A stretch of DNA of 31,156 nt from Candidatus Thorarchaeota archaeon. GTDB lineage: Archaea > Asgardarchaeota > Thorarchaeia > Thorarchaeales > Thorarchaeaceae. The DNA is taken from NCBI GenBank assembly GCA_016933575.1, contig JAFGAR010000125.1, positions 1 to 31,156 on the forward strand, written 5' to 3'. Positions 1 through 31,156 of this stretch are shown piece by piece. Each line of letters opens with the position of its first letter. Within the stretch, counting starts at the first letter, position 1. Made by a program: the position numbers and the translations under genes. Under the pieces are notes generated by a model that was given only the letters and a program-made list of their open reading frames with translations, searched no databases and was not told where the DNA came from.

Positions 1-128
1 GGCTCTGGTGAAAGGACTACCATGGCATAGATACGGGCTATCACCGGCTCCGTTCCCCTGAACTTCACAAGGTCCTCCAATATCCCTGTGAATGCCTCCC
101 TCATCTTCTCGTACTTGTCAGCGGTCAT
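1..128 (-). CDS. GbsR/MarR-family transcriptional regulator, N-terminal part (runs off window)
   Basis: Manual translation from ATG at 128: MTADKYEKMREAFTGILEDLVKFRGTEPVIARIYAMVVLSPEP. The G..P..ARIY..L.LS.EP pattern is typical of GbsR/MarR wHTH proteins. Divergent from the hydrolase gene. Confidence 0.6.
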   Translation of the reverse strand, partial: MTADKYEKMREAFTGILEDLVKFRGTEPVIARIYAMVVLSPE

Positions 129-150
129 TGTCTATTCCTTGTCCTTTTCC

Positions 151-205
151 CTTATAGATATTTTGCATATTTTGCATAAATTGCGCAACTATGAAAATTT
201 ATTAG
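151..205. promoter_or_regulatory. Divergent promoter region with probable operator
   Basis: Tandem ATATTTTGC x2 plus ATAAATTGC (158-184) and an imperfect inverted repeat centred on TTGCGCAA. BRE/TATA-like GAAAA-TTTATTAG at 193-205, about 25 nt upstream of ATG 228. Confidence 0.5.
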
Positions 206-227
206 TGAATTCCCCGTGATGTTCAAT

Positions 228-1172
228 ATGGTCGAGCTTGAAGAGAAGCGATTCCACACCGGTGAGATATCCATCAACTATGCTGAAGGACCGAGCAATG
301 GTCCGCCCCTCGTGCTCGTCCCTCCTCAGGGCGCTGACTGGACGAACTATCAGAACTCCATTCCCTTGCTAGTAGATGACTTCCATGTCTACGTGCTAGA
401 TGTCAGGGGGCATGGCAAATCCGATTGGACTACCGGGGACTATAGCTTCGATTCCATCGGCCGCGACATGACTGCGTTCCTTGAACATGTAGTTCAAGAG
501 TCAGCGATCATCTCTGGCAACTCGTCCGGTGGGCTCATCGCGCTCTGGTGCGCAGCGAATATCCCCGGCGACGTGCGCGGTATCATCATGGAGGATCCGC
601 CCCTGTTCTCTGCAGAATGGCCCCGGATCAAGGAGGAGTACGTGTATCAGGTCCTTCAGGCCACCGTGGAGATGAGCAGGGAGCTCACGGAGTCGAGGAG
701 CGTCGGGGGTCTCGCACGATGCTTCATGAAGGTCAAGAAACCTCTCCCCAGTGGGAAGATGACGAGCATTCCCCGCTCCGCAGCCTACCTCGTTTCCTTC
801 CTTGTCCGCGCATCCCAGAAGCTCACTGGAGGCAGTCCCTCCCTTCCTGGAAGGCTGGGCAGAGTCCTTGAGGTCTTGACTACCTTCGACCCGGACTTCT
901 CGCAGGCCTGGCTCGATGGTCGTATCTATGAGGGTCTCGACCATGCCGAGGCGTTACGACGCGCTCAGCGTCCTATGCTATTGATACAAGCGAACTGGCA
1001 CCGGCACCCTGAGTATGGACTGGTCGGCGCGATGGACGATGATGATGCAGCTCATGCACGAGAGGTGGCTCCAGATATGTGCTTCAAGCAGATAGACTCG
1101 GAGCATGTCGTTCACTCATACGATCCTGAAGCATTCGTTCACATCGTCAGAGAATTCATCTCTCACCTATGA
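228..1172 (+). CDS. Alpha/beta fold hydrolase
   Basis: GPPLVLV, DVRGHGKSD, nucleophile elbow GNSSGG, EDPP and C-terminal His (SEHVVH). The ORF is open from 216; start 228 is favoured by TATA spacing. Confidence 0.9.
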   Translation: MVELEEKRFHTGEISINYAEGPSNGPPLVLVPPQGADWTNYQNSIPLLVDDFHVYVLDVRGHGKSDWTTGDYSFDSIGRDMTAFLEHVVQESAIISGNSSGGLIALWCAANIPGDVRGIIMEDPPLFSAEWPRIKEEYVYQVLQATVEMSRELTESRSVGGLARCFMKVKKPLPSGKMTSIPRSAAYLVSFLVRASQKLTGGSPSLPGRLGRVLEVLTTFDPDFSQAWLDGRIYEGLDHAEALRRAQRPMLLIQANWHRHPEYGLVGAMDDDDAAHAREVAPDMCFKQIDSEHVVHSYDPEAFVHIVREFISHL

Positions 1173-1191
1173 GGATGGAAGAGATATTGCG

Positions 1192-2040
1192 TTGAAATCA
1201 AGGATATTATCTGAGGAGCTTGATTCCTTCATGGTGGGTTCATTGATTACGACGCAGAATGAGGTGCTTGTTCCTCGTACATGGGGGACATACTGGGACA
1301 AGTTCGGAGAAACCCTTGTCAGGTTGCTTGAAATCCGTGAAGGTGCCCATGTCCTTGATATCGGGACCGGCGGCGGGTCCACTCTCTTCCCCGCATCGAG
1401 GCGAGTCGGTCCGACGGGAAAGGTGACAGGTGTGGAGCTCTGCGAGCATTGTGTGGGACGGACCAATGGCGAGATAGCTCGCTGTGGCATCTCCAACGCT
1501 GAGGTCCATCCGATCGATGCTCGGACGATGGACTTTCCTGACGCCTCATTCGACTATGTCATCGCGGGTTTCATCGGATGTGACGACTACTTCGACTTCA
1601 CGACGAACACTTTCGTGGCTGAGGATGTCCTGACCAAGCAGATCGTGCGGGTGCTGAAGCCTGGTGGTCGGTTCGGCCTGAGCACATGGCTGGTCCAAGA
1701 GGACCTTGACTGGATGAAGCGGTTCTTTAATGACCATGGGCTCGAGTGCAGGACGAACTATCATGCAGAGCATGAGGATGGCTGGCGAGCCATCATGAGG
1801 GCGGCTGGATTGGAGGACCTTTGGTTCTTAGAGGAGGCGTATCGGTATACCTATCCGACCCTTGAGCTCTGGTGGAAGGAGATGCTGGACTACGACTGGT
1901 TCGAGGGGCAGAAGAACAGCGATGTGATAGATGAATCGATGGTACAGGATGCTCATAGGCGCATCAAGAAACATGCGACTGAGAACGGGTGCATCCGATT
2001 CGGTAGAAAAGCGATATTCCTTACGGCTAGGAGAGCATAG
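1192..2040 (+). CDS. Class I SAM-dependent methyltransferase (UbiE/Methyltransf_11/31-like)
   Basis: Motif I VLDIGTGGG, VTGVE, FPDASFDYV, RVLKPGG. Start uncertain (TTG 1192 or ATG 1231; ORF open from 1105). Confidence 0.88.
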   Translation: MKSRILSEELDSFMVGSLITTQNEVLVPRTWGTYWDKFGETLVRLLEIREGAHVLDIGTGGGSTLFPASRRVGPTGKVTGVELCEHCVGRTNGEIARCGISNAEVHPIDARTMDFPDASFDYVIAGFIGCDDYFDFTTNTFVAEDVLTKQIVRVLKPGGRFGLSTWLVQEDLDWMKRFFNDHGLECRTNYHAEHEDGWRAIMRAAGLEDLWFLEEAYRYTYPTLELWWKEMLDYDWFEGQKNSDVIDESMVQDAHRRIKKHATENGCIRFGRKAIFLTARRA

Positions 2041-2050
2041 GAATATTGAC

Positions 2051-2296
2051 TCACATCTTTGAGCCTGTATTGTGTGACGAATCTGCTTTCTTTGTTCTCA
2101 TGGTATCGATATAGTCCTTCACGCGTATCGCACAAGCAATAGGGTCTTCCTTGACCGCGTGCTCCAAAATGACAAAGGCATTTCAGTCTACATCTTCTAG
2201 TTTCTGATTCTGTTTTGCATCATGTGCGACGTTCTACTCGAACTTCGCTATCCAGCATTCAGTGTTCATCCGAGAGCTGGGAATATCGCATTTAGG
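2051..2296 (-). pseudogene. Degenerate 3' half of a vsr gene
   Basis: Manual translation PKCDIPSSRMNTECWIAKFE*NVAHDAKQNQKLEDVD*NAFVILEHAVKEDPIACAIRVKDYIDT aligns without gaps to the intact Vsr at 4160-4690 (PTCDIPIPQTNTEYWQTKFERNRARDERKKQRLEEMGWKVFVIWEHEVKEDPLACAQRVKDYIDA). In-frame stops at 2234-2236 and 2183-2185. Confidence 0.85.
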
Positions 2297-2573
2297 TTCT
2301 GGTGAGTCATGTCGCTTGGCCAGATGTCAACCAAAATGAGGCAAAAAATACCTAATTTATGACATCCCCTCTGAAAGAACCTCTTGGTCCCTCCATGTCA
2401 AAGGAGTGGTCTAGGAAAACTGCGCTAGAAGTGTCCAAACACGCTCTTTCCTTGAGACCTCTGCATCGTCATCTCAGTGAACGCCTTTATATCGTCCAGG
2501 ACAACTCCTCTATGAGATTAGAGCTATTCCCTCGAGCACACCGCTGGGGAGTCTAATTGAGGAGTATCAGCTC

Positions 2574-3542
2574 ATGAAAGAGGAGAGGAAGTTCTCTAAG
2601 AGGAAGCTTGTCATACTGTCAGCTCTATCTGTGACAGTCATGCTCGGGTTCCAGCTTGTCGCGGCCACAGCATGGACTACACATAACACTATTCTGGGTC
2701 TGAGGATTAGTGAAGCTTCAAACACAATATGGGAAATGAATAATGAGGATTCTCAGTCATATTCATTTAAGATAGGATGTCTCACGGTCACATTGGCAAT
2801 ACTAGAAACCGAGAGACATTTGTATATAATATTTGATAATCGCCAAGAAAGATCATATCTGGAATTTCTTGTCGAACCTGTGAAAGATGGCTGGAGAACG
2901 ACCATTCGAATTGATGGCCTTCTCTTGATTGAAACTATTTACTCGACAAATATCATTGCTTCCTTGAGATTCCTCGAGTCAACAGAGCAATACACGCTCT
3001 CAGACGTACCAAGAGGCAATCCAATAACTGCAAGTTATTCATTCAGATGGTGGGATGGCATCTACATGGTCACAGGTCCCTCTTATTTGATAAAGTATCA
3101 TCACCCGGACCGTGACTATTATCAAATTGCGACTTGGATGGATTGGAGTCGTACTGGCAACGAAGTAGTCCATAACCAAATAAATTCAATAACCTCAGGA
3201 TACATAATCCCCGGAGGTTGGGCTGCTCTCTTCGCGGCAGTTGCGGCATACTTGGCTTATCCGGCAGGAGCAGGAGCCCAAGCTGTAGCTGCTCTTTTTG
3301 CAGGGTTATTCGGTGCGATATTTGGTTATGTCACTGCTGCACAACTTGGTGACGAAACAGGCTGTATCTGGTGGTGGTGGGGTAGGGATTTTGATGCATG
3401 GTTCTGGGCTAATTGGTGGTGGATAGTCCCCCTCGGTCCACAATGGTTCATAGCAATAGTCGAAGTTCAGCTCAACCAAATAGGCTATTTCAGAGTTGGT
3501 GATTATACATTTGTAGATCCACAACGCTTTGGTAATCCGTGA
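2574..3542 (+). CDS. Secreted protein with Gly/Ala hydrophobic hairpin and Trp-rich C-terminus; candidate archaeocin-like toxin
   Basis: Basic N-terminus, hydrophobic h-region and ATA cleavage-like site. C-terminal GGWAALFAAVAAYLAYPAGAGAQAVAALFAGLFGAIFG and CIWWWWG...WFWANWWW. GAGGAG RBS upstream. Function is inferred. Confidence 0.6.
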   Translation: MKEERKFSKRKLVILSALSVTVMLGFQLVAATAWTTHNTILGLRISEASNTIWEMNNEDSQSYSFKIGCLTVTLAILETERHLYIIFDNRQERSYLEFLVEPVKDGWRTTIRIDGLLLIETIYSTNIIASLRFLESTEQYTLSDVPRGNPITASYSFRWWDGIYMVTGPSYLIKYHHPDRDYYQIATWMDWSRTGNEVVHNQINSITSGYIIPGGWAALFAAVAAYLAYPAGAGAQAVAALFAGLFGAIFGYVTAAQLGDETGCIWWWWGRDFDAWFWANWWWIVPLGPQWFIAIVEVQLNQIGYFRVGDYTFVDPQRFGNP

Positions 3543-3566
3543 CAAGGTTTGGAGGTGTAAATTCAG

Positions 3567-3974
3567 ATGTCCCTATATGAGTGGAAGTATGCGTCATTAG
3601 CCGGGATGGTATCAGCGATCATCGCAGCATCTGTGCAGATCATAGCAGTACTTCTGCAGGAAAGTCCCGAGCCTCCGATTGGGCTTTCAGTCGTTGTCAT
3701 CATTTCGCTTTTGGGAGCTTCAATATTGCTACCGGCATCCCATGTTCTGCATGCAAAAGGTCGAGGCGTGATACCTGGTATCGTGTTGATACTGACAGGA
3801 TTGGTCTTGCTTGTCTTCACTTGGTCATTCCATAATCTCATTGCATCCCTTTTCTATCCTAGAACACTGGTGTCAGGATTCATAATGGTCGATTCAATGT
3901 TTATTTCATTGGCGGGATGGATTCTGTTGATGCAACACAGAGGATGCTTGACCAGATATTCCACTAATAATTGA
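3567..3974 (+). CDS. Small 4-TM membrane protein; candidate immunity protein
   Basis: GGAGGTG RBS upstream, four hydrophobic segments, 24 nt downstream of the secreted protein gene. Confidence 0.6.
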   Translation: MSLYEWKYASLAGMVSAIIAASVQIIAVLLQESPEPPIGLSVVVIISLLGASILLPASHVLHAKGRGVIPGIVLILTGLVLLVFTWSFHNLIASLFYPRTLVSGFIMVDSMFISLAGWILLMQHRGCLTRYSTNN

Positions 3975-4159
3975 CTAGATCCAGGAACTGATCAGGTGCA
4001 TATATTGGTGCGAGGGGACTGACGATCTATTGGCAGGCCTGGCCCTCAAATGAGGGGTCGCGCAGGCTCGCGGAGAGATGCGGGTTCTTGCTTGTTACTA
4101 CGTCAAACGCCTATTTCGTCCAGTATGACGCGCTAGGTCAATGAACCATGCATTTCGGG

Positions 4160-4690
4160 TCATCTTGATGCCTTCGCACTCACTGCATCTATGTAATCCT
4201 TCACACGCTGCGCACAAGCGAGGGGGTCCTCCTTCACCTCGTGCTCCCAGATGACGAAGACCTTCCAGCCCATCTCCTCCAGCCTTTGCTTCTTCCTTTC
4301 ATCACGCGCTCGGTTCCGCTCGAACTTCGTCTGCCAGTACTCTGTGTTCGTTTGAGGAATCGGGATATCGCACGTCGGGCAACTGTGCCAGTAGCAGCCG
4401 TGGACGAAGATGGCTATGCGCCTTCCTGGATAGGCGATGTCTGGGCTTCCAGGGGCCTTCTTCCAGTGTAGCCTGTATCCCGGAATCCCCGCCTTACGAA
4501 GGGCAGCTCTCATGAGGAGCTCGGGGGTTGTGTCCTTTCCCCTATTCCCCTTCATTACTCTTGATACAGCTGGAGAGGATGGTGGAGGTATTCGCCCAAC
4601 CCCTCGTTGAGCTATTTCATCATCAGACTTCATCTTGAAGCACTCGGAATTTGCCATGGTGTATATGCTGTAGATATACTGCTGTACCAT
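4160..4690 (-). CDS. vsr: Very short patch repair endonuclease
   Basis: SRVMKGNRGKDTTPE, PGSPDIAY, AIFVHGCYWHSC, YW..KFERN..RD, GWKVFVIWE. The real start is probably a downstream ATG. Confidence 0.92.
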   Translation of the reverse strand: MVQQYIYSIYTMANSECFKMKSDDEIAQRGVGRIPPPSSPAVSRVMKGNRGKDTTPELLMRAALRKAGIPGYRLHWKKAPGSPDIAYPGRRIAIFVHGCYWHSCPTCDIPIPQTNTEYWQTKFERNRARDERKKQRLEEMGWKVFVIWEHEVKEDPLACAQRVKDYIDAVSAKASR

Positions 4691-4750
4691 CGTATAAGCA
4701 CACCGAGTGAAGGCATCACTTCAGACACCTGGTTCTAGTTCCGTCTGCAC

Positions 4751-5209
4751 TCAAAGAGCCTCTGGGAATCTAACTTGCATATCCTCTCCATGCAATATCT
4801 TTCCCGCCTCTCGGATATCGATGCTGTCAGCACTGGATAGAGGGAATCGTTTCAACGGTTTCATCATTCTCTCCACATACATCGCTCCATCCAGATGACC
4901 ATAGTCAAGGCTCGGATTCTCAATCATGATGTCTGGTATGAAATAGACGTTGAGCTTGCTCGTGTAGTCCGGGTTGAACTCACGCAGTTCTTTGACCAAC
5001 TGCCCGACACTCCAATGTCCGCCTTTTCCTAGACGATCACCTAGAACCACAGCAATGTTGATGCTACTCTCTCCCTTTGTGAAAGCATCCTTTGTTAGAT
5101 CTCTATACAGTATAATCGACTGCTTAGAGCCAAATCTCAAGTCTATTCTATGAGTGATTTCATCTATGTACTCATTCAAATCAGGGTATTCTTGGAATGT
5201 GGATTCCAT
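4751..5209 (-). CDS. Pol-beta superfamily nucleotidyltransferase-like domain, catalytically degenerate
   Basis: SIILYRDLTKDAFTKGESSINIAVVL mirrors the YGS..RGDF...SDID..VV pattern with GS and DxD lost; IREAGKILHGED tail. Confidence 0.5.
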   Translation of the reverse strand: MESTFQEYPDLNEYIDEITHRIDLRFGSKQSIILYRDLTKDAFTKGESSINIAVVLGDRLGKGGHWSVGQLVKELREFNPDYTSKLNVYFIPDIMIENPSLDYGHLDGAMYVERMMKPLKRFPLSSADSIDIREAGKILHGEDMQVRFPEAL

Positions 5210-5295
5210 GCGATTCTACCTCTCTTTGCATTGAACGATTGGCTATTCACAGCGGAATATCTGATTAATAACTAATTCATTACATATGGGAAAAA

Positions 5296-6921
5296 TCATT
5301 CTGAAGACCTAATCCTTGCAATCCAATCCACTAGTGCATTCTCTGGACACGACCATTTTTGATATCTAGGATCCCAAAGATCGATTGGAAAGCCCCAAAC
5401 TCCGTAGATCTTCGGGCTTAGTATGGCGACCTGAGTCATATTAGTTGCATCTTCTAGAGCTAAAGAGAATCCATAGCTACCTCCAGCTGGAAGGTCGACC
5501 TGCATACTAAGATCTCCCCTCTCTGAGAAGGAGATGATGCTTCGAGGGAGTCTTTGTGTCCAACCAGATATTGCCTCAGAGGTTCTTGGGTCTACTTCGC
5601 AAACGAACACATGCTCGTGTAATCCAATATTGTGTGCTTCCCATATCGTCGCTATGAGTCCAGAATCTCTAAGTTCTCTCAACCTAGTTGCGAGCCTTTC
5701 CTGCCCGACCCTTAGCTCTGTCCGAATACTTGCCACAGAGTTTATGCCATTTAGAATGCACTCGACGATCTGCATATCGAATTTTGTTAGACTTAGAGTT
5801 GTCGATGCCTGAGGTTTATCAACTCTAGGGAAGGCTTGAGCTAAGTCGTCTTTCAGAATTCTGTCAAGTTGAACAGACATCAATTCCCAAGGGATATCCC
5901 AGCCCTCATTCTCTCTGTAGAAATCGAATGAGGTTGAAACCCCGGAGGACCGAATATCATGTATGTTCGTTTCAAATCCACACTTCGAAATCAGATCCAG
6001 CCCTTTCTTCAGATAGTCTATACTCTTCGGATTATTCGGAATACAAAGAGTACCAATGGAATCCCACGGTCCAGCTAGTACTTGTCTGTAGGAATATAGG
6101 AACGGGCAATCTTTGATCAGTATGAACGGATCAATAATTCCACCAGCTCGTTTTATGATGAGATGAGCCATATCAATTTTGATCTTTGAGAAAGGAATCC
6201 GTGTGAACTCCCTCAGAATATGTCTATTACGAAGGTCAGTTACCTTCTTTGACACCCATTCCGTTGAAAGATCGATATGCTTGGCAAGGTCTGTGATGGA
6301 GTATGTGCAATCTTCTAACAAATGAGAAATTATCTTCAGCTCAGTCATATCTAGGATATTCTCAAAGCGTTTGAATCTCATGGAGAAGTATTTAAGATAT
6401 TCTTCAAGTGAGAGAGGGATCTCATTCTTTGCCCTATAGGTGAGGTCTCTTACGATGAAATTAAGTCCCCTCTCTCCTGCGATAGAATAGAGCCACTGGT
6501 AGGCATTTACGGGGTCATATCCTAATACAGGTGATATCTTGATTCTAGGAGCATATCTCGACCAGATTGATGTCCATTTCTCTCTCATGTCATCATCATC
6601 GATGGTCTGTCTTGCAAACTCAAAAGAGATATCGCTCACACACTCCTCACAAAGCATTTCCTTTGATAGCATCATCTCCATATAGACTTTGGAAAGAGCT
6701 GCTCTAAGGATTTCAGGTTGTTCAGTGATCATAGAATCGACAAATGCTCTTTCATTCTTCAAGATGATCGGAACAATGGTTGAATACTCATCATGCTGAT
6801 AGATTTCACACTCTGGAGGTTCTGAAACTATATGTAGATCGAACCGATTCGAGATTACTTTTGATATCTCTTCCCAATACTCACCTATTCTTTCTAACAG
6901 CGTAATTGACTCCTCTTCTAT
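5296..6921 (-). CDS. Large Lrp/AsnC-like regulator with two wHTH domains
   Basis: HTH 1 LDMTELKIISHL...SITDLAKHIDLSTEWVSKKVTDL and HTH 2 LTKFDMQIV...SVASIRTELRVGQERLATRLREL, each followed by a ferredoxin/RAM-like segment. The frame stays open 53 codons upstream of the called TTG 6762, up to ATA 6921, which has GAGGTG 8 nt upstream. Confidence 0.7.
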   Translation of the reverse strand: MEEESITLLERIGEYWEEISKVISNRFDLHIVSEPPECEIYQHDEYSTIVPIILKNERAFVDSMITEQPEILRAALSKVYMEMMLSKEMLCEECVSDISFEFARQTIDDDDMREKWTSIWSRYAPRIKISPVLGYDPVNAYQWLYSIAGERGLNFIVRDLTYRAKNEIPLSLEEYLKYFSMRFKRFENILDMTELKIISHLLEDCTYSITDLAKHIDLSTEWVSKKVTDLRNRHILREFTRIPFSKIKIDMAHLIIKRAGGIIDPFILIKDCPFLYSYRQVLAGPWDSIGTLCIPNNPKSIDYLKKGLDLISKCGFETNIHDIRSSGVSTSFDFYRENEGWDIPWELMSVQLDRILKDDLAQAFPRVDKPQASTTLSLTKFDMQIVECILNGINSVASIRTELRVGQERLATRLRELRDSGLIATIWEAHNIGLHEHVFVCEVDPRTSEAISGWTQRLPRSIISFSERGDLSMQVDLPAGGSYGFSLALEDATNMTQVAILSPKIYGVWGFPIDLWDPRYQKWSCPENALVDWIARIRSSE

Positions 6922-6948
6922 TGGCCCAGCACCTCAGCACATCCAGCT

Positions 6949-7239
6949 CTAAGAATGATGTCGCATCCATAAACTTTCGTGTTTCATGACAACTTTCTTT
7001 GTATGGGTTCGCAATCCGCACTCTGGGCAATAATCCCCCTGTGAGGAAATCTTCTCACATCTACTTTGTTTGTCTTCACCGTGAGTTGTACTTGATCGCA
7101 ATGTTCGACATGAGTACACCTCCAGGTGACCCAGACTGGCCATGGGCTCCAAGACCTGAGAATTCCCGGCCAAAGAAATAGTACCTTCAAGCATTCCTAC
7201 GGGGCGTTGTTCTAACGCCCCTTTCTTTTTTGGTACCAT
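6949..7239 (-). CDS. Small hypothetical protein with CPECG zinc-ribbon-like motif (start uncertain, possibly decayed)
   Basis: YCPECG knuckle; ends just upstream of the RBS of the regulator gene. Confidence 0.35.
   Translation of the reverse strand: MVPKKKGALEQRPVGMLEGTISLAGNSQVLEPMASLGHLEVYSCRTLRSSTTHGEDKQSRCEKISSQGDYCPECGLRTHTKKVVMKHESLWMRHHS
7201..7231 (+). terminator. Perfect GC hairpin followed by a T tract
   Basis: GGGGCGTT-GTTCT-AACGCCCC-TTTCTTTTTT. Confidence 0.4.
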
Positions 7240-7702
7240 AATGAATGAGTATCCGATTTGATTCGATAACGAAAATCAGTTCAAGATCCGTACTGCTTTC
7301 TTCAATCATACTCCGTGATCTTCTCTTCAGATGCGTCAATTCGTTCTATTGACGATAAATAACGAGGTTCGAATACTATATAGTATCAACTTAGCCTAAC
7401 ATTCTACAGATGTCGATGGACATCGAATCACCCTCAAGACACATACCTGAAATAGTATGGGTTCTGTGGGAATTTTGTAAGGGCGTAAGAAAACTAGCCT
7501 CGTTAGCTATTGTGACACTTGGAATTCATAAACTAGTCCTTTGAAAAGGACGGTTTGTGAGTGAATCGAGTCGCAGATACTCTCTGTGTATCGAAGTTGA
7601 TGCTCAGAGAAAACGGATGGTGCTAACTTTATTGCATCATCCTACCAACTTGTTACAATAGTAAAAGAATTATCAAAATATAAGAAAATAGGAGAATTAA
7701 CG

Positions 7703-8263
7703 TTGGATTTTGAAGTAGGATTCCATCAACGGAATAAAGCTTTCAGATACATGGAAAATCCCGCATTAAAGCAATTGCTGGAGTTGATAAAAGATGAAGA
7801 TTACTTTCCTGAGGAATCGAGGAAGAGCAAGGGTGGAAAAAGAAAAAGCGGAGTTCGTGAAATAGCGAAACAGGTTTTCAATGATAGGCTAGCTGATACT
7901 TGGCAATGTGATGTAGAAATATTCGATATTTCCAGTATCCCTGCATCCAAGCTGCATTACCTAAAAGCCAGAGTGGGTGTTGTTCGAAGCTTGCAGCATA
8001 GGACAACGATGGGAACCGACATTCTTAGGCTTGAAGTTGCATACCGTTTTCTTGATATCATTGATATTGGTGTATTCATTTGTGGGACAAGCGGCTTTGA
8101 AAAATACTATCTGGGTACTGAGGATTCTAGGATCGAACATATGGTTATCTTTGAAGAACTTGTTGATTACCTTGAGATGGTTTCTGGTGTTATTACAGTT
8201 CCCATTGTACTCATTGGACTCAAGAAGCCACCAAAACAACGCCAAACCAAACTTCCTAAATAG
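7703..8263 (+). CDS. BglII/BstYI-family restriction endonuclease-like protein, catalytic residues apparently lost
   Basis: HYLKARVGVVRSL...TDILRLEVAY...IDIGVFI...FEELVDYL...ITVPIVLIGL follows the family pattern D..K..V.VEVQF...YD..K.....IDVG.II...FE.L...L....VP...IG. GGAG RBS before TTG. Confidence 0.6.
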   Translation: MDFEVGFHQRNKAFRYMENPALKQLLELIKDEDYFPEESRKSKGGKRKSGVREIAKQVFNDRLADTWQCDVEIFDISSIPASKLHYLKARVGVVRSLQHRTTMGTDILRLEVAYRFLDIIDIGVFICGTSGFEKYYLGTEDSRIEHMVIFEELVDYLEMVSGVITVPIVLIGLKKPPKQRQTKLPK

Positions 8264-8359
8264 GTCATTCCCTGTGTCTGGAATCGGAATTTTCATTCTA
8301 TTGGGTCAGGTGACTTTTTATCAGAGTGATAGTATGAGAAATCGAATTTCAAGACAAAA

Positions 8360-9769
8360 ATGAATGAAGGTTGGTATTGCTATTTGAATGGACCTAGAGA
8401 AACCTCTTCCGATAAAAAAGAACCAGAAATGCTCATCGATGACTCGAGAAATCTGCTAGATATGATGGAGCCCAACTCGGTTGATGTGATAATTACATCT
8501 CCTCCTTATTTTGATGCCAAGGACTATGATGTAGATAATCAGATCGGTTTTGGTCAGACATATGAAGTCTATCTGAATGAACTGGAGAAGGTTCTATCTG
8601 ATTGCTATAAGGTAGCTAAAGATACAGGATCTTTATGGTTGATCATGGATACTGTTGTCCGGGATGGACATATGCATCTCATTCCGTTCGAATTAGCTCA
8701 GAATATGAGTGATCAAACCGATAGTTGGAAGCTAACTGACATTATTATTTGGAATAAGGGGAAATCGTTGCCTTGGACAAAAAAGGGAACTTTTCGTAAA
8801 GTTTCAGAATATATCTTCTTTTTCAGAAAAGGGGAAAATTTCAAGTTTGAAATCGATCGAATAAGGGAACCAGAGATGACCAAGTGGTGGGTTAAATGGC
8901 CAGAAAGATATCATCCACTTGGTAAGATCCCAGGAGATATCTGGAATTTCAGGATACCTACACAAGGTAGTTGGGGCAATGGTTACTTGCGTCATTTTTG
9001 TCCATTTCCACATGAACTGGTTGAGCGTATTGTTTTATTGACCACCGATGAAGGCGACACAGTCTTTGATCCATTTGCAGGTTCTGGGGCTGTTTTAGCT
9101 ACTGCTTACGCTCTTCGGCGAAAAGCGATCGGTATTGAACTAAATCGAGAATATGTTGAGCGATTTTACTCAACTGCATTGCCAGCATTTATCAAGGAAT
9201 ATCAAGATACTCCTCAAAGAAAACTTGATTCACCTGCTCAATCTACTAAATTCGAAAAGATATCTGCTCTGACTCAGCTCAAGTACTCCTTGACTTTTGT
9301 TCAACTCATGTTAGAGCAAAATGATGTTAAACATCAGGAAGGATTTACTTTCTCTCTTTTCATCGAAGTTGATAATGATCGGGAGAAATTCCTAAGTGTT
9401 GGTAATTTCGCGCCTGAGATGGTGATCGTGTCACCAAATGACGAATTCACTCATTTAATCTGCAAACATCGCGATGATATTCTACTCAAATCAAAACTAG
9501 CTTCATACAGGATAGAGGCAAGTATTGATATAATGAATCAATCTGAATTTGAAAAGAGCAGTTTTGGCAAACGGATACTAAAAAAGAATCTTTTCGTATA
9601 TTCCGGAAGCAAATTCTATGACTTTGATATCTCGCTCTCTGAATCCAAATCCTGGAACAAGTATGTAGTTCCAGATCAACCTAAAGTATTTGCTAACATA
9701 TCTATTCGATTGAAAAAGGGCGGAAATGACATTCTGCTCAACGAGTCAAAACACCAATCAGTTCTTTGA
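8360..9769 (+). CDS. Beta-class site-specific DNA methyltransferase (SPPY, probably N4-cytosine) with ~190-aa C-terminal extension
   Basis: NSVDVIITSPPY (motif IV) precedes HFCPFP.ELVER and VFDPFAGSG (motif I), then GIELN. Confidence 0.9.
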   Translation: MNEGWYCYLNGPRETSSDKKEPEMLIDDSRNLLDMMEPNSVDVIITSPPYFDAKDYDVDNQIGFGQTYEVYLNELEKVLSDCYKVAKDTGSLWLIMDTVVRDGHMHLIPFELAQNMSDQTDSWKLTDIIIWNKGKSLPWTKKGTFRKVSEYIFFFRKGENFKFEIDRIREPEMTKWWVKWPERYHPLGKIPGDIWNFRIPTQGSWGNGYLRHFCPFPHELVERIVLLTTDEGDTVFDPFAGSGAVLATAYALRRKAIGIELNREYVERFYSTALPAFIKEYQDTPQRKLDSPAQSTKFEKISALTQLKYSLTFVQLMLEQNDVKHQEGFTFSLFIEVDNDREKFLSVGNFAPEMVIVSPNDEFTHLICKHRDDILLKSKLASYRIEASIDIMNQSEFEKSSFGKRILKKNLFVYSGSKFYDFDISLSESKSWNKYVVPDQPKVFANISIRLKKGGNDILLNESKHQSVL

Positions 9770-10078
9770 TATCTCTGCATCCATAAGGACCCATCCAAAA
9801 AAGAACCATATGCATACAGGCAAATTTGCACCTGGGATTAGTTTAGCTCTCGAAATATTGCATAAGTAGGAAATGCATAACGCTCCTGCTAACTGGTATG
9901 AAATATAAGACCATTTTAGATTAGTTTTAATTATCTACAAGCATAAGGTTCAAAAAGAGGAATGCCAGAACCTTTCCTTGTGGTGGGAAATGTTCGATGA
10001 TATGGCATATATCTATCGAATATCCTTATCTATTCGAATTTCAAAGTCATAAAATGGTTTGAAAATGGGGCTGCGATA

Positions 10079-11854
10079 ATGATGAATACTGAAGACACTC
10101 TACTTAGTTTACAACTATTTTATTCACAAGGTCGTAGAGGTAACTCAAATACGCGAGAAACTCCTAGCGAAGATCCATTTCTCAAGCAAATGTATGTAGA
10201 AACTAATCTAGATAGGAATCTGCTAAGTGACATACTTTCCAATAAATATCACTTGGTAGTAATAACAGGAAATCCCGGCGATGGCAAAACAGCATTTCTA
10301 AAAAGACTTGAAGAAAAGGGAGTAAACGCTCAGGACCGTCCAAATGGCAAAATCTTCAAAGTTCAAAAGTATCCAATTGAGATCAACTATGATGGTTCTC
10401 AGGATCATCAAGATATTGATAACCAGACAATTCTGAAGGAATTTTTCAGCCCTGTAGAAAACGCAATAGGCTCCAGTAAAGCGATAGATCATACTCGTGT
10501 TATTGCGATTAATGAAGGAAGACTACTTCAACATTTGAATCTGAGGGAAGGTAGTAAGCCTCTCTATCCAAAACTACGAGTGATTGTAGAAAACCAGCTC
10601 GAAATGAAAAACGGGTCTAACTCATTAGATGGAACTGTTGTTGTTATCGATCTAAACAAAAGATCAGTTGTAGCGAGAAGATCAAACGATAATAGCTCCA
10701 TCTTAGAAGATATTATTATGAGAATGTCTGAAGAAAAATGGTGGACCTCGTGTAACAGCTGTGAAGTAAGAGAGTACTGCCCTGTAAATATTAATATCTC
10801 AAGTATGAAACGGCAAAAGATTCGTGATAGATTCCGGGAACTCATCAGAATCGCCTCCTTTTGGGGAAAGATGCATATCACTATCAGAGATACTCTTTCG
10901 GCTTTGTCATTTATCTTGTTCGGAGAATCAAGCTGTGAGGACATACGCAAGATACTAACAGAGAAGAACGAAGGCTGGGAAAAATGGGTTGTAGACCAGA
11001 TATATTTCAATTCGATTCTAAACGGAAGTCCGAAGGATCGGATTCTATCTACTACTTCTTTATTTGAGATTTATCGATTTCCAGGAGCTCCTCATCTGGA
11101 CGCAGATGCATTTTTTGGCTTGCCTTCCAAAATTGCTAATAATTATGTATATGAGAAAGACAATTCAGAGATGCTAAGGATTCTCAGAATTCTAGACCGT
11201 CTTTCGTTCTACACAGAAGATGGAAAGAAATCCAAGTACCATTATGAGTCATTGAAGAATATGCTCTTTTTTGAGGGGATTGAAGACATCCATCAAAATC
11301 TAATGCCAGTGAAGCATTACATTTCATTTAAGAACGATATACTGATTGATGTTCTTGGGAATTTACGATTCGATGATTTTAAGGTGAGGAATCAGATCAT
11401 TCGATCATTAAATAAAAGCAGAGGATTGGATGAAAAATCCAACAAGCTTACTGTGGGACATACTGAACATACAAATGGCCATATCATATCATACAATGAA
11501 TTTGACTCAGGATTCTTTACACTTGAAGTTCCACGTGTTGAAGAGCCAATATCTCATTACTGTGAAAACGAGCCAAATTCCCTGATCCTTTGTTATACTA
11601 GAGATTCAAGTACCAGGTGTTCGGAAACACCCATCCGTCTCGTGATCGATCTTGAAATGTATAACATGATACGGGACATAGATACAGGTTATCTTCCAAC
11701 TCGGAATGAACTGGAAGGTAAATTCTACAATCTTGGTATGTTTCTTGAAATGCTAGAAGAGCTTGGAGGAAAGGAAATTCAAATATTCGATACAATCAAC
11801 AAAGAAAAAGCTCAGATACGAGTTACATCTGGACAAAGGGTGGAGGTGAACTAG
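10079..11854 (+). CDS. DptF/DndF-like P-loop ATPase (MAD6 C-terminal ATPase-like, no kinase domain)
   Basis: LFYSQ..RGNSNTR, YVETNLD, Walker A VVITGNPGDGKT, YDGSQD, AINEGRL, DLNKRSVV, Cys cluster CNSCEVREYCP, HITIRD. Confidence 0.7.
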   Translation: MMNTEDTLLSLQLFYSQGRRGNSNTRETPSEDPFLKQMYVETNLDRNLLSDILSNKYHLVVITGNPGDGKTAFLKRLEEKGVNAQDRPNGKIFKVQKYPIEINYDGSQDHQDIDNQTILKEFFSPVENAIGSSKAIDHTRVIAINEGRLLQHLNLREGSKPLYPKLRVIVENQLEMKNGSNSLDGTVVVIDLNKRSVVARRSNDNSSILEDIIMRMSEEKWWTSCNSCEVREYCPVNINISSMKRQKIRDRFRELIRIASFWGKMHITIRDTLSALSFILFGESSCEDIRKILTEKNEGWEKWVVDQIYFNSILNGSPKDRILSTTSLFEIYRFPGAPHLDADAFFGLPSKIANNYVYEKDNSEMLRILRILDRLSFYTEDGKKSKYHYESLKNMLFFEGIEDIHQNLMPVKHYISFKNDILIDVLGNLRFDDFKVRNQIIRSLNKSRGLDEKSNKLTVGHTEHTNGHIISYNEFDSGFFTLEVPRVEEPISHYCENEPNSLILCYTRDSSTRCSETPIRLVIDLEMYNMIRDIDTGYLPTRNELEGKFYNLGMFLEMLEELGGKEIQIFDTINKEKAQIRVTSGQRVEVN

Positions 11855-13465
11855 TTGACAGATCATCACGATCTAATCGTACCAGAAATCTTAGATTTGA
11901 GCCCTCGACAGGTTGTTCTTGAACAAGCCCTGACTGAATTTCTAGTTTCTTTGAAATCAAAAATACCCTCCAAGATACCTAAGAAACGAAGAAATAAGAA
12001 AGATTTCCAATTCTTTCACGTTCTGGAAGACATTCTTGATGAAGCAGAAAAACAACAGGTTAAGAACGAGGAACATGAAGAAACTATTAGATTAGCTTTG
12101 AAGAAGCTTATCACATCAAGTAACAATGCTTTCGGAATATCAGATGCCAAGTTAGATCTTTTTGTGAATTGGATAATTGACAAGCTACTCGTTAGATCTG
12201 GGAAACGCGATAGTAAGGAGTATGTAAGCTTTAGGCCATATCATTTGAAAGCCGCCAAGGTATACCCCAAGGGATGGCATATAGTAGGTCCTTTCTTGTA
12301 TTCGATGATCGCTTCAAATTCTTCTGTAGTTGATGAACTAAGCTCGTATTTTGAGGAGAGCAATAACTTGGGTGCAGAATACAAAGTTCTCTGCAATTTA
12401 ATAGATGCCATCAAATACGAATCCACGCCAAAATCTGATAAGAAGAGCCATCCTTTGTGCAAATCAGCGGCGAATGAATTATGTATGGATATTATGCGGA
12501 TATTGGCGTATGGGAATGAAATTCCCCGAAGGGTGATGACTCGGTTAATTCAAAACTGCTTGCTATTACACATATCACTTTATTTCTTGAGAATTGTCAA
12601 ATTAGTAAACGCCGCGAGCAGTCAATCATTGAAAGGATCCGTCCAACTTCCTTGTAGTACATGCCAATCAACAGAACAATGCCCATATTCTCCAAACATA
12701 TTCATTTCAGTTGAAAAAACCAACAAGGATATCGCAAAAAGATCAAGGATTCGTCTACATGAACACAGAGATGAAATTAACTTGTTTGTTAAGAACTTAA
12801 TTCGAATCCGAAAATTGTACGATTTTTGTCTGAAGAAATCGATATGCAAACAAGGATCCTTTGATCTTAAGGTTGTATTAGAGAGCCAGAGGAATAAAAT
12901 GTCTAAAACACATTTCAAAGCATTGATAAAAAGCTACATAACTTCAGGTAAAATAACATTTTCAAAGGAACAACAAAGGGACCTCTTGAAATCATCTTCA
13001 CACCCCTTAGAGAATTACGTTGAAGCGCTCAATAATCATCATTTCAGAAATGGTACAAGGCGGCATCGTGAATGGTATGAGCAGGTTGCTTCAAATGGAA
13101 ATCAGGGATTCGTCCGAGTAGGCGCACGAGGACAACAAAGGGGTTATCACTCAAATGCAGATCTTCTAAAGCTTCTAGTGCTGCTGATTTCTACAGAAGA
13201 AATCGAATCAGAAGGGCAAAACCCTAGTTTTCGAACACAAAGATACATGACACTCGAAGAATTTTGTAATATCGCGGCAAAGAAATATGGTATTCTATTC
13301 CACAAATGGAACCTTTCTGCTGATATGACTTTTTCAGATCTATCTTTTATTGATGAAAACATGGAAGATCTGAAAAATGCACTTACGAAATTGGGAATGT
13401 TTCGAAGGCAGTCTGATGCAACCACGTTACAATTCATTCAACCTCGTTATCAAGTAGGTGATTAG
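11855..13465 (+). CDS. DptG/MAD7-like protein
   Basis: Abuts the upstream stop (TAGTTG) with GGAGGTG RBS. RPYHL, CSTC..CP, KYGI and C-terminal LGMFRRQSDA...IQPRY, which I recall as the DptG/MAD7 terminus. Lies between the F-like and H-like genes. Confidence 0.62.
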   Translation: MTDHHDLIVPEILDLSPRQVVLEQALTEFLVSLKSKIPSKIPKKRRNKKDFQFFHVLEDILDEAEKQQVKNEEHEETIRLALKKLITSSNNAFGISDAKLDLFVNWIIDKLLVRSGKRDSKEYVSFRPYHLKAAKVYPKGWHIVGPFLYSMIASNSSVVDELSSYFEESNNLGAEYKVLCNLIDAIKYESTPKSDKKSHPLCKSAANELCMDIMRILAYGNEIPRRVMTRLIQNCLLLHISLYFLRIVKLVNAASSQSLKGSVQLPCSTCQSTEQCPYSPNIFISVEKTNKDIAKRSRIRLHEHRDEINLFVKNLIRIRKLYDFCLKKSICKQGSFDLKVVLESQRNKMSKTHFKALIKSYITSGKITFSKEQQRDLLKSSSHPLENYVEALNNHHFRNGTRRHREWYEQVASNGNQGFVRVGARGQQRGYHSNADLLKLLVLLISTEEIESEGQNPSFRTQRYMTLEEFCNIAAKKYGILFHKWNLSADMTFSDLSFIDENMEDLKNALTKLGMFRRQSDATTLQFIQPRYQVGD

Positions 13466-13466
13466 T

Positions 13467-16400
13467 ATGGCTGAAGGCAATTATTTAGATGTAGGACGAG
13501 ATGTTATAGTCGAAAGTCTTCTGGATAAAACAAAAGGGGCATGTATTCTCATTACTGGTTTGCCGCATGATGACTGCGTAGAGCTCAGTAAGCAGGTAGA
13601 AAAGGCATATATTGCATCAAAAAGAGGTTTGAAACTCAAATGTTGTGTTGTATCTGATGAATCTTCAAATAAACAGAGCTCTCTTATTGTTACATCTACT
13701 AAGGTGATCGAACTAAGGAATCTAACAAAAGAACAAGCTCCACCAGATATTCTAACCGTTTTTAAACCGCAAGGGGCAATTAGCGATGCTGACGATTCAT
13801 TCGGACCTAATAACTTTCTTCAGTTATCCTCAGATGCGATTTGGACGAAGGGCTTAGATTCCACTATGAAAAAGGCACTCAAAGATTTGACACAGGTAGA
13901 GAAAAGAAATCTACGAACAGTTATGAAAAGCTCTCCCCTGATTGATTTATACTCTCAAGTTGGGATAGATTTCTTGCTGAAATTCATTCAAGAATCGGAC
14001 CATAACAATTTCATCAAGTCAAACTTGACTTGTATTGGCTTATTCAATGATAGCGAATTGAACTTCGAGGATGATCCAGACAAGTTTGCCGAGCGACTAA
14101 AAAGAAACAATGACTTTCTCGAGAAATTTCCATCCAAATCCACCAGCACAATCACAAAGATCTTGAGAGATAGTGTATCTGATACAGAATCAGTAGTATA
14201 TAAGGAGCTCAAGAAGTATTTCAAAGATAAGAATCGACACTCACTTCATGAGGATATTAGGAATAGTCCCCCAGGAGTTGACTTTGCCAAGATACTTCCA
14301 TTACTTGGAAAACCAGAGAAACTAGTTTTTAGTTGGTCTCCAAAACCTCAACGGATATCTAAATTATTCGATGTCGGTTGGAGACTACGCCCTAAGCAAC
14401 CCCACAAAAAAATCCGGATATCAATTGCTACTATTATAAATGAGGTTGAAGAGAATGAAGTCGATATAAAAACAGTAGATGCTGATGATAAGACTGCTAG
14501 AATAGATATCAGAAGCTACTTGGATAATCATGAATCTGATGTTTATCGCCTCTATCTTACACTATTGCACGAGAATGGTTCTCCTGAAACCAAACTTGAA
14601 GCTGATATTCGAGAAGATGGAAGCGCTGATGAAACAAACATGACTACTCACTCCTTACATTCAGCTCTTTTTGCTTTCCTAAAACACTGTAGAAAAACAA
14701 AGGGTCAAGCTATCGGTGATCTAAAGATAGAAGAGCTAAATGCTAATGGAGTAGATGTTCGGATAAGTTCAGCTAGTTTAGATCAGGACGAAACATACCA
14801 ACTGAATCTAGATGATGCTCTATGGAAATATGAACAGATAGTAGTTGGTGAACCTGACTATATAGGTCCATACGTTGCATCAAAACGCTGGATTCGCGAT
14901 CCTGCTGCGGCAAATAAACCCAAACGACTAATAACGCTTAATCATACCGAAATAACTCAAAACCTGCAAAGTATCAATGAAGATCTGGTTAGCAAGTATA
15001 GTGAGTTTGTTGAAGCTAGGAAAAAACTGTTTAAGGTGATAAAAGAGCGACCTATTCAAAGCATATCTCTTCTATCGAAAGAAAAGGATAGAGAACTGCT
15101 GATAGACGACTACACAACCAAGTACTCTGAGTTGCTATCAATCCTTTATGAGTCTCTAGTATCTATGAGTGGGAGTTCTATTCGTTCAATGAAAGATATT
15201 CTTCACTATATTCTATCTTGTGATATCCTATATATAAAAGAAAATTCGAATTTGGTATCTCTAATCCCTCCATCTAATCCAACGCGACTTTCATGGATTA
15301 AAGAAACTGAATTAGCAATTCTTGAGATTAAGGAAAGCATTGATTCTGGCGATATTAGCTCCAAGAAGAGCAAAACACTACCCAGTATTAACAATCTGTC
15401 ACTTGAAGGCATACTTGGGAGTATAATTCCTCCTGTGATTTGGACTCCCATGGAACAAGATCCAGATCATGTGTGTTTGTTTCGAGGTACAGTTAATGAC
15501 ATGTGGGCAATTCTTTCGAATCCTAAAGGCGATTCTCCTTTGCTTGCCCAGGAAATTATGGGATACCTGACTAAATCTTTGGATTATGATGTTGGTGCAA
15601 GCGATAGTAGAATATTACGGAAACGGATAAGAAAGTACCTTGATATCTATCCTCACATTGATACAATAGTAATCAATGCAATCAATCCCGGAAGTGGAAG
15701 CTCTGTATTGGATGCGATCCTTAATTTACCTGAGGAACAGCACTCAAGGAATTTCAGGATCAATCTTCTTTCTTTTGAAATGTCTAATAATATCGACACT
15801 CAAATCGGAGCCTCTTTTGACAACCTCATGAAGGATCCTTATCAAAATGAACGAACATCCAATCTCTTGGAAGAACACAGCAATCCATTGATACCAGGTC
15901 TTAGATACTCAAAGAAATGGATAAAAAGAGGTGAATTCACAGAGATCCCACTTGCACACATATCAATTCTCTTTGACTCCTTTTCAGAAAGAGTTGCAGT
16001 TGATACAATTGATGTAGGCGAACTAATAGCGTCCACAACGAGCGATGGTAGACTCGCTCAATTCGACAGCAAATATTCTGAAGGAACTCAAAGTGTCTGG
16101 ACACGAGCAGTCCACTTCAGTGATTCAGATAGTGAAAACAATTCCCTTCTCAATAAGTATTCAGAATGCATTGTAAAATGCTATAAAACAGCTAGTGATA
16201 CACAAGTAATTGGTACCAGAATATCTCTGCCCAAACAAGAGAAGGATTATCTCGAGAAGATATACAAAAGATCTGATTGGGTCATACTTGTTGACAGATA
16301 CATCGGTATTGAGATGCTAGATAGAAGTTTTGAAGAGTCCAAGCCTCGATATTTGATCGATTATGCTCCAGAATTCCAAGAGGAGTTAGGCTATCGAATA

Positions 16401-18410
16401 ATCACAAGCACTGAAAGTACCAAAGCCATTACAGATCAGGTTTCAGAAAGACTTTCTGACTATTCTTGGTACGCCGATTCACATCTTAACAAAGTGATAG
16501 ATGCGCTAAATTCCCTCTCAGGCATTCTATTAATGAAATACATACAGACAAGAAATCTTTCTTCAGAAACAACTACTCTTGCTTTGGCAATGCTGGCTTT
16601 GAAAGAATGGAACAACCAAGCTAAGGACACGAAGATTGTGATAGTGCCGATCGATGCCTATCAAGATCTTTGGTTTGAGGACTCTCCGAGTAAAAAGGCA
16701 GAAAGAGCTGACCTATTGGCTATTTGCATATCCAGATCTGGCGATGTCAGTTTCACAATGATCGAAAGTAAATGTGAGAATAGCAAATCACCTATCTTTC
16801 CACAAAGGCAGAGAGCAAGACGGCAACTTAGAACTGGGAAGAAATACTTAGAACGAAGGTTCAATCTAAAAAGCAATCGTTTTCTTCATGAGATGACACG
16901 TTCTGAATTATTTGGGATCATTCGATTCCACTTTGAGAAGCAGAAACGATTTGGACATGTTATGTCATTTGACTCAATTGATGAAATTGATCTTTTCAGA
17001 AAAATCCGCACAAATCTTCTTGAATCCTCTTTTGAGGTAGATTTTGATACAATCACACTATATTTCATTCCCAAAGCGAAACCAAGATCTTACTCACTAA
17101 CAGATCCTGATGTCGTCATAGCAGATGAATCTATGTGTACGGGGATAATTCAGGAGGATGTCAAAAAATCTACTGAATTGATCGACAATCTTGTAGGCTC
17201 AAGGTGTACTAGTAAATCAAAATCCCCTCTTGAGGAAAAAGACGAATCTACTTATGATGAATCAGATGGAAATAAAGATCTCTCTACCGATTCCGAGATG
17301 CAACATGAAGAAACACCAAAGCAATCCCAGAAGGAACACACCAAAAGGAAAAAGCCCACAGATGCATTCAATGATATACTTCTGGGATATCGGCGTGACA
17401 AGGAAATTACTTGGTCTCCCTATGATGGGGCTAGTCCACATCTAATAATCGTAGGAATGACGGGTGTTGGCAAGACACAAACTATGAAGGCAATAATTGA
17501 GGAATTGGATCTGAATGGTGTTCATTCTCTTATATTCGACTTTAATGATGACTATATCGATGATGAATTTGTAGAGCGAGCCGATTGTGTTGTGCTGAAT
17601 GCTGCAGATGGCTTAGATCTGAACCCTCTTGCTATTGGGGAGAATAAAATGAACACCTCATATGAAGTGGCTGGGATTATTGCTAGGGTATATGATTTAG
17701 GAAAACAGCAAGAACGTACACTGAGAAACGCAATCAAGGAAGCCTATGATACAACTGAAGAGCTCCCTTCATTTGGACGCATTGGAGATATTTTGCGAGA
17801 TTGGGCCGAGAATTCGGATTCGGCAAACAAGAGAAACACTGCTGATTCTCTGCTAGGAAGAATAGAATCATTGTTCGACTTCGGTATATTTGGTGGTACC
17901 GATGTGAATCTACTCCAACGAATATTCCATAAGACACATGTCATCCGCCTTCAAACACTGAAGGCCGATCCCAAAGATGCATTGAAGAATGCGGTTGTCG
18001 AACTAGTTTTGAATCACCTTCAACAAGAAATGTATGCAAGAGGGCACAGTGATATGGCTGTGTACTGCATGGTAGATGAAGCACATCGTTTGACCTATAA
18101 GAACTCCCCAATTCCCAAACTCGTTCGAGAAGCCCGCAAATACGGAGTTGGAATCATTCTCAGCTCACAGATGGTGAAGGATTTCGATGATGAAGTTCTC
18201 TCAAATATAGGTGCCACAATCGCCTTCAAAGTCAGTTCAGATGAAGCTACAAAAATCGCTAAATCTATGACGAGTTTAAGAGAGGATCAGCTCGATATAA
18301 TTACGAAACTGTTAACTCTTCCTAGATTTGAAGCGATAATACGATCTCAAAAATATCCTGATTATACCGAGGTGAAGATCCTTCCCTTTTTCCAAAGGCA
18401 AGATAATTAG
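13467..18410 (+). CDS. DptH/MAD8-like giant protein: PD-(D/E)xK nuclease motif plus C-terminal HerA/FtsK-type ATPase
   Basis: IELRN, PPSNPTRLSW, INAINPG, SDWVILVDR, LIDY, RADLL...IESK, Walker A HLIIVGMTGVGKT, Walker B MVDEAH, REARKYGVGIILSSQ. AGGTGA RBS before ATG 13467. Confidence 0.75.
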   Translation: MAEGNYLDVGRDVIVESLLDKTKGACILITGLPHDDCVELSKQVEKAYIASKRGLKLKCCVVSDESSNKQSSLIVTSTKVIELRNLTKEQAPPDILTVFKPQGAISDADDSFGPNNFLQLSSDAIWTKGLDSTMKKALKDLTQVEKRNLRTVMKSSPLIDLYSQVGIDFLLKFIQESDHNNFIKSNLTCIGLFNDSELNFEDDPDKFAERLKRNNDFLEKFPSKSTSTITKILRDSVSDTESVVYKELKKYFKDKNRHSLHEDIRNSPPGVDFAKILPLLGKPEKLVFSWSPKPQRISKLFDVGWRLRPKQPHKKIRISIATIINEVEENEVDIKTVDADDKTARIDIRSYLDNHESDVYRLYLTLLHENGSPETKLEADIREDGSADETNMTTHSLHSALFAFLKHCRKTKGQAIGDLKIEELNANGVDVRISSASLDQDETYQLNLDDALWKYEQIVVGEPDYIGPYVASKRWIRDPAAANKPKRLITLNHTEITQNLQSINEDLVSKYSEFVEARKKLFKVIKERPIQSISLLSKEKDRELLIDDYTTKYSELLSILYESLVSMSGSSIRSMKDILHYILSCDILYIKENSNLVSLIPPSNPTRLSWIKETELAILEIKESIDSGDISSKKSKTLPSINNLSLEGILGSIIPPVIWTPMEQDPDHVCLFRGTVNDMWAILSNPKGDSPLLAQEIMGYLTKSLDYDVGASDSRILRKRIRKYLDIYPHIDTIVINAINPGSGSSVLDAILNLPEEQHSRNFRINLLSFEMSNNIDTQIGASFDNLMKDPYQNERTSNLLEEHSNPLIPGLRYSKKWIKRGEFTEIPLAHISILFDSFSERVAVDTIDVGELIASTTSDGRLAQFDSKYSEGTQSVWTRAVHFSDSDSENNSLLNKYSECIVKCYKTASDTQVIGTRISLPKQEKDYLEKIYKRSDWVILVDRYIGIEMLDRSFEESKPRYLIDYAPEFQEELGYRIITSTESTKAITDQVSERLSDYSWYADSHLNKVIDALNSLSGILLMKYIQTRNLSSETTTLALAMLALKEWNNQAKDTKIVIVPIDAYQDLWFEDSPSKKAERADLLAICISRSGDVSFTMIESKCENSKSPIFPQRQRARRQLRTGKKYLERRFNLKSNRFLHEMTRSELFGIIRFHFEKQKRFGHVMSFDSIDEIDLFRKIRTNLLESSFEVDFDTITLYFIPKAKPRSYSLTDPDVVIADESMCTGIIQEDVKKSTELIDNLVGSRCTSKSKSPLEEKDESTYDESDGNKDLSTDSEMQHEETPKQSQKEHTKRKKPTDAFNDILLGYRRDKEITWSPYDGASPHLIIVGMTGVGKTQTMKAIIEELDLNGVHSLIFDFNDDYIDDEFVERADCVVLNAADGLDLNPLAIGENKMNTSYEVAGIIARVYDLGKQQERTLRNAIKEAYDTTEELPSFGRIGDILRDWAENSDSANKRNTADSLLGRIESLFDFGIFGGTDVNLLQRIFHKTHVIRLQTLKADPKDALKNAVVELVLNHLQQEMYARGHSDMAVYCMVDEAHRLTYKNSPIPKLVREARKYGVGIILSSQMVKDFDDEVLSNIGATIAFKVSSDEATKIAKSMTSLREDQLDIITKLLTLPRFEAIIRSQKYPDYTEVKILPFFQRQDN

Positions 18411-18460
18411 GGGATCACACTCCCTATCGATTCAGATAGGATGCACATTGAGCTGATAGC

Positions 18461-19366
18461 ATGAACGGAAAGAACAACTCCTTTCAAGAATCTCCACGGC
18501 CAATCATGAAATGGGCAGGGGGAAAACGTTCACTTCTTCCTACTCTATTGAATAACTTGCCAAGCACCTTCGGAGATTATTATGAACCGTTCTTTGGAGG
18601 TGGTGCTTTTTACTTTAAGTTATATAAGGAAGACTTCGTCCGGAAGGCAACTATTTCTGATTTGAACGCTGATTTGATTTGGTTGTATACCGTTATTAGA
18701 GATAAACTGAATGAATTCATAGATTCTTTTGATCTCACCTACTTCGTAAGTACAAAAGAACGATTTTACAAGATCCGTTCTGAATTCAATAGGGCAAAAG
18801 CCTCAAAGGAAAGGTCATTAATTCAAGCAATCAGATTGATGTATCTAAACAAGACTTGCTTTAATGGACTATATAGAGTAAATAGCAAGGGTGAATTCAA
18901 TGTTCCCTATGGCGGCTACAAAAACCCCTCCTTCTACGATGAGGATAATTTGAAAGAGGTAAGCAAAGCACTAGGTTTTGCTGAAATAAGATGTCAGGAT
19001 TTCGAAACTGTAGTTCAATCATCCTCCAAAGGGTCCTTTGTTTATTTTGATCCTCCCTATGCCCCACTAAGCGATACGGCGGATTTCACTTCCTATACTA
19101 AGGCCGGGTTCAGTTTTTCGGAGCAGGAGAGACTTGCGAAAGTCTTCGAATCTTTAGATAGAAAAGGTTGCTTTGTAATGGAGAGTAACTCAGCAACAAA
19201 AGCAATTCGTGATCTTTATTCTCACTTCAATATATTGGAGGTCAATGCAAGTAGGGCTATCAGTGCTGATGGATCCAAGAGGGGGAAAATCAGTGAACTC
19301 CTGATAACTAATTATGAAGCCACCGCCTTAACGCGCAAGCAGACTCTTCTTTCTGATTATGGGTAG
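18461..19366 (+). CDS. dam: Dam-family (D12, alpha class) DNA adenine methyltransferase
   Basis: MKWAGGK, YYEPFFGGGA, LNKTCFNGLYRVN..G.FNVPYG, FVYFDPPY, SNS, ELLITNY. Confidence 0.93.
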   Translation: MNGKNNSFQESPRPIMKWAGGKRSLLPTLLNNLPSTFGDYYEPFFGGGAFYFKLYKEDFVRKATISDLNADLIWLYTVIRDKLNEFIDSFDLTYFVSTKERFYKIRSEFNRAKASKERSLIQAIRLMYLNKTCFNGLYRVNSKGEFNVPYGGYKNPSFYDEDNLKEVSKALGFAEIRCQDFETVVQSSSKGSFVYFDPPYAPLSDTADFTSYTKAGFSFSEQERLAKVFESLDRKGCFVMESNSATKAIRDLYSHFNILEVNASRAISADGSKRGKISELLITNYEATALTRKQTLLSDYG

Positions 19367-19436
19367 CATTTGATATGGATTCCACTAGATTTTTCATCAA
19401 GTTATCCTCTAATGAATATTAGTTGGAGGTATAACT

Positions 19437-20012
19437 ATGGAGAATGATCGTAATGAAACTAGGATCGGAAAAATTAGTAATCTTCTCTCCCAATCTCTGA
19501 TAGAGTTCGAAGCACTCCCTAAGACTTTCAAAATACCTCAAGCAAATGATATAATAAAGGTTAGGGATTTTCCGGTAGCCGTTTCATTTGGATATGATGA
19601 TAGTAGGAAAATTGCAAGATATTTTGAATTCGATAAGAGGCAAAGCTCCTACTATCGAGATGCTGCACAGGGGCTAGGATTTGTTGAACTTGATCATCGT
19701 AATAAATACAAATTAACATCACTGGGAGAATGGTATTCTAAACTGAATACAAAAGAGAGAAACCATGTCCTTGTTAGAAGACTTGCTAAGCATCCTATCA
19801 TGGCTGAGATACTAGCGACACTGAATAAAGGCCAAGAGGTGACAATGTCTGATATTGAACAAATAATATCTAAGCATTCTTCATTGGGAGGGAGCACCAT
19901 TCCCAGAAGAGCATCAACTATTCTTAGTTGGTATCGATGGATCGAAATGGAAATCGGTTTGATTTCAGTTTGTAACGGAGTAATCTCGCCAAATGTTCAA
20001 ACTCGCCTTTGA
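19437..20012 (+). CDS. Stand-alone winged-helix protein resembling the C-terminal domain of Dam-associated restriction-like proteins (DUF7226-like, tentative)
   Basis: IPQAND...FEFDKRQSSYY.DAA..LG...YKLT.LG and ST..RRASTI.SW..W. GGAGGT RBS. Confidence 0.6.
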   Translation: MENDRNETRIGKISNLLSQSLIEFEALPKTFKIPQANDIIKVRDFPVAVSFGYDDSRKIARYFEFDKRQSSYYRDAAQGLGFVELDHRNKYKLTSLGEWYSKLNTKERNHVLVRRLAKHPIMAEILATLNKGQEVTMSDIEQIISKHSSLGGSTIPRRASTILSWYRWIEMEIGLISVCNGVISPNVQTRL

Positions 20013-20699
20013 TGGTGTTGATCTTCAAATTGGTGTAGCCACAATTGAATCTGGATGATCTCTAATCAGCTATTAATAACATGAACATTAAAACGAAGCT
20101 GACAATATGTCTTACTGAGGATACTGTGAAACTGCGAGTCTATTGGCCTCAATGGCAAATAGCATATCTAATAAGCAGTATGATACAAAGAGGAATTTTC
20201 GAATTCTCATGAAACAGGACAACCCCAAATACAACCCCAAACATCAGATCTGCTACGAGATCTTGATATCATGAGAAAGACATCAATTAGTAGTTTTAGA
20301 ATTGTATTTGATACGATTCATTCGATATATTTAGGTGAAGATCCCCTCTAATTCAGAGCTGAATTGACCATTTTGTCATATCAGAATACACGGCATAACG
20401 GATTTGCAAATCTCTGCTTTGTCATCTGTTCATCGCTATGCAGGAAATAAATGCAAGGTCTACATGGATCGTCAGGCTACTAGAAAATCTCTCATGGGAT
20501 CTATCAGGATTATCAGTGCCCTGGCGAAACCTATAGAACTACTTCTTCATGAAGCAAATAGCATGACAACATCTTCGCCTTATATTCGGAAACAAAGAAA
20601 AACCTAAAGAGCCGCACCACCTCATGAAAATGATGCAGCGCGTTCAATTGCTCTCGAAGACTCAATCTATGAGCAATATAATACTAGGAGCGATAAAGA

Positions 20700-22043
20700 A
20701 TGGATGAAAAGAAACCTTCTCTAAAAAAGGAGGTCGATGCATGGATTTCCAAGAATTCTGAGAATCTGCTTTTTCTCGAGTGCACTATTTTTTGGAGTAA
20801 ATGTATTGTACACTACCCAAATATTGTATCACCTGAAATAATTGGTGATGTCGTATCAAATCTATCCTCGCGTTTCCAAGAGAAATCGATCACTGAAACA
20901 ATGGGAGGTATATTGCACGAGCTACGGAAAATTGGGATAGAATCACCAGATCGACTCTTAGCAGAAGCAAGAAAAGCATTGAATAAATATGGATTGAAGC
21001 GTCTCATGAGTAATGTCCGTAGTAATTCTTCTGCTAATAGTGACTATAAGCGAGTGCTGCAGCTATTTGCAGAATTTATCGACAGAGAGGATCTATGGGG
21101 TACTGATCTAGATGTATTTAGTGTCACCAAATTGAATTCACTACTGAAAGTTTCGAACCTATTTGACTGTGAAGAATTACAGAAGAAGGGCGGGATTTAC
21201 AGGATCCATAGCTCTAAGGAGCAAAAAGCTGTATACATTGTTCCGCCGCATATTTCGTTGTATCTATATGAGATATTTGATATTGAAGAGGATATCATTT
21301 GCCCTCACTGTGATAAGGTCTTTGACACTGAAGAGGATCTTGAAGCACACGTATCGACATGCCCAAACTTACCAACTATTGTTTCACCAATACCTAAGTG
21401 TGAAAAATGCGGTTTGGAATTCAAATCTGAAACAGATCTTGAAATTCATCTGCATCAACATCATATGGAAATAGATGAATTACCACATCCCCCCTTTCCA
21501 AAATGTAGCGATATAGGATGTGGGGCTTCATTTTTAGTTAGGGCTAATTTCAGGAGACAAGACGCTCATAGATATCTTAAGGCAATTCTCGAAACAGCGA
21601 AAGAATACGTTAAAATTCAAGACAACTATTTACTCAGTGATTCTTTTCAATATTTACAATACATAGAGCCTAATGTATCAATATACCTACTTACTCACTT
21701 TAAGAAGGATAAGGATCTATTTCGGAACATGACGAAATTTTCTGCAATAATAGAAGAATTGGATCAACTGAAGAAAAAGGGGCATTCAGTTAAAGTAGCA
21801 CATATGAAATCCTCCGCTGTTCATGATAGATTGATCATCACTGAAAACTACTTATGGGGCCTATCAAATTCACTTCATGCTTTGGGTGGTAGTAAAATAT
21901 CTTCGGTCTTCTATATTCCGATAGATCAGAAGCAATACATTGAGCGAGCTTTCGATAACTATTTCAAAAATGCCAAGAAGCTCAGCTTGACTGATCTTGA
22001 GGACCTCGGCAATAATCTATCAGTTGGATGGTACAGGGAGTAG
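20700..22043 (+). CDS. Zinc-finger (C2HC + C2H2) protein with C-terminal PLD-like domain
   Basis: CPHCDKVFDTEEDLEAHVSTC and CEKCGLEFKSETDLEIHLHQHH; C-terminal VKIQDNYL...HDRLIITENYLWGLSNSL. GGAG RBS. Confidence 0.65.
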   Translation: MDEKKPSLKKEVDAWISKNSENLLFLECTIFWSKCIVHYPNIVSPEIIGDVVSNLSSRFQEKSITETMGGILHELRKIGIESPDRLLAEARKALNKYGLKRLMSNVRSNSSANSDYKRVLQLFAEFIDREDLWGTDLDVFSVTKLNSLLKVSNLFDCEELQKKGGIYRIHSSKEQKAVYIVPPHISLYLYEIFDIEEDIICPHCDKVFDTEEDLEAHVSTCPNLPTIVSPIPKCEKCGLEFKSETDLEIHLHQHHMEIDELPHPPFPKCSDIGCGASFLVRANFRRQDAHRYLKAILETAKEYVKIQDNYLLSDSFQYLQYIEPNVSIYLLTHFKKDKDLFRNMTKFSAIIEELDQLKKKGHSVKVAHMKSSAVHDRLIITENYLWGLSNSLHALGGSKISSVFYIPIDQKQYIERAFDNYFKNAKKLSLTDLEDLGNNLSVGWYRE

Positions 22044-22197
22044 TCAGTTCAAAATTTCGTTAGTACATCCGACACGAATTTGAAAGAACACTGATTCTTA
22101 GAATGAGAACTCGCAAACAGATTGTACCAGATCTCATCAAGATATCATTTGAAGGTCCTTTGATTCTAGTTAATTGCTATAGGAGTAGTATGAATAT

Positions 22198-24516
22198 CTA
22201 CGTTGCTTTGATTATTCCTTCATTCATCATTACTACATGATCAACATGTTCTTCCAATCCTGGAACATGGCTAACTAACACAATCTGATCGAACGACTCT
22301 CTAAGAGTAGTTCTTATTGAATTCATGATTCCCACTCTGCGTTCAGAATCACTGCTTCCCAGTGGCTCATCGAGAAATAGAAACTGCGGTCGAGTATTCT
22401 TTCTATGAGGGAGGAGGGCCAGTGCAAAGGCTATCCTCGTGGCCAAGAGGAATTGATCTTCAGTCCCTCCACTGAAGATATCCTTTGGGAGGAAATCATT
22501 AGCTTCCCTACAGAAGACAGCAACGTCATACGTATCTGATAGTCTTGCTGCAGCATATCTCCCGTTTGTTATGGATGGAAGTATCTTGGAGATATTCACC
22601 TCCACGCTGGGGCGAACTCGCTCTCTGAGGTTCTCAGCCGTCTTCGAAACAGCCTCAACAATGGTTTTGGAAAGATCCAGGTTATGTCGTGTCTTCTGGA
22701 CCTGCTCTTCTTGTTGGATTACACGGTCATCGATATCTGTGTGAGTATCCAAGAATTCCTGTTTCTCATCCAAAGATTTGGAGTAGTTGTCAATCCTCTC
22801 ATTGAGTGTGGATATTTTGCTGGTTAAATCTTTGACAATCTCTCTTTGATTCTCTAGATTCTCCTTAGAGAACACCAAAGTACCTAAGTCAGGAAGATCA
22901 AGATGATCAAGAGCTCTTTGCTTAGAGATAATCTCAGTTTCCTTTCCTTCTATATCCCCCTCGATAACGTCCCGTTTGGAAACATCTTTCTCAAGTGATG
23001 CTATCTGTTTTGTTGTTGTTGCTCTCTCTGTATTGAGCTCTTGAAATCGTTCTATAGAGTTTCGCGCACAATCGAGAAGATCTTGATGTGAGTCGATATC
23101 GAGGAGGTCAGAAATCTTTGAAACCAAATCCGTCAGGGCACTGTGAGATCTTTCAATGGTCTGCGACACATCTGTCCGTTTTGTGGACAGATCAGTGATT
23201 CTTTCTGCGTTCTCTTCGATCTTAGTCTGTGCTCTCTGATAGTTTGAATATCTCAAAGCTGTATCTGCTTTCTTCTGTTTGAAGCTAACTGTCTTGAGAT
23301 ACCATGCGATGATATATACCAGAAAGACAAGAGGTAGTACTACAAATAGCAGATTGATCAATAGAAGCATTGAAGATGCGCCTGCAAGTATAGCGGCACC
23401 TCTTACATATCGTGAGTCTGGTGGCGATTGATTGAGCAGTGCAATTTCCTCTTCAGAAGGGGCTATTGCATCAGCATCACATTGAAGTTGAACACCACGC
23501 TGATCAACCAATTCAAGCTCGTGATCTATGTCATCCAAACGTGCTCTTTCCACATCCAATGAATCAAGGATCTCTTCTACCCTGGAAACATCACTTTCAA
23601 CCTCATCGAGAATCTGGAGATCTACCATTCTCTCTCTGTGTTGTATTAGTTCAGCTTCTTTTCCAATGAGTTGATCTAGTGATTCATTGAGAAGTCCTTT
23701 CTGTTCATTCAGAGCAGATATCTTGGATTCTATCTTCTCTCTTTCTATGAGAATATCATCATACTGATATAGGAGTTTTAGATTTGCATTCTCAGAAGCT
23801 AGTTGAGCTTCGGTAGAATCCCGCTCCTTGGTTGACACTTCGATATTCTGATTAAGTTCTCTCACACTATTTTCAATCTCTCGAACCTGCACCTGCTCCT
23901 CGCGTAGGCTACCAAGTCGATTCTCTTGGATAGTCAGTTCTCCATGGCGTTTGGGTGTTCCTTCTAGGTCTCGAATTATCGCTTTATGTTCATTCAGTAC
24001 ATCGTTAAACTCATTCAAGTTCATGAAGACATTGATTATCTCTTTCCTATCACTAGCAGATTGCTTGATGAGGTGGTTGAGATCCTTCTGAGCAACAACG
24101 CAACTTGATACCAATTCTTGATATGATACATCTCCCATACGAGCAAGGATAGTGGTATTTACGCCTTTAATACTGGTTTCCAGTGATTTTTCCTTCCCAT
24201 TAGGATTGACTTCTACCAGACTTGCCGTATTGCCTTTGTTCCTGAATATCCTTCTATCCACTCTATACTTGATTCCTGCTATCTCAAAGATGAGCGACAC
24301 GAAGGCACTATCAGAGTTATGGTTAATCATCAGTGTGTGATTGGCACTACGATTCGGTTTCAAAGGTGCGCCATAAAGTGCATAGACGATTGCCTCCATG
24401 ATCGTTGATTTTCCACTCTCATTGGGTCCTCGGATGAGAGTAACTCCGTCCTTAAATTCGAGATCCTTGACATCAAGTTTCTTGAAGTTGATAGCAGTTA
24501 GTGAAACCAGTTTCAT
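22198..24516 (-). CDS. rad50: Rad50/SbcC-like SMC ATPase with central hydrophobic hairpin
   Basis: Walker A GPNESGKST, Q-loop VAQ, signature FSGGT, Walker B/D-loop FLDEPLGSSD, H-loop VSH, long coiled coils, no CxxC hook. Confidence 0.88.
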   Translation of the reverse strand: MKLVSLTAINFKKLDVKDLEFKDGVTLIRGPNESGKSTIMEAIVYALYGAPLKPNRSANHTLMINHNSDSAFVSLIFEIAGIKYRVDRRIFRNKGNTASLVEVNPNGKEKSLETSIKGVNTTILARMGDVSYQELVSSCVVAQKDLNHLIKQSASDRKEIINVFMNLNEFNDVLNEHKAIIRDLEGTPKRHGELTIQENRLGSLREEQVQVREIENSVRELNQNIEVSTKERDSTEAQLASENANLKLLYQYDDILIEREKIESKISALNEQKGLLNESLDQLIGKEAELIQHRERMVDLQILDEVESDVSRVEEILDSLDVERARLDDIDHELELVDQRGVQLQCDADAIAPSEEEIALLNQSPPDSRYVRGAAILAGASSMLLLINLLFVVLPLVFLVYIIAWYLKTVSFKQKKADTALRYSNYQRAQTKIEENAERITDLSTKRTDVSQTIERSHSALTDLVSKISDLLDIDSHQDLLDCARNSIERFQELNTERATTTKQIASLEKDVSKRDVIEGDIEGKETEIISKQRALDHLDLPDLGTLVFSKENLENQREIVKDLTSKISTLNERIDNYSKSLDEKQEFLDTHTDIDDRVIQQEEQVQKTRHNLDLSKTIVEAVSKTAENLRERVRPSVEVNISKILPSITNGRYAAARLSDTYDVAVFCREANDFLPKDIFSGGTEDQFLLATRIAFALALLPHRKNTRPQFLFLDEPLGSSDSERRVGIMNSIRTTLRESFDQIVLVSHVPGLEEHVDHVVMMNEGIIKAT

Positions 24517-25674
24517 CTACTCCCTCCCTCCTATTTGGCTCAAACAGAGAGTCTTAGCTTCCTGAACAAGACTCTTCTTTTCTTCTGACTCCGCAGCCTC
24601 TATCATAGAATCGAAGTATGCAGCCAGCTCCTCATAGGGGTCTAGGTACCCTACGATCTCAAATGCCTCAGGCTGCTTGATATGTAAATCACGTTCCTCG
24701 ATCAACGTCTTGAAGACTTTCTCATCCCCTTTTCTGATGAGGAACTGTCGGTCATACGCAGCCAATCCCTCCGGTGTTGCCACTCCAGTGACAAGTATCC
24801 GTAGTATTGTGGAAGGATCTAGGTCTTGCTTGAGCATCTCCTCAACTACCTGATTGATTTGGTCATCAGGTTTGACCTCAATGCTTTCAGTTCTCATAGG
24901 TCTGGCTTCCACGGGAATTTGTACAATGTCTATCTTCGATCCATCTACTTCGATGTAGACGAAGCTCTTTTCATCCTCCTCTTCGTTGAAAGTAACTCGC
25001 TCTGTGCTACCTGGAATAATGATATGTCTTGTTCCAACCCTTTTCTGCTGTGCAGCATGATAGTGACCTGCAATAGTTAGATCGAATCCTGATGGAATCC
25101 TCTGTACCTCTATCAAAGGTACTTCTCCCGCAAAGCCTTGAAATCCTGCTATCGGATAATGCAGCATCAAGATGTTGATATCTGCTGAAGGAGTAGGTAT
25201 CTCAATATTCAGTGGATCCTCATCACCTTGAAGCAGTGGATTATATCCGACTCCCACAATAGTGACTTCTTTCCCGTTGCATTTGAGATGGATTGCTTCA
25301 ATATCTGTCGGATTTTCGAAAAAATGGATTATTCCCGAGTTGCCATGAGAACGGAGGGGTGAAACTCCTGTACTAATACCCCTTGGTGTATCATGATTTC
25401 CTCCAATAACAAACGAGTTCACTCCGGCATCAGACAATCGTTTGAATTGGTGCATTACCCACGCATGAGTGCCATTGCTTGGTCGCATCCCATCGAAAAG
25501 ATCTCCTGCAACTAGAAAGATGTCTGCTTTCTTCTCAATAGCAAAATCCACCGTTTTCAGAAAGCCTTTGCGAAAATCAGCTCTTCTTGCATTAGCCCTT
25601 GATCCATATCTTGTGCATTTCGGATCAAGGTGCGCATCTGCCGTAGCCACGATTTTCACACTACTCTTACTCAT
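24517..25674 (-). CDS. mre11: Mre11/SbcD-like metallophosphoesterase nuclease
   Basis: TADAHL, AGDLFD, GGNHD, LMLH, AGHYH, PGSTER. ATG 25674 overlaps the end of herA. Confidence 0.92.
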   Translation of the reverse strand: MSKSSVKIVATADAHLDPKCTRYGSRANARRADFRKGFLKTVDFAIEKKADIFLVAGDLFDGMRPSNGTHAWVMHQFKRLSDAGVNSFVIGGNHDTPRGISTGVSPLRSHGNSGIIHFFENPTDIEAIHLKCNGKEVTIVGVGYNPLLQGDEDPLNIEIPTPSADINILMLHYPIAGFQGFAGEVPLIEVQRIPSGFDLTIAGHYHAAQQKRVGTRHIIIPGSTERVTFNEEEDEKSFVYIEVDGSKIDIVQIPVEARPMRTESIEVKPDDQINQVVEEMLKQDLDPSTILRILVTGVATPEGLAAYDRQFLIRKGDEKVFKTLIEERDLHIKQPEAFEIVGYLDPYEELAAYFDSMIEAAESEEKKSLVQEAKTLCLSQIGGRE

Positions 25675-27277
25675 CCTCGAATGCCCCTCCAAACTTCTCT
25701 TGGGATTCCTTATGTTTGGCTACTACCTTATCGATACCAACCTCCTTCCTAGCACTTCTTAGAGCCGATACGATATCGATATCTGCACCACCCTCTCTCG
25801 TTCTGCGTCTTCGAATCTTGACCATAACTGGAGCTTTTGCTATTGGACCAACGATGACTGCTTCTCCAGGATTAAGCCCCGGCAGGTCCGCAAGAAGATC
25901 TGAGCTCAATCTCTCTGAGCTCTCAGCTACTGAGTTCTGATCCTTTGGATTGGTCAGCTTCATTATTATCTGGCTGTTACATTGGCTGAGCGTATCAGCA
26001 TGTATCTTGGAAGGTCTCTGAGTTACTACTATGAGGAACACGCCAAACTTCCTTCCTTCTGCTGCGATGCGTTTCAGGATGGAACTACTCATAGTAGAGT
26101 TCTCTCTAGATACGAAATTGTGCGCCTCTTCAACAAGTACGAACACAGGATGCGGGAATCTTCCTGATGAGACCTCCTCATAGACCTCACGAAGGAGCTT
26201 TGCCACAATATAGTCCATACTGGAATGATCAAGCCCTGAGAGATCAAGGGTTGAGAGCTGCATCGGAGCAAGGAGTCTTGATAGTTGAGTTGATGAGCCT
26301 CCAAATACTCTCATTCTAACTAGGTCCCTTGCGAAGCGAACTGCTGAAGCATAGTCACTTCTCTCCCCCTGAGTGGCTGCTGTTTCCATATGACCCAATA
26401 GAGTATCCAAAAGATCATCTGGTGTGTACGCGGAGTTAGATTGTCTAAGCTCCCCAAGAACCTTGCTCATCGTTTCTCTGATTCTTCGGTAACTCGGTGC
26501 AACGCCTGCGATCTCAAACACCTCATCGTCAGAAAGATCTGAGAAAGCAATGGTATATTCCTCAATGGTGCCTATCTGACTCTCTTCATAGCGACCTGTA
26601 CTCGAAGGATTTCGAAATACCTTGCATCTGTCGCTAAGCTCGTGAATTGATGCGTCCTCATTTCTGCCCATCAATACATAGTCCGCGTGCGGATCGATGA
26701 TGAGAACAGTAGCTCCTTTCTCGAGAAGCTCCTCGAGAATGACTCCGGCTGCATAGCTCTTTCCTGCTCCAGTCTGGGCGATTATTGCCATATGTCTCCT
26801 CAGCCCAGTTACTGAGATGGACACATTTACAGATCTTCGCGTAATCAAAGATCCAACATCTAGAGCCTCATCGGCTTCAAACGAGTAGAACCTCTCCAAT
26901 AGGCTTTCTGAAGCAAGTCGCACTTCACTTCCCGGAGTGATCGATCGGCGTGGGAACAGCGCATCCCTCTCATCATCCTGCATATATCCAAGGATGCGAG
27001 CTTTTCCATAGACTCTGATATCATCTATATCTGCAGCCTTGATCCTTCGAATGGCTTCAAATCCTATGTATTGACTGAGGGCATCACTGGCCGAGAAAAT
27101 CGCTTCTACTTGCGCTAGGACATCGACCTCTGTCAAGACACCATCAATAAGCTCCATGGACTGAATACTAACATAGTCCAAGCGTGATGGGCACCTTTCA
27201 GTTGTACTGGAGAATATGAATGATGTGGAGCTTGCCTCTCCAACAATGATTCCGATTGCTTCATGCATAGTAGACAC
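25667..27277 (-). CDS. herA: HerA bipolar DNA helicase/translocase
   Basis: N-terminal HAS barrel (IGIIVGE), RHMAIIAQTGAGKS, IIDPHADY, VLVEEAHNF, AAEGRKFG, TQRPSK, LSQCNSQII. Confidence 0.93.
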   Translation of the reverse strand: MSTMHEAIGIIVGEASSTSFIFSSTTERCPSRLDYVSIQSMELIDGVLTEVDVLAQVEAIFSASDALSQYIGFEAIRRIKAADIDDIRVYGKARILGYMQDDERDALFPRRSITPGSEVRLASESLLERFYSFEADEALDVGSLITRRSVNVSISVTGLRRHMAIIAQTGAGKSYAAGVILEELLEKGATVLIIDPHADYVLMGRNEDASIHELSDRCKVFRNPSSTGRYEESQIGTIEEYTIAFSDLSDDEVFEIAGVAPSYRRIRETMSKVLGELRQSNSAYTPDDLLDTLLGHMETAATQGERSDYASAVRFARDLVRMRVFGGSSTQLSRLLAPMQLSTLDLSGLDHSSMDYIVAKLLREVYEEVSSGRFPHPVFVLVEEAHNFVSRENSTMSSSILKRIAAEGRKFGVFLIVVTQRPSKIHADTLSQCNSQIIMKLTNPKDQNSVAESSERLSSDLLADLPGLNPGEAVIVGPIAKAPVMVKIRRRRTREGGADIDIVSALRSARKEVGIDKVVAKHKESQEKFGGAFEDE

Positions 27278-28598
27278 GTCTGTACCCCCTATTGTATGCG
27301 AAATCCGAGTTGATCTCGTTCTCGATCACTCTCTTGTAGAGCCTGTCAACAGTTTCCCGCCTCAACCTGACCTTCTCATCGACACGTTTTAGCCATATAT
27401 TATAGTTCTCAGGTCCCCCGTACCCTCCTGTCAGGACCTCCATCACATCAGTTACATTGCACTCAAGGAACTTGGGTAGGGTTGGTTCCCATATATTCTC
27501 CTCTTGACCTACCATCCATGCTGGGATATCCACTCTAATTGGAGTATCGCTTGGATGTAGTCTGGCATGAAACGTCACGATTGCTGGCAGTTCCCGCAAT
27601 CTTGGCAGGACCCGTCTTGCAAGTTGCCAAATCTCATCAGGATCATCGGACGCCTCAATCACTGAGCCGTATCTTTTTGCGATATATCCGTCTGTATTCG
27701 AGAAGGCACTCATCAACGTCCTTCGCGGATGATCTGTCATGGTCATGAGAAACGGTCTGGTGTATCCTTTCCCACGCAGGAGTGCTTGCATAAGGACATG
27801 ATCTGAAATGGGATGCTGTGCGATCTCAACTAAACTTGCTATCGCATCCCAATCCTTGCCTTTCTTTTGCTTGAGTTCCCGAAGCAAACCCTTTGCAATT
27901 CCTGGCGGATAGTCTGGCGACATTACTGCGTGCTTGATTCTTTCGATCATATCCGGTGTTATTGTGGTCTGAGCGTGTCTTGTCACATCCTTTATCTTAT
28001 CTAGTATCAACGCGCGGAGAAAATGACTCACCTTGCTATCCTTACTTACCGCAATGATACCTATTCCTCTCTCCCTGCATCGCTCAAGCAGTATTAGCAA
28101 TTGATCATAATAGGACAACAGAAACAACTCATCCTGAGGTATTCCAAGCGCGATGGGAAGATGCTGCAGTCTCCCAAAGAGTGATCCATCAAGAAGTATG
28201 TATTTTGTATCTTCCCTATTTGCGCTTTCAAGTGCTACAGCATTCTCGCAGTACTCCATCCGAAGAGAAGTGTATCTGTCAACCTTGCCAGCTGATACAG
28301 TCATGGGGATTATTCCACTGTCAAGATGTCGAATATCTCCCCCATTTGAGAGAGCCAGCCCTCTTGTTATCCACCAAGTTGCCCCATTCCAAAGGGGTCT
28401 GGTCGCTATGCTGCCATCTGTACCAACAACTCCATCAGGAGGATCTAGCGATTCAACAGGAAGACCGAACCAATTCTGTGAGGCAAGAGGACCTAGCAAA
28501 TCCTTGTAGGCATCGTCTAGATTACCAGACAGACCCTCTTTCCATCGTTTGATATCTTCGCGGACCAGTACGACCATCTCCTCAAGATACTCAGGCAC
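27261..28598 (-). CDS. nurA: NurA 5'-3' nuclease
   Basis: VGTDGS, ILLDGSL, IAVSKDS, C-terminal Y..WL..VD..VRL. GGAGGT RBS 6 nt before GTG 28598; overlaps the herA start. Confidence 0.88.
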   Translation of the reverse strand: MPEYLEEMVVLVREDIKRWKEGLSGNLDDAYKDLLGPLASQNWFGLPVESLDPPDGVVGTDGSIATRPLWNGATWWITRGLALSNGGDIRHLDSGIIPMTVSAGKVDRYTSLRMEYCENAVALESANREDTKYILLDGSLFGRLQHLPIALGIPQDELFLLSYYDQLLILLERCRERGIGIIAVSKDSKVSHFLRALILDKIKDVTRHAQTTITPDMIERIKHAVMSPDYPPGIAKGLLRELKQKKGKDWDAIASLVEIAQHPISDHVLMQALLRGKGYTRPFLMTMTDHPRRTLMSAFSNTDGYIAKRYGSVIEASDDPDEIWQLARRVLPRLRELPAIVTFHARLHPSDTPIRVDIPAWMVGQEENIWEPTLPKFLECNVTDVMEVLTGGYGGPENYNIWLKRVDEKVRLRRETVDRLYKRVIENEINSDFAYNRGYRRVYYA

Positions 28599-28751
28599 TA
28601 GATAACCTCCTTTGATGCTCAAATACTATGAACGTATGAAGCTGTGCACTATGGTGCTATGCTTCTGCCTCCATTACCACATCCTATACTGTGCAGAACT
28701 TACCAATAATCTCATTGATGGAAACTTTCCACACTTTAGGAAAGTGTTTCA

Positions 28752-29318
28752 TCATCCCCTGCTAACTCTCCCAAATCCAAGTCTTCTATTGACCTCTGAC
28801 ATTTCGAATATACAGGTCATGGCATCATGCTCTCCCAATTCCGCGAAGCTCTTTCTTCGAGCCTCATCATCATATGATTTTAGGAGGTAGTAATTGATAG
28901 CCACAGGAATTCCATAGCTATACGAAAGAATCAATGATGCTACGACTGCGCTACTTGCCATGATCTTACGTCCTGCTGTAGCATCAACAATCACTCTTGA
29001 GTCATCGGTTGTTCGACTCAATACGCCCTCAATGATAGTTCTTATGGCGCCTTCGAGGTCTGCTTCAGGTATCCAGATGTAATCCGATGCTTGCGGTCTT
29101 GGTAGACTTGGTGCTGATGTTGAGATCGATAAAGCATAATTGATCGACTCAGTGGTTTTCATGCTTTGCGGGGAGGGCTCTCCGCTTTCAGTGAGTGAAA
29201 CTATGAATGAGAGGTTCCTGATGTGCACATCAGAAAAGTTTGAGATGAATGAGCAGAGAGAATTCACGCAAGCTATGGGGGAAACTCCAACAACTGCATA
29301 ATAGTCTACATATTCCAT
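28752..29318 (-). CDS. Stand-alone CARF-domain protein (Csx14/ring-nuclease-like)
   Basis: N-terminal YYAVVGVSP and CARF signature VIVDATAGRKIMA; no effector domain; next to cas2. Confidence 0.75.
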   Translation of the reverse strand: MEYVDYYAVVGVSPIACVNSLCSFISNFSDVHIRNLSFIVSLTESGEPSPQSMKTTESINYALSISTSAPSLPRPQASDYIWIPEADLEGAIRTIIEGVLSRTTDDSRVIVDATAGRKIMASSAVVASLILSYSYGIPVAINYYLLKSYDDEARRKSFAELGEHDAMTCIFEMSEVNRRLGFGRVSRG

Positions 29319-29484
29319 TGAAAAACCTCGAAGAACCTTTGGATAGTATGCACATATGATATAATGAAGAAACTATCCTGCTGGGTTACAACAATATCAA
29401 ACCCCGAAATCCCCCTTTTGCTCTTCGAAGCGGAATCAGGTAATCGTACTCCTGTGGTAATCGCTCACCAGTCTTTTTCGGGTT

Positions 29485-29787
29485 CTATGCAAACAATAGA
29501 GGTTGATTAACAAGGAATATCTCTCTTTTCTCACCCAATTCCTGAATCTTTTCTCGACAGGTCCTGCAAATAGGTATGATAACAATAGAATCGGTTTCAG
29601 ATCTTTTGATGAGATGTTCTCTTAGAACTGCTTCCAATCTCACCAAATCCTTATCTGTCAAAGAACCTGAGAACGCACTGAACTGGATTCGTTCCAAACC
29701 AAAATCCTTCAGGCTATCGCTTACTTTGTATCTAAGAGAATTCTCTGTAATATCGTAAATTACAATGTATTGCAATGATATCACCAT
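29485..29787 (-). CDS. cas2: CRISPR-associated endoribonuclease Cas2
   Basis: YIVIYDI, R.KV...LKDFGLERIQFSAF.G, DSIVIIPIC..C; overlaps the cas1 stop. Confidence 0.95.
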   Translation of the reverse strand: MVISLQYIVIYDITENSLRYKVSDSLKDFGLERIQFSAFSGSLTDKDLVRLEAVLREHLIKRSETDSIVIIPICRTCREKIQELGEKREIFLVNQPLLFA

Positions 29788-30803
29788 TTAAAGACAAAGG
29801 GTATATAGAAGGCTCTCCCTGTCCGAAGCGTTGAAACAACAGTTTCCACTTGCTTTCTTATGACAGCTTTTACAGTTATCATCGCACTATTATCATAAAG
29901 TCTTTTTTCTAGACGCGCAAGGATGGATTGGGCTAATTCTCTGCGGACTGGTGCGCCCAAATCATTCCCTCCCTCAATGTTCGATCCTCCCGTCAAGAGT
30001 AGTAATTTACATACTTGTGCATCCACAACATAAGCTCGAAACTCCTCCATGATATCCAGAACTAACGATGGTTTCCCTGAACGATCTGAATGCAAGAACC
30101 CTGCAAAGGGATCCAATCCACAACCCACTATTGCAGATAGGACTTCGCTCCTTAGGATTGCATAGCCATAGTTGAGAAGCCGGTTTACATAATCGCCTGC
30201 ATTTCTAGTGATGCGATGAGTAAACTCCTCTTCTCTTGAAGTCAATTTGGCAATAGCGCTCCAATATAACGAAGCAGCATTTCCTTCAAGACCAAAAAGT
30301 GCCTCTTTACCATTGGGATCATGTCCAAGGGAATCTATTTCCAGGATGATCTTTTGAATTTGCTTGCACGTATCTCCTATGTGGTTTCCCAGCTTTGGGT
30401 TTCGTTTCTTGATGTTACGTGCCCTACGGAGTAAGTGCCCCCTTTGATTCTTTATCTTTCCAACTATAAACATCGAGGCCAAGAAGAATCCTAATTCCGT
30501 ATTGGATTCCACATATTGAGCTTTCCGCAACGAAACCATCCCGTGATCGAGTGGATTGGCAAGGTATGCTGTTGTTTGATCTGAGTAGCTATTCACATGG
30601 ACCGGTATCATGTAGTCCATCGCAAGGGTGAGCGCATCACATGTTACACTAGCTCCCTTTGTAGGCAAGATGATCCTATTCACTTTGCATGCAGCTATCT
30701 CAATTTCCGGTCTATCTGGGTTACAGATTATGAAACGCTTTCCTCTTTTCCTTAACGATGTTCCGTACTCATTTATGATAATAGTAGTTGTCCCGTCCCT
30801 CAT
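29781..30803 (-). CDS. cas1: CRISPR-associated integrase Cas1
   Basis: YGTSL.K, GKIKNQ, LFGLEGNAA..YW, N.LLNYGY..L, GLDPFAGFLH, SLVLDIMEEFR..VVD. ATG 30803 lies 30 nt downstream of a TATA box. Confidence 0.96.
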   Translation of the reverse strand: MRDGTTTIIINEYGTSLRKRGKRFIICNPDRPEIEIAACKVNRIILPTKGASVTCDALTLAMDYMIPVHVNSYSDQTTAYLANPLDHGMVSLRKAQYVESNTELGFFLASMFIVGKIKNQRGHLLRRARNIKKRNPKLGNHIGDTCKQIQKIILEIDSLGHDPNGKEALFGLEGNAASLYWSAIAKLTSREEEFTHRITRNAGDYVNRLLNYGYAILRSEVLSAIVGCGLDPFAGFLHSDRSGKPSLVLDIMEEFRAYVVDAQVCKLLLLTGGSNIEGGNDLGAPVRRELAQSILARLEKRLYDNSAMITVKAVIRKQVETVVSTLRTGRAFYIPFVFKW

Positions 30804-30832
30804 GATTTTTCCCAGAAGCACTTCGCGCTATA

Positions 30833-30840
30833 CTATATAA
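30833..30840 (-). promoter_or_regulatory. TATA box of cas1 operon
   Basis: TTATATAG on the minus strand, 30 nt before ATG 30803; consistent with a leaderless archaeal transcript. Confidence 0.5.
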
Positions 30841-30849
30841 GGAACAGCA

Positions 30850-31119
30850 AAGAAAGTTTCCAAGCGCAAATTGCTGCAGAATATGGTTCTTTTTCAGAGC
30901 TCTATTTTGCAAAGATATGAATCCCATGAATCCATAACTAAATTGGTATTTTCATCCCCTTGTGAGTGGTCATTTCTAGCAGGTTCCAGCGAATTAACGA
31001 TTCTGCGATCTTGCGCTACCCTTTATAGAGAAAGCTAGAAAATTGGGCGTAGCGCACAGTTCTTCAAAATGGAGGGCTATACGTTCTCGTATGGACAAGA
31101 TTGATATATCAGAGGGGCT
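30850..31119 (+). promoter_or_regulatory. CRISPR leader
   Basis: Non-coding stretch between cas1 and the repeat, with inverted repeat TGCGCTAC (31012-31019) / GTAGCGCA (31049-31056) and GGGGCT directly before the repeat. Confidence 0.65.
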
Positions 31120-31156
31120 ATTGCAAAAGTAGATCCCGTGTTTAGGGAATTGCAAC
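31120..31156 (+). CRISPR. First 37-nt CRISPR repeat (array truncated by window end)
   Basis: ATTGCAAAAGTAGATCCCGTGTTTAGGGAATTGCAAC: 37 nt, internal stem TCCC/GGGA, 3' handle ATTGCAAC, near cas1. Only one copy is visible. Confidence 0.7.

What the first reader, a model, noticed from the sequence alone, without database searches (positions are those of the whole stretch)
7703..20012. Kinase-less MADS/DndFGH-like restriction module paired with two ordinary DNA methyltransferases: candidate new archaeal defence system
Seen: seven co-oriented genes in an AT-richer block: dead BglII-fold protein, SPPY beta-class MTase, ATPase (591 aa), 536-aa protein, 1650-aa nuclease-ATPase, Dam and a wHTH protein. 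The last three core genes are tightly coupled. Known: a three-gene core of this type is the restriction arm of phosphorothioate systems (DndFGH, which need dndBCDE) and of MADS (MAD6-7-8, which has a Ser/Thr kinase in MAD6 and type I-like MTase and specificity subunits). Here no dnd modification genes, HsdM/HsdS or kinase are visible. Inference: the FGH-type machine has been re-coupled to m6A and m4C marks laid by type II-like MTases, giving a distinct subtype.
Basis: partly seen in the sequence, partly recalled or inferred. Interest (0 to 1): 0.9.

Follow-up and report, generated by a model that had tools for sequence, protein, structure and literature searches.

The report
FGH defence core inside methylase module
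An archaeal defence island carries an intact, deep-branching relative of the known DndFGH/MADS DNA-restriction machine, sitting inside a separate two-methylase module that also exists without it in related archaea, so the proposed new methylation-coupled system is possible but not shown.

Summary
In detail: seven co-oriented genes lie at the stated coordinates, and an independent assembly confirms their order. F, G and H are true homologues of MAD6 (ATPase half), MAD7 and MAD8/DndH. Nuclease and HerA motor motifs are intact. Both methylases keep catalytic motifs. The BglII-fold protein lacks the acidic catalytic residues. No dnd/ssp genes or MADS-type methylase/S subunit were found in the 85%-complete assembly.

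Lacking the kinase is not distinctive: kinase-less forms exist elsewhere and branch basally. Archaeal and stand-alone DndFGH are already published. The four accessory gene families (BglII-like, N6_N4 methylase, Dam, DUF7226) lie side by side in a related archaeon with no FGH. The Dam–DUF7226 pair recurs in four lineages. None of 13 other related cores has alpha- or beta-class methylases: eight have a gamma-class methylase, usually with an S subunit, four have none and one has a C5 methylase.

Best reading (about 0.5): an FGH cassette nested in an autonomous, degenerate type II-like module. True coupling to Dam or the beta-methylase is about 0.35. The MADS precedent and a 50-bp terminator-free H–dam junction favour it. 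Earlier scan notes on other DNA reported C5-methylase-linked and methylase-less FGH trios.

The parts
7703..8263 (+). BglII/BstYI-fold protein without the canonical catalytic residues (H85...V94-x-S96 in place of D...E-x-Q/E). It belongs to a conserved subfamily, so it is probably a DNA-binding pseudo-nuclease or a non-canonical enzyme.
   Evidence: Pfam PF09195 1.2e-10. Homologues at 74% and 63% identity, one named by NCBI as a BglII/BstYI family endonuclease of a Thorarchaeota MAG. Alignment A3 against canonical members. Members of the same subfamily lie beside DndA/DndE/DndD/DndC in G015 and G021.
8360..9769 (+). Beta-class N4/N6 DNA methyltransferase with intact motifs and a 200-aa C-terminal region that matches no family.
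   Evidence: Pfam N6_N4_Mtase 4.5e-47; PADLOC MTase_II 1.8e-48. SPPY at 47 and FAGSG at 239. Residues 270-469 give no Pfam hit.
9770..10078 (.). 309-bp spacer before F, probably holding the promoter of the F-G-H(-dam) unit.
   Evidence: Sequence inspection found no T-run of 5 or more and no strict TATA match. That it holds a promoter is inference only.
10079..11854 (+). F subunit: a DndF/SspF/MAD6-core P-loop protein (Walker A GNPGDGKT at residue 64) without the N-terminal NERD and kinase modules.
   Evidence: PADLOC SspF 1e-26, DndF 1.9e-10, no mad6 hit. tblastn aligns residues 6-547 to the C-terminal half of kinase-bearing MAD6 (L016, 3.5e-56) and to kinase-less F (L015, 4.7e-52).
11855..13465 (+). 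G subunit: a member of the MAD7 family. DndG-type proteins are described as triple winged-helix DNA binders.
   Evidence: Precomputed Pfam PF26611 MAD7. NCBIfam MADS7 7.8e-48, but 164 bits is below the 410-bit cut-off. PADLOC SspG 7.9e-8 and mad7 1.2e-6. The exhaustive search found 82 clusters, with the best full-length relative at 26% identity. The triple-wHTH fold comes from PMC10853773 and was not modelled here.
13458..18410 (+). H subunit: a MAD8/DndH-type giant protein. It has a conserved N-terminal region, a central methylase-like region without catalytic motifs, a PD-(D/E)xK nuclease (D1085, E1103, K1105) and a HerA/FtsK motor (Walker A 1333-1339, DEAH 1540-1543, R1560, Q1571).
   Evidence: PADLOC DndH 6.5e-47 and mad8 7.5e-31; NCBIfam MADS8 N-terminal 4.9e-19. 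PDB DptH ATPase domain 7es4 9.4e-17. Invariant columns in the seven-protein alignment A5. No [SDN]PP[YFW] motif. The central-region model (pLDDT 62) matches Rossmann SAM-methyltransferases only weakly, E 1.6e-3 to 3e-2.
18411..18460 (.). 50-bp H-dam spacer with no oligo-T run and no TATA-like box, which suggests read-through transcription of dam with F-G-H.
   Evidence: Sequence inspection. Co-transcription is inferred; no RNA data were available.
18461..19366 (+). Dam-family (alpha-class, D12) N6-adenine DNA methyltransferase with intact motifs. Its specificity was not determined; GATC or a GATC-containing site is likely.
   Evidence: TIGR00571 4.6e-90; Pfam MethyltransfD12 4.5e-66. FFGGG at 44 and DPPY at 197. 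Homologues at 39-59% identity sit next to DUF7226 genes in G076, G008 and a Thioploca MAG.
19437..20012 (+). DUF7226 protein: two winged-helix domains arranged like the DNA-recognition domain of type IIS enzymes (FokI, N.BspD6I), with no nuclease domain. It is the conserved partner of Dam-family MTases.
   Evidence: Pfam DUF7226 2.1e-22; PADLOC REase_II PDLC03513, C-terminal part only, 1.4e-6. AF2 model pLDDT 84.8. Foldseek top hits FokI, N.BspD6I and BpuJI at E about 0.01. By VIA-align, FokI (Z 9.6, 155 residues) and N.BspD6I (Z 8.9, 150 residues) are the only listed matches that align about 150 residues across both domains at low rmsd.
20700..22043 (+). C2H2 zinc-finger protein with a VPA1262_N / PDC-S05-like C-terminal domain. 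It is a co-oriented neighbour 687 bp downstream in the same AT-rich block; whether it belongs to the unit is uncertain.
   Evidence: Pfam zf-C2H2 1.1e-7; NCBIfam VPA1262_N_dom 1e-7; PADLOC PDC-S05 8.5e-7.

Best explanation
The locus is a mosaic of two known kinds of defence module. Module 1 (10079-18410) is an intact, deep-branching member of the DndFGH/SspFGH/MAD6-8 superfamily. F is a P-loop nucleotide-binding sensor that lacks the optional NERD and kinase add-ons. G is a MAD7-type DNA binder. H combines a catalytically inactive methylase-like DNA-recognition region, a PD-(D/E)xK nuclease and a HerA/FtsK translocase. By homology it works as an ATP-driven complex that translocates on DNA and nicks or cuts invading DNA. 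Module 2 is split around it: a BglII-fold pseudo-nuclease plus beta-MTase on the left, and Dam plus a DUF7226 recognition protein on the right. It is a type II(S)-like restriction-modification module that exists on its own in related archaea. Here it appears degenerate, with two active methylases but no protein that has a canonical nuclease active site. The F-G-H cassette most likely inserted between the two methylase genes of this module inside a defence island, and the two modules are not obligately dependent. Shown: homology, intact motifs, gene order, autonomy of module 2 elsewhere, and absence of dnd/ssp and MADS-type M/S genes. Inferred: the insertion history, the biochemical activities, and that F-G-H does not need the neighbouring methylases.
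For: FGH identity: PADLOC and NCBIfam hits, full-length tblastn to MAD6-core, MAD7 and MAD8 proteins, and invariant nuclease and motor residues. Autonomy of module 2: in G076 the N6_N4 MTase, Dam, DUF7226 and BglII-family genes are contiguous (L031 7807-10861). In G008, Dam, an N6_N4 MTase and DUF7226 lie together. Neither genome has MAD7. A bacterial Thioploca contig has a DUF7226 protein followed 14 bp later by a Dam at 45% identity. Among 13 other related FGH contexts, none has alpha- or beta-class MTases: 8 have a gamma N6_Mtase, 6 of them with a called or annotated S subunit, 4 have none and 1 has a C5 MTase. FGH cores without any modification partner are common (L022-24, L050-52, L055) and are published as a stand-alone system (PMC10853773). 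A Priestia plasmid has a complete Dam + AlwI type IIS R-M directly upstream of dptFGH, so Dam-type R-M beside FGH has arisen independently as plain adjacency. The core is rare and patchy: 0 of 86 genomes in the class, 2 of 400 in the phylum, 82 clusters in 1.84 billion proteins. GATC is less depleted in the island than in the genome (0.89 against 0.60). Both points fit recent horizontal acquisition.
Against: The two methylases have no evident active cognate nuclease, because the BglII-fold protein lacks D/E catalytic residues and DUF7226 has no nuclease domain. The module therefore has no restriction arm other than F-G-H. dam follows H after 50 bp with no oligo-T or TATA-like element, and all genes are co-oriented, as expected for one operon. 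Most relatives of this core (8 of 13) carry an embedded methylase, and the nearest one, L017, has M and S between G and H. MADS is experimentally methylation-dependent (preprint 10.1101/2023.03.30.534895). The beta-MTases of G076 and G008 belong to a different N6_N4 subfamily from the window's, and gene orientations differ, so 'the same module' holds only at family level. The insertion scenario rests on one genome with all four families and cannot be dated.
Confidence: 0.5

Rival explanations
1. One reading: one integrated system. The F-G-H machine uses N6-adenine marks from Dam, N4/N6 marks from the beta-MTase, or both, as its self label. DUF7226 and the BglII-fold pseudo-nuclease might act as site-recognition adaptors. 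That would make a MADS-like subtype whose type I-like M+S arm has been replaced by type II-like methylases.
For: MADS shows that a MAD6-8 core can be keyed to m6A. 8 of 13 related cores have an adjacent methylase, and in L017 it lies inside the core. FGH cores also occur with PT modules and, in L019, beside a C5 methylase plus Vsr (the scan notes are leads only), so partner swapping has precedent. The H-dam spacer is 50 bp and terminator-free. No active cognate nuclease for the MTases is visible. No gamma-MTase/S of MADS type and no dnd/ssp genes are in the assembly. dptFGH without its modification genes is harmful in Salmonella (review PMC12707154), so some self-protection is expected.
Against: There is no recurrence: no other sampled FGH core has Dam- or beta-class MTases. 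The accessory genes cluster without FGH in G076, G008 and Thioploca. The core branches outside the methylase-coupled MADS clade, so a methylation-dependent ancestry is not shown. H shows no sequence similarity to either MTase that would suggest shared target recognition. Stand-alone FGH systems are common.
Confidence: 0.35
2. A classical phosphorothioate-dependent FGH whose dnd or ssp modification genes lie in the unassembled roughly 15% of the genome.
For: The MAG is 85.5% complete. F scores best against SspF. Two genomes of the same family carry full dndCDEA-pbe clusters.
Against: No DndC or DndD above cut-off. The only PAPS-reductase proteins are a lone PUA-PAPS-reductase-ferredoxin fusion and a 308-aa protein with no Dnd or Ssp hit. 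dnd was seen in only two sampled genomes of the family (G015, G021), and no systematic dnd search of the family was run. Only 316 of 1798 FGH-bearing taxa have all eight dnd genes.
Confidence: 0.03
3. A decaying, non-functional remnant island: F-G-H and the methylases are relics with no present defence role.
For: The BglII-fold protein lacks catalytic residues. DUF7226 lacks a nuclease domain. The arrangement has been seen only once.
Against: All seven ORFs are open. Every invariant nuclease, Walker A/B and arginine-finger position of H is kept. Both MTases keep their catalytic motifs. The H...V/L-x-S form of the BglII-fold protein is conserved across a subfamily at 61-74% identity, which argues for selection.
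Confidence: 0.07

Closest known systems
MADS (methylation-associated defence system, mad1-mad8, Pseudomonas aeruginosa SMC4386; preprint 10.1101/2023.03.30.534895, PMC13662399)
   Same: F, G and H are homologues of the MAD6 ATPase half, MAD7 (Pfam PF26611) and MAD8. The three genes are tightly coupled in the same order, and active DNA methylases are adjacent. The published MacSyFinder model makes only MAD6-8 mandatory and mentions multiple subtypes.
   Different: MAD6 here has no NERD or kinase part. There is no gamma-class MAD2 methylase, no S-like MAD5 and no MAD3-MAD4 (ATPase-Toprim) module. NCBIfam MADS7 scores 164 bits against a 410-bit cut-off, and the PADLOC mad6 model does not hit F. 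The core branches outside the clade of MADS-type cores. The methylases are alpha- and beta-class type II-like enzymes.
Stand-alone DndFGH as described by Rakesh, Aravind and Krishnan 2024 (PMC10853773)
   Same: A three-gene F-G-H unit without dndABCDE, present in archaea. F has no kinase add-on. H has a nuclease plus a HerA/FtsK motor and a methylase-like region without catalytic motifs.
   Different: G is closer to MAD7 than to DndG models. That paper describes no flanking by active Dam- and beta-class methylases. Sequence identity to any relative is at most 26-29%.
SspABCD-SspFGH (PMC8092258) and DptFGH/DndFGH of Salmonella and E. coli B7A
   Same: F scores best against SspF models (1e-26), H against DndH (6.5e-47), and the DptH ATPase domain structure 7es4 matches at 9.4e-17.
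   Different: No ssp or dnd modification genes were found in the assembly. PT dependence is therefore unlikely.
Type II/IIS restriction-modification modules with Dam-family methylases (for example DpnII-type two-methylase systems, from general knowledge, and the Dam + AlwI pair beside dptFGH on Priestia plasmid NZ_CP026738)
   Same: A Dam-family methylase is paired with a protein carrying a FokI/N.BspD6I-like recognition domain. A second beta-class methylase and a BglII-family protein are also present. The same four families are contiguous in the related archaeon G076.
   Different: Here no partner has a canonical nuclease active site, and the module is split by the F-G-H cassette.

Membership tests
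MADS | Homologues of MAD6, MAD7 and MAD8 in one cluster (the mandatory genes of the published detection model) | tested here: met
   tblastn of F, G and H against MAD6/7/8 of eight or more loci, E down to 3.5e-56, 7.7e-31 and 2e-83. Pfam PF26611 on G. However, NCBIfam MADS7 is below its cut-off and PADLOC mad6 gives no hit.
MADS | MAD6 carries Ser/Thr kinase (and NERD) domains | tested here: not met
   F is 591 aa with no Pkinase or NERD hit. It aligns only to the C-terminal half of kinase-bearing MAD6.
MADS | Gamma-class N6 methylase (MAD2) with an S-like specificity protein (MAD5) | tested here: not met
   None in the window. tblastn with 5 M and 4 S proteins from MADS-type loci finds nothing in the genome. 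The only N6_Mtase + Methylase_S pair is an ordinary M-S-R type I system on C113.
MADS | MAD3-MAD4 ATPase-Toprim nuclease module | tested here: inconclusive
   No Toprim protein in the island. The convergent Rad50-like gene hits PADLOC mad3 at 4.3e-21 but is paired with an Mre11-type phosphoesterase on the opposite strand.
MADS | m6A-dependent self/non-self discrimination | not testable with these tools
   This needs a methylome and restriction assays.
DndFGH / DptFGH | F with a P-loop (kinase-like) core and an intact Walker A | tested here: met
   GNPGDGKT at residue 64. PADLOC DndF 1.9e-10 and SspF 1e-26.
DndFGH / DptFGH | H with an active REase domain followed by a HerA/FtsK ATPase | tested here: met
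   Invariant D1085, E1103-x-K1105, Walker A, DEAH, R1560 and Q1571. DndH 6.5e-47. 7es4 at 9.4e-17.
DndFGH / DptFGH | H with a catalytically inactive DAM-like domain and TRDs | tested here: inconclusive
   No [SDN]PP[YFW] motif in H. The model of residues 450-1300 has pLDDT 62 and matches Rossmann methyltransferases only at E 1.6e-3 to 3e-2.
DndFGH / DptFGH | G as a triple winged-helix protein | not tested
   Taken from PMC10853773. G was not modelled here.
DndFGH / DptFGH (PT-dependent form) and SspFGH | Cognate dndABCDE or sspABCD modification genes in the genome | tested here: not met
   No DndD (best hit 19 bits) and no DndC (45 bits against a 290-bit cut-off). The PAPS-reductase hits are not DndC or SspD. 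Caveat: the genome is 85.5% complete.
Type II R-M of BglII/BstYI type | Endonuclease with the catalytic D...E-x-Q/E/S triad | tested here: not met
   H85...V94-x-S96 at the columns where canonical members have D...E-x-[E/Q/A].
Type II R-M of BglII/BstYI type | Adjacent beta-class methylase with intact motifs | tested here: met
   SPPY and FAGSG. It starts 96 bp downstream of the BglII-fold gene.
Type IIS FokI/AlwI-like endonuclease | Tandem winged-helix recognition domain | tested here: met
   FokI Z 9.6 over 155 residues and N.BspD6I Z 8.9 over 150 residues. Foldseek probability 1.0 at E about 0.01. The scores are middling, but the alignment covers both domains.
Type IIS FokI/AlwI-like endonuclease | Fused cleavage domain | tested here: not met
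   The protein is 191 aa, and the model is all winged-helix apart from a disordered N-terminus.

The most novel reading that the evidence does not exclude
The F-G-H machine of this Asgard-type archaeon reads marks laid by a Dam-family and/or a beta-class type II-like methylase. The DUF7226 recognition protein and the BglII-fold pseudo-nuclease might serve as site adaptors. That would be a fourth kind of modification partner for FGH-type restriction cores, after phosphorothioate, gamma-class m6A with an S subunit, and C5 methylation. It would show that these cores can be re-keyed to almost any DNA mark.
Probability: 0.35. Interest if true: 0.6.

Novelty: new member of a known kind. Interest (0 to 1): 0.42.

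Why it matters
How FGH-type restriction machines without phosphorothioate genes tell self from foreign DNA is an open question. One school calls them stand-alone sensors, while MADS shows methylation dependence. This locus offers a compact, testable case: a kinase-less core with two simple type II-like methylases next to it. If the Dam enzyme recognises GATC, ordinary dam+ and dam- laboratory E. coli strains provide a ready-made test. It also documents a deep-branching archaeal lineage of the family. A side result is a conserved BglII-fold subfamily without acidic catalytic residues that accompanies both phosphorothioate and methylation modules. If the modules are independent, the locus is an ordinary example of defence-island nesting.

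Tried and rejected
- The word-based homologue search with G found only the query itself. With H residues 1-1300 it found one distant relative.
- The metagenome scan with H found no relative.
- The genome-contig scan with DUF7226 found one locus.
- phmmer and a three-sequence profile of the BglII-fold protein did not reach BglII or BstYI in the PDB. The catalytic positions were therefore mapped against canonical family members from genomes, not against a solved structure.
- BLASTP of H against Dam and the beta-MTase found no similarity.
- F has no PDB sequence match.
- Foldseek of the DUF7226 model and of the H central model gave no match at E <= 0.001. The weaker rows were used with caution.
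- No RNA holder was listed for the stretch, and the two metatranscriptome runs of the same study gave no laid contigs, so nothing can be said about expression or operon structure.
- No tRNA gene is in the window. No integrase was seen, so the island borders were not defined.
- The empty-site search with the Rad50-like protein failed because that gene is itself absent from all 27 same-genus genomes.
- Complex prediction was not used. I do not claim any specific protein contact, and adjacency alone is not a reason to run it.
- PADLOC and DefenseFinder system-level rules could not be run; only their HMMs were available.
- A recalled alignment of the BglII sequence from memory was discarded in favour of the tool alignment.

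Full report
**Observation**

The seven co-oriented ORFs are at the coordinates given.

- 7703-8263 encodes a BglII-family protein (PF09195, 1.2e-10).
- 8360-9769 encodes a beta-class N6_N4 methylase, with SPPY at residue 47 before FAGSG at 239.
- 18461-19366 encodes a Dam-family methylase (TIGR00571, 4.6e-90), with FFGGG at 44 and DPPY at 197.
- 19437-20012 encodes a DUF7226 protein.

The three central genes are packed tightly. F-G have a 0-bp gap and G-H overlap by 8 bp. dam follows H after 50 bp, DUF7226 follows dam after 70 bp, and 309 bp separate the beta-methylase from F.

The block has 38.3% GC against 42.3% for the genome. A 29.4-kb contig made by a different assembler from the likely source sample (a sediment metagenome) covers 7000-22500 without a single difference, so the gene order is real.

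The genome is archaeal: ribosomal protein S3Ae is present, and the control rings only in archaea. The contig belongs to the lineage, because its left-flank gene has homologues at 43-55% identity in 15 of 27 same-genus genomes. The closest named homologue of the BglII-fold protein comes from a Thorarchaeota MAG.

**The core is a true FGH/MAD6-8 machine**

- F hits PADLOC SspF (1e-26) and DndF (1.9e-10).
- G hits NCBIfam MADS7 (7.8e-48, though 164 bits is below the 410-bit cut-off) and carries precomputed Pfam PF26611 'MAD7'.
- H hits DndH (6.5e-47), mad8 (7.5e-31) and the solved DptH ATPase domain 7es4 (9.4e-17).

tblastn aligns F over residues 6-547 to the C-terminal half of kinase-bearing MAD6 proteins, and equally well to kinase-less F proteins. 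It aligns H over 1049 residues to the H of locus L017 (2e-83).

In an alignment of seven H proteins, the invariant positions include the nuclease triad D1085...E1103-x-K1105, the Walker A motif (G1333-K1339), DEAH (1540-1543), R1560 and Q1571. H has no [SDN]PP[YFW] motif. A mediocre model of residues 450-1300 (pLDDT 62) matches almost only Rossmann SAM-methyltransferases, and weakly. That is consistent with, but does not prove, the inactive methylase-like domain described for DndH (PMC10853773).

**Absence of other modification arms**

- The 85.5%-complete assembly has no DndD, and no DndC above cut-off.
- Its PAPS-reductase proteins are a lone PUA-PAPS-reductase-ferredoxin fusion and an unrelated 308-aa protein.
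- tblastn with five methylases and four S subunits from MADS-type loci finds nothing.
- The only N6_Mtase/Methylase_S pair belongs to an ordinary M-S-R type I system on contig C113.

**What is already known**

Rakesh, Aravind and Krishnan (PMC10853773) report several relevant points.

- Only 316 of 1798 DndFGH-bearing taxa have all eight dnd genes.
- DndFGH occurs in numerous archaea.
- The S/T/Y kinase is an occasional N-terminal fusion to DndF.
- DndFGH is best seen as a stand-alone system.

The MADS preprint shows m6A-dependent discrimination. Its detection model makes only MAD6-8 mandatory, and it mentions several subtypes. So 'kinase-less', 'archaeal' and 'without dnd' are not new in themselves.

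**Contexts of related cores**

The G family is rare. It has 82 clusters among 1.84 billion representatives, and the best full-length relative is 26% identical. It is absent from the 86 other genomes of the class, and occurs in 2 of 400 genomes of the phylum.

I sampled 13 other contexts.

- Eight have an adjacent gamma-class N6 methylase: L008, L015, L016, L017, L018, L053, L054 and L056. Six of these also have a called or annotated S subunit.
- In L017 the methylase and S lie between G and H.
- Four have no methylase: L007, L022-24 with UvrD, the haloarchaeal plasmids L050-52 with DruA, and B. thuringiensis pKK1.
- One, L019, has a C5 methylase plus Vsr.

Kinase-less F occurs in L015, L017 and the haloarchaeal plasmids. 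No other context has alpha- or beta-class methylases.

A concatenated F-core+G+H tree was rooted on a Priestia DptFGH. It puts the window as the deepest branch on the MADS side, outside a 95-99% supported clade of all MADS-type cores, with kinase-less L017 next. An AU test does not reject a window+L017 clade (p = 0.28). The branches are long, so the placement is approximate. It does show that the core is not a recent MADS derivative, and that the kinase-less state is probably ancestral.

**The accessory genes form their own module**

DUF7226 occurs in 4 of 400 genomes of the phylum.

- In G076 the N6_N4 methylase, Dam (39% identical), DUF7226 and a BglII-family gene are contiguous within 3 kb (L031 7807-10861).
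- In G008, Dam (59% identity over the fragment at the contig edge), an N6_N4 methylase and DUF7226 lie together.
- Neither genome has MAD7.
- In a bacterial Thioploca contig, a 301-aa protein with a C-terminal DUF7226 is followed 14 bp later by a Dam that is 45% identical.

The DUF7226 model (pLDDT 85) consists of two winged helices. FokI (Z 9.6, 155 residues) and N.BspD6I (Z 8.9, 150 residues) are the only listed matches that align about 150 residues across both domains at low rmsd. Foldseek also ranks FokI, N.BspD6I and BpuJI first. DUF7226 is therefore a free-standing DNA-recognition module of type IIS style, not a nuclease.

A caveat applies. The second methylase of G076 and G008 belongs to a different N6_N4 subfamily from the window's, so the module is conserved at family level only.

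A Priestia plasmid carries a Dam-family methylase and an AlwI-family type IIS endonuclease directly upstream of dptF-dptG-dptH. Dam-type R-M next to an FGH core has thus arisen at least twice.

**The BglII-fold protein**

Canonical members from other genomes of the phylum read D-F-x-K...V-G-x-E-V-[E/Q/A]-F. The window protein and its 61-74% identical relatives read H85...V94-x-S96 at those columns.

The same H...L-x-S form occurs in G015 and G021. There the gene sits directly beside DndA, DndE, DndD and DndC, with PbeA and PbeC. It is therefore a conserved, non-canonical subfamily that accompanies different DNA-modification modules, not a one-off decay.

**Weighing the two readings**

For independence (nesting):
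- Module 2 exists without FGH in relatives.
- No related core has Dam- or beta-class methylases.
- Stand-alone FGH cores are frequent.
- The core branches outside the methylase-coupled clade.
- H shows no sequence similarity to either methylase.

For coupling:
- MADS provides an experimental precedent, and most relatives carry an embedded methylase.
- The terminator-free 50-bp H-dam junction and the common orientation fit a single operon.
- Neither the BglII-fold protein nor DUF7226 can supply a canonical nuclease, so the two active methylases have no restriction arm other than F-G-H.

GATC is the most depleted 4-bp palindrome in the genome (observed/expected 0.60) but is less depleted in the island (0.89). 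That fits long exposure of the lineage to GATC-directed restriction and recent arrival of the island. It does not separate the two readings.

I put nesting of two autonomous modules at about 0.5, true coupling at about 0.35, and the remainder on decay or a hidden PT module.

**Comparison and novelty**

The core works like DndFGH/MAD6-8 and belongs to that superfamily. It fails the specific MADS features (kinase, MAD2/MAD5, MAD3/4) and the PT-dependent Dnd/Ssp feature (modification genes). It is best filed as a new, deep-branching archaeal member of the stand-alone/variable-partner FGH kind.

The arrangement with alpha- and beta-class methylases is unique in my sample but has been seen only once. 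Earlier notes of this scan on other DNA reported FGH-like trios fixed to C5 methylases plus Vsr, and several methylase-less trios. My L019 and L022/L050/L055 contexts agree with those leads.

The claim of a candidate new defence system is thus reduced to a testable hypothesis about partner swapping, and the interest is moderate.

Noticed in passing
window 22198-28622 (- strand): The Rad50-like, Mre11-like, HerA and NurA genes that converge on the island are not the lineage's housekeeping repair operon. The Rad50-like protein has no match at E <= 1e-30 in any of 27 same-genus genomes. It hits PADLOC LmuB (1.6e-31) and mad3 (4.3e-21). Other HerA- and Rad50-like genes lie on C64 and C131. In L018 a Metallophos + SMC pair follows MAD8 directly. 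This may be a defence-associated ATPase-nuclease set.
   Followed up: partly
L047 (G015:C12) 8379-8885 and L048 (G021:C61) 6132-6662: BglII-fold proteins of the same non-canonical subfamily (H...L-x-S) sit directly beside complete archaeal dndCDEA clusters. PbeA/PbeC were identified only at the G015 locus. This suggests a conserved pseudo-nuclease accessory of DNA-modification modules.
   Followed up: partly
L017 10001-20318: A kinless... kinase-less MADS-type locus in which the N6 methylase and the S subunit lie between MAD7 and the H gene. Its H is the nearest relative of the window's H.
   Followed up: partly
L050-L052 (haloarchaeal plasmids NZ_CP087722, NZ_CP098517, NZ_CP127176): A DruA/DUF4338 gene is followed by kinase-less F, G and an H annotated as 'DNA translocase FtsK'. 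It lies next to a divergent DEAD/DEAH helicase operon, with no methylase annotated. This is a Druantia-linked FGH arrangement.
   Followed up: no
L057 (Priestia megaterium plasmid NZ_CP026738) 7130-20613: A Dam-family double methylase and an AlwI-family type IIS endonuclease lie directly upstream of dptF-dptG-dptH. No dnd gene is annotated within about 11 kb upstream or 5 kb downstream of the core.
   Followed up: no
window 20700-22043: A protein with C2H2 zinc fingers (Pfam 1.1e-7) and a C-terminal VPA1262_N / PADLOC PDC-S05-like domain lies in the same AT-rich block, 687 bp after DUF7226.
   Followed up: no
whole genome G000: GATC is the most under-represented 4-bp palindrome (observed/expected 0.60; the next lowest are GGCC at 0.73 and TATA at 0.78). 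In the island the ratio is 0.89.
   Followed up: partly
window 5296-6762 (- strand): A 488-aa protein with two CasR/Csa3-like winged-helix regions (PADLOC CARF3/CasR 5e-9 to 6e-8) lies just left of the island. Cas1, Cas2 and a CARF-like gene lie at 28752-30821.
   Followed up: no
G000:C7:21739-23709 (L001 694-2664): A lone PUA + PAPS-reductase + 4Fe-4S ferredoxin fusion that scores 179 bits against PADLOC BrxP. It has no BREX, Dnd or Ssp partners nearby.
   Followed up: partly

Follow-up and report, generated by a model that had tools for sequence, protein, structure and literature searches.

Double-strand DNA breaks are resected in Sulfolobus, Pyrococcus and Thermococcus by the products of the archaeal HerA-NurA-Mre11-Rad50 operon (reviewed in PMC13748450), and Asgard NurA proteins are uncharacterised (PMC13748450). 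In Thermoproteales, a CRISPR-associated nurA-csm6-herA cluster forms a conserved, always array-linked clade without mre11 or rad50 (PMC3396285). An SbcC/Rad50-like ATPase without a CxxC zinc hook is known from B. subtilis, where SbcE (YhaN), which has a hydrophobic central domain and a conserved proline, is paired with the Mre11/SbcD-like nuclease SbcF (YhaO) (PMC2811018). Stand-alone CARF ring nucleases such as Crn1 are recognised in part by a size below 250 aa (PMC12409355).

The locus studied here shares features with each of these systems. It lies on a 31,156-nucleotide contig (the window) of a Thorarchaeota-like metagenome-assembled genome (215 contigs, 85.5% complete, 6.9% contamination), in whose assembly a 16S gene was not found; the taxonomic placement follows the names given to its nearest proteins. 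Seven genes, from cas1 to rad50, run in the same direction on the minus strand, as an earlier note on this DNA had described; all are real and intact, and have profile or model support. That note also saw in them a resection machine wired into a CRISPR adaptation locus, and this part of its reading did not survive the comparisons below. We consider it probable that an accessory, patchily distributed NurA-HerA-Mre11-Rad50 cassette with a hookless Rad50 has settled in a defence island, where it directly follows a cas1-cas2-CARF module to which it is unrelated.

The cassette consists of nurA (27261..28598; 445 aa, frame open from 28622; PF09376, E 9e-18), herA (25667..27277; 536 aa; DUF87, E 1e-35), mre11 (24517..25692; 391 aa; Mre11_Sulfo, E 7e-29) and a gene for a Rad50-like ATPase (22198..24516; 772 aa; Rad50 profile, E 2e-30), all on the minus strand. 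Their tight packing was correctly noted before: nurA and herA overlap by 17 nt, herA and mre11 by 26 nt, and mre11 and rad50 abut. The two joins that bear on a single seven-gene unit are looser, with 166 nt between cas2 and the CARF gene and 153 nt between the CARF gene and nurA. Both catalytic Asp motifs of NurA are intact, with D69 and D145 (453-aa numbering) kept in 98-100% of 83 homologues. The Walker A/B, arginine finger and TQRP motifs of HerA, the five phosphoesterase motifs of Mre11, and the Walker A, Q-loop, FSGG signature, Walker B and H-loop of Rad50 are also intact. In having all four genes, coupled and with intact catalytic motifs, and in a Rad50 head that folds as in solved Rad50s, the window resembles the archaeal resection operon, and Archaeoglobi hold ordinary relatives of its NurA and HerA. 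It differs in that Rad50 carries a hydrophobic apex hairpin and no CxxC zinc hook, and in that the set is an extra, rare copy in its host, alongside a vertical, hook-bearing one. If the established archaeal mechanism applies, as the intact motifs suggest, Mre11-Rad50 would bind a double-strand DNA end and nick or trim it with ATP, and the HerA ring would pump the duplex into the NurA dimer, where it would be resected or degraded.

The absence of CxxC from the sequence places the window protein outside canonical, hook-bearing Rad50/SbcC. In the hook's place, at the coiled-coil apex, is a hydrophobic helix-loop-helix (23296..23412, minus strand; aa ~369-407) with a 19-residue hydropathy of 2.95, and a hydrophobic hairpin is found at the midpoint of all 55 close homologues. 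The structure model has helices at residues 369-385 and 393-472, and thus agrees with the sequence in showing a greasy hairpin instead of a zinc hook at the tips of the Rad50 arms. Most likely the hairpin inserts into a membrane, or else it dimerises the arm tips; a two-copy model of the apex (aa 300-480) scored 0.05 and is not used as evidence. Like SbcE, with which we compare it by description, the window Rad50 lacks CxxC, has a hydrophobic centre and adjoins an SbcD-like nuclease; it also matches the AAA_27 profile. Unlike SbcE, it has canonical head motifs and a short central hairpin of 35-40 residues, and unlike SbcE-SbcF, the Mre11-Rad50 pair is coupled to NurA-HerA. Only weak matches (E 2.5e-6) were obtained to one protein named YhaN. 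A literature search for transmembrane or hookless archaeal Rad50 returned nothing relevant, and no paper on the class was found beyond that on B. subtilis SbcE.

The earlier note proposed a dedicated accessory paralog set, to be checked by looking for a second one and by phylogeny. A second full nurA-herA-mre11-rad50 operon is indeed present on another contig of the host genome (C131), and its Rad50 has a CPTC zinc hook. This set is the vertical one. HerA of the C131 type is found in 35 of 36 family genomes at 58-86% identity, and the NurA-like gene in 24 of 24 genus genomes, with conserved neighbours; this gene was missed by Pfam NurA and by a family HMM, and was found only by profile-profile comparison (94.8%, E 5e-8). 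The window-type cassette occurs in 2 of 86 family genomes, and is therefore not the housekeeping set of the host family. In trees of HerA (a quick search), Mre11 and Rad50 (both FastTree), the window proteins lie far from the C131 set, and an eight-member clade with the window type has support of 99-100 in all three. These results support the view that the window set is extra and non-vertical. "Dedicated" is another matter: the same operon occurs in all 19 genomes of another Asgard family (f12), in housekeeping surroundings where it is the ordinary repair set, and the hookless type is the only Rad50 found in two genomes (G047 and G057).

Upstream of nurA in seven of the eight orthologous cassettes, at a distance of 76-106 nt, is a palindrome, CTCGG-N5-CCGAG, and one of these seven, when held out, scored 18.7. 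The same palindrome lies upstream of uvrB in 13 of 14 genomes of the Thorarchaeota genus, and is shared by uvrB with resection operons of three kinds, so that it is a candidate DNA-damage operator in this Asgard lineage on sequence grounds. If so, the cassette in relatives, with its own promoter, would normally be a unit of the DNA-repair regulon. The motif is absent upstream of radA in the host genome, and hence does not mark a complete damage regulon. The window cassette also lacks it (score -2.6, versus 17-24), with no damage-box match in the CARF-nurA junction (28599..28751, minus strand), and this leaves room for read-through from cas1. A Dnd-linked copy (L041) is likewise without it, and loss of the palindrome is therefore not specific to CRISPR. 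Our literature search for an Asgard DNA-damage operator found no description of one.

The window cassette is flanked by a defence island (8360..22043, plus strand; GC ~38%) that converges on rad50 and encodes an N6/N4 methyltransferase, DndF/SspF-like, MAD7/SspG-like and DndH/MAD8-like proteins, a Dam-type methyltransferase, DUF7226 and a PLD-like zinc-finger protein. A specific pairing of the cassette with the island's HTH gene, which it has in common with one other locus (L039), was dropped, as the HTH gene occurs in 52 of 86 family genomes. The orthologous cassettes neighbour restriction-modification genes and IS605, Dnd genes, an integrase, uvrBAAC, or Endonuc_Holl genes. Such surroundings might suggest that the cassette is a CRISPR-independent anti-invader system, in which a membrane-tethered Mre11-Rad50 catches linear viral or plasmid ends and HerA-NurA destroys them, resembling Lamassu and Wadjet in combining an SMC-type sensor with a nuclease. 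At least four of the nine clade loci are in defence islands (the window, restriction-modification, Dnd, and Mokosh-like/CRISPR) and one follows an integrase. The cassette is also rare and patchy in the family, the apex hairpin could place Rad50 at the membrane, and SbcE of B. subtilis accumulates at the pole where DNA is taken up (PMC2811018). We nevertheless regard this reading as unlikely. Any sort of mobile DNA collects in defence islands; in family f12 this operon type is universal and provides the sole Rad50 set, and elsewhere its neighbours are housekeeping genes; and most Thorarchaeota-type copies carry the palindrome shared with uvrB.

The three genes upstream of the cassette form the cas1-cas2-CARF module. 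cas1 (29781..30803, minus strand; 340 aa, as is the product on record; frame open from 30821; PF01867, E 1e-59) overlaps cas2 (29485..29787, minus strand; 100 aa; PF09827, E 4e-15) by 7 nt. Divergent from cas1, a leader (30804..31119, plus strand) runs to the first repeat (31120..31156, plus strand), a perfect 37-nt copy with which the window ends and which is identical to the repeats of an array at the start of another contig (C76). The array continues there for ~34 repeats to a degenerate trailer repeat at its far end, and its spacers gave no meaningful self match. The array is followed by a gene for a Card1/Can2-like CARF nuclease and by a type III-D-like module with cas6 and cas10, whose Cas10 carries GGDD and is thus cOA-capable. 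The window cas1, used as query, was found in none of 27 same-genus genomes. There is no cas4 anywhere in the window, including the part between the leader and rad50, as noted before, nor was one found in the host genome (85.5% complete) or as a remnant in the 166-nt gap between cas2 and the CARF gene; the 166-nt gap is also present in a related genome (G072). Another genome (G099), considered as a clean control for Cas4-less uptake, was rejected, as its cas1-cas2 comes with cas4.

The third gene (28752..29318, minus strand) encodes a stand-alone CARF protein of 188 aa without an effector or HTH domain. It has no Pfam match and weak CARF profile matches (E ~3e-4), and the fold is confirmed by a structure model (pLDDT 88.7) to which CARF proteins align at Z 12-13, tied. 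The best Foldseek match is the ring nuclease Sso2081 (E 1e-6); the sequence match to the Sis ring nuclease entry is weak (E 1.2). The protein resembles Crn1 (Sso2081, Sis0455) in size and context: it is a stand-alone CARF fold of ~180-190 aa, below the limit of 250 aa, in a type III locus with a cA4-type Card1/Can2-like effector. It differs in its identity to them of only 18-19% and in that other CARF domains tie in Z. On the model, its nearest relative is Crn1 and it is a candidate Crn1-like ring nuclease, probably a component of the type III system that would act as a cOA-degrading off-switch. Modulation of the resection enzymes by cOA through this protein had also been suggested. A cOA-capable system does share the array, but nothing supports cOA control over the four enzymes, because the CARF protein is stand-alone and its homologues usually lie 5' of a PIN-like gene, which is missing here, and never beside nurA.

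Conservation of the linkage was a further check that had been proposed. A cas1-cas2-CARF module is upstream of none of the eight orthologous cassettes, although on three of these contigs the upstream DNA is under 3 kb. One cassette (G028) has an array, cas6 and a CARF-HTH gene at a distance of 6-8 kb, in convergent orientation and with three other defence genes between. Conversely, the closest cas1-cas2-CARF module (G072; 80% DNA identity over 1279 nt, with homology stopping near 28735) diverges ~15 nt beyond the stop codon of the CARF gene and runs into a different ORF with no cassette in the 215 nt available, so that the module does not travel with the NurA-HerA pair. The Thermoproteales cluster is alike in having a nurA-herA paralogue, a type III accessory, beside a CARF gene and an array, but the window clade has mre11-rad50 and is CRISPR-adjacent in this order at one of nine loci. 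The window HerA also matches other HerA profiles far better (E 1e-50) than the type III co-evolved profile (6e-18). The earlier note had named three findings that would speak against it; linkage is absent in relatives, and the genes are neither the only copies nor branch with vertical orthologues. We judge a dedicated adaptation module to be quite improbable, and any help to Cas1-Cas2 would be generic host resection rather than a partnership.

A narrower proposal is that, in this lineage only, the cas1-cas2-CARF transcript recently captured the cassette, which gave up its own damage-responsive promoter and supplies prespacers to a Cas4-less type III system. The shared direction of the genes, the gaps of 166 and 153 nt (cas2-CARF and CARF-nurA), the palindrome kept in seven of eight orthologues and missing here, and the lack of a detected cas4 are consistent with it. 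In Haloferax volcanii, Mre11-Rad50 raises the uptake of spacers (bioRxiv 10.64898/2026.05.08.723854); in Sulfolobus, Csa3a switches on herA and nurA together with adaptation genes (PMC5587795); and Thermoproteales have CRISPR-linked nurA-herA paralogues (PMC3396285). Yet the arrangement is found in one genome only, and is absent from the eight cassettes and the nearest cas module; the Dnd-linked copy has lost the palindrome too; the host already has a full resection set; and the CARF homologues avoid nurA. Capture is accordingly quite improbable, as is its fuller version, in which the damage operator gave way to the cas1 promoter and a cassette with a membrane-anchored Rad50 makes prespacers from DNA ends at the membrane, the site of entry for invader DNA. 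A bacterial-type promoter and terminator scan, which performed at chance level and carries little weight, gave no terminator-like match in the two gaps. Several observations do count against a mere neighbour: the seven genes are co-directional with gaps below 170 nt, the palindrome is absent as expected under a cas promoter, the host has no detected cas4, and the G028 cassette is 6-8 kb from an array.

This adjacency could also have arisen if two islands were wrongly joined in assembly or binning, and contamination of 6.9% across 215 contigs makes the question fair. It is very unlikely: there is no repeat at the junction, the closest relatives of both sides are in Thorarchaeota, the CARF frame and the nurA ribosome-binding site are intact, and GC changes smoothly.

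The probable reading, an accessory cassette at rest behind unrelated cas genes, removes a false lead, as the CRISPR-module reading does not hold up; were capture true, the locus would be a natural case of prespacer supply to Cas4-less archaeal systems. The palindrome common to uvrB and resection operons is a concrete candidate for a damage operator in an Asgard lineage. The zinc hook is supposedly essential, yet a full NurA-HerA-Mre11-Rad50 machine replaces it with a membrane-type hairpin, and this hookless set serves one Asgard family as its ordinary repair set and occurs in Thorarchaeota as a mobile extra. With both Rad50 classes in one genome, a side-by-side test of hook function is possible.

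The seven genes lie on the minus strand where the earlier note placed them, with uninterrupted reading frames: cas1 (29781-30803), cas2 (29485-29787), a CARF gene (28752-29318), nurA (27261-28598), herA (25667-27277), mre11 (24517-25692) and rad50 (22198-24516). Six are identified by profiles, and the 188-aa product of the CARF gene gives only weak CARF profile matches. Its structural model (pLDDT 88.7) resembles CARF domains (Z 12-13), with the ring nuclease Sso2081 as the top Foldseek match, and the protein is a putative ring nuclease. As the note also observed, nurA, herA, mre11 and rad50, hereafter the cassette, overlap or abut. No cas4 was found in the window, nor in the rest of the genome (85.5% complete). 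Catalytic motifs are intact in all four cassette proteins. Gaps of 166 and 153 nt separate cas2 from the CARF gene and the CARF gene from nurA.

The window spans all of contig C105 of a 3.47-Mb MAG, and its closest named proteins are from Ca. Thorarchaeota. Because the final 37 nt of the window match exactly the repeat of the array at the start of contig C76, and that array leads into a type III-D-like module, cas1-cas2-CARF forms the adaptation end of a type III locus. The array on C76 is followed by a Card1/Can2-like effector, the module itself (Cas10 with GGDD, a Csm2-like subunit and several RAMPs), cas6 and a Csa3-like gene. Between the last two lies another short array, whose repeat differs (L004:13263-13647). 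At the far side of the cassette, rad50 is convergent with a block of low GC that holds methyltransferases and DndFGH/SspFGH/MADS-like genes, so that a defence system lies on either side of the cassette. It could, in such surroundings, be a stand-alone anti-invader nuclease, which we consider unlikely; the most likely reading is that of an accessory repair cassette that has lodged within a defence island.

At 8360-19366, DndF/SspF-like, MAD7/SspG-like and DndH/MAD8-like genes are flanked by N6/N4 and Dam-type methyltransferases, with no phosphorothioation genes alongside them in the window; possibly this is a methylation-licensed DndFGH/MADS-like restriction module. The window also encodes a 488-aa HTH-containing protein (5296-6762), whose family occurs in 52 of 86 family genomes, often as multiple copies and close to defence or CRISPR loci. 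Convergent with rad50 is a gene (20700-22043) for a 447-aa protein that combines two C2H2-like zinc fingers with a PLD-like (VPA1262/PDC-S05) domain at its C terminus.

The proposal that the cassette is an accessory paralog set is borne out by a second nurA-herA-mre11-rad50 operon, on contig C131 of the same genome; contig C64 carries a further nurA-herA pair. The C131 operon has conserved neighbours and a Rad50 with a CPTC hook. Its HerA is present in 35/36 family genomes, and its first gene, missed by Pfam and aligned to NurA by profile comparison (94.8%), in 24/24 genus genomes; the window-type cassette occurs in 2 of 86 family genomes. Phylogenies of HerA, Mre11 and Rad50 agree in placing the window proteins far from the C131 clade, in a small clade (support 99-100) nested in a larger group whose members come from other Asgard families as well as from other archaea. 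In another Asgard family, f12, this operon type is found in 19/19 genomes, in two of which the window-type Rad50 is the only Rad50 found; in further archaea the operon sits among housekeeping genes. A third, sporadic nurA-herA-mre11-rad50 type in the host family encodes a 935-aa Rad50 with a CPKC hook (L098, L099, L107 and L108, on G028 C29, G035 C4, G033 C9 and G034 C68). Genome G028 has three complete resection operons and one nurA-herA pair.

That the cassette is wired into CRISPR adaptation, supplying prespacers or degrading invader ends, perhaps under cyclic oligoadenylate control through CARF, is not borne out; of the earlier interpretation, the extra copy stands and the dedicated link to CRISPR does not. 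Eight other loci carry an orthologous cassette, and in the seven with a visible upstream side there is no CARF, cas2 or cas1 gene upstream. What lies there instead is uvrB, an HTH gene within an R-M island, Dnd genes, an integrase, Endonuc_Holl genes or unrelated ORFs. In G028, an array, cas6 and a CARF-HTH gene lie 6-8 kb past rad50; they are on the opposite strand and beyond Mokosh-like and PLD genes, and the cas1 genes of that genome sit on other contigs. Conversely, a cas1-cas2-CARF module in G072 shares 80% DNA identity with the window's over 1279 nt; homology ends ~15 nt beyond the CARF stop, where a different ORF follows, and no window-type Rad50 was found in that genome. Other homologues of the window CARF gene lie upstream of a PIN-like gene or near E1/JAB genes, never beside nurA. 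Orthologous cassettes without cas1-cas2-CARF upstream, a different ORF behind the G072 module and the presence of the operon type in every f12 genome mark the join in the window as specific to this lineage, and it probably arose recently. That it is an artefact of assembly seems very improbable. In Thorarchaeota, an unknown 160-aa gene, ThiF/E1, JAB and a CARF paralogue recur as a block (L005:4503-7506 on C76, L081 and L095), usually with a PIN-like gene, adjacent to type III or cas1-cas2 genes.

The palindrome CTCGG-N5-CCGAG is common to the upstream regions of orthologous cassettes. Its centre lies 76-106 nt before nurA, and an AT-rich stretch comes after it; a held-out cassette scores 18.7 with a matrix built from nine sites. 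The palindrome precedes uvrB in 13/14 genus genomes, with conserved arms and a variable centre, and 23/25 genus loci have a weaker version ahead of the vertical nurA, at -95 to -99, although same-genus genomes are not independent. It was found before uvrB in 0/9 genomes outside the host family. Among the 2838 upstream regions of the host genome, 11 reach a score of at least 15, versus about 3 by shuffling, and radA is not one of the 11. Sites are located at L033:15409, L039:9909, L042:9916, L044:1095, L046:2600, L047:224, about 1960 in L189, position 87585 of host contig C138, and in L123-L136; the one in G028 could serve both uvrB and nurA. Within the Thorarchaeota family, the palindrome stands upstream of uvrB and three kinds of resection operon, and we take it for a candidate repair-gene/DNA-damage operator of the host family; we found no paper on it in this role. 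A strong copy also lies just upstream of an unknown 647-aa gene overlapping a HerA-like gene (L116:612-4410; host C156:82111-85909), possibly another damage-regulated nuclease-translocase pair.

The matrix scan found no palindrome upstream of the window's nurA, CARF or cas1. This is the one fact that keeps the earlier reading alive, in the form of a recent capture of the cassette for prespacer supply: the window copy may now be transcribed from the cas promoter. However, the Dnd-linked copy equally lacks the palindrome, and we regard such a capture as improbable.

The window Rad50 lacks the CxxC zinc hook. At its exact midpoint is a hydrophobic stretch (aa about 369-407), modelled with a local pLDDT of about 70-85 as a helix-loop-helix at the coiled-coil apex. 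All 55 Rad50 homologues with E below 1e-56 share the hydrophobic midpoint and lack a CxxC at the centre; hook-bearing Rad50s from the same homologue list are without the stretch. Hydropathy suggests that the apex hairpin may insert into a membrane; alternatively, apex hairpins could give tip-to-tip dimerisation. B. subtilis SbcE, in outline of the same design, has a role in break repair and transformation and collects at the pole of competent cells (PMC2811018). The host genome has a second hookless pair without nurA-herA (L122:168-3163, on C208): an Mre11/SbcD-like gene and an SMC-like ATPase (651 aa, at a contig edge) that carries a hydrophobic hairpin and lacks CxxC.

In established archaeal end resection, double-strand ends are engaged by Mre11-Rad50 while HerA drives the DNA through NurA. 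As an accessory repair cassette, the window genes would act likewise, with Rad50 perhaps membrane-anchored via its apex hairpin and control in relatives presumably damage-responsive. Because host resection enzymes aid spacer uptake in archaea (bioRxiv 10.64898/2026.05.08.723854; PMC5587795), the cassette could plausibly give incidental help to spacer uptake under any reading, which needs no dedicated module.

Follow-up and report, generated by a model that had tools for sequence, protein, structure and literature searches.

A Thorarchaeota Rad50 with a predicted membrane hairpin in place of the zinc hook

How would a Rad50 without a zinc hook hold its two arms together, and where in the cell would such a protein work? 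To our knowledge, the hook has been treated as a defining and universal feature of Rad50. The stretch of DNA analyzed here, 31,156 nucleotides of a Candidatus Thorarchaeota contig that we call the window, encodes a rad50-like gene that lacks it, embedded in a DNA end-resection operon (Table 1). We consider it probable that this protein is the Rad50 of a NurA-HerA-Mre11-Rad50 end-processing module in which the hook has been swapped for a membrane-inserted hairpin with both of its ends inside the cell. The gene content of the locus, its intact motifs, the hydrophobic apex, and the conservation and distribution of that apex were all read from sequence and structural modeling.

Table 1. Features of the window, with positions counted from its first nucleotide
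Feature	Position	Strand	Description
rad50-like ATPase	22198..24516	-	772 aa, hook-less, apical hydrophobic hairpin; ORF and translation
C-terminal ATPase motifs	22267..22473	-	signature S682-G683-G684, Walker B D716-E717, H-loop H750; invariant alignment columns
motif hPxLPxGxxFSxELL, aa 540-556	22849..22899	-	breaks the C-terminal coiled-coil arm; family conservation and AF2
hydrophobic block, aa 373-407	23296..23400	-	helix 1 to aa 387, turn N388-V392, helix 2 from aa 393
Walker A GPNESGKST, aa 30-38	24403..24429	-	read in translation
mre11 nuclease	24517..25692	-	391 aa; abuts rad50; Pfam Metallophos, NCBIfam Mre11/SbcD models
herA helicase/translocase	25667..27277	-	536 aa; 26-nt overlap with mre11; Pfam DUF87/HerA central domain 1.2e-35, NCBIfam helicase_HerA 3.7e-69
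nurA nuclease	27261..28622	-	453 aa; 17-nt overlap with herA; Pfam NurA 9.4e-18, above cut-off
CARF-like protein	28752..29318	-	188 aa, between cas2 and nurA; context rather than a demonstrated part of the machine
cas2 and cas1	29485..30821	-	Pfam CRISPR_Cas2 4.4e-15, Cas_Cas1 9.9e-60; context
first CRISPR repeat	31120..31156	+	37 nt, at contig end; array runs on into contig C76 of the same assembly

The protein is a Rad50 and not another SMC-like protein, a conclusion on which profile and fold comparisons agree. Pfam matches it to AAA_23 and SMC_N, with 69 bits for AAA_23 against 41.7 bits for AAA_27, the YhaN-type head. Its top NCBIfam models are Rad50 models, but their scores lie far under the cut-offs: 105 bits for the best, NF003034, where the cut-off is 700, and 70 to 101 bits for the remaining Rad50 models, where the cut-offs are 847 to 1087. 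A profile built from the family of hairpin-bearing Rad50 proteins finds its best solved matches in the Rad50 heads of M. jannaschii and P. furiosus (E 6e-44 to 1e-36), with SbcC (E 4e-21) and SMC ranked below them, and a Foldseek search with the structural model returns Rad50 as the best match. The split ABC head is complete, carrying Walker A, Q-loop, signature, Walker B, and H-loop; G30, N32, E33, G35, and K36 of the Walker A motif and Q143 of the Q-loop are invariant in a 36-sequence family alignment. AlphaFold2 (AF2) models the protein with a mean pLDDT of 82.8 and folds helices 193-350 and 393-649 back on each other in the antiparallel intramolecular coiled coil of Rad50 and SbcC. Within the motif that interrupts the C-terminal arm, P542 never varies across the family alignment and L544/P545 reach at least 90% conservation, and AF2 draws a loop at residues 537-550.

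The genetic company of this ATPase is that of Rad50 as well, beginning with the neighboring gene for an Mre11/SbcD phosphoesterase, in which the motifs DxH, GDxxD, GNHD, and GHxH can be read in translation. nurA, herA, mre11, and rad50 cluster on one strand, each overlapping or abutting the next, as a four-gene end-resection operon in which Mre11, HerA, and NurA are intact and translationally coupled. Across the family, mre11 lies directly upstream of the hairpin-type rad50 in all 61 loci that contain upstream sequence, and the order nurA-herA-mre11-rad50 is found in more than 30 loci, recurring in Asgard archaea, Thermofilaceae, Bathyarchaeia, and one Acidobacteriota contig.

What sets the protein apart is its apex. 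A preliminary description of the locus had reported about 35 uncharged residues in the middle of the coiled coil and no CxxC anywhere in the 772 residues, and both observations proved accurate. The run free of D, E, K, R, and H is exactly 35 residues long and begins at 0.48 of the protein length; it lies in the string YVRG...WYLK (aa 370-408, positions 23293-23409 of the window, within the segment 23290-23412 to which that description had pointed). Four cysteines are present (139, 346, 483, and 669), none of them paired as CxxC, so that the zinc hook which marks the coiled-coil apex of Rad50 and SbcC is missing. A whole-genome search with PF04423 returned no match to the window's rad50 and scored a gene on contig C131 at 23 bits. 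When the protein, 32% of whose residues are charged, was shuffled, an uncharged run of at least 35 residues arose in just 5 of 20,000 shuffles. Kyte-Doolittle hydropathy peaks at 2.95 (19-residue window, aa 385-403), where the classical membrane threshold is about 1.6. AF2 builds a helix at 369-387, a loop at 388-392, and a helix at 393-472, at the very tip of the antiparallel coiled coil, with a low pLDDT of 53-70 at the hairpin; structure prediction for two copies of the apex (aa 325-455) scored 0.24 against a mark of 0.42, a value that speaks neither for nor against dimerization of the hairpins. The block is short, with two helices of about 15 residues joined by a hydrophobic turn where most relatives have 42-50 residues, and it may dip into the membrane as a re-entrant or monotopic anchor instead of crossing it fully twice.

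The hydrophobic character of this apex is kept across the family; its sequence is not. A hydrophobic peak occurs in the middle of the protein in 58/58 of the closest homologue clusters (E <=1e-57), in 63/64 full-length copies from species genomes, and in 132/136 top profile matches taken as representatives at 50% identity, with a mid-protein CxxC in none of the three sets and at the midpoint of none of the approximately 250 family members examined. At E <=1e-30, the number of representatives rises to 4,176. Column identity within the hairpin is 0.33, equal to that of the coiled-coil arms. The control set behaves in the opposite manner: among 23 distant Rad50-like proteins from viral contigs (IMG/VR), 20 carry a midpoint CxxC and none a midpoint hydrophobic peak, and remoter homologues bearing CPTC lack the peak as well. 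Positive charge is concentrated on both sides of the hairpin, at +3.5/-1.0 and +2.7/-0.7 per 10 aa over a background of +1.55/-1.62 in 113 distinct members. Such a Lys/Arg excess on both flanks is expected if both hairpin ends are cytoplasmic, and the sequences thus fit an in-in topology. As judged from sequence, the hairpin marks a large unnamed Rad50 family in archaea and some bacteria, whose longer forms reach 921 aa (archaeal), 1075 aa (Promethearchaeota), and 1345 aa (Blastocatellia). In the literature that we searched, coverage of which was incomplete and could not prove absence, we came across no account of a transmembrane Rad50 in archaea. A coherent family of this size, spread over Bathyarchaeia, Thermofilaceae, several Asgard lineages, and some bacteria, appears to have replaced the hook with a predicted membrane anchor while usually retaining the full NurA-HerA-Mre11-Rad50 set.

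Hydropathy, the position at the modeled tip, and family conservation together uphold the proposal that a hairpin of membrane type stands where the zinc hook should be. Given that replacement, the Mre11-Rad50 complex is most likely membrane-tethered, as hydropathy, flanking charge, and conservation suggest; this part of the earlier proposal is well supported, and the purpose it assigned to the tether, defense, lacks support for the family at large. Membrane insertion, topology, dimerization, and cellular role we infer as follows. The hydrophobic helical hairpin would insert into the cytoplasmic membrane with its ends in the cytoplasm, and the coiled coil would suspend the ATPase head and the Mre11 nuclease approximately 25 nm beneath the membrane. 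The membrane itself, possibly with hairpin-hairpin packing inside it, would replace the hook in holding the far ends of the two Rad50 arms. Mre11-Rad50 would act first on DNA ends and HerA-NurA next, and with the apex held in the membrane those ends would be recognized, clamped, and resected at the cell periphery, making the complex a putative peripheral resection machine. The MukB hinge can substitute for the Rad50 hook in yeast (PMC6969161), which indicates that the apex of Rad50 needs only to dimerize; the hairpin family is a natural test of the idea that the apex must only hold the two arms together.

Several known systems resemble parts of this machine. The closest studied analogue is SbcE (YhaN) of B. 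subtilis, an ATPase of the SbcC/Rad50 kind whose coiled coils are long, which lacks CxxC and has a hydrophobic and insoluble center, and whose partner is a nuclease, SbcF (YhaO), with which it acts in double-strand-break repair and transformation (PMC2811018). The window's Rad50 shares with it the absence of CxxC and the hydrophobic center between coiled-coil arms. SbcE, however, is a bacterial protein of about 960 aa without HerA or NurA partners, both of which the window system has, and PMC2811018 does not describe its center as transmembrane. The preliminary description had allowed that the window's protein might be a routine YhaN-type member, which it probably is not. BLAST aligns it with a YhaN-named protein of 1072 aa in the ATPase head only (47% over 49 aa and 28% over 159 aa); in a tree of head domains, YhaN-like sequences fall outside the archaeal clade, on long and weakly supported branches. 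The canonical archaeal Rad50-Mre11 and HerA-NurA of P. furiosus, M. jannaschii, and Sulfolobus (PMC390275, as cited in PMC9905601) offer the same four proteins, a coupled operon, and the closest heads, but their Rad50 is a soluble protein of some 880 aa with a CxxC hook and their usual gene order is herA-mre11-rad50-nurA, whereas the window's Rad50 is hook-less, has a hydrophobic apex and 772 aa, and belongs to an operon that begins with nurA. E. coli SbcCD (6s6v, 7yzp) has the Mre11-Rad50 architecture and coiled coils that close into a rod on DNA, yet it is soluble, carries a zinc hook, and works without HerA or NurA. Lamassu was considered and rejected. The PADLOC model PDLC03859 for LmuB matches the window's Rad50 over its full length (1.6e-31), and Lamassu structures are among the fold matches, but the operon has neither an LmuA effector nor LmuC, its partners are Mre11, HerA, and NurA, and Rad50 models and structures score better.

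The source genome carries a second machine of the same kind. On contig C131, a hook-type operon encodes a possible NurA of 430 aa, a HerA-like protein, Mre11, and a 691-aa Rad50 with CPTC; it resembles the window cassette in gene order and in its four functions. Its Rad50 differs in bearing the hook and in being present in 43/43 genomes of the taxonomic family, and it aligns with the window's Rad50 over the head parts alone (31% over 154 aa). The hairpin cassette was found in 0/14 congeners and 1/43 members of that taxonomic family, all of which have the hook-type operon, and in this Thorarchaeota genome it is an accessory, sporadically distributed extra copy beside an inherited hook-type operon. 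Base composition gives no sign of a recent arrival, an idea that we rejected: the cassette has a GC content of 0.449, not anomalous against 0.423 +/- 0.019 for the genome and 0.44 for the hook operon, and the neighboring island, at 0.383, is the sole outlier.

Hermodarchaeota present the reverse arrangement, with the hairpin cassette found in 19/19 genomes and the hook type in 0/19. Five genomes were checked more fully; in four of them the cassette supplies the only Rad50-like partner, beside the only Mre11/SbcD gene found, and in one a hook-type pair is also present. An uncharacterized SMC-like protein of about 980 aa was found in the same check, and at 85-91% completeness the genomes may have a second Rad50 that escaped detection. 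The cassette's neighbors in Hermodarchaeota are housekeeping genes, and Thermofilaceae and soil Bathyarchaeota copies likewise lie among housekeeping genes; the neighbors that recur in the Hermodarchaeota and soil Bathyarchaeota clades either have housekeeping functions or lack a Pfam match. Where the hairpin type is the only Mre11-Rad50 found, it presumably serves ordinary double-strand-break repair. Because it holds that position in most Hermodarchaeota examined, end resection may happen at the cell membrane in these relatives of eukaryotes, which bears on how archaeal chromosomes are organized with respect to the envelope.

Does the tether exist to meet foreign DNA? The preliminary description held that it serves to catch incoming viral or plasmid DNA, and across the family this claim finds no support, given the universality of the cassette in Hermodarchaeota, its housekeeping neighbors, and the rarity of Cas1-Cas2 nearby. 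Most of the family sits in a housekeeping setting; the hairpin therefore probably dates back to the family's ancestor and did not arise as an adaptation in the copies that lie in defense islands. For the window's own subclade, the case is stronger. There, defense at DNA entry is a possible but unlikely role, in which the membrane tether would station the resection machine at the entry point of viral or plasmid DNA ends and its products would feed Cas1-Cas2 with prespacers. The cassette lies directly beside the CARF-like gene, cas2, cas1, a leader, and a CRISPR array, with a low-GC defense island on its other side, a position that makes this copy a candidate link between end resection and immunity. 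Defense-type genes accompany the subclade in 4/4 informative contexts (among them a Dnd-associated gene with PLD/DpnI_C; methylases with DUF7226 and an SNF2 helicase; and PLDc_2 with a helicase and Cas6), one bacterial member has an MmeI-type enzyme on one side and a TerB/BrxC-like/helicase trio on the other, and the accessory distribution in the source lineage points the same way. In Sulfolobus, moreover, the CARF regulator Csa3a activates the promoters of nurA-herA and mre11-rad50 together with adaptation genes, and NurA-HerA has been proposed as the supplier of spacer precursors (PMC5587795). Against this, Cas1/Cas2 lie near just one other of 78 genomic loci, which itself holds only an 85-aa fragment match (L175), Pfam detects no CARF upstream in 10 further diverse loci, and BLAST finds no homologue of the CARF-like gene in the 78 related genomic loci, nor of the zinc-finger/PLD-like neighbor of the window cassette in related loci. 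The 188-aa protein has no Pfam match, and an atlas feature score of 0.90 and structural TM values of 0.65-0.73 to stand-alone CARF/Csa3_N clusters make its identity as a CARF a lead only. Location in a defense island is guilt by association, and the cassette's ordinary GC content also counts against the defense reading. We regard as quite unlikely the fuller version for this subclade, in which the tethered machine would act as an immune front end under CARF-like control, capturing foreign linear DNA ends at the membrane, degrading them, and passing the fragments to Cas1-Cas2; if true, it would be a Cas4-free archaeal counterpart of RecBCD-assisted spacer acquisition, no cas4 being present at the locus.

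A tethered complex might instead handle DNA on its way into or out of the cell through a membrane channel, a role already proposed for B. subtilis SbcE at the competence pole and for the rad50/herA genes that adjoin the archaeal Ted DNA-import system. SbcE/YhaN, hook-less and with a hydrophobic center, gathers at the poles of competent cells and aids transformation (PMC2811018), the Ted DNA-import loci of Pyrobaculum and Vulcanisaeta hold rad50 and herA-like genes (PMC9905601), and the window's HerA also matches the model of the DNA-translocating ATPase CedD, if more weakly (2.5e-30 versus 3.7e-69 for HerA). We nevertheless consider this role very unlikely: no VirB4/TedB, pilin, or channel gene occurs among the annotated neighbors in the window, in the Thermofilaceae/Thermoproteota loci, or in the recurrent neighbor clusters, and the flanks of two Thermofilaceae loci, one Thermoproteota locus, and one Baldrarchaeota locus hold housekeeping genes and no DNA-transfer genes. 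It is more improbable still that the hydrophobic segment lies outside the membrane as a buried, soluble four-helix dimerization core taking the place of the zinc hook. The hairpin in the window has few residues for two complete spans, and small residues abound in helix 1 (Gly/Ala/Ser 34%, background 19%), with small-xxx-small-xxx-small patterns in 55/110 family members that suggest tight helix packing, but such motifs are equally typical of helices packing within membranes. Soluble bundles look different from a stretch of 33-54 residues with a hydropathy of 2-3 and hardly any polar positions, and Lys/Arg collars flank the hairpin on both sides. A specific interface should be conserved, whereas the hairpin is unconserved in sequence and variable in length, and the equivalent domain of SbcE was completely insoluble on expression (PMC2811018). 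The preferred reading remains a hairpin in the membrane and a resection machine suspended from it.

We also considered whether the contig might be a contaminant and rejected this explanation. Congeneric genomes match its left end at about 68% DNA identity. The CRISPR repeat at its right end is also that of contig C76, which carries no fewer than 34 copies of the identical 37-mer, starting at base 1; the genus match and the shared repeat indicate that the contig probably belongs to the source genome. As for the other carriers of the cassette, those in Thermofilaceae include a MAG labeled Infirmifilum sp.

The window encodes intact Mre11-Rad50 and HerA-NurA proteins, with a membrane-type apex on Rad50. 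The nurA, herA, and mre11 genes lie upstream of rad50 on the same strand, abutting or overlapping. The preliminary description of an uncharged block at the Rad50 midpoint, together with a missing CxxC motif, is confirmed by our analysis: the window's Rad50 (P0001) contains exactly 35 consecutive residues without D, E, K, R, or H (aa 373 to 407), its Kyte-Doolittle maximum (19-residue window) is 2.95, where ~1.6 is the classical cut-off for a membrane segment, and its four cysteines (139, 346, 483, and 669) form no CxxC in all 772 aa. An uncharged run of that length arose in only 5 of 20,000 shuffles of the protein, which is 32% charged.

Features of the window in and around the nurA-herA-mre11-rad50 cassette
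Feature	Position	Strand	Remarks
Low-GC defence island	7703-22043		GC 0.383
Hairpin rad50 ORF	22198-24516	-	772 aa by translation
hPxLPxGxxFSxELL motif of Rad50	22849-22899	-	aa 540-556
YVRG...WYLK of Rad50	23293-23409		aa 370-408
Mre11	24517-25692	-	clear family match; phosphoesterase motifs intact
HerA	25667-27277	-	clear family match
NurA	27261-28622	-	clear family match
CARF-like ORF between cas2 and nurA	28752-29318	-	188 aa; no Pfam match
CRISPR repeat ATTGCAAAAGTAGATCCCGTGTTTAGGGAATTGCAAC	31120-31156		37 nt; terminal bases of the window

Several lines of evidence identify P0001 as a Rad50. It matches the Pfam families AAA_23, SMC_N, and AAA_27, and its top NCBIfam matches are Rad50 equivalogs, at 70 to 105 bits, below the curated cut-offs of 700 to 1087. 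Walker A, the Q-loop (Q143), the signature SGG, the Walker B DE, and the H-loop (H750) are all present and invariant across a 36-sequence family alignment. Searched against solved structures, the family profile ranks the Rad50 heads from M. jannaschii and P. furiosus at the top (E of 6e-44 to 1e-36), with E. coli SbcC behind them and SMC far behind; Foldseek, run on the predicted structure, likewise places Rad50 first. The AlphaFold2 model, built from the family alignment (mean pLDDT 82.8), has an ordinary head and an extended antiparallel coiled coil; at the tip of the coil are a helix (369-387), a loop (388-392), and a second helix (393-472), with pLDDT lower there (53 to 70). The hydrophobic block of P0001 is short, comprising two ~15-residue stretches and a hydrophobic turn (the family median is 42 residues), and may be a re-entrant anchor instead of two full spans. 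The C-terminal coiled-coil arm is broken by a motif conserved family-wide, hPxLPxGxxFSxELL, in which P542 is invariant and which could be a joint or a partner docking site.

The hydrophobic apical hairpin defines a large family. Every one of the 58 homologue clusters with E at or below 1e-57 is ~670 to 840 aa long and has an uncharged midpoint stretch, mostly of 33 to 50 residues, and no CxxC; in more distant homologues that bear CPTC, the hydrophobic peak is absent. A species survey of one genome each yielded 78 loci and 64 full-length proteins, of which 63 have the peak and none a CxxC. An exhaustive profile search over 1.8 billion representatives returned 4,176 matches with E at or below 1e-30; in the top 150, which include longer forms of 890 to 1390 aa, a mid-protein peak occurs in 132 of the 136 proteins of at least 600 aa, and a mid-protein CxxC in none. 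Rad50-like proteins of viral contigs, our control, have a midpoint CxxC in 20 of 23 cases and a midpoint hydrophobic peak in 0 of 23. Named archaeal members come from Bathyarchaeia, Thermofilaceae, Nitrososphaeria-labelled records, and Hermod-, Prometh-, Baldr-, Odin-, Heimdall-, and Thorarchaeota; bacterial ones come from Blastocatellia and Caldilineae. The hairpin lacks sequence conservation: its column identity, 0.33, equals that of the coiled-coil arms. Its length varies too, but its hydrophobic character is maintained, and its first helix is rich in small residues. On both sides of the hairpin, Lys/Arg are over-represented (+3.5/-1.0 and +2.7/-0.7 per 10 residues; background, +1.55/-1.62), which fits both hairpin ends facing the cytoplasm, the topology that an intramolecular coiled coil demands.

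We propose that the hairpin would insert in the membrane with both its ends in the cytoplasm; with arms of roughly 165 residues, the Rad50 head would hang at most ~25 nm beneath the membrane. The zinc-mediated joint would then give way to the membrane itself, perhaps aided by packing of one hairpin against another, and DNA ends would be bound, clamped, and resected at the cell periphery. P0001 would work as Rad50/SbcC do, but without the hook, one of their defining features. Such a mechanism is plausible because the MukB hinge can stand in for the Rad50 hook in yeast, so that dimerisation is all the apex has to provide (PMC6969161), and because B. subtilis SbcE/YhaN, which acts in break repair and transformation with its partner nuclease SbcF, has no hook and a hydrophobic, insoluble centre (PMC2811018). 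P0001 resembles SbcE/YhaN in architecture, but sequence kinship is seen in the ATPase head only. Our full-text literature search found no description of an archaeal transmembrane Rad50, and a 2026 review treats Asgard NurA, HerA, Mre11, and Rad50 as uncharacterised, with membranes unmentioned (PMC13748450). The interest of the family lies in its size, its spread over both domains, and its being the only Mre11-Rad50 type found in an Asgard lineage (four of the five Hermodarchaeota genomes checked).

In all 61 loci where upstream sequence exists, mre11 lies directly upstream of the hairpin rad50. The order nurA-herA-mre11-rad50 recurs in more than 30 loci, and also surrounds longer Rad50s (1075 aa in Promethearchaeota, 921 aa in an archaeal sequence, and 1345 aa in Blastocatellia). 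About two dozen soil Bathyarchaeota loci (L105-L162) hold mre11 and the hairpin rad50 alone, with herA and nurA absent up to 8.8 kb upstream; the pair there has no adjoining resection motor.

The window's genome (a 3.47-Mb MAG; completeness 85.5%, contamination 6.9%) also carries a second operon, on contig C131 (~76884-83349; L020:4884-11349), which is its vertically inherited Mre11-Rad50 operon. It comprises a 430-aa ORF that is a possible NurA (no Pfam match; weak NurA-like match TKYILLDG...AVSK, E 0.008), a HerA-like protein (586 aa), Mre11 (441 aa), and a CPTC-hook Rad50 of 691 aa, whose signature region reads SYGD, not SGG. Contig C64 holds a third NurA-HerA pair. Hook-type Rad50 occurs in 43/43 genomes of the window's family, 14/14 congeners, and 0/19 Hermodarchaeota, and the hairpin type in 1/43, 0/14, and 19/19, respectively. 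A DNA similarity search of 22000-31156 against 20 congeners gave no match. The cassette is therefore accessory in this genome, with a GC content (0.449) that is not anomalous. The window's Rad50 groups with metagenomic sequences (~36% identity) in a six-member clade that has good support; one of these sequences comes from the only other hairpin-type carrier in the window's family.

In four of the five Hermodarchaeota genomes checked (completeness 85 to 91%), we found neither a hook motif nor another Rad50-like partner, and the sole Mre11/SbcD-family gene found adjoins the hairpin Rad50; the fifth has an additional hook-type pair. A ~980-aa uncharacterised SMC-like protein also occurs in Hermodarchaeota genomes. 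Across Hermodarchaeota, soil Bathyarchaeota, Thermofilaceae, and other clades, the genes that recur near the cassette or lie right next to it mostly have housekeeping roles, such as those for diphthamide synthase, an MMPL transporter, UDP-glucose dehydrogenase, GMP and CTP synthases, a tRNA synthetase, and peroxiredoxin. It had been proposed that a transmembrane hairpin replaces the zinc hook and tethers Mre11-Rad50 at the membrane to catch incoming viral or plasmid DNA ends. A membrane-type hairpin in place of the hook is borne out across the family and makes a tether likely; defence at DNA entry is not supported as the family's general role, given the universality in Hermodarchaeota and the housekeeping neighbours. 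We read the hairpin as an ancestral trait of a general DNA-end-processing machine, and some cassettes, the window's included, as travelling in or having settled in defence islands.

The window's cassette is flanked on one side by the low-GC island, near the 2nd percentile of the genome's 6.4-kb windows (mean 0.421), and on the other by the CARF-like gene, cas2, cas1, a ~300-bp leader, and a CRISPR array. Contig C76 (G000:C76:1-2480) opens with the identical repeat and contains 34 or more copies of it, which places the junction of the two contigs at this point. The CARF-like ORF resembles stand-alone CARF/Csa3_N/HFX_2341_N proteins in language-model features (0.90) and predicted structure (TM 0.65 to 0.73). 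Defence-type genes occur in all three other informative contexts of the window's subclade and in that of a bacterial example. A defence or adaptation role for the cassette at this locus is a minority possibility: a precedent is found in Sulfolobus, where Csa3a co-activates the nurA-herA and mre11-rad50 operons along with genes for adaptation (PMC5587795). Cas1/Cas2 adjoin the cassette in just one further locus of 78, a marginal one.

In a Promethearchaeota locus (L212), a faint Csa3_N gene immediately precedes the cassette; in L016, an HFX_2341_N-HTH gene is located 6 kb from it. On the Blastocatellia-like metagenomic contig of P0213 (a 1345-aa hairpin Rad50), an MmeI-type methylase-nuclease precedes nurA-herA-mre11-rad50. 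Three co-oriented genes come after rad50 there, encoding a TerB_N/TerB_C protein, a BrxC/BrxD-like ATPase, and an Lhr-like helicase. Downstream of the hairpin rad50 in Hermodarchaeota, on the same strand, a conserved ~450-aa protein without a Pfam match starts 40 to 1400 nt beyond the stop in 18 loci (e.g., L138:12398-13795), and a ~150-aa membrane protein lies ~1.5 to 2.8 kb past it in 17 (L138:13853-14311); both may be lineage-specific module additions or mere synteny.
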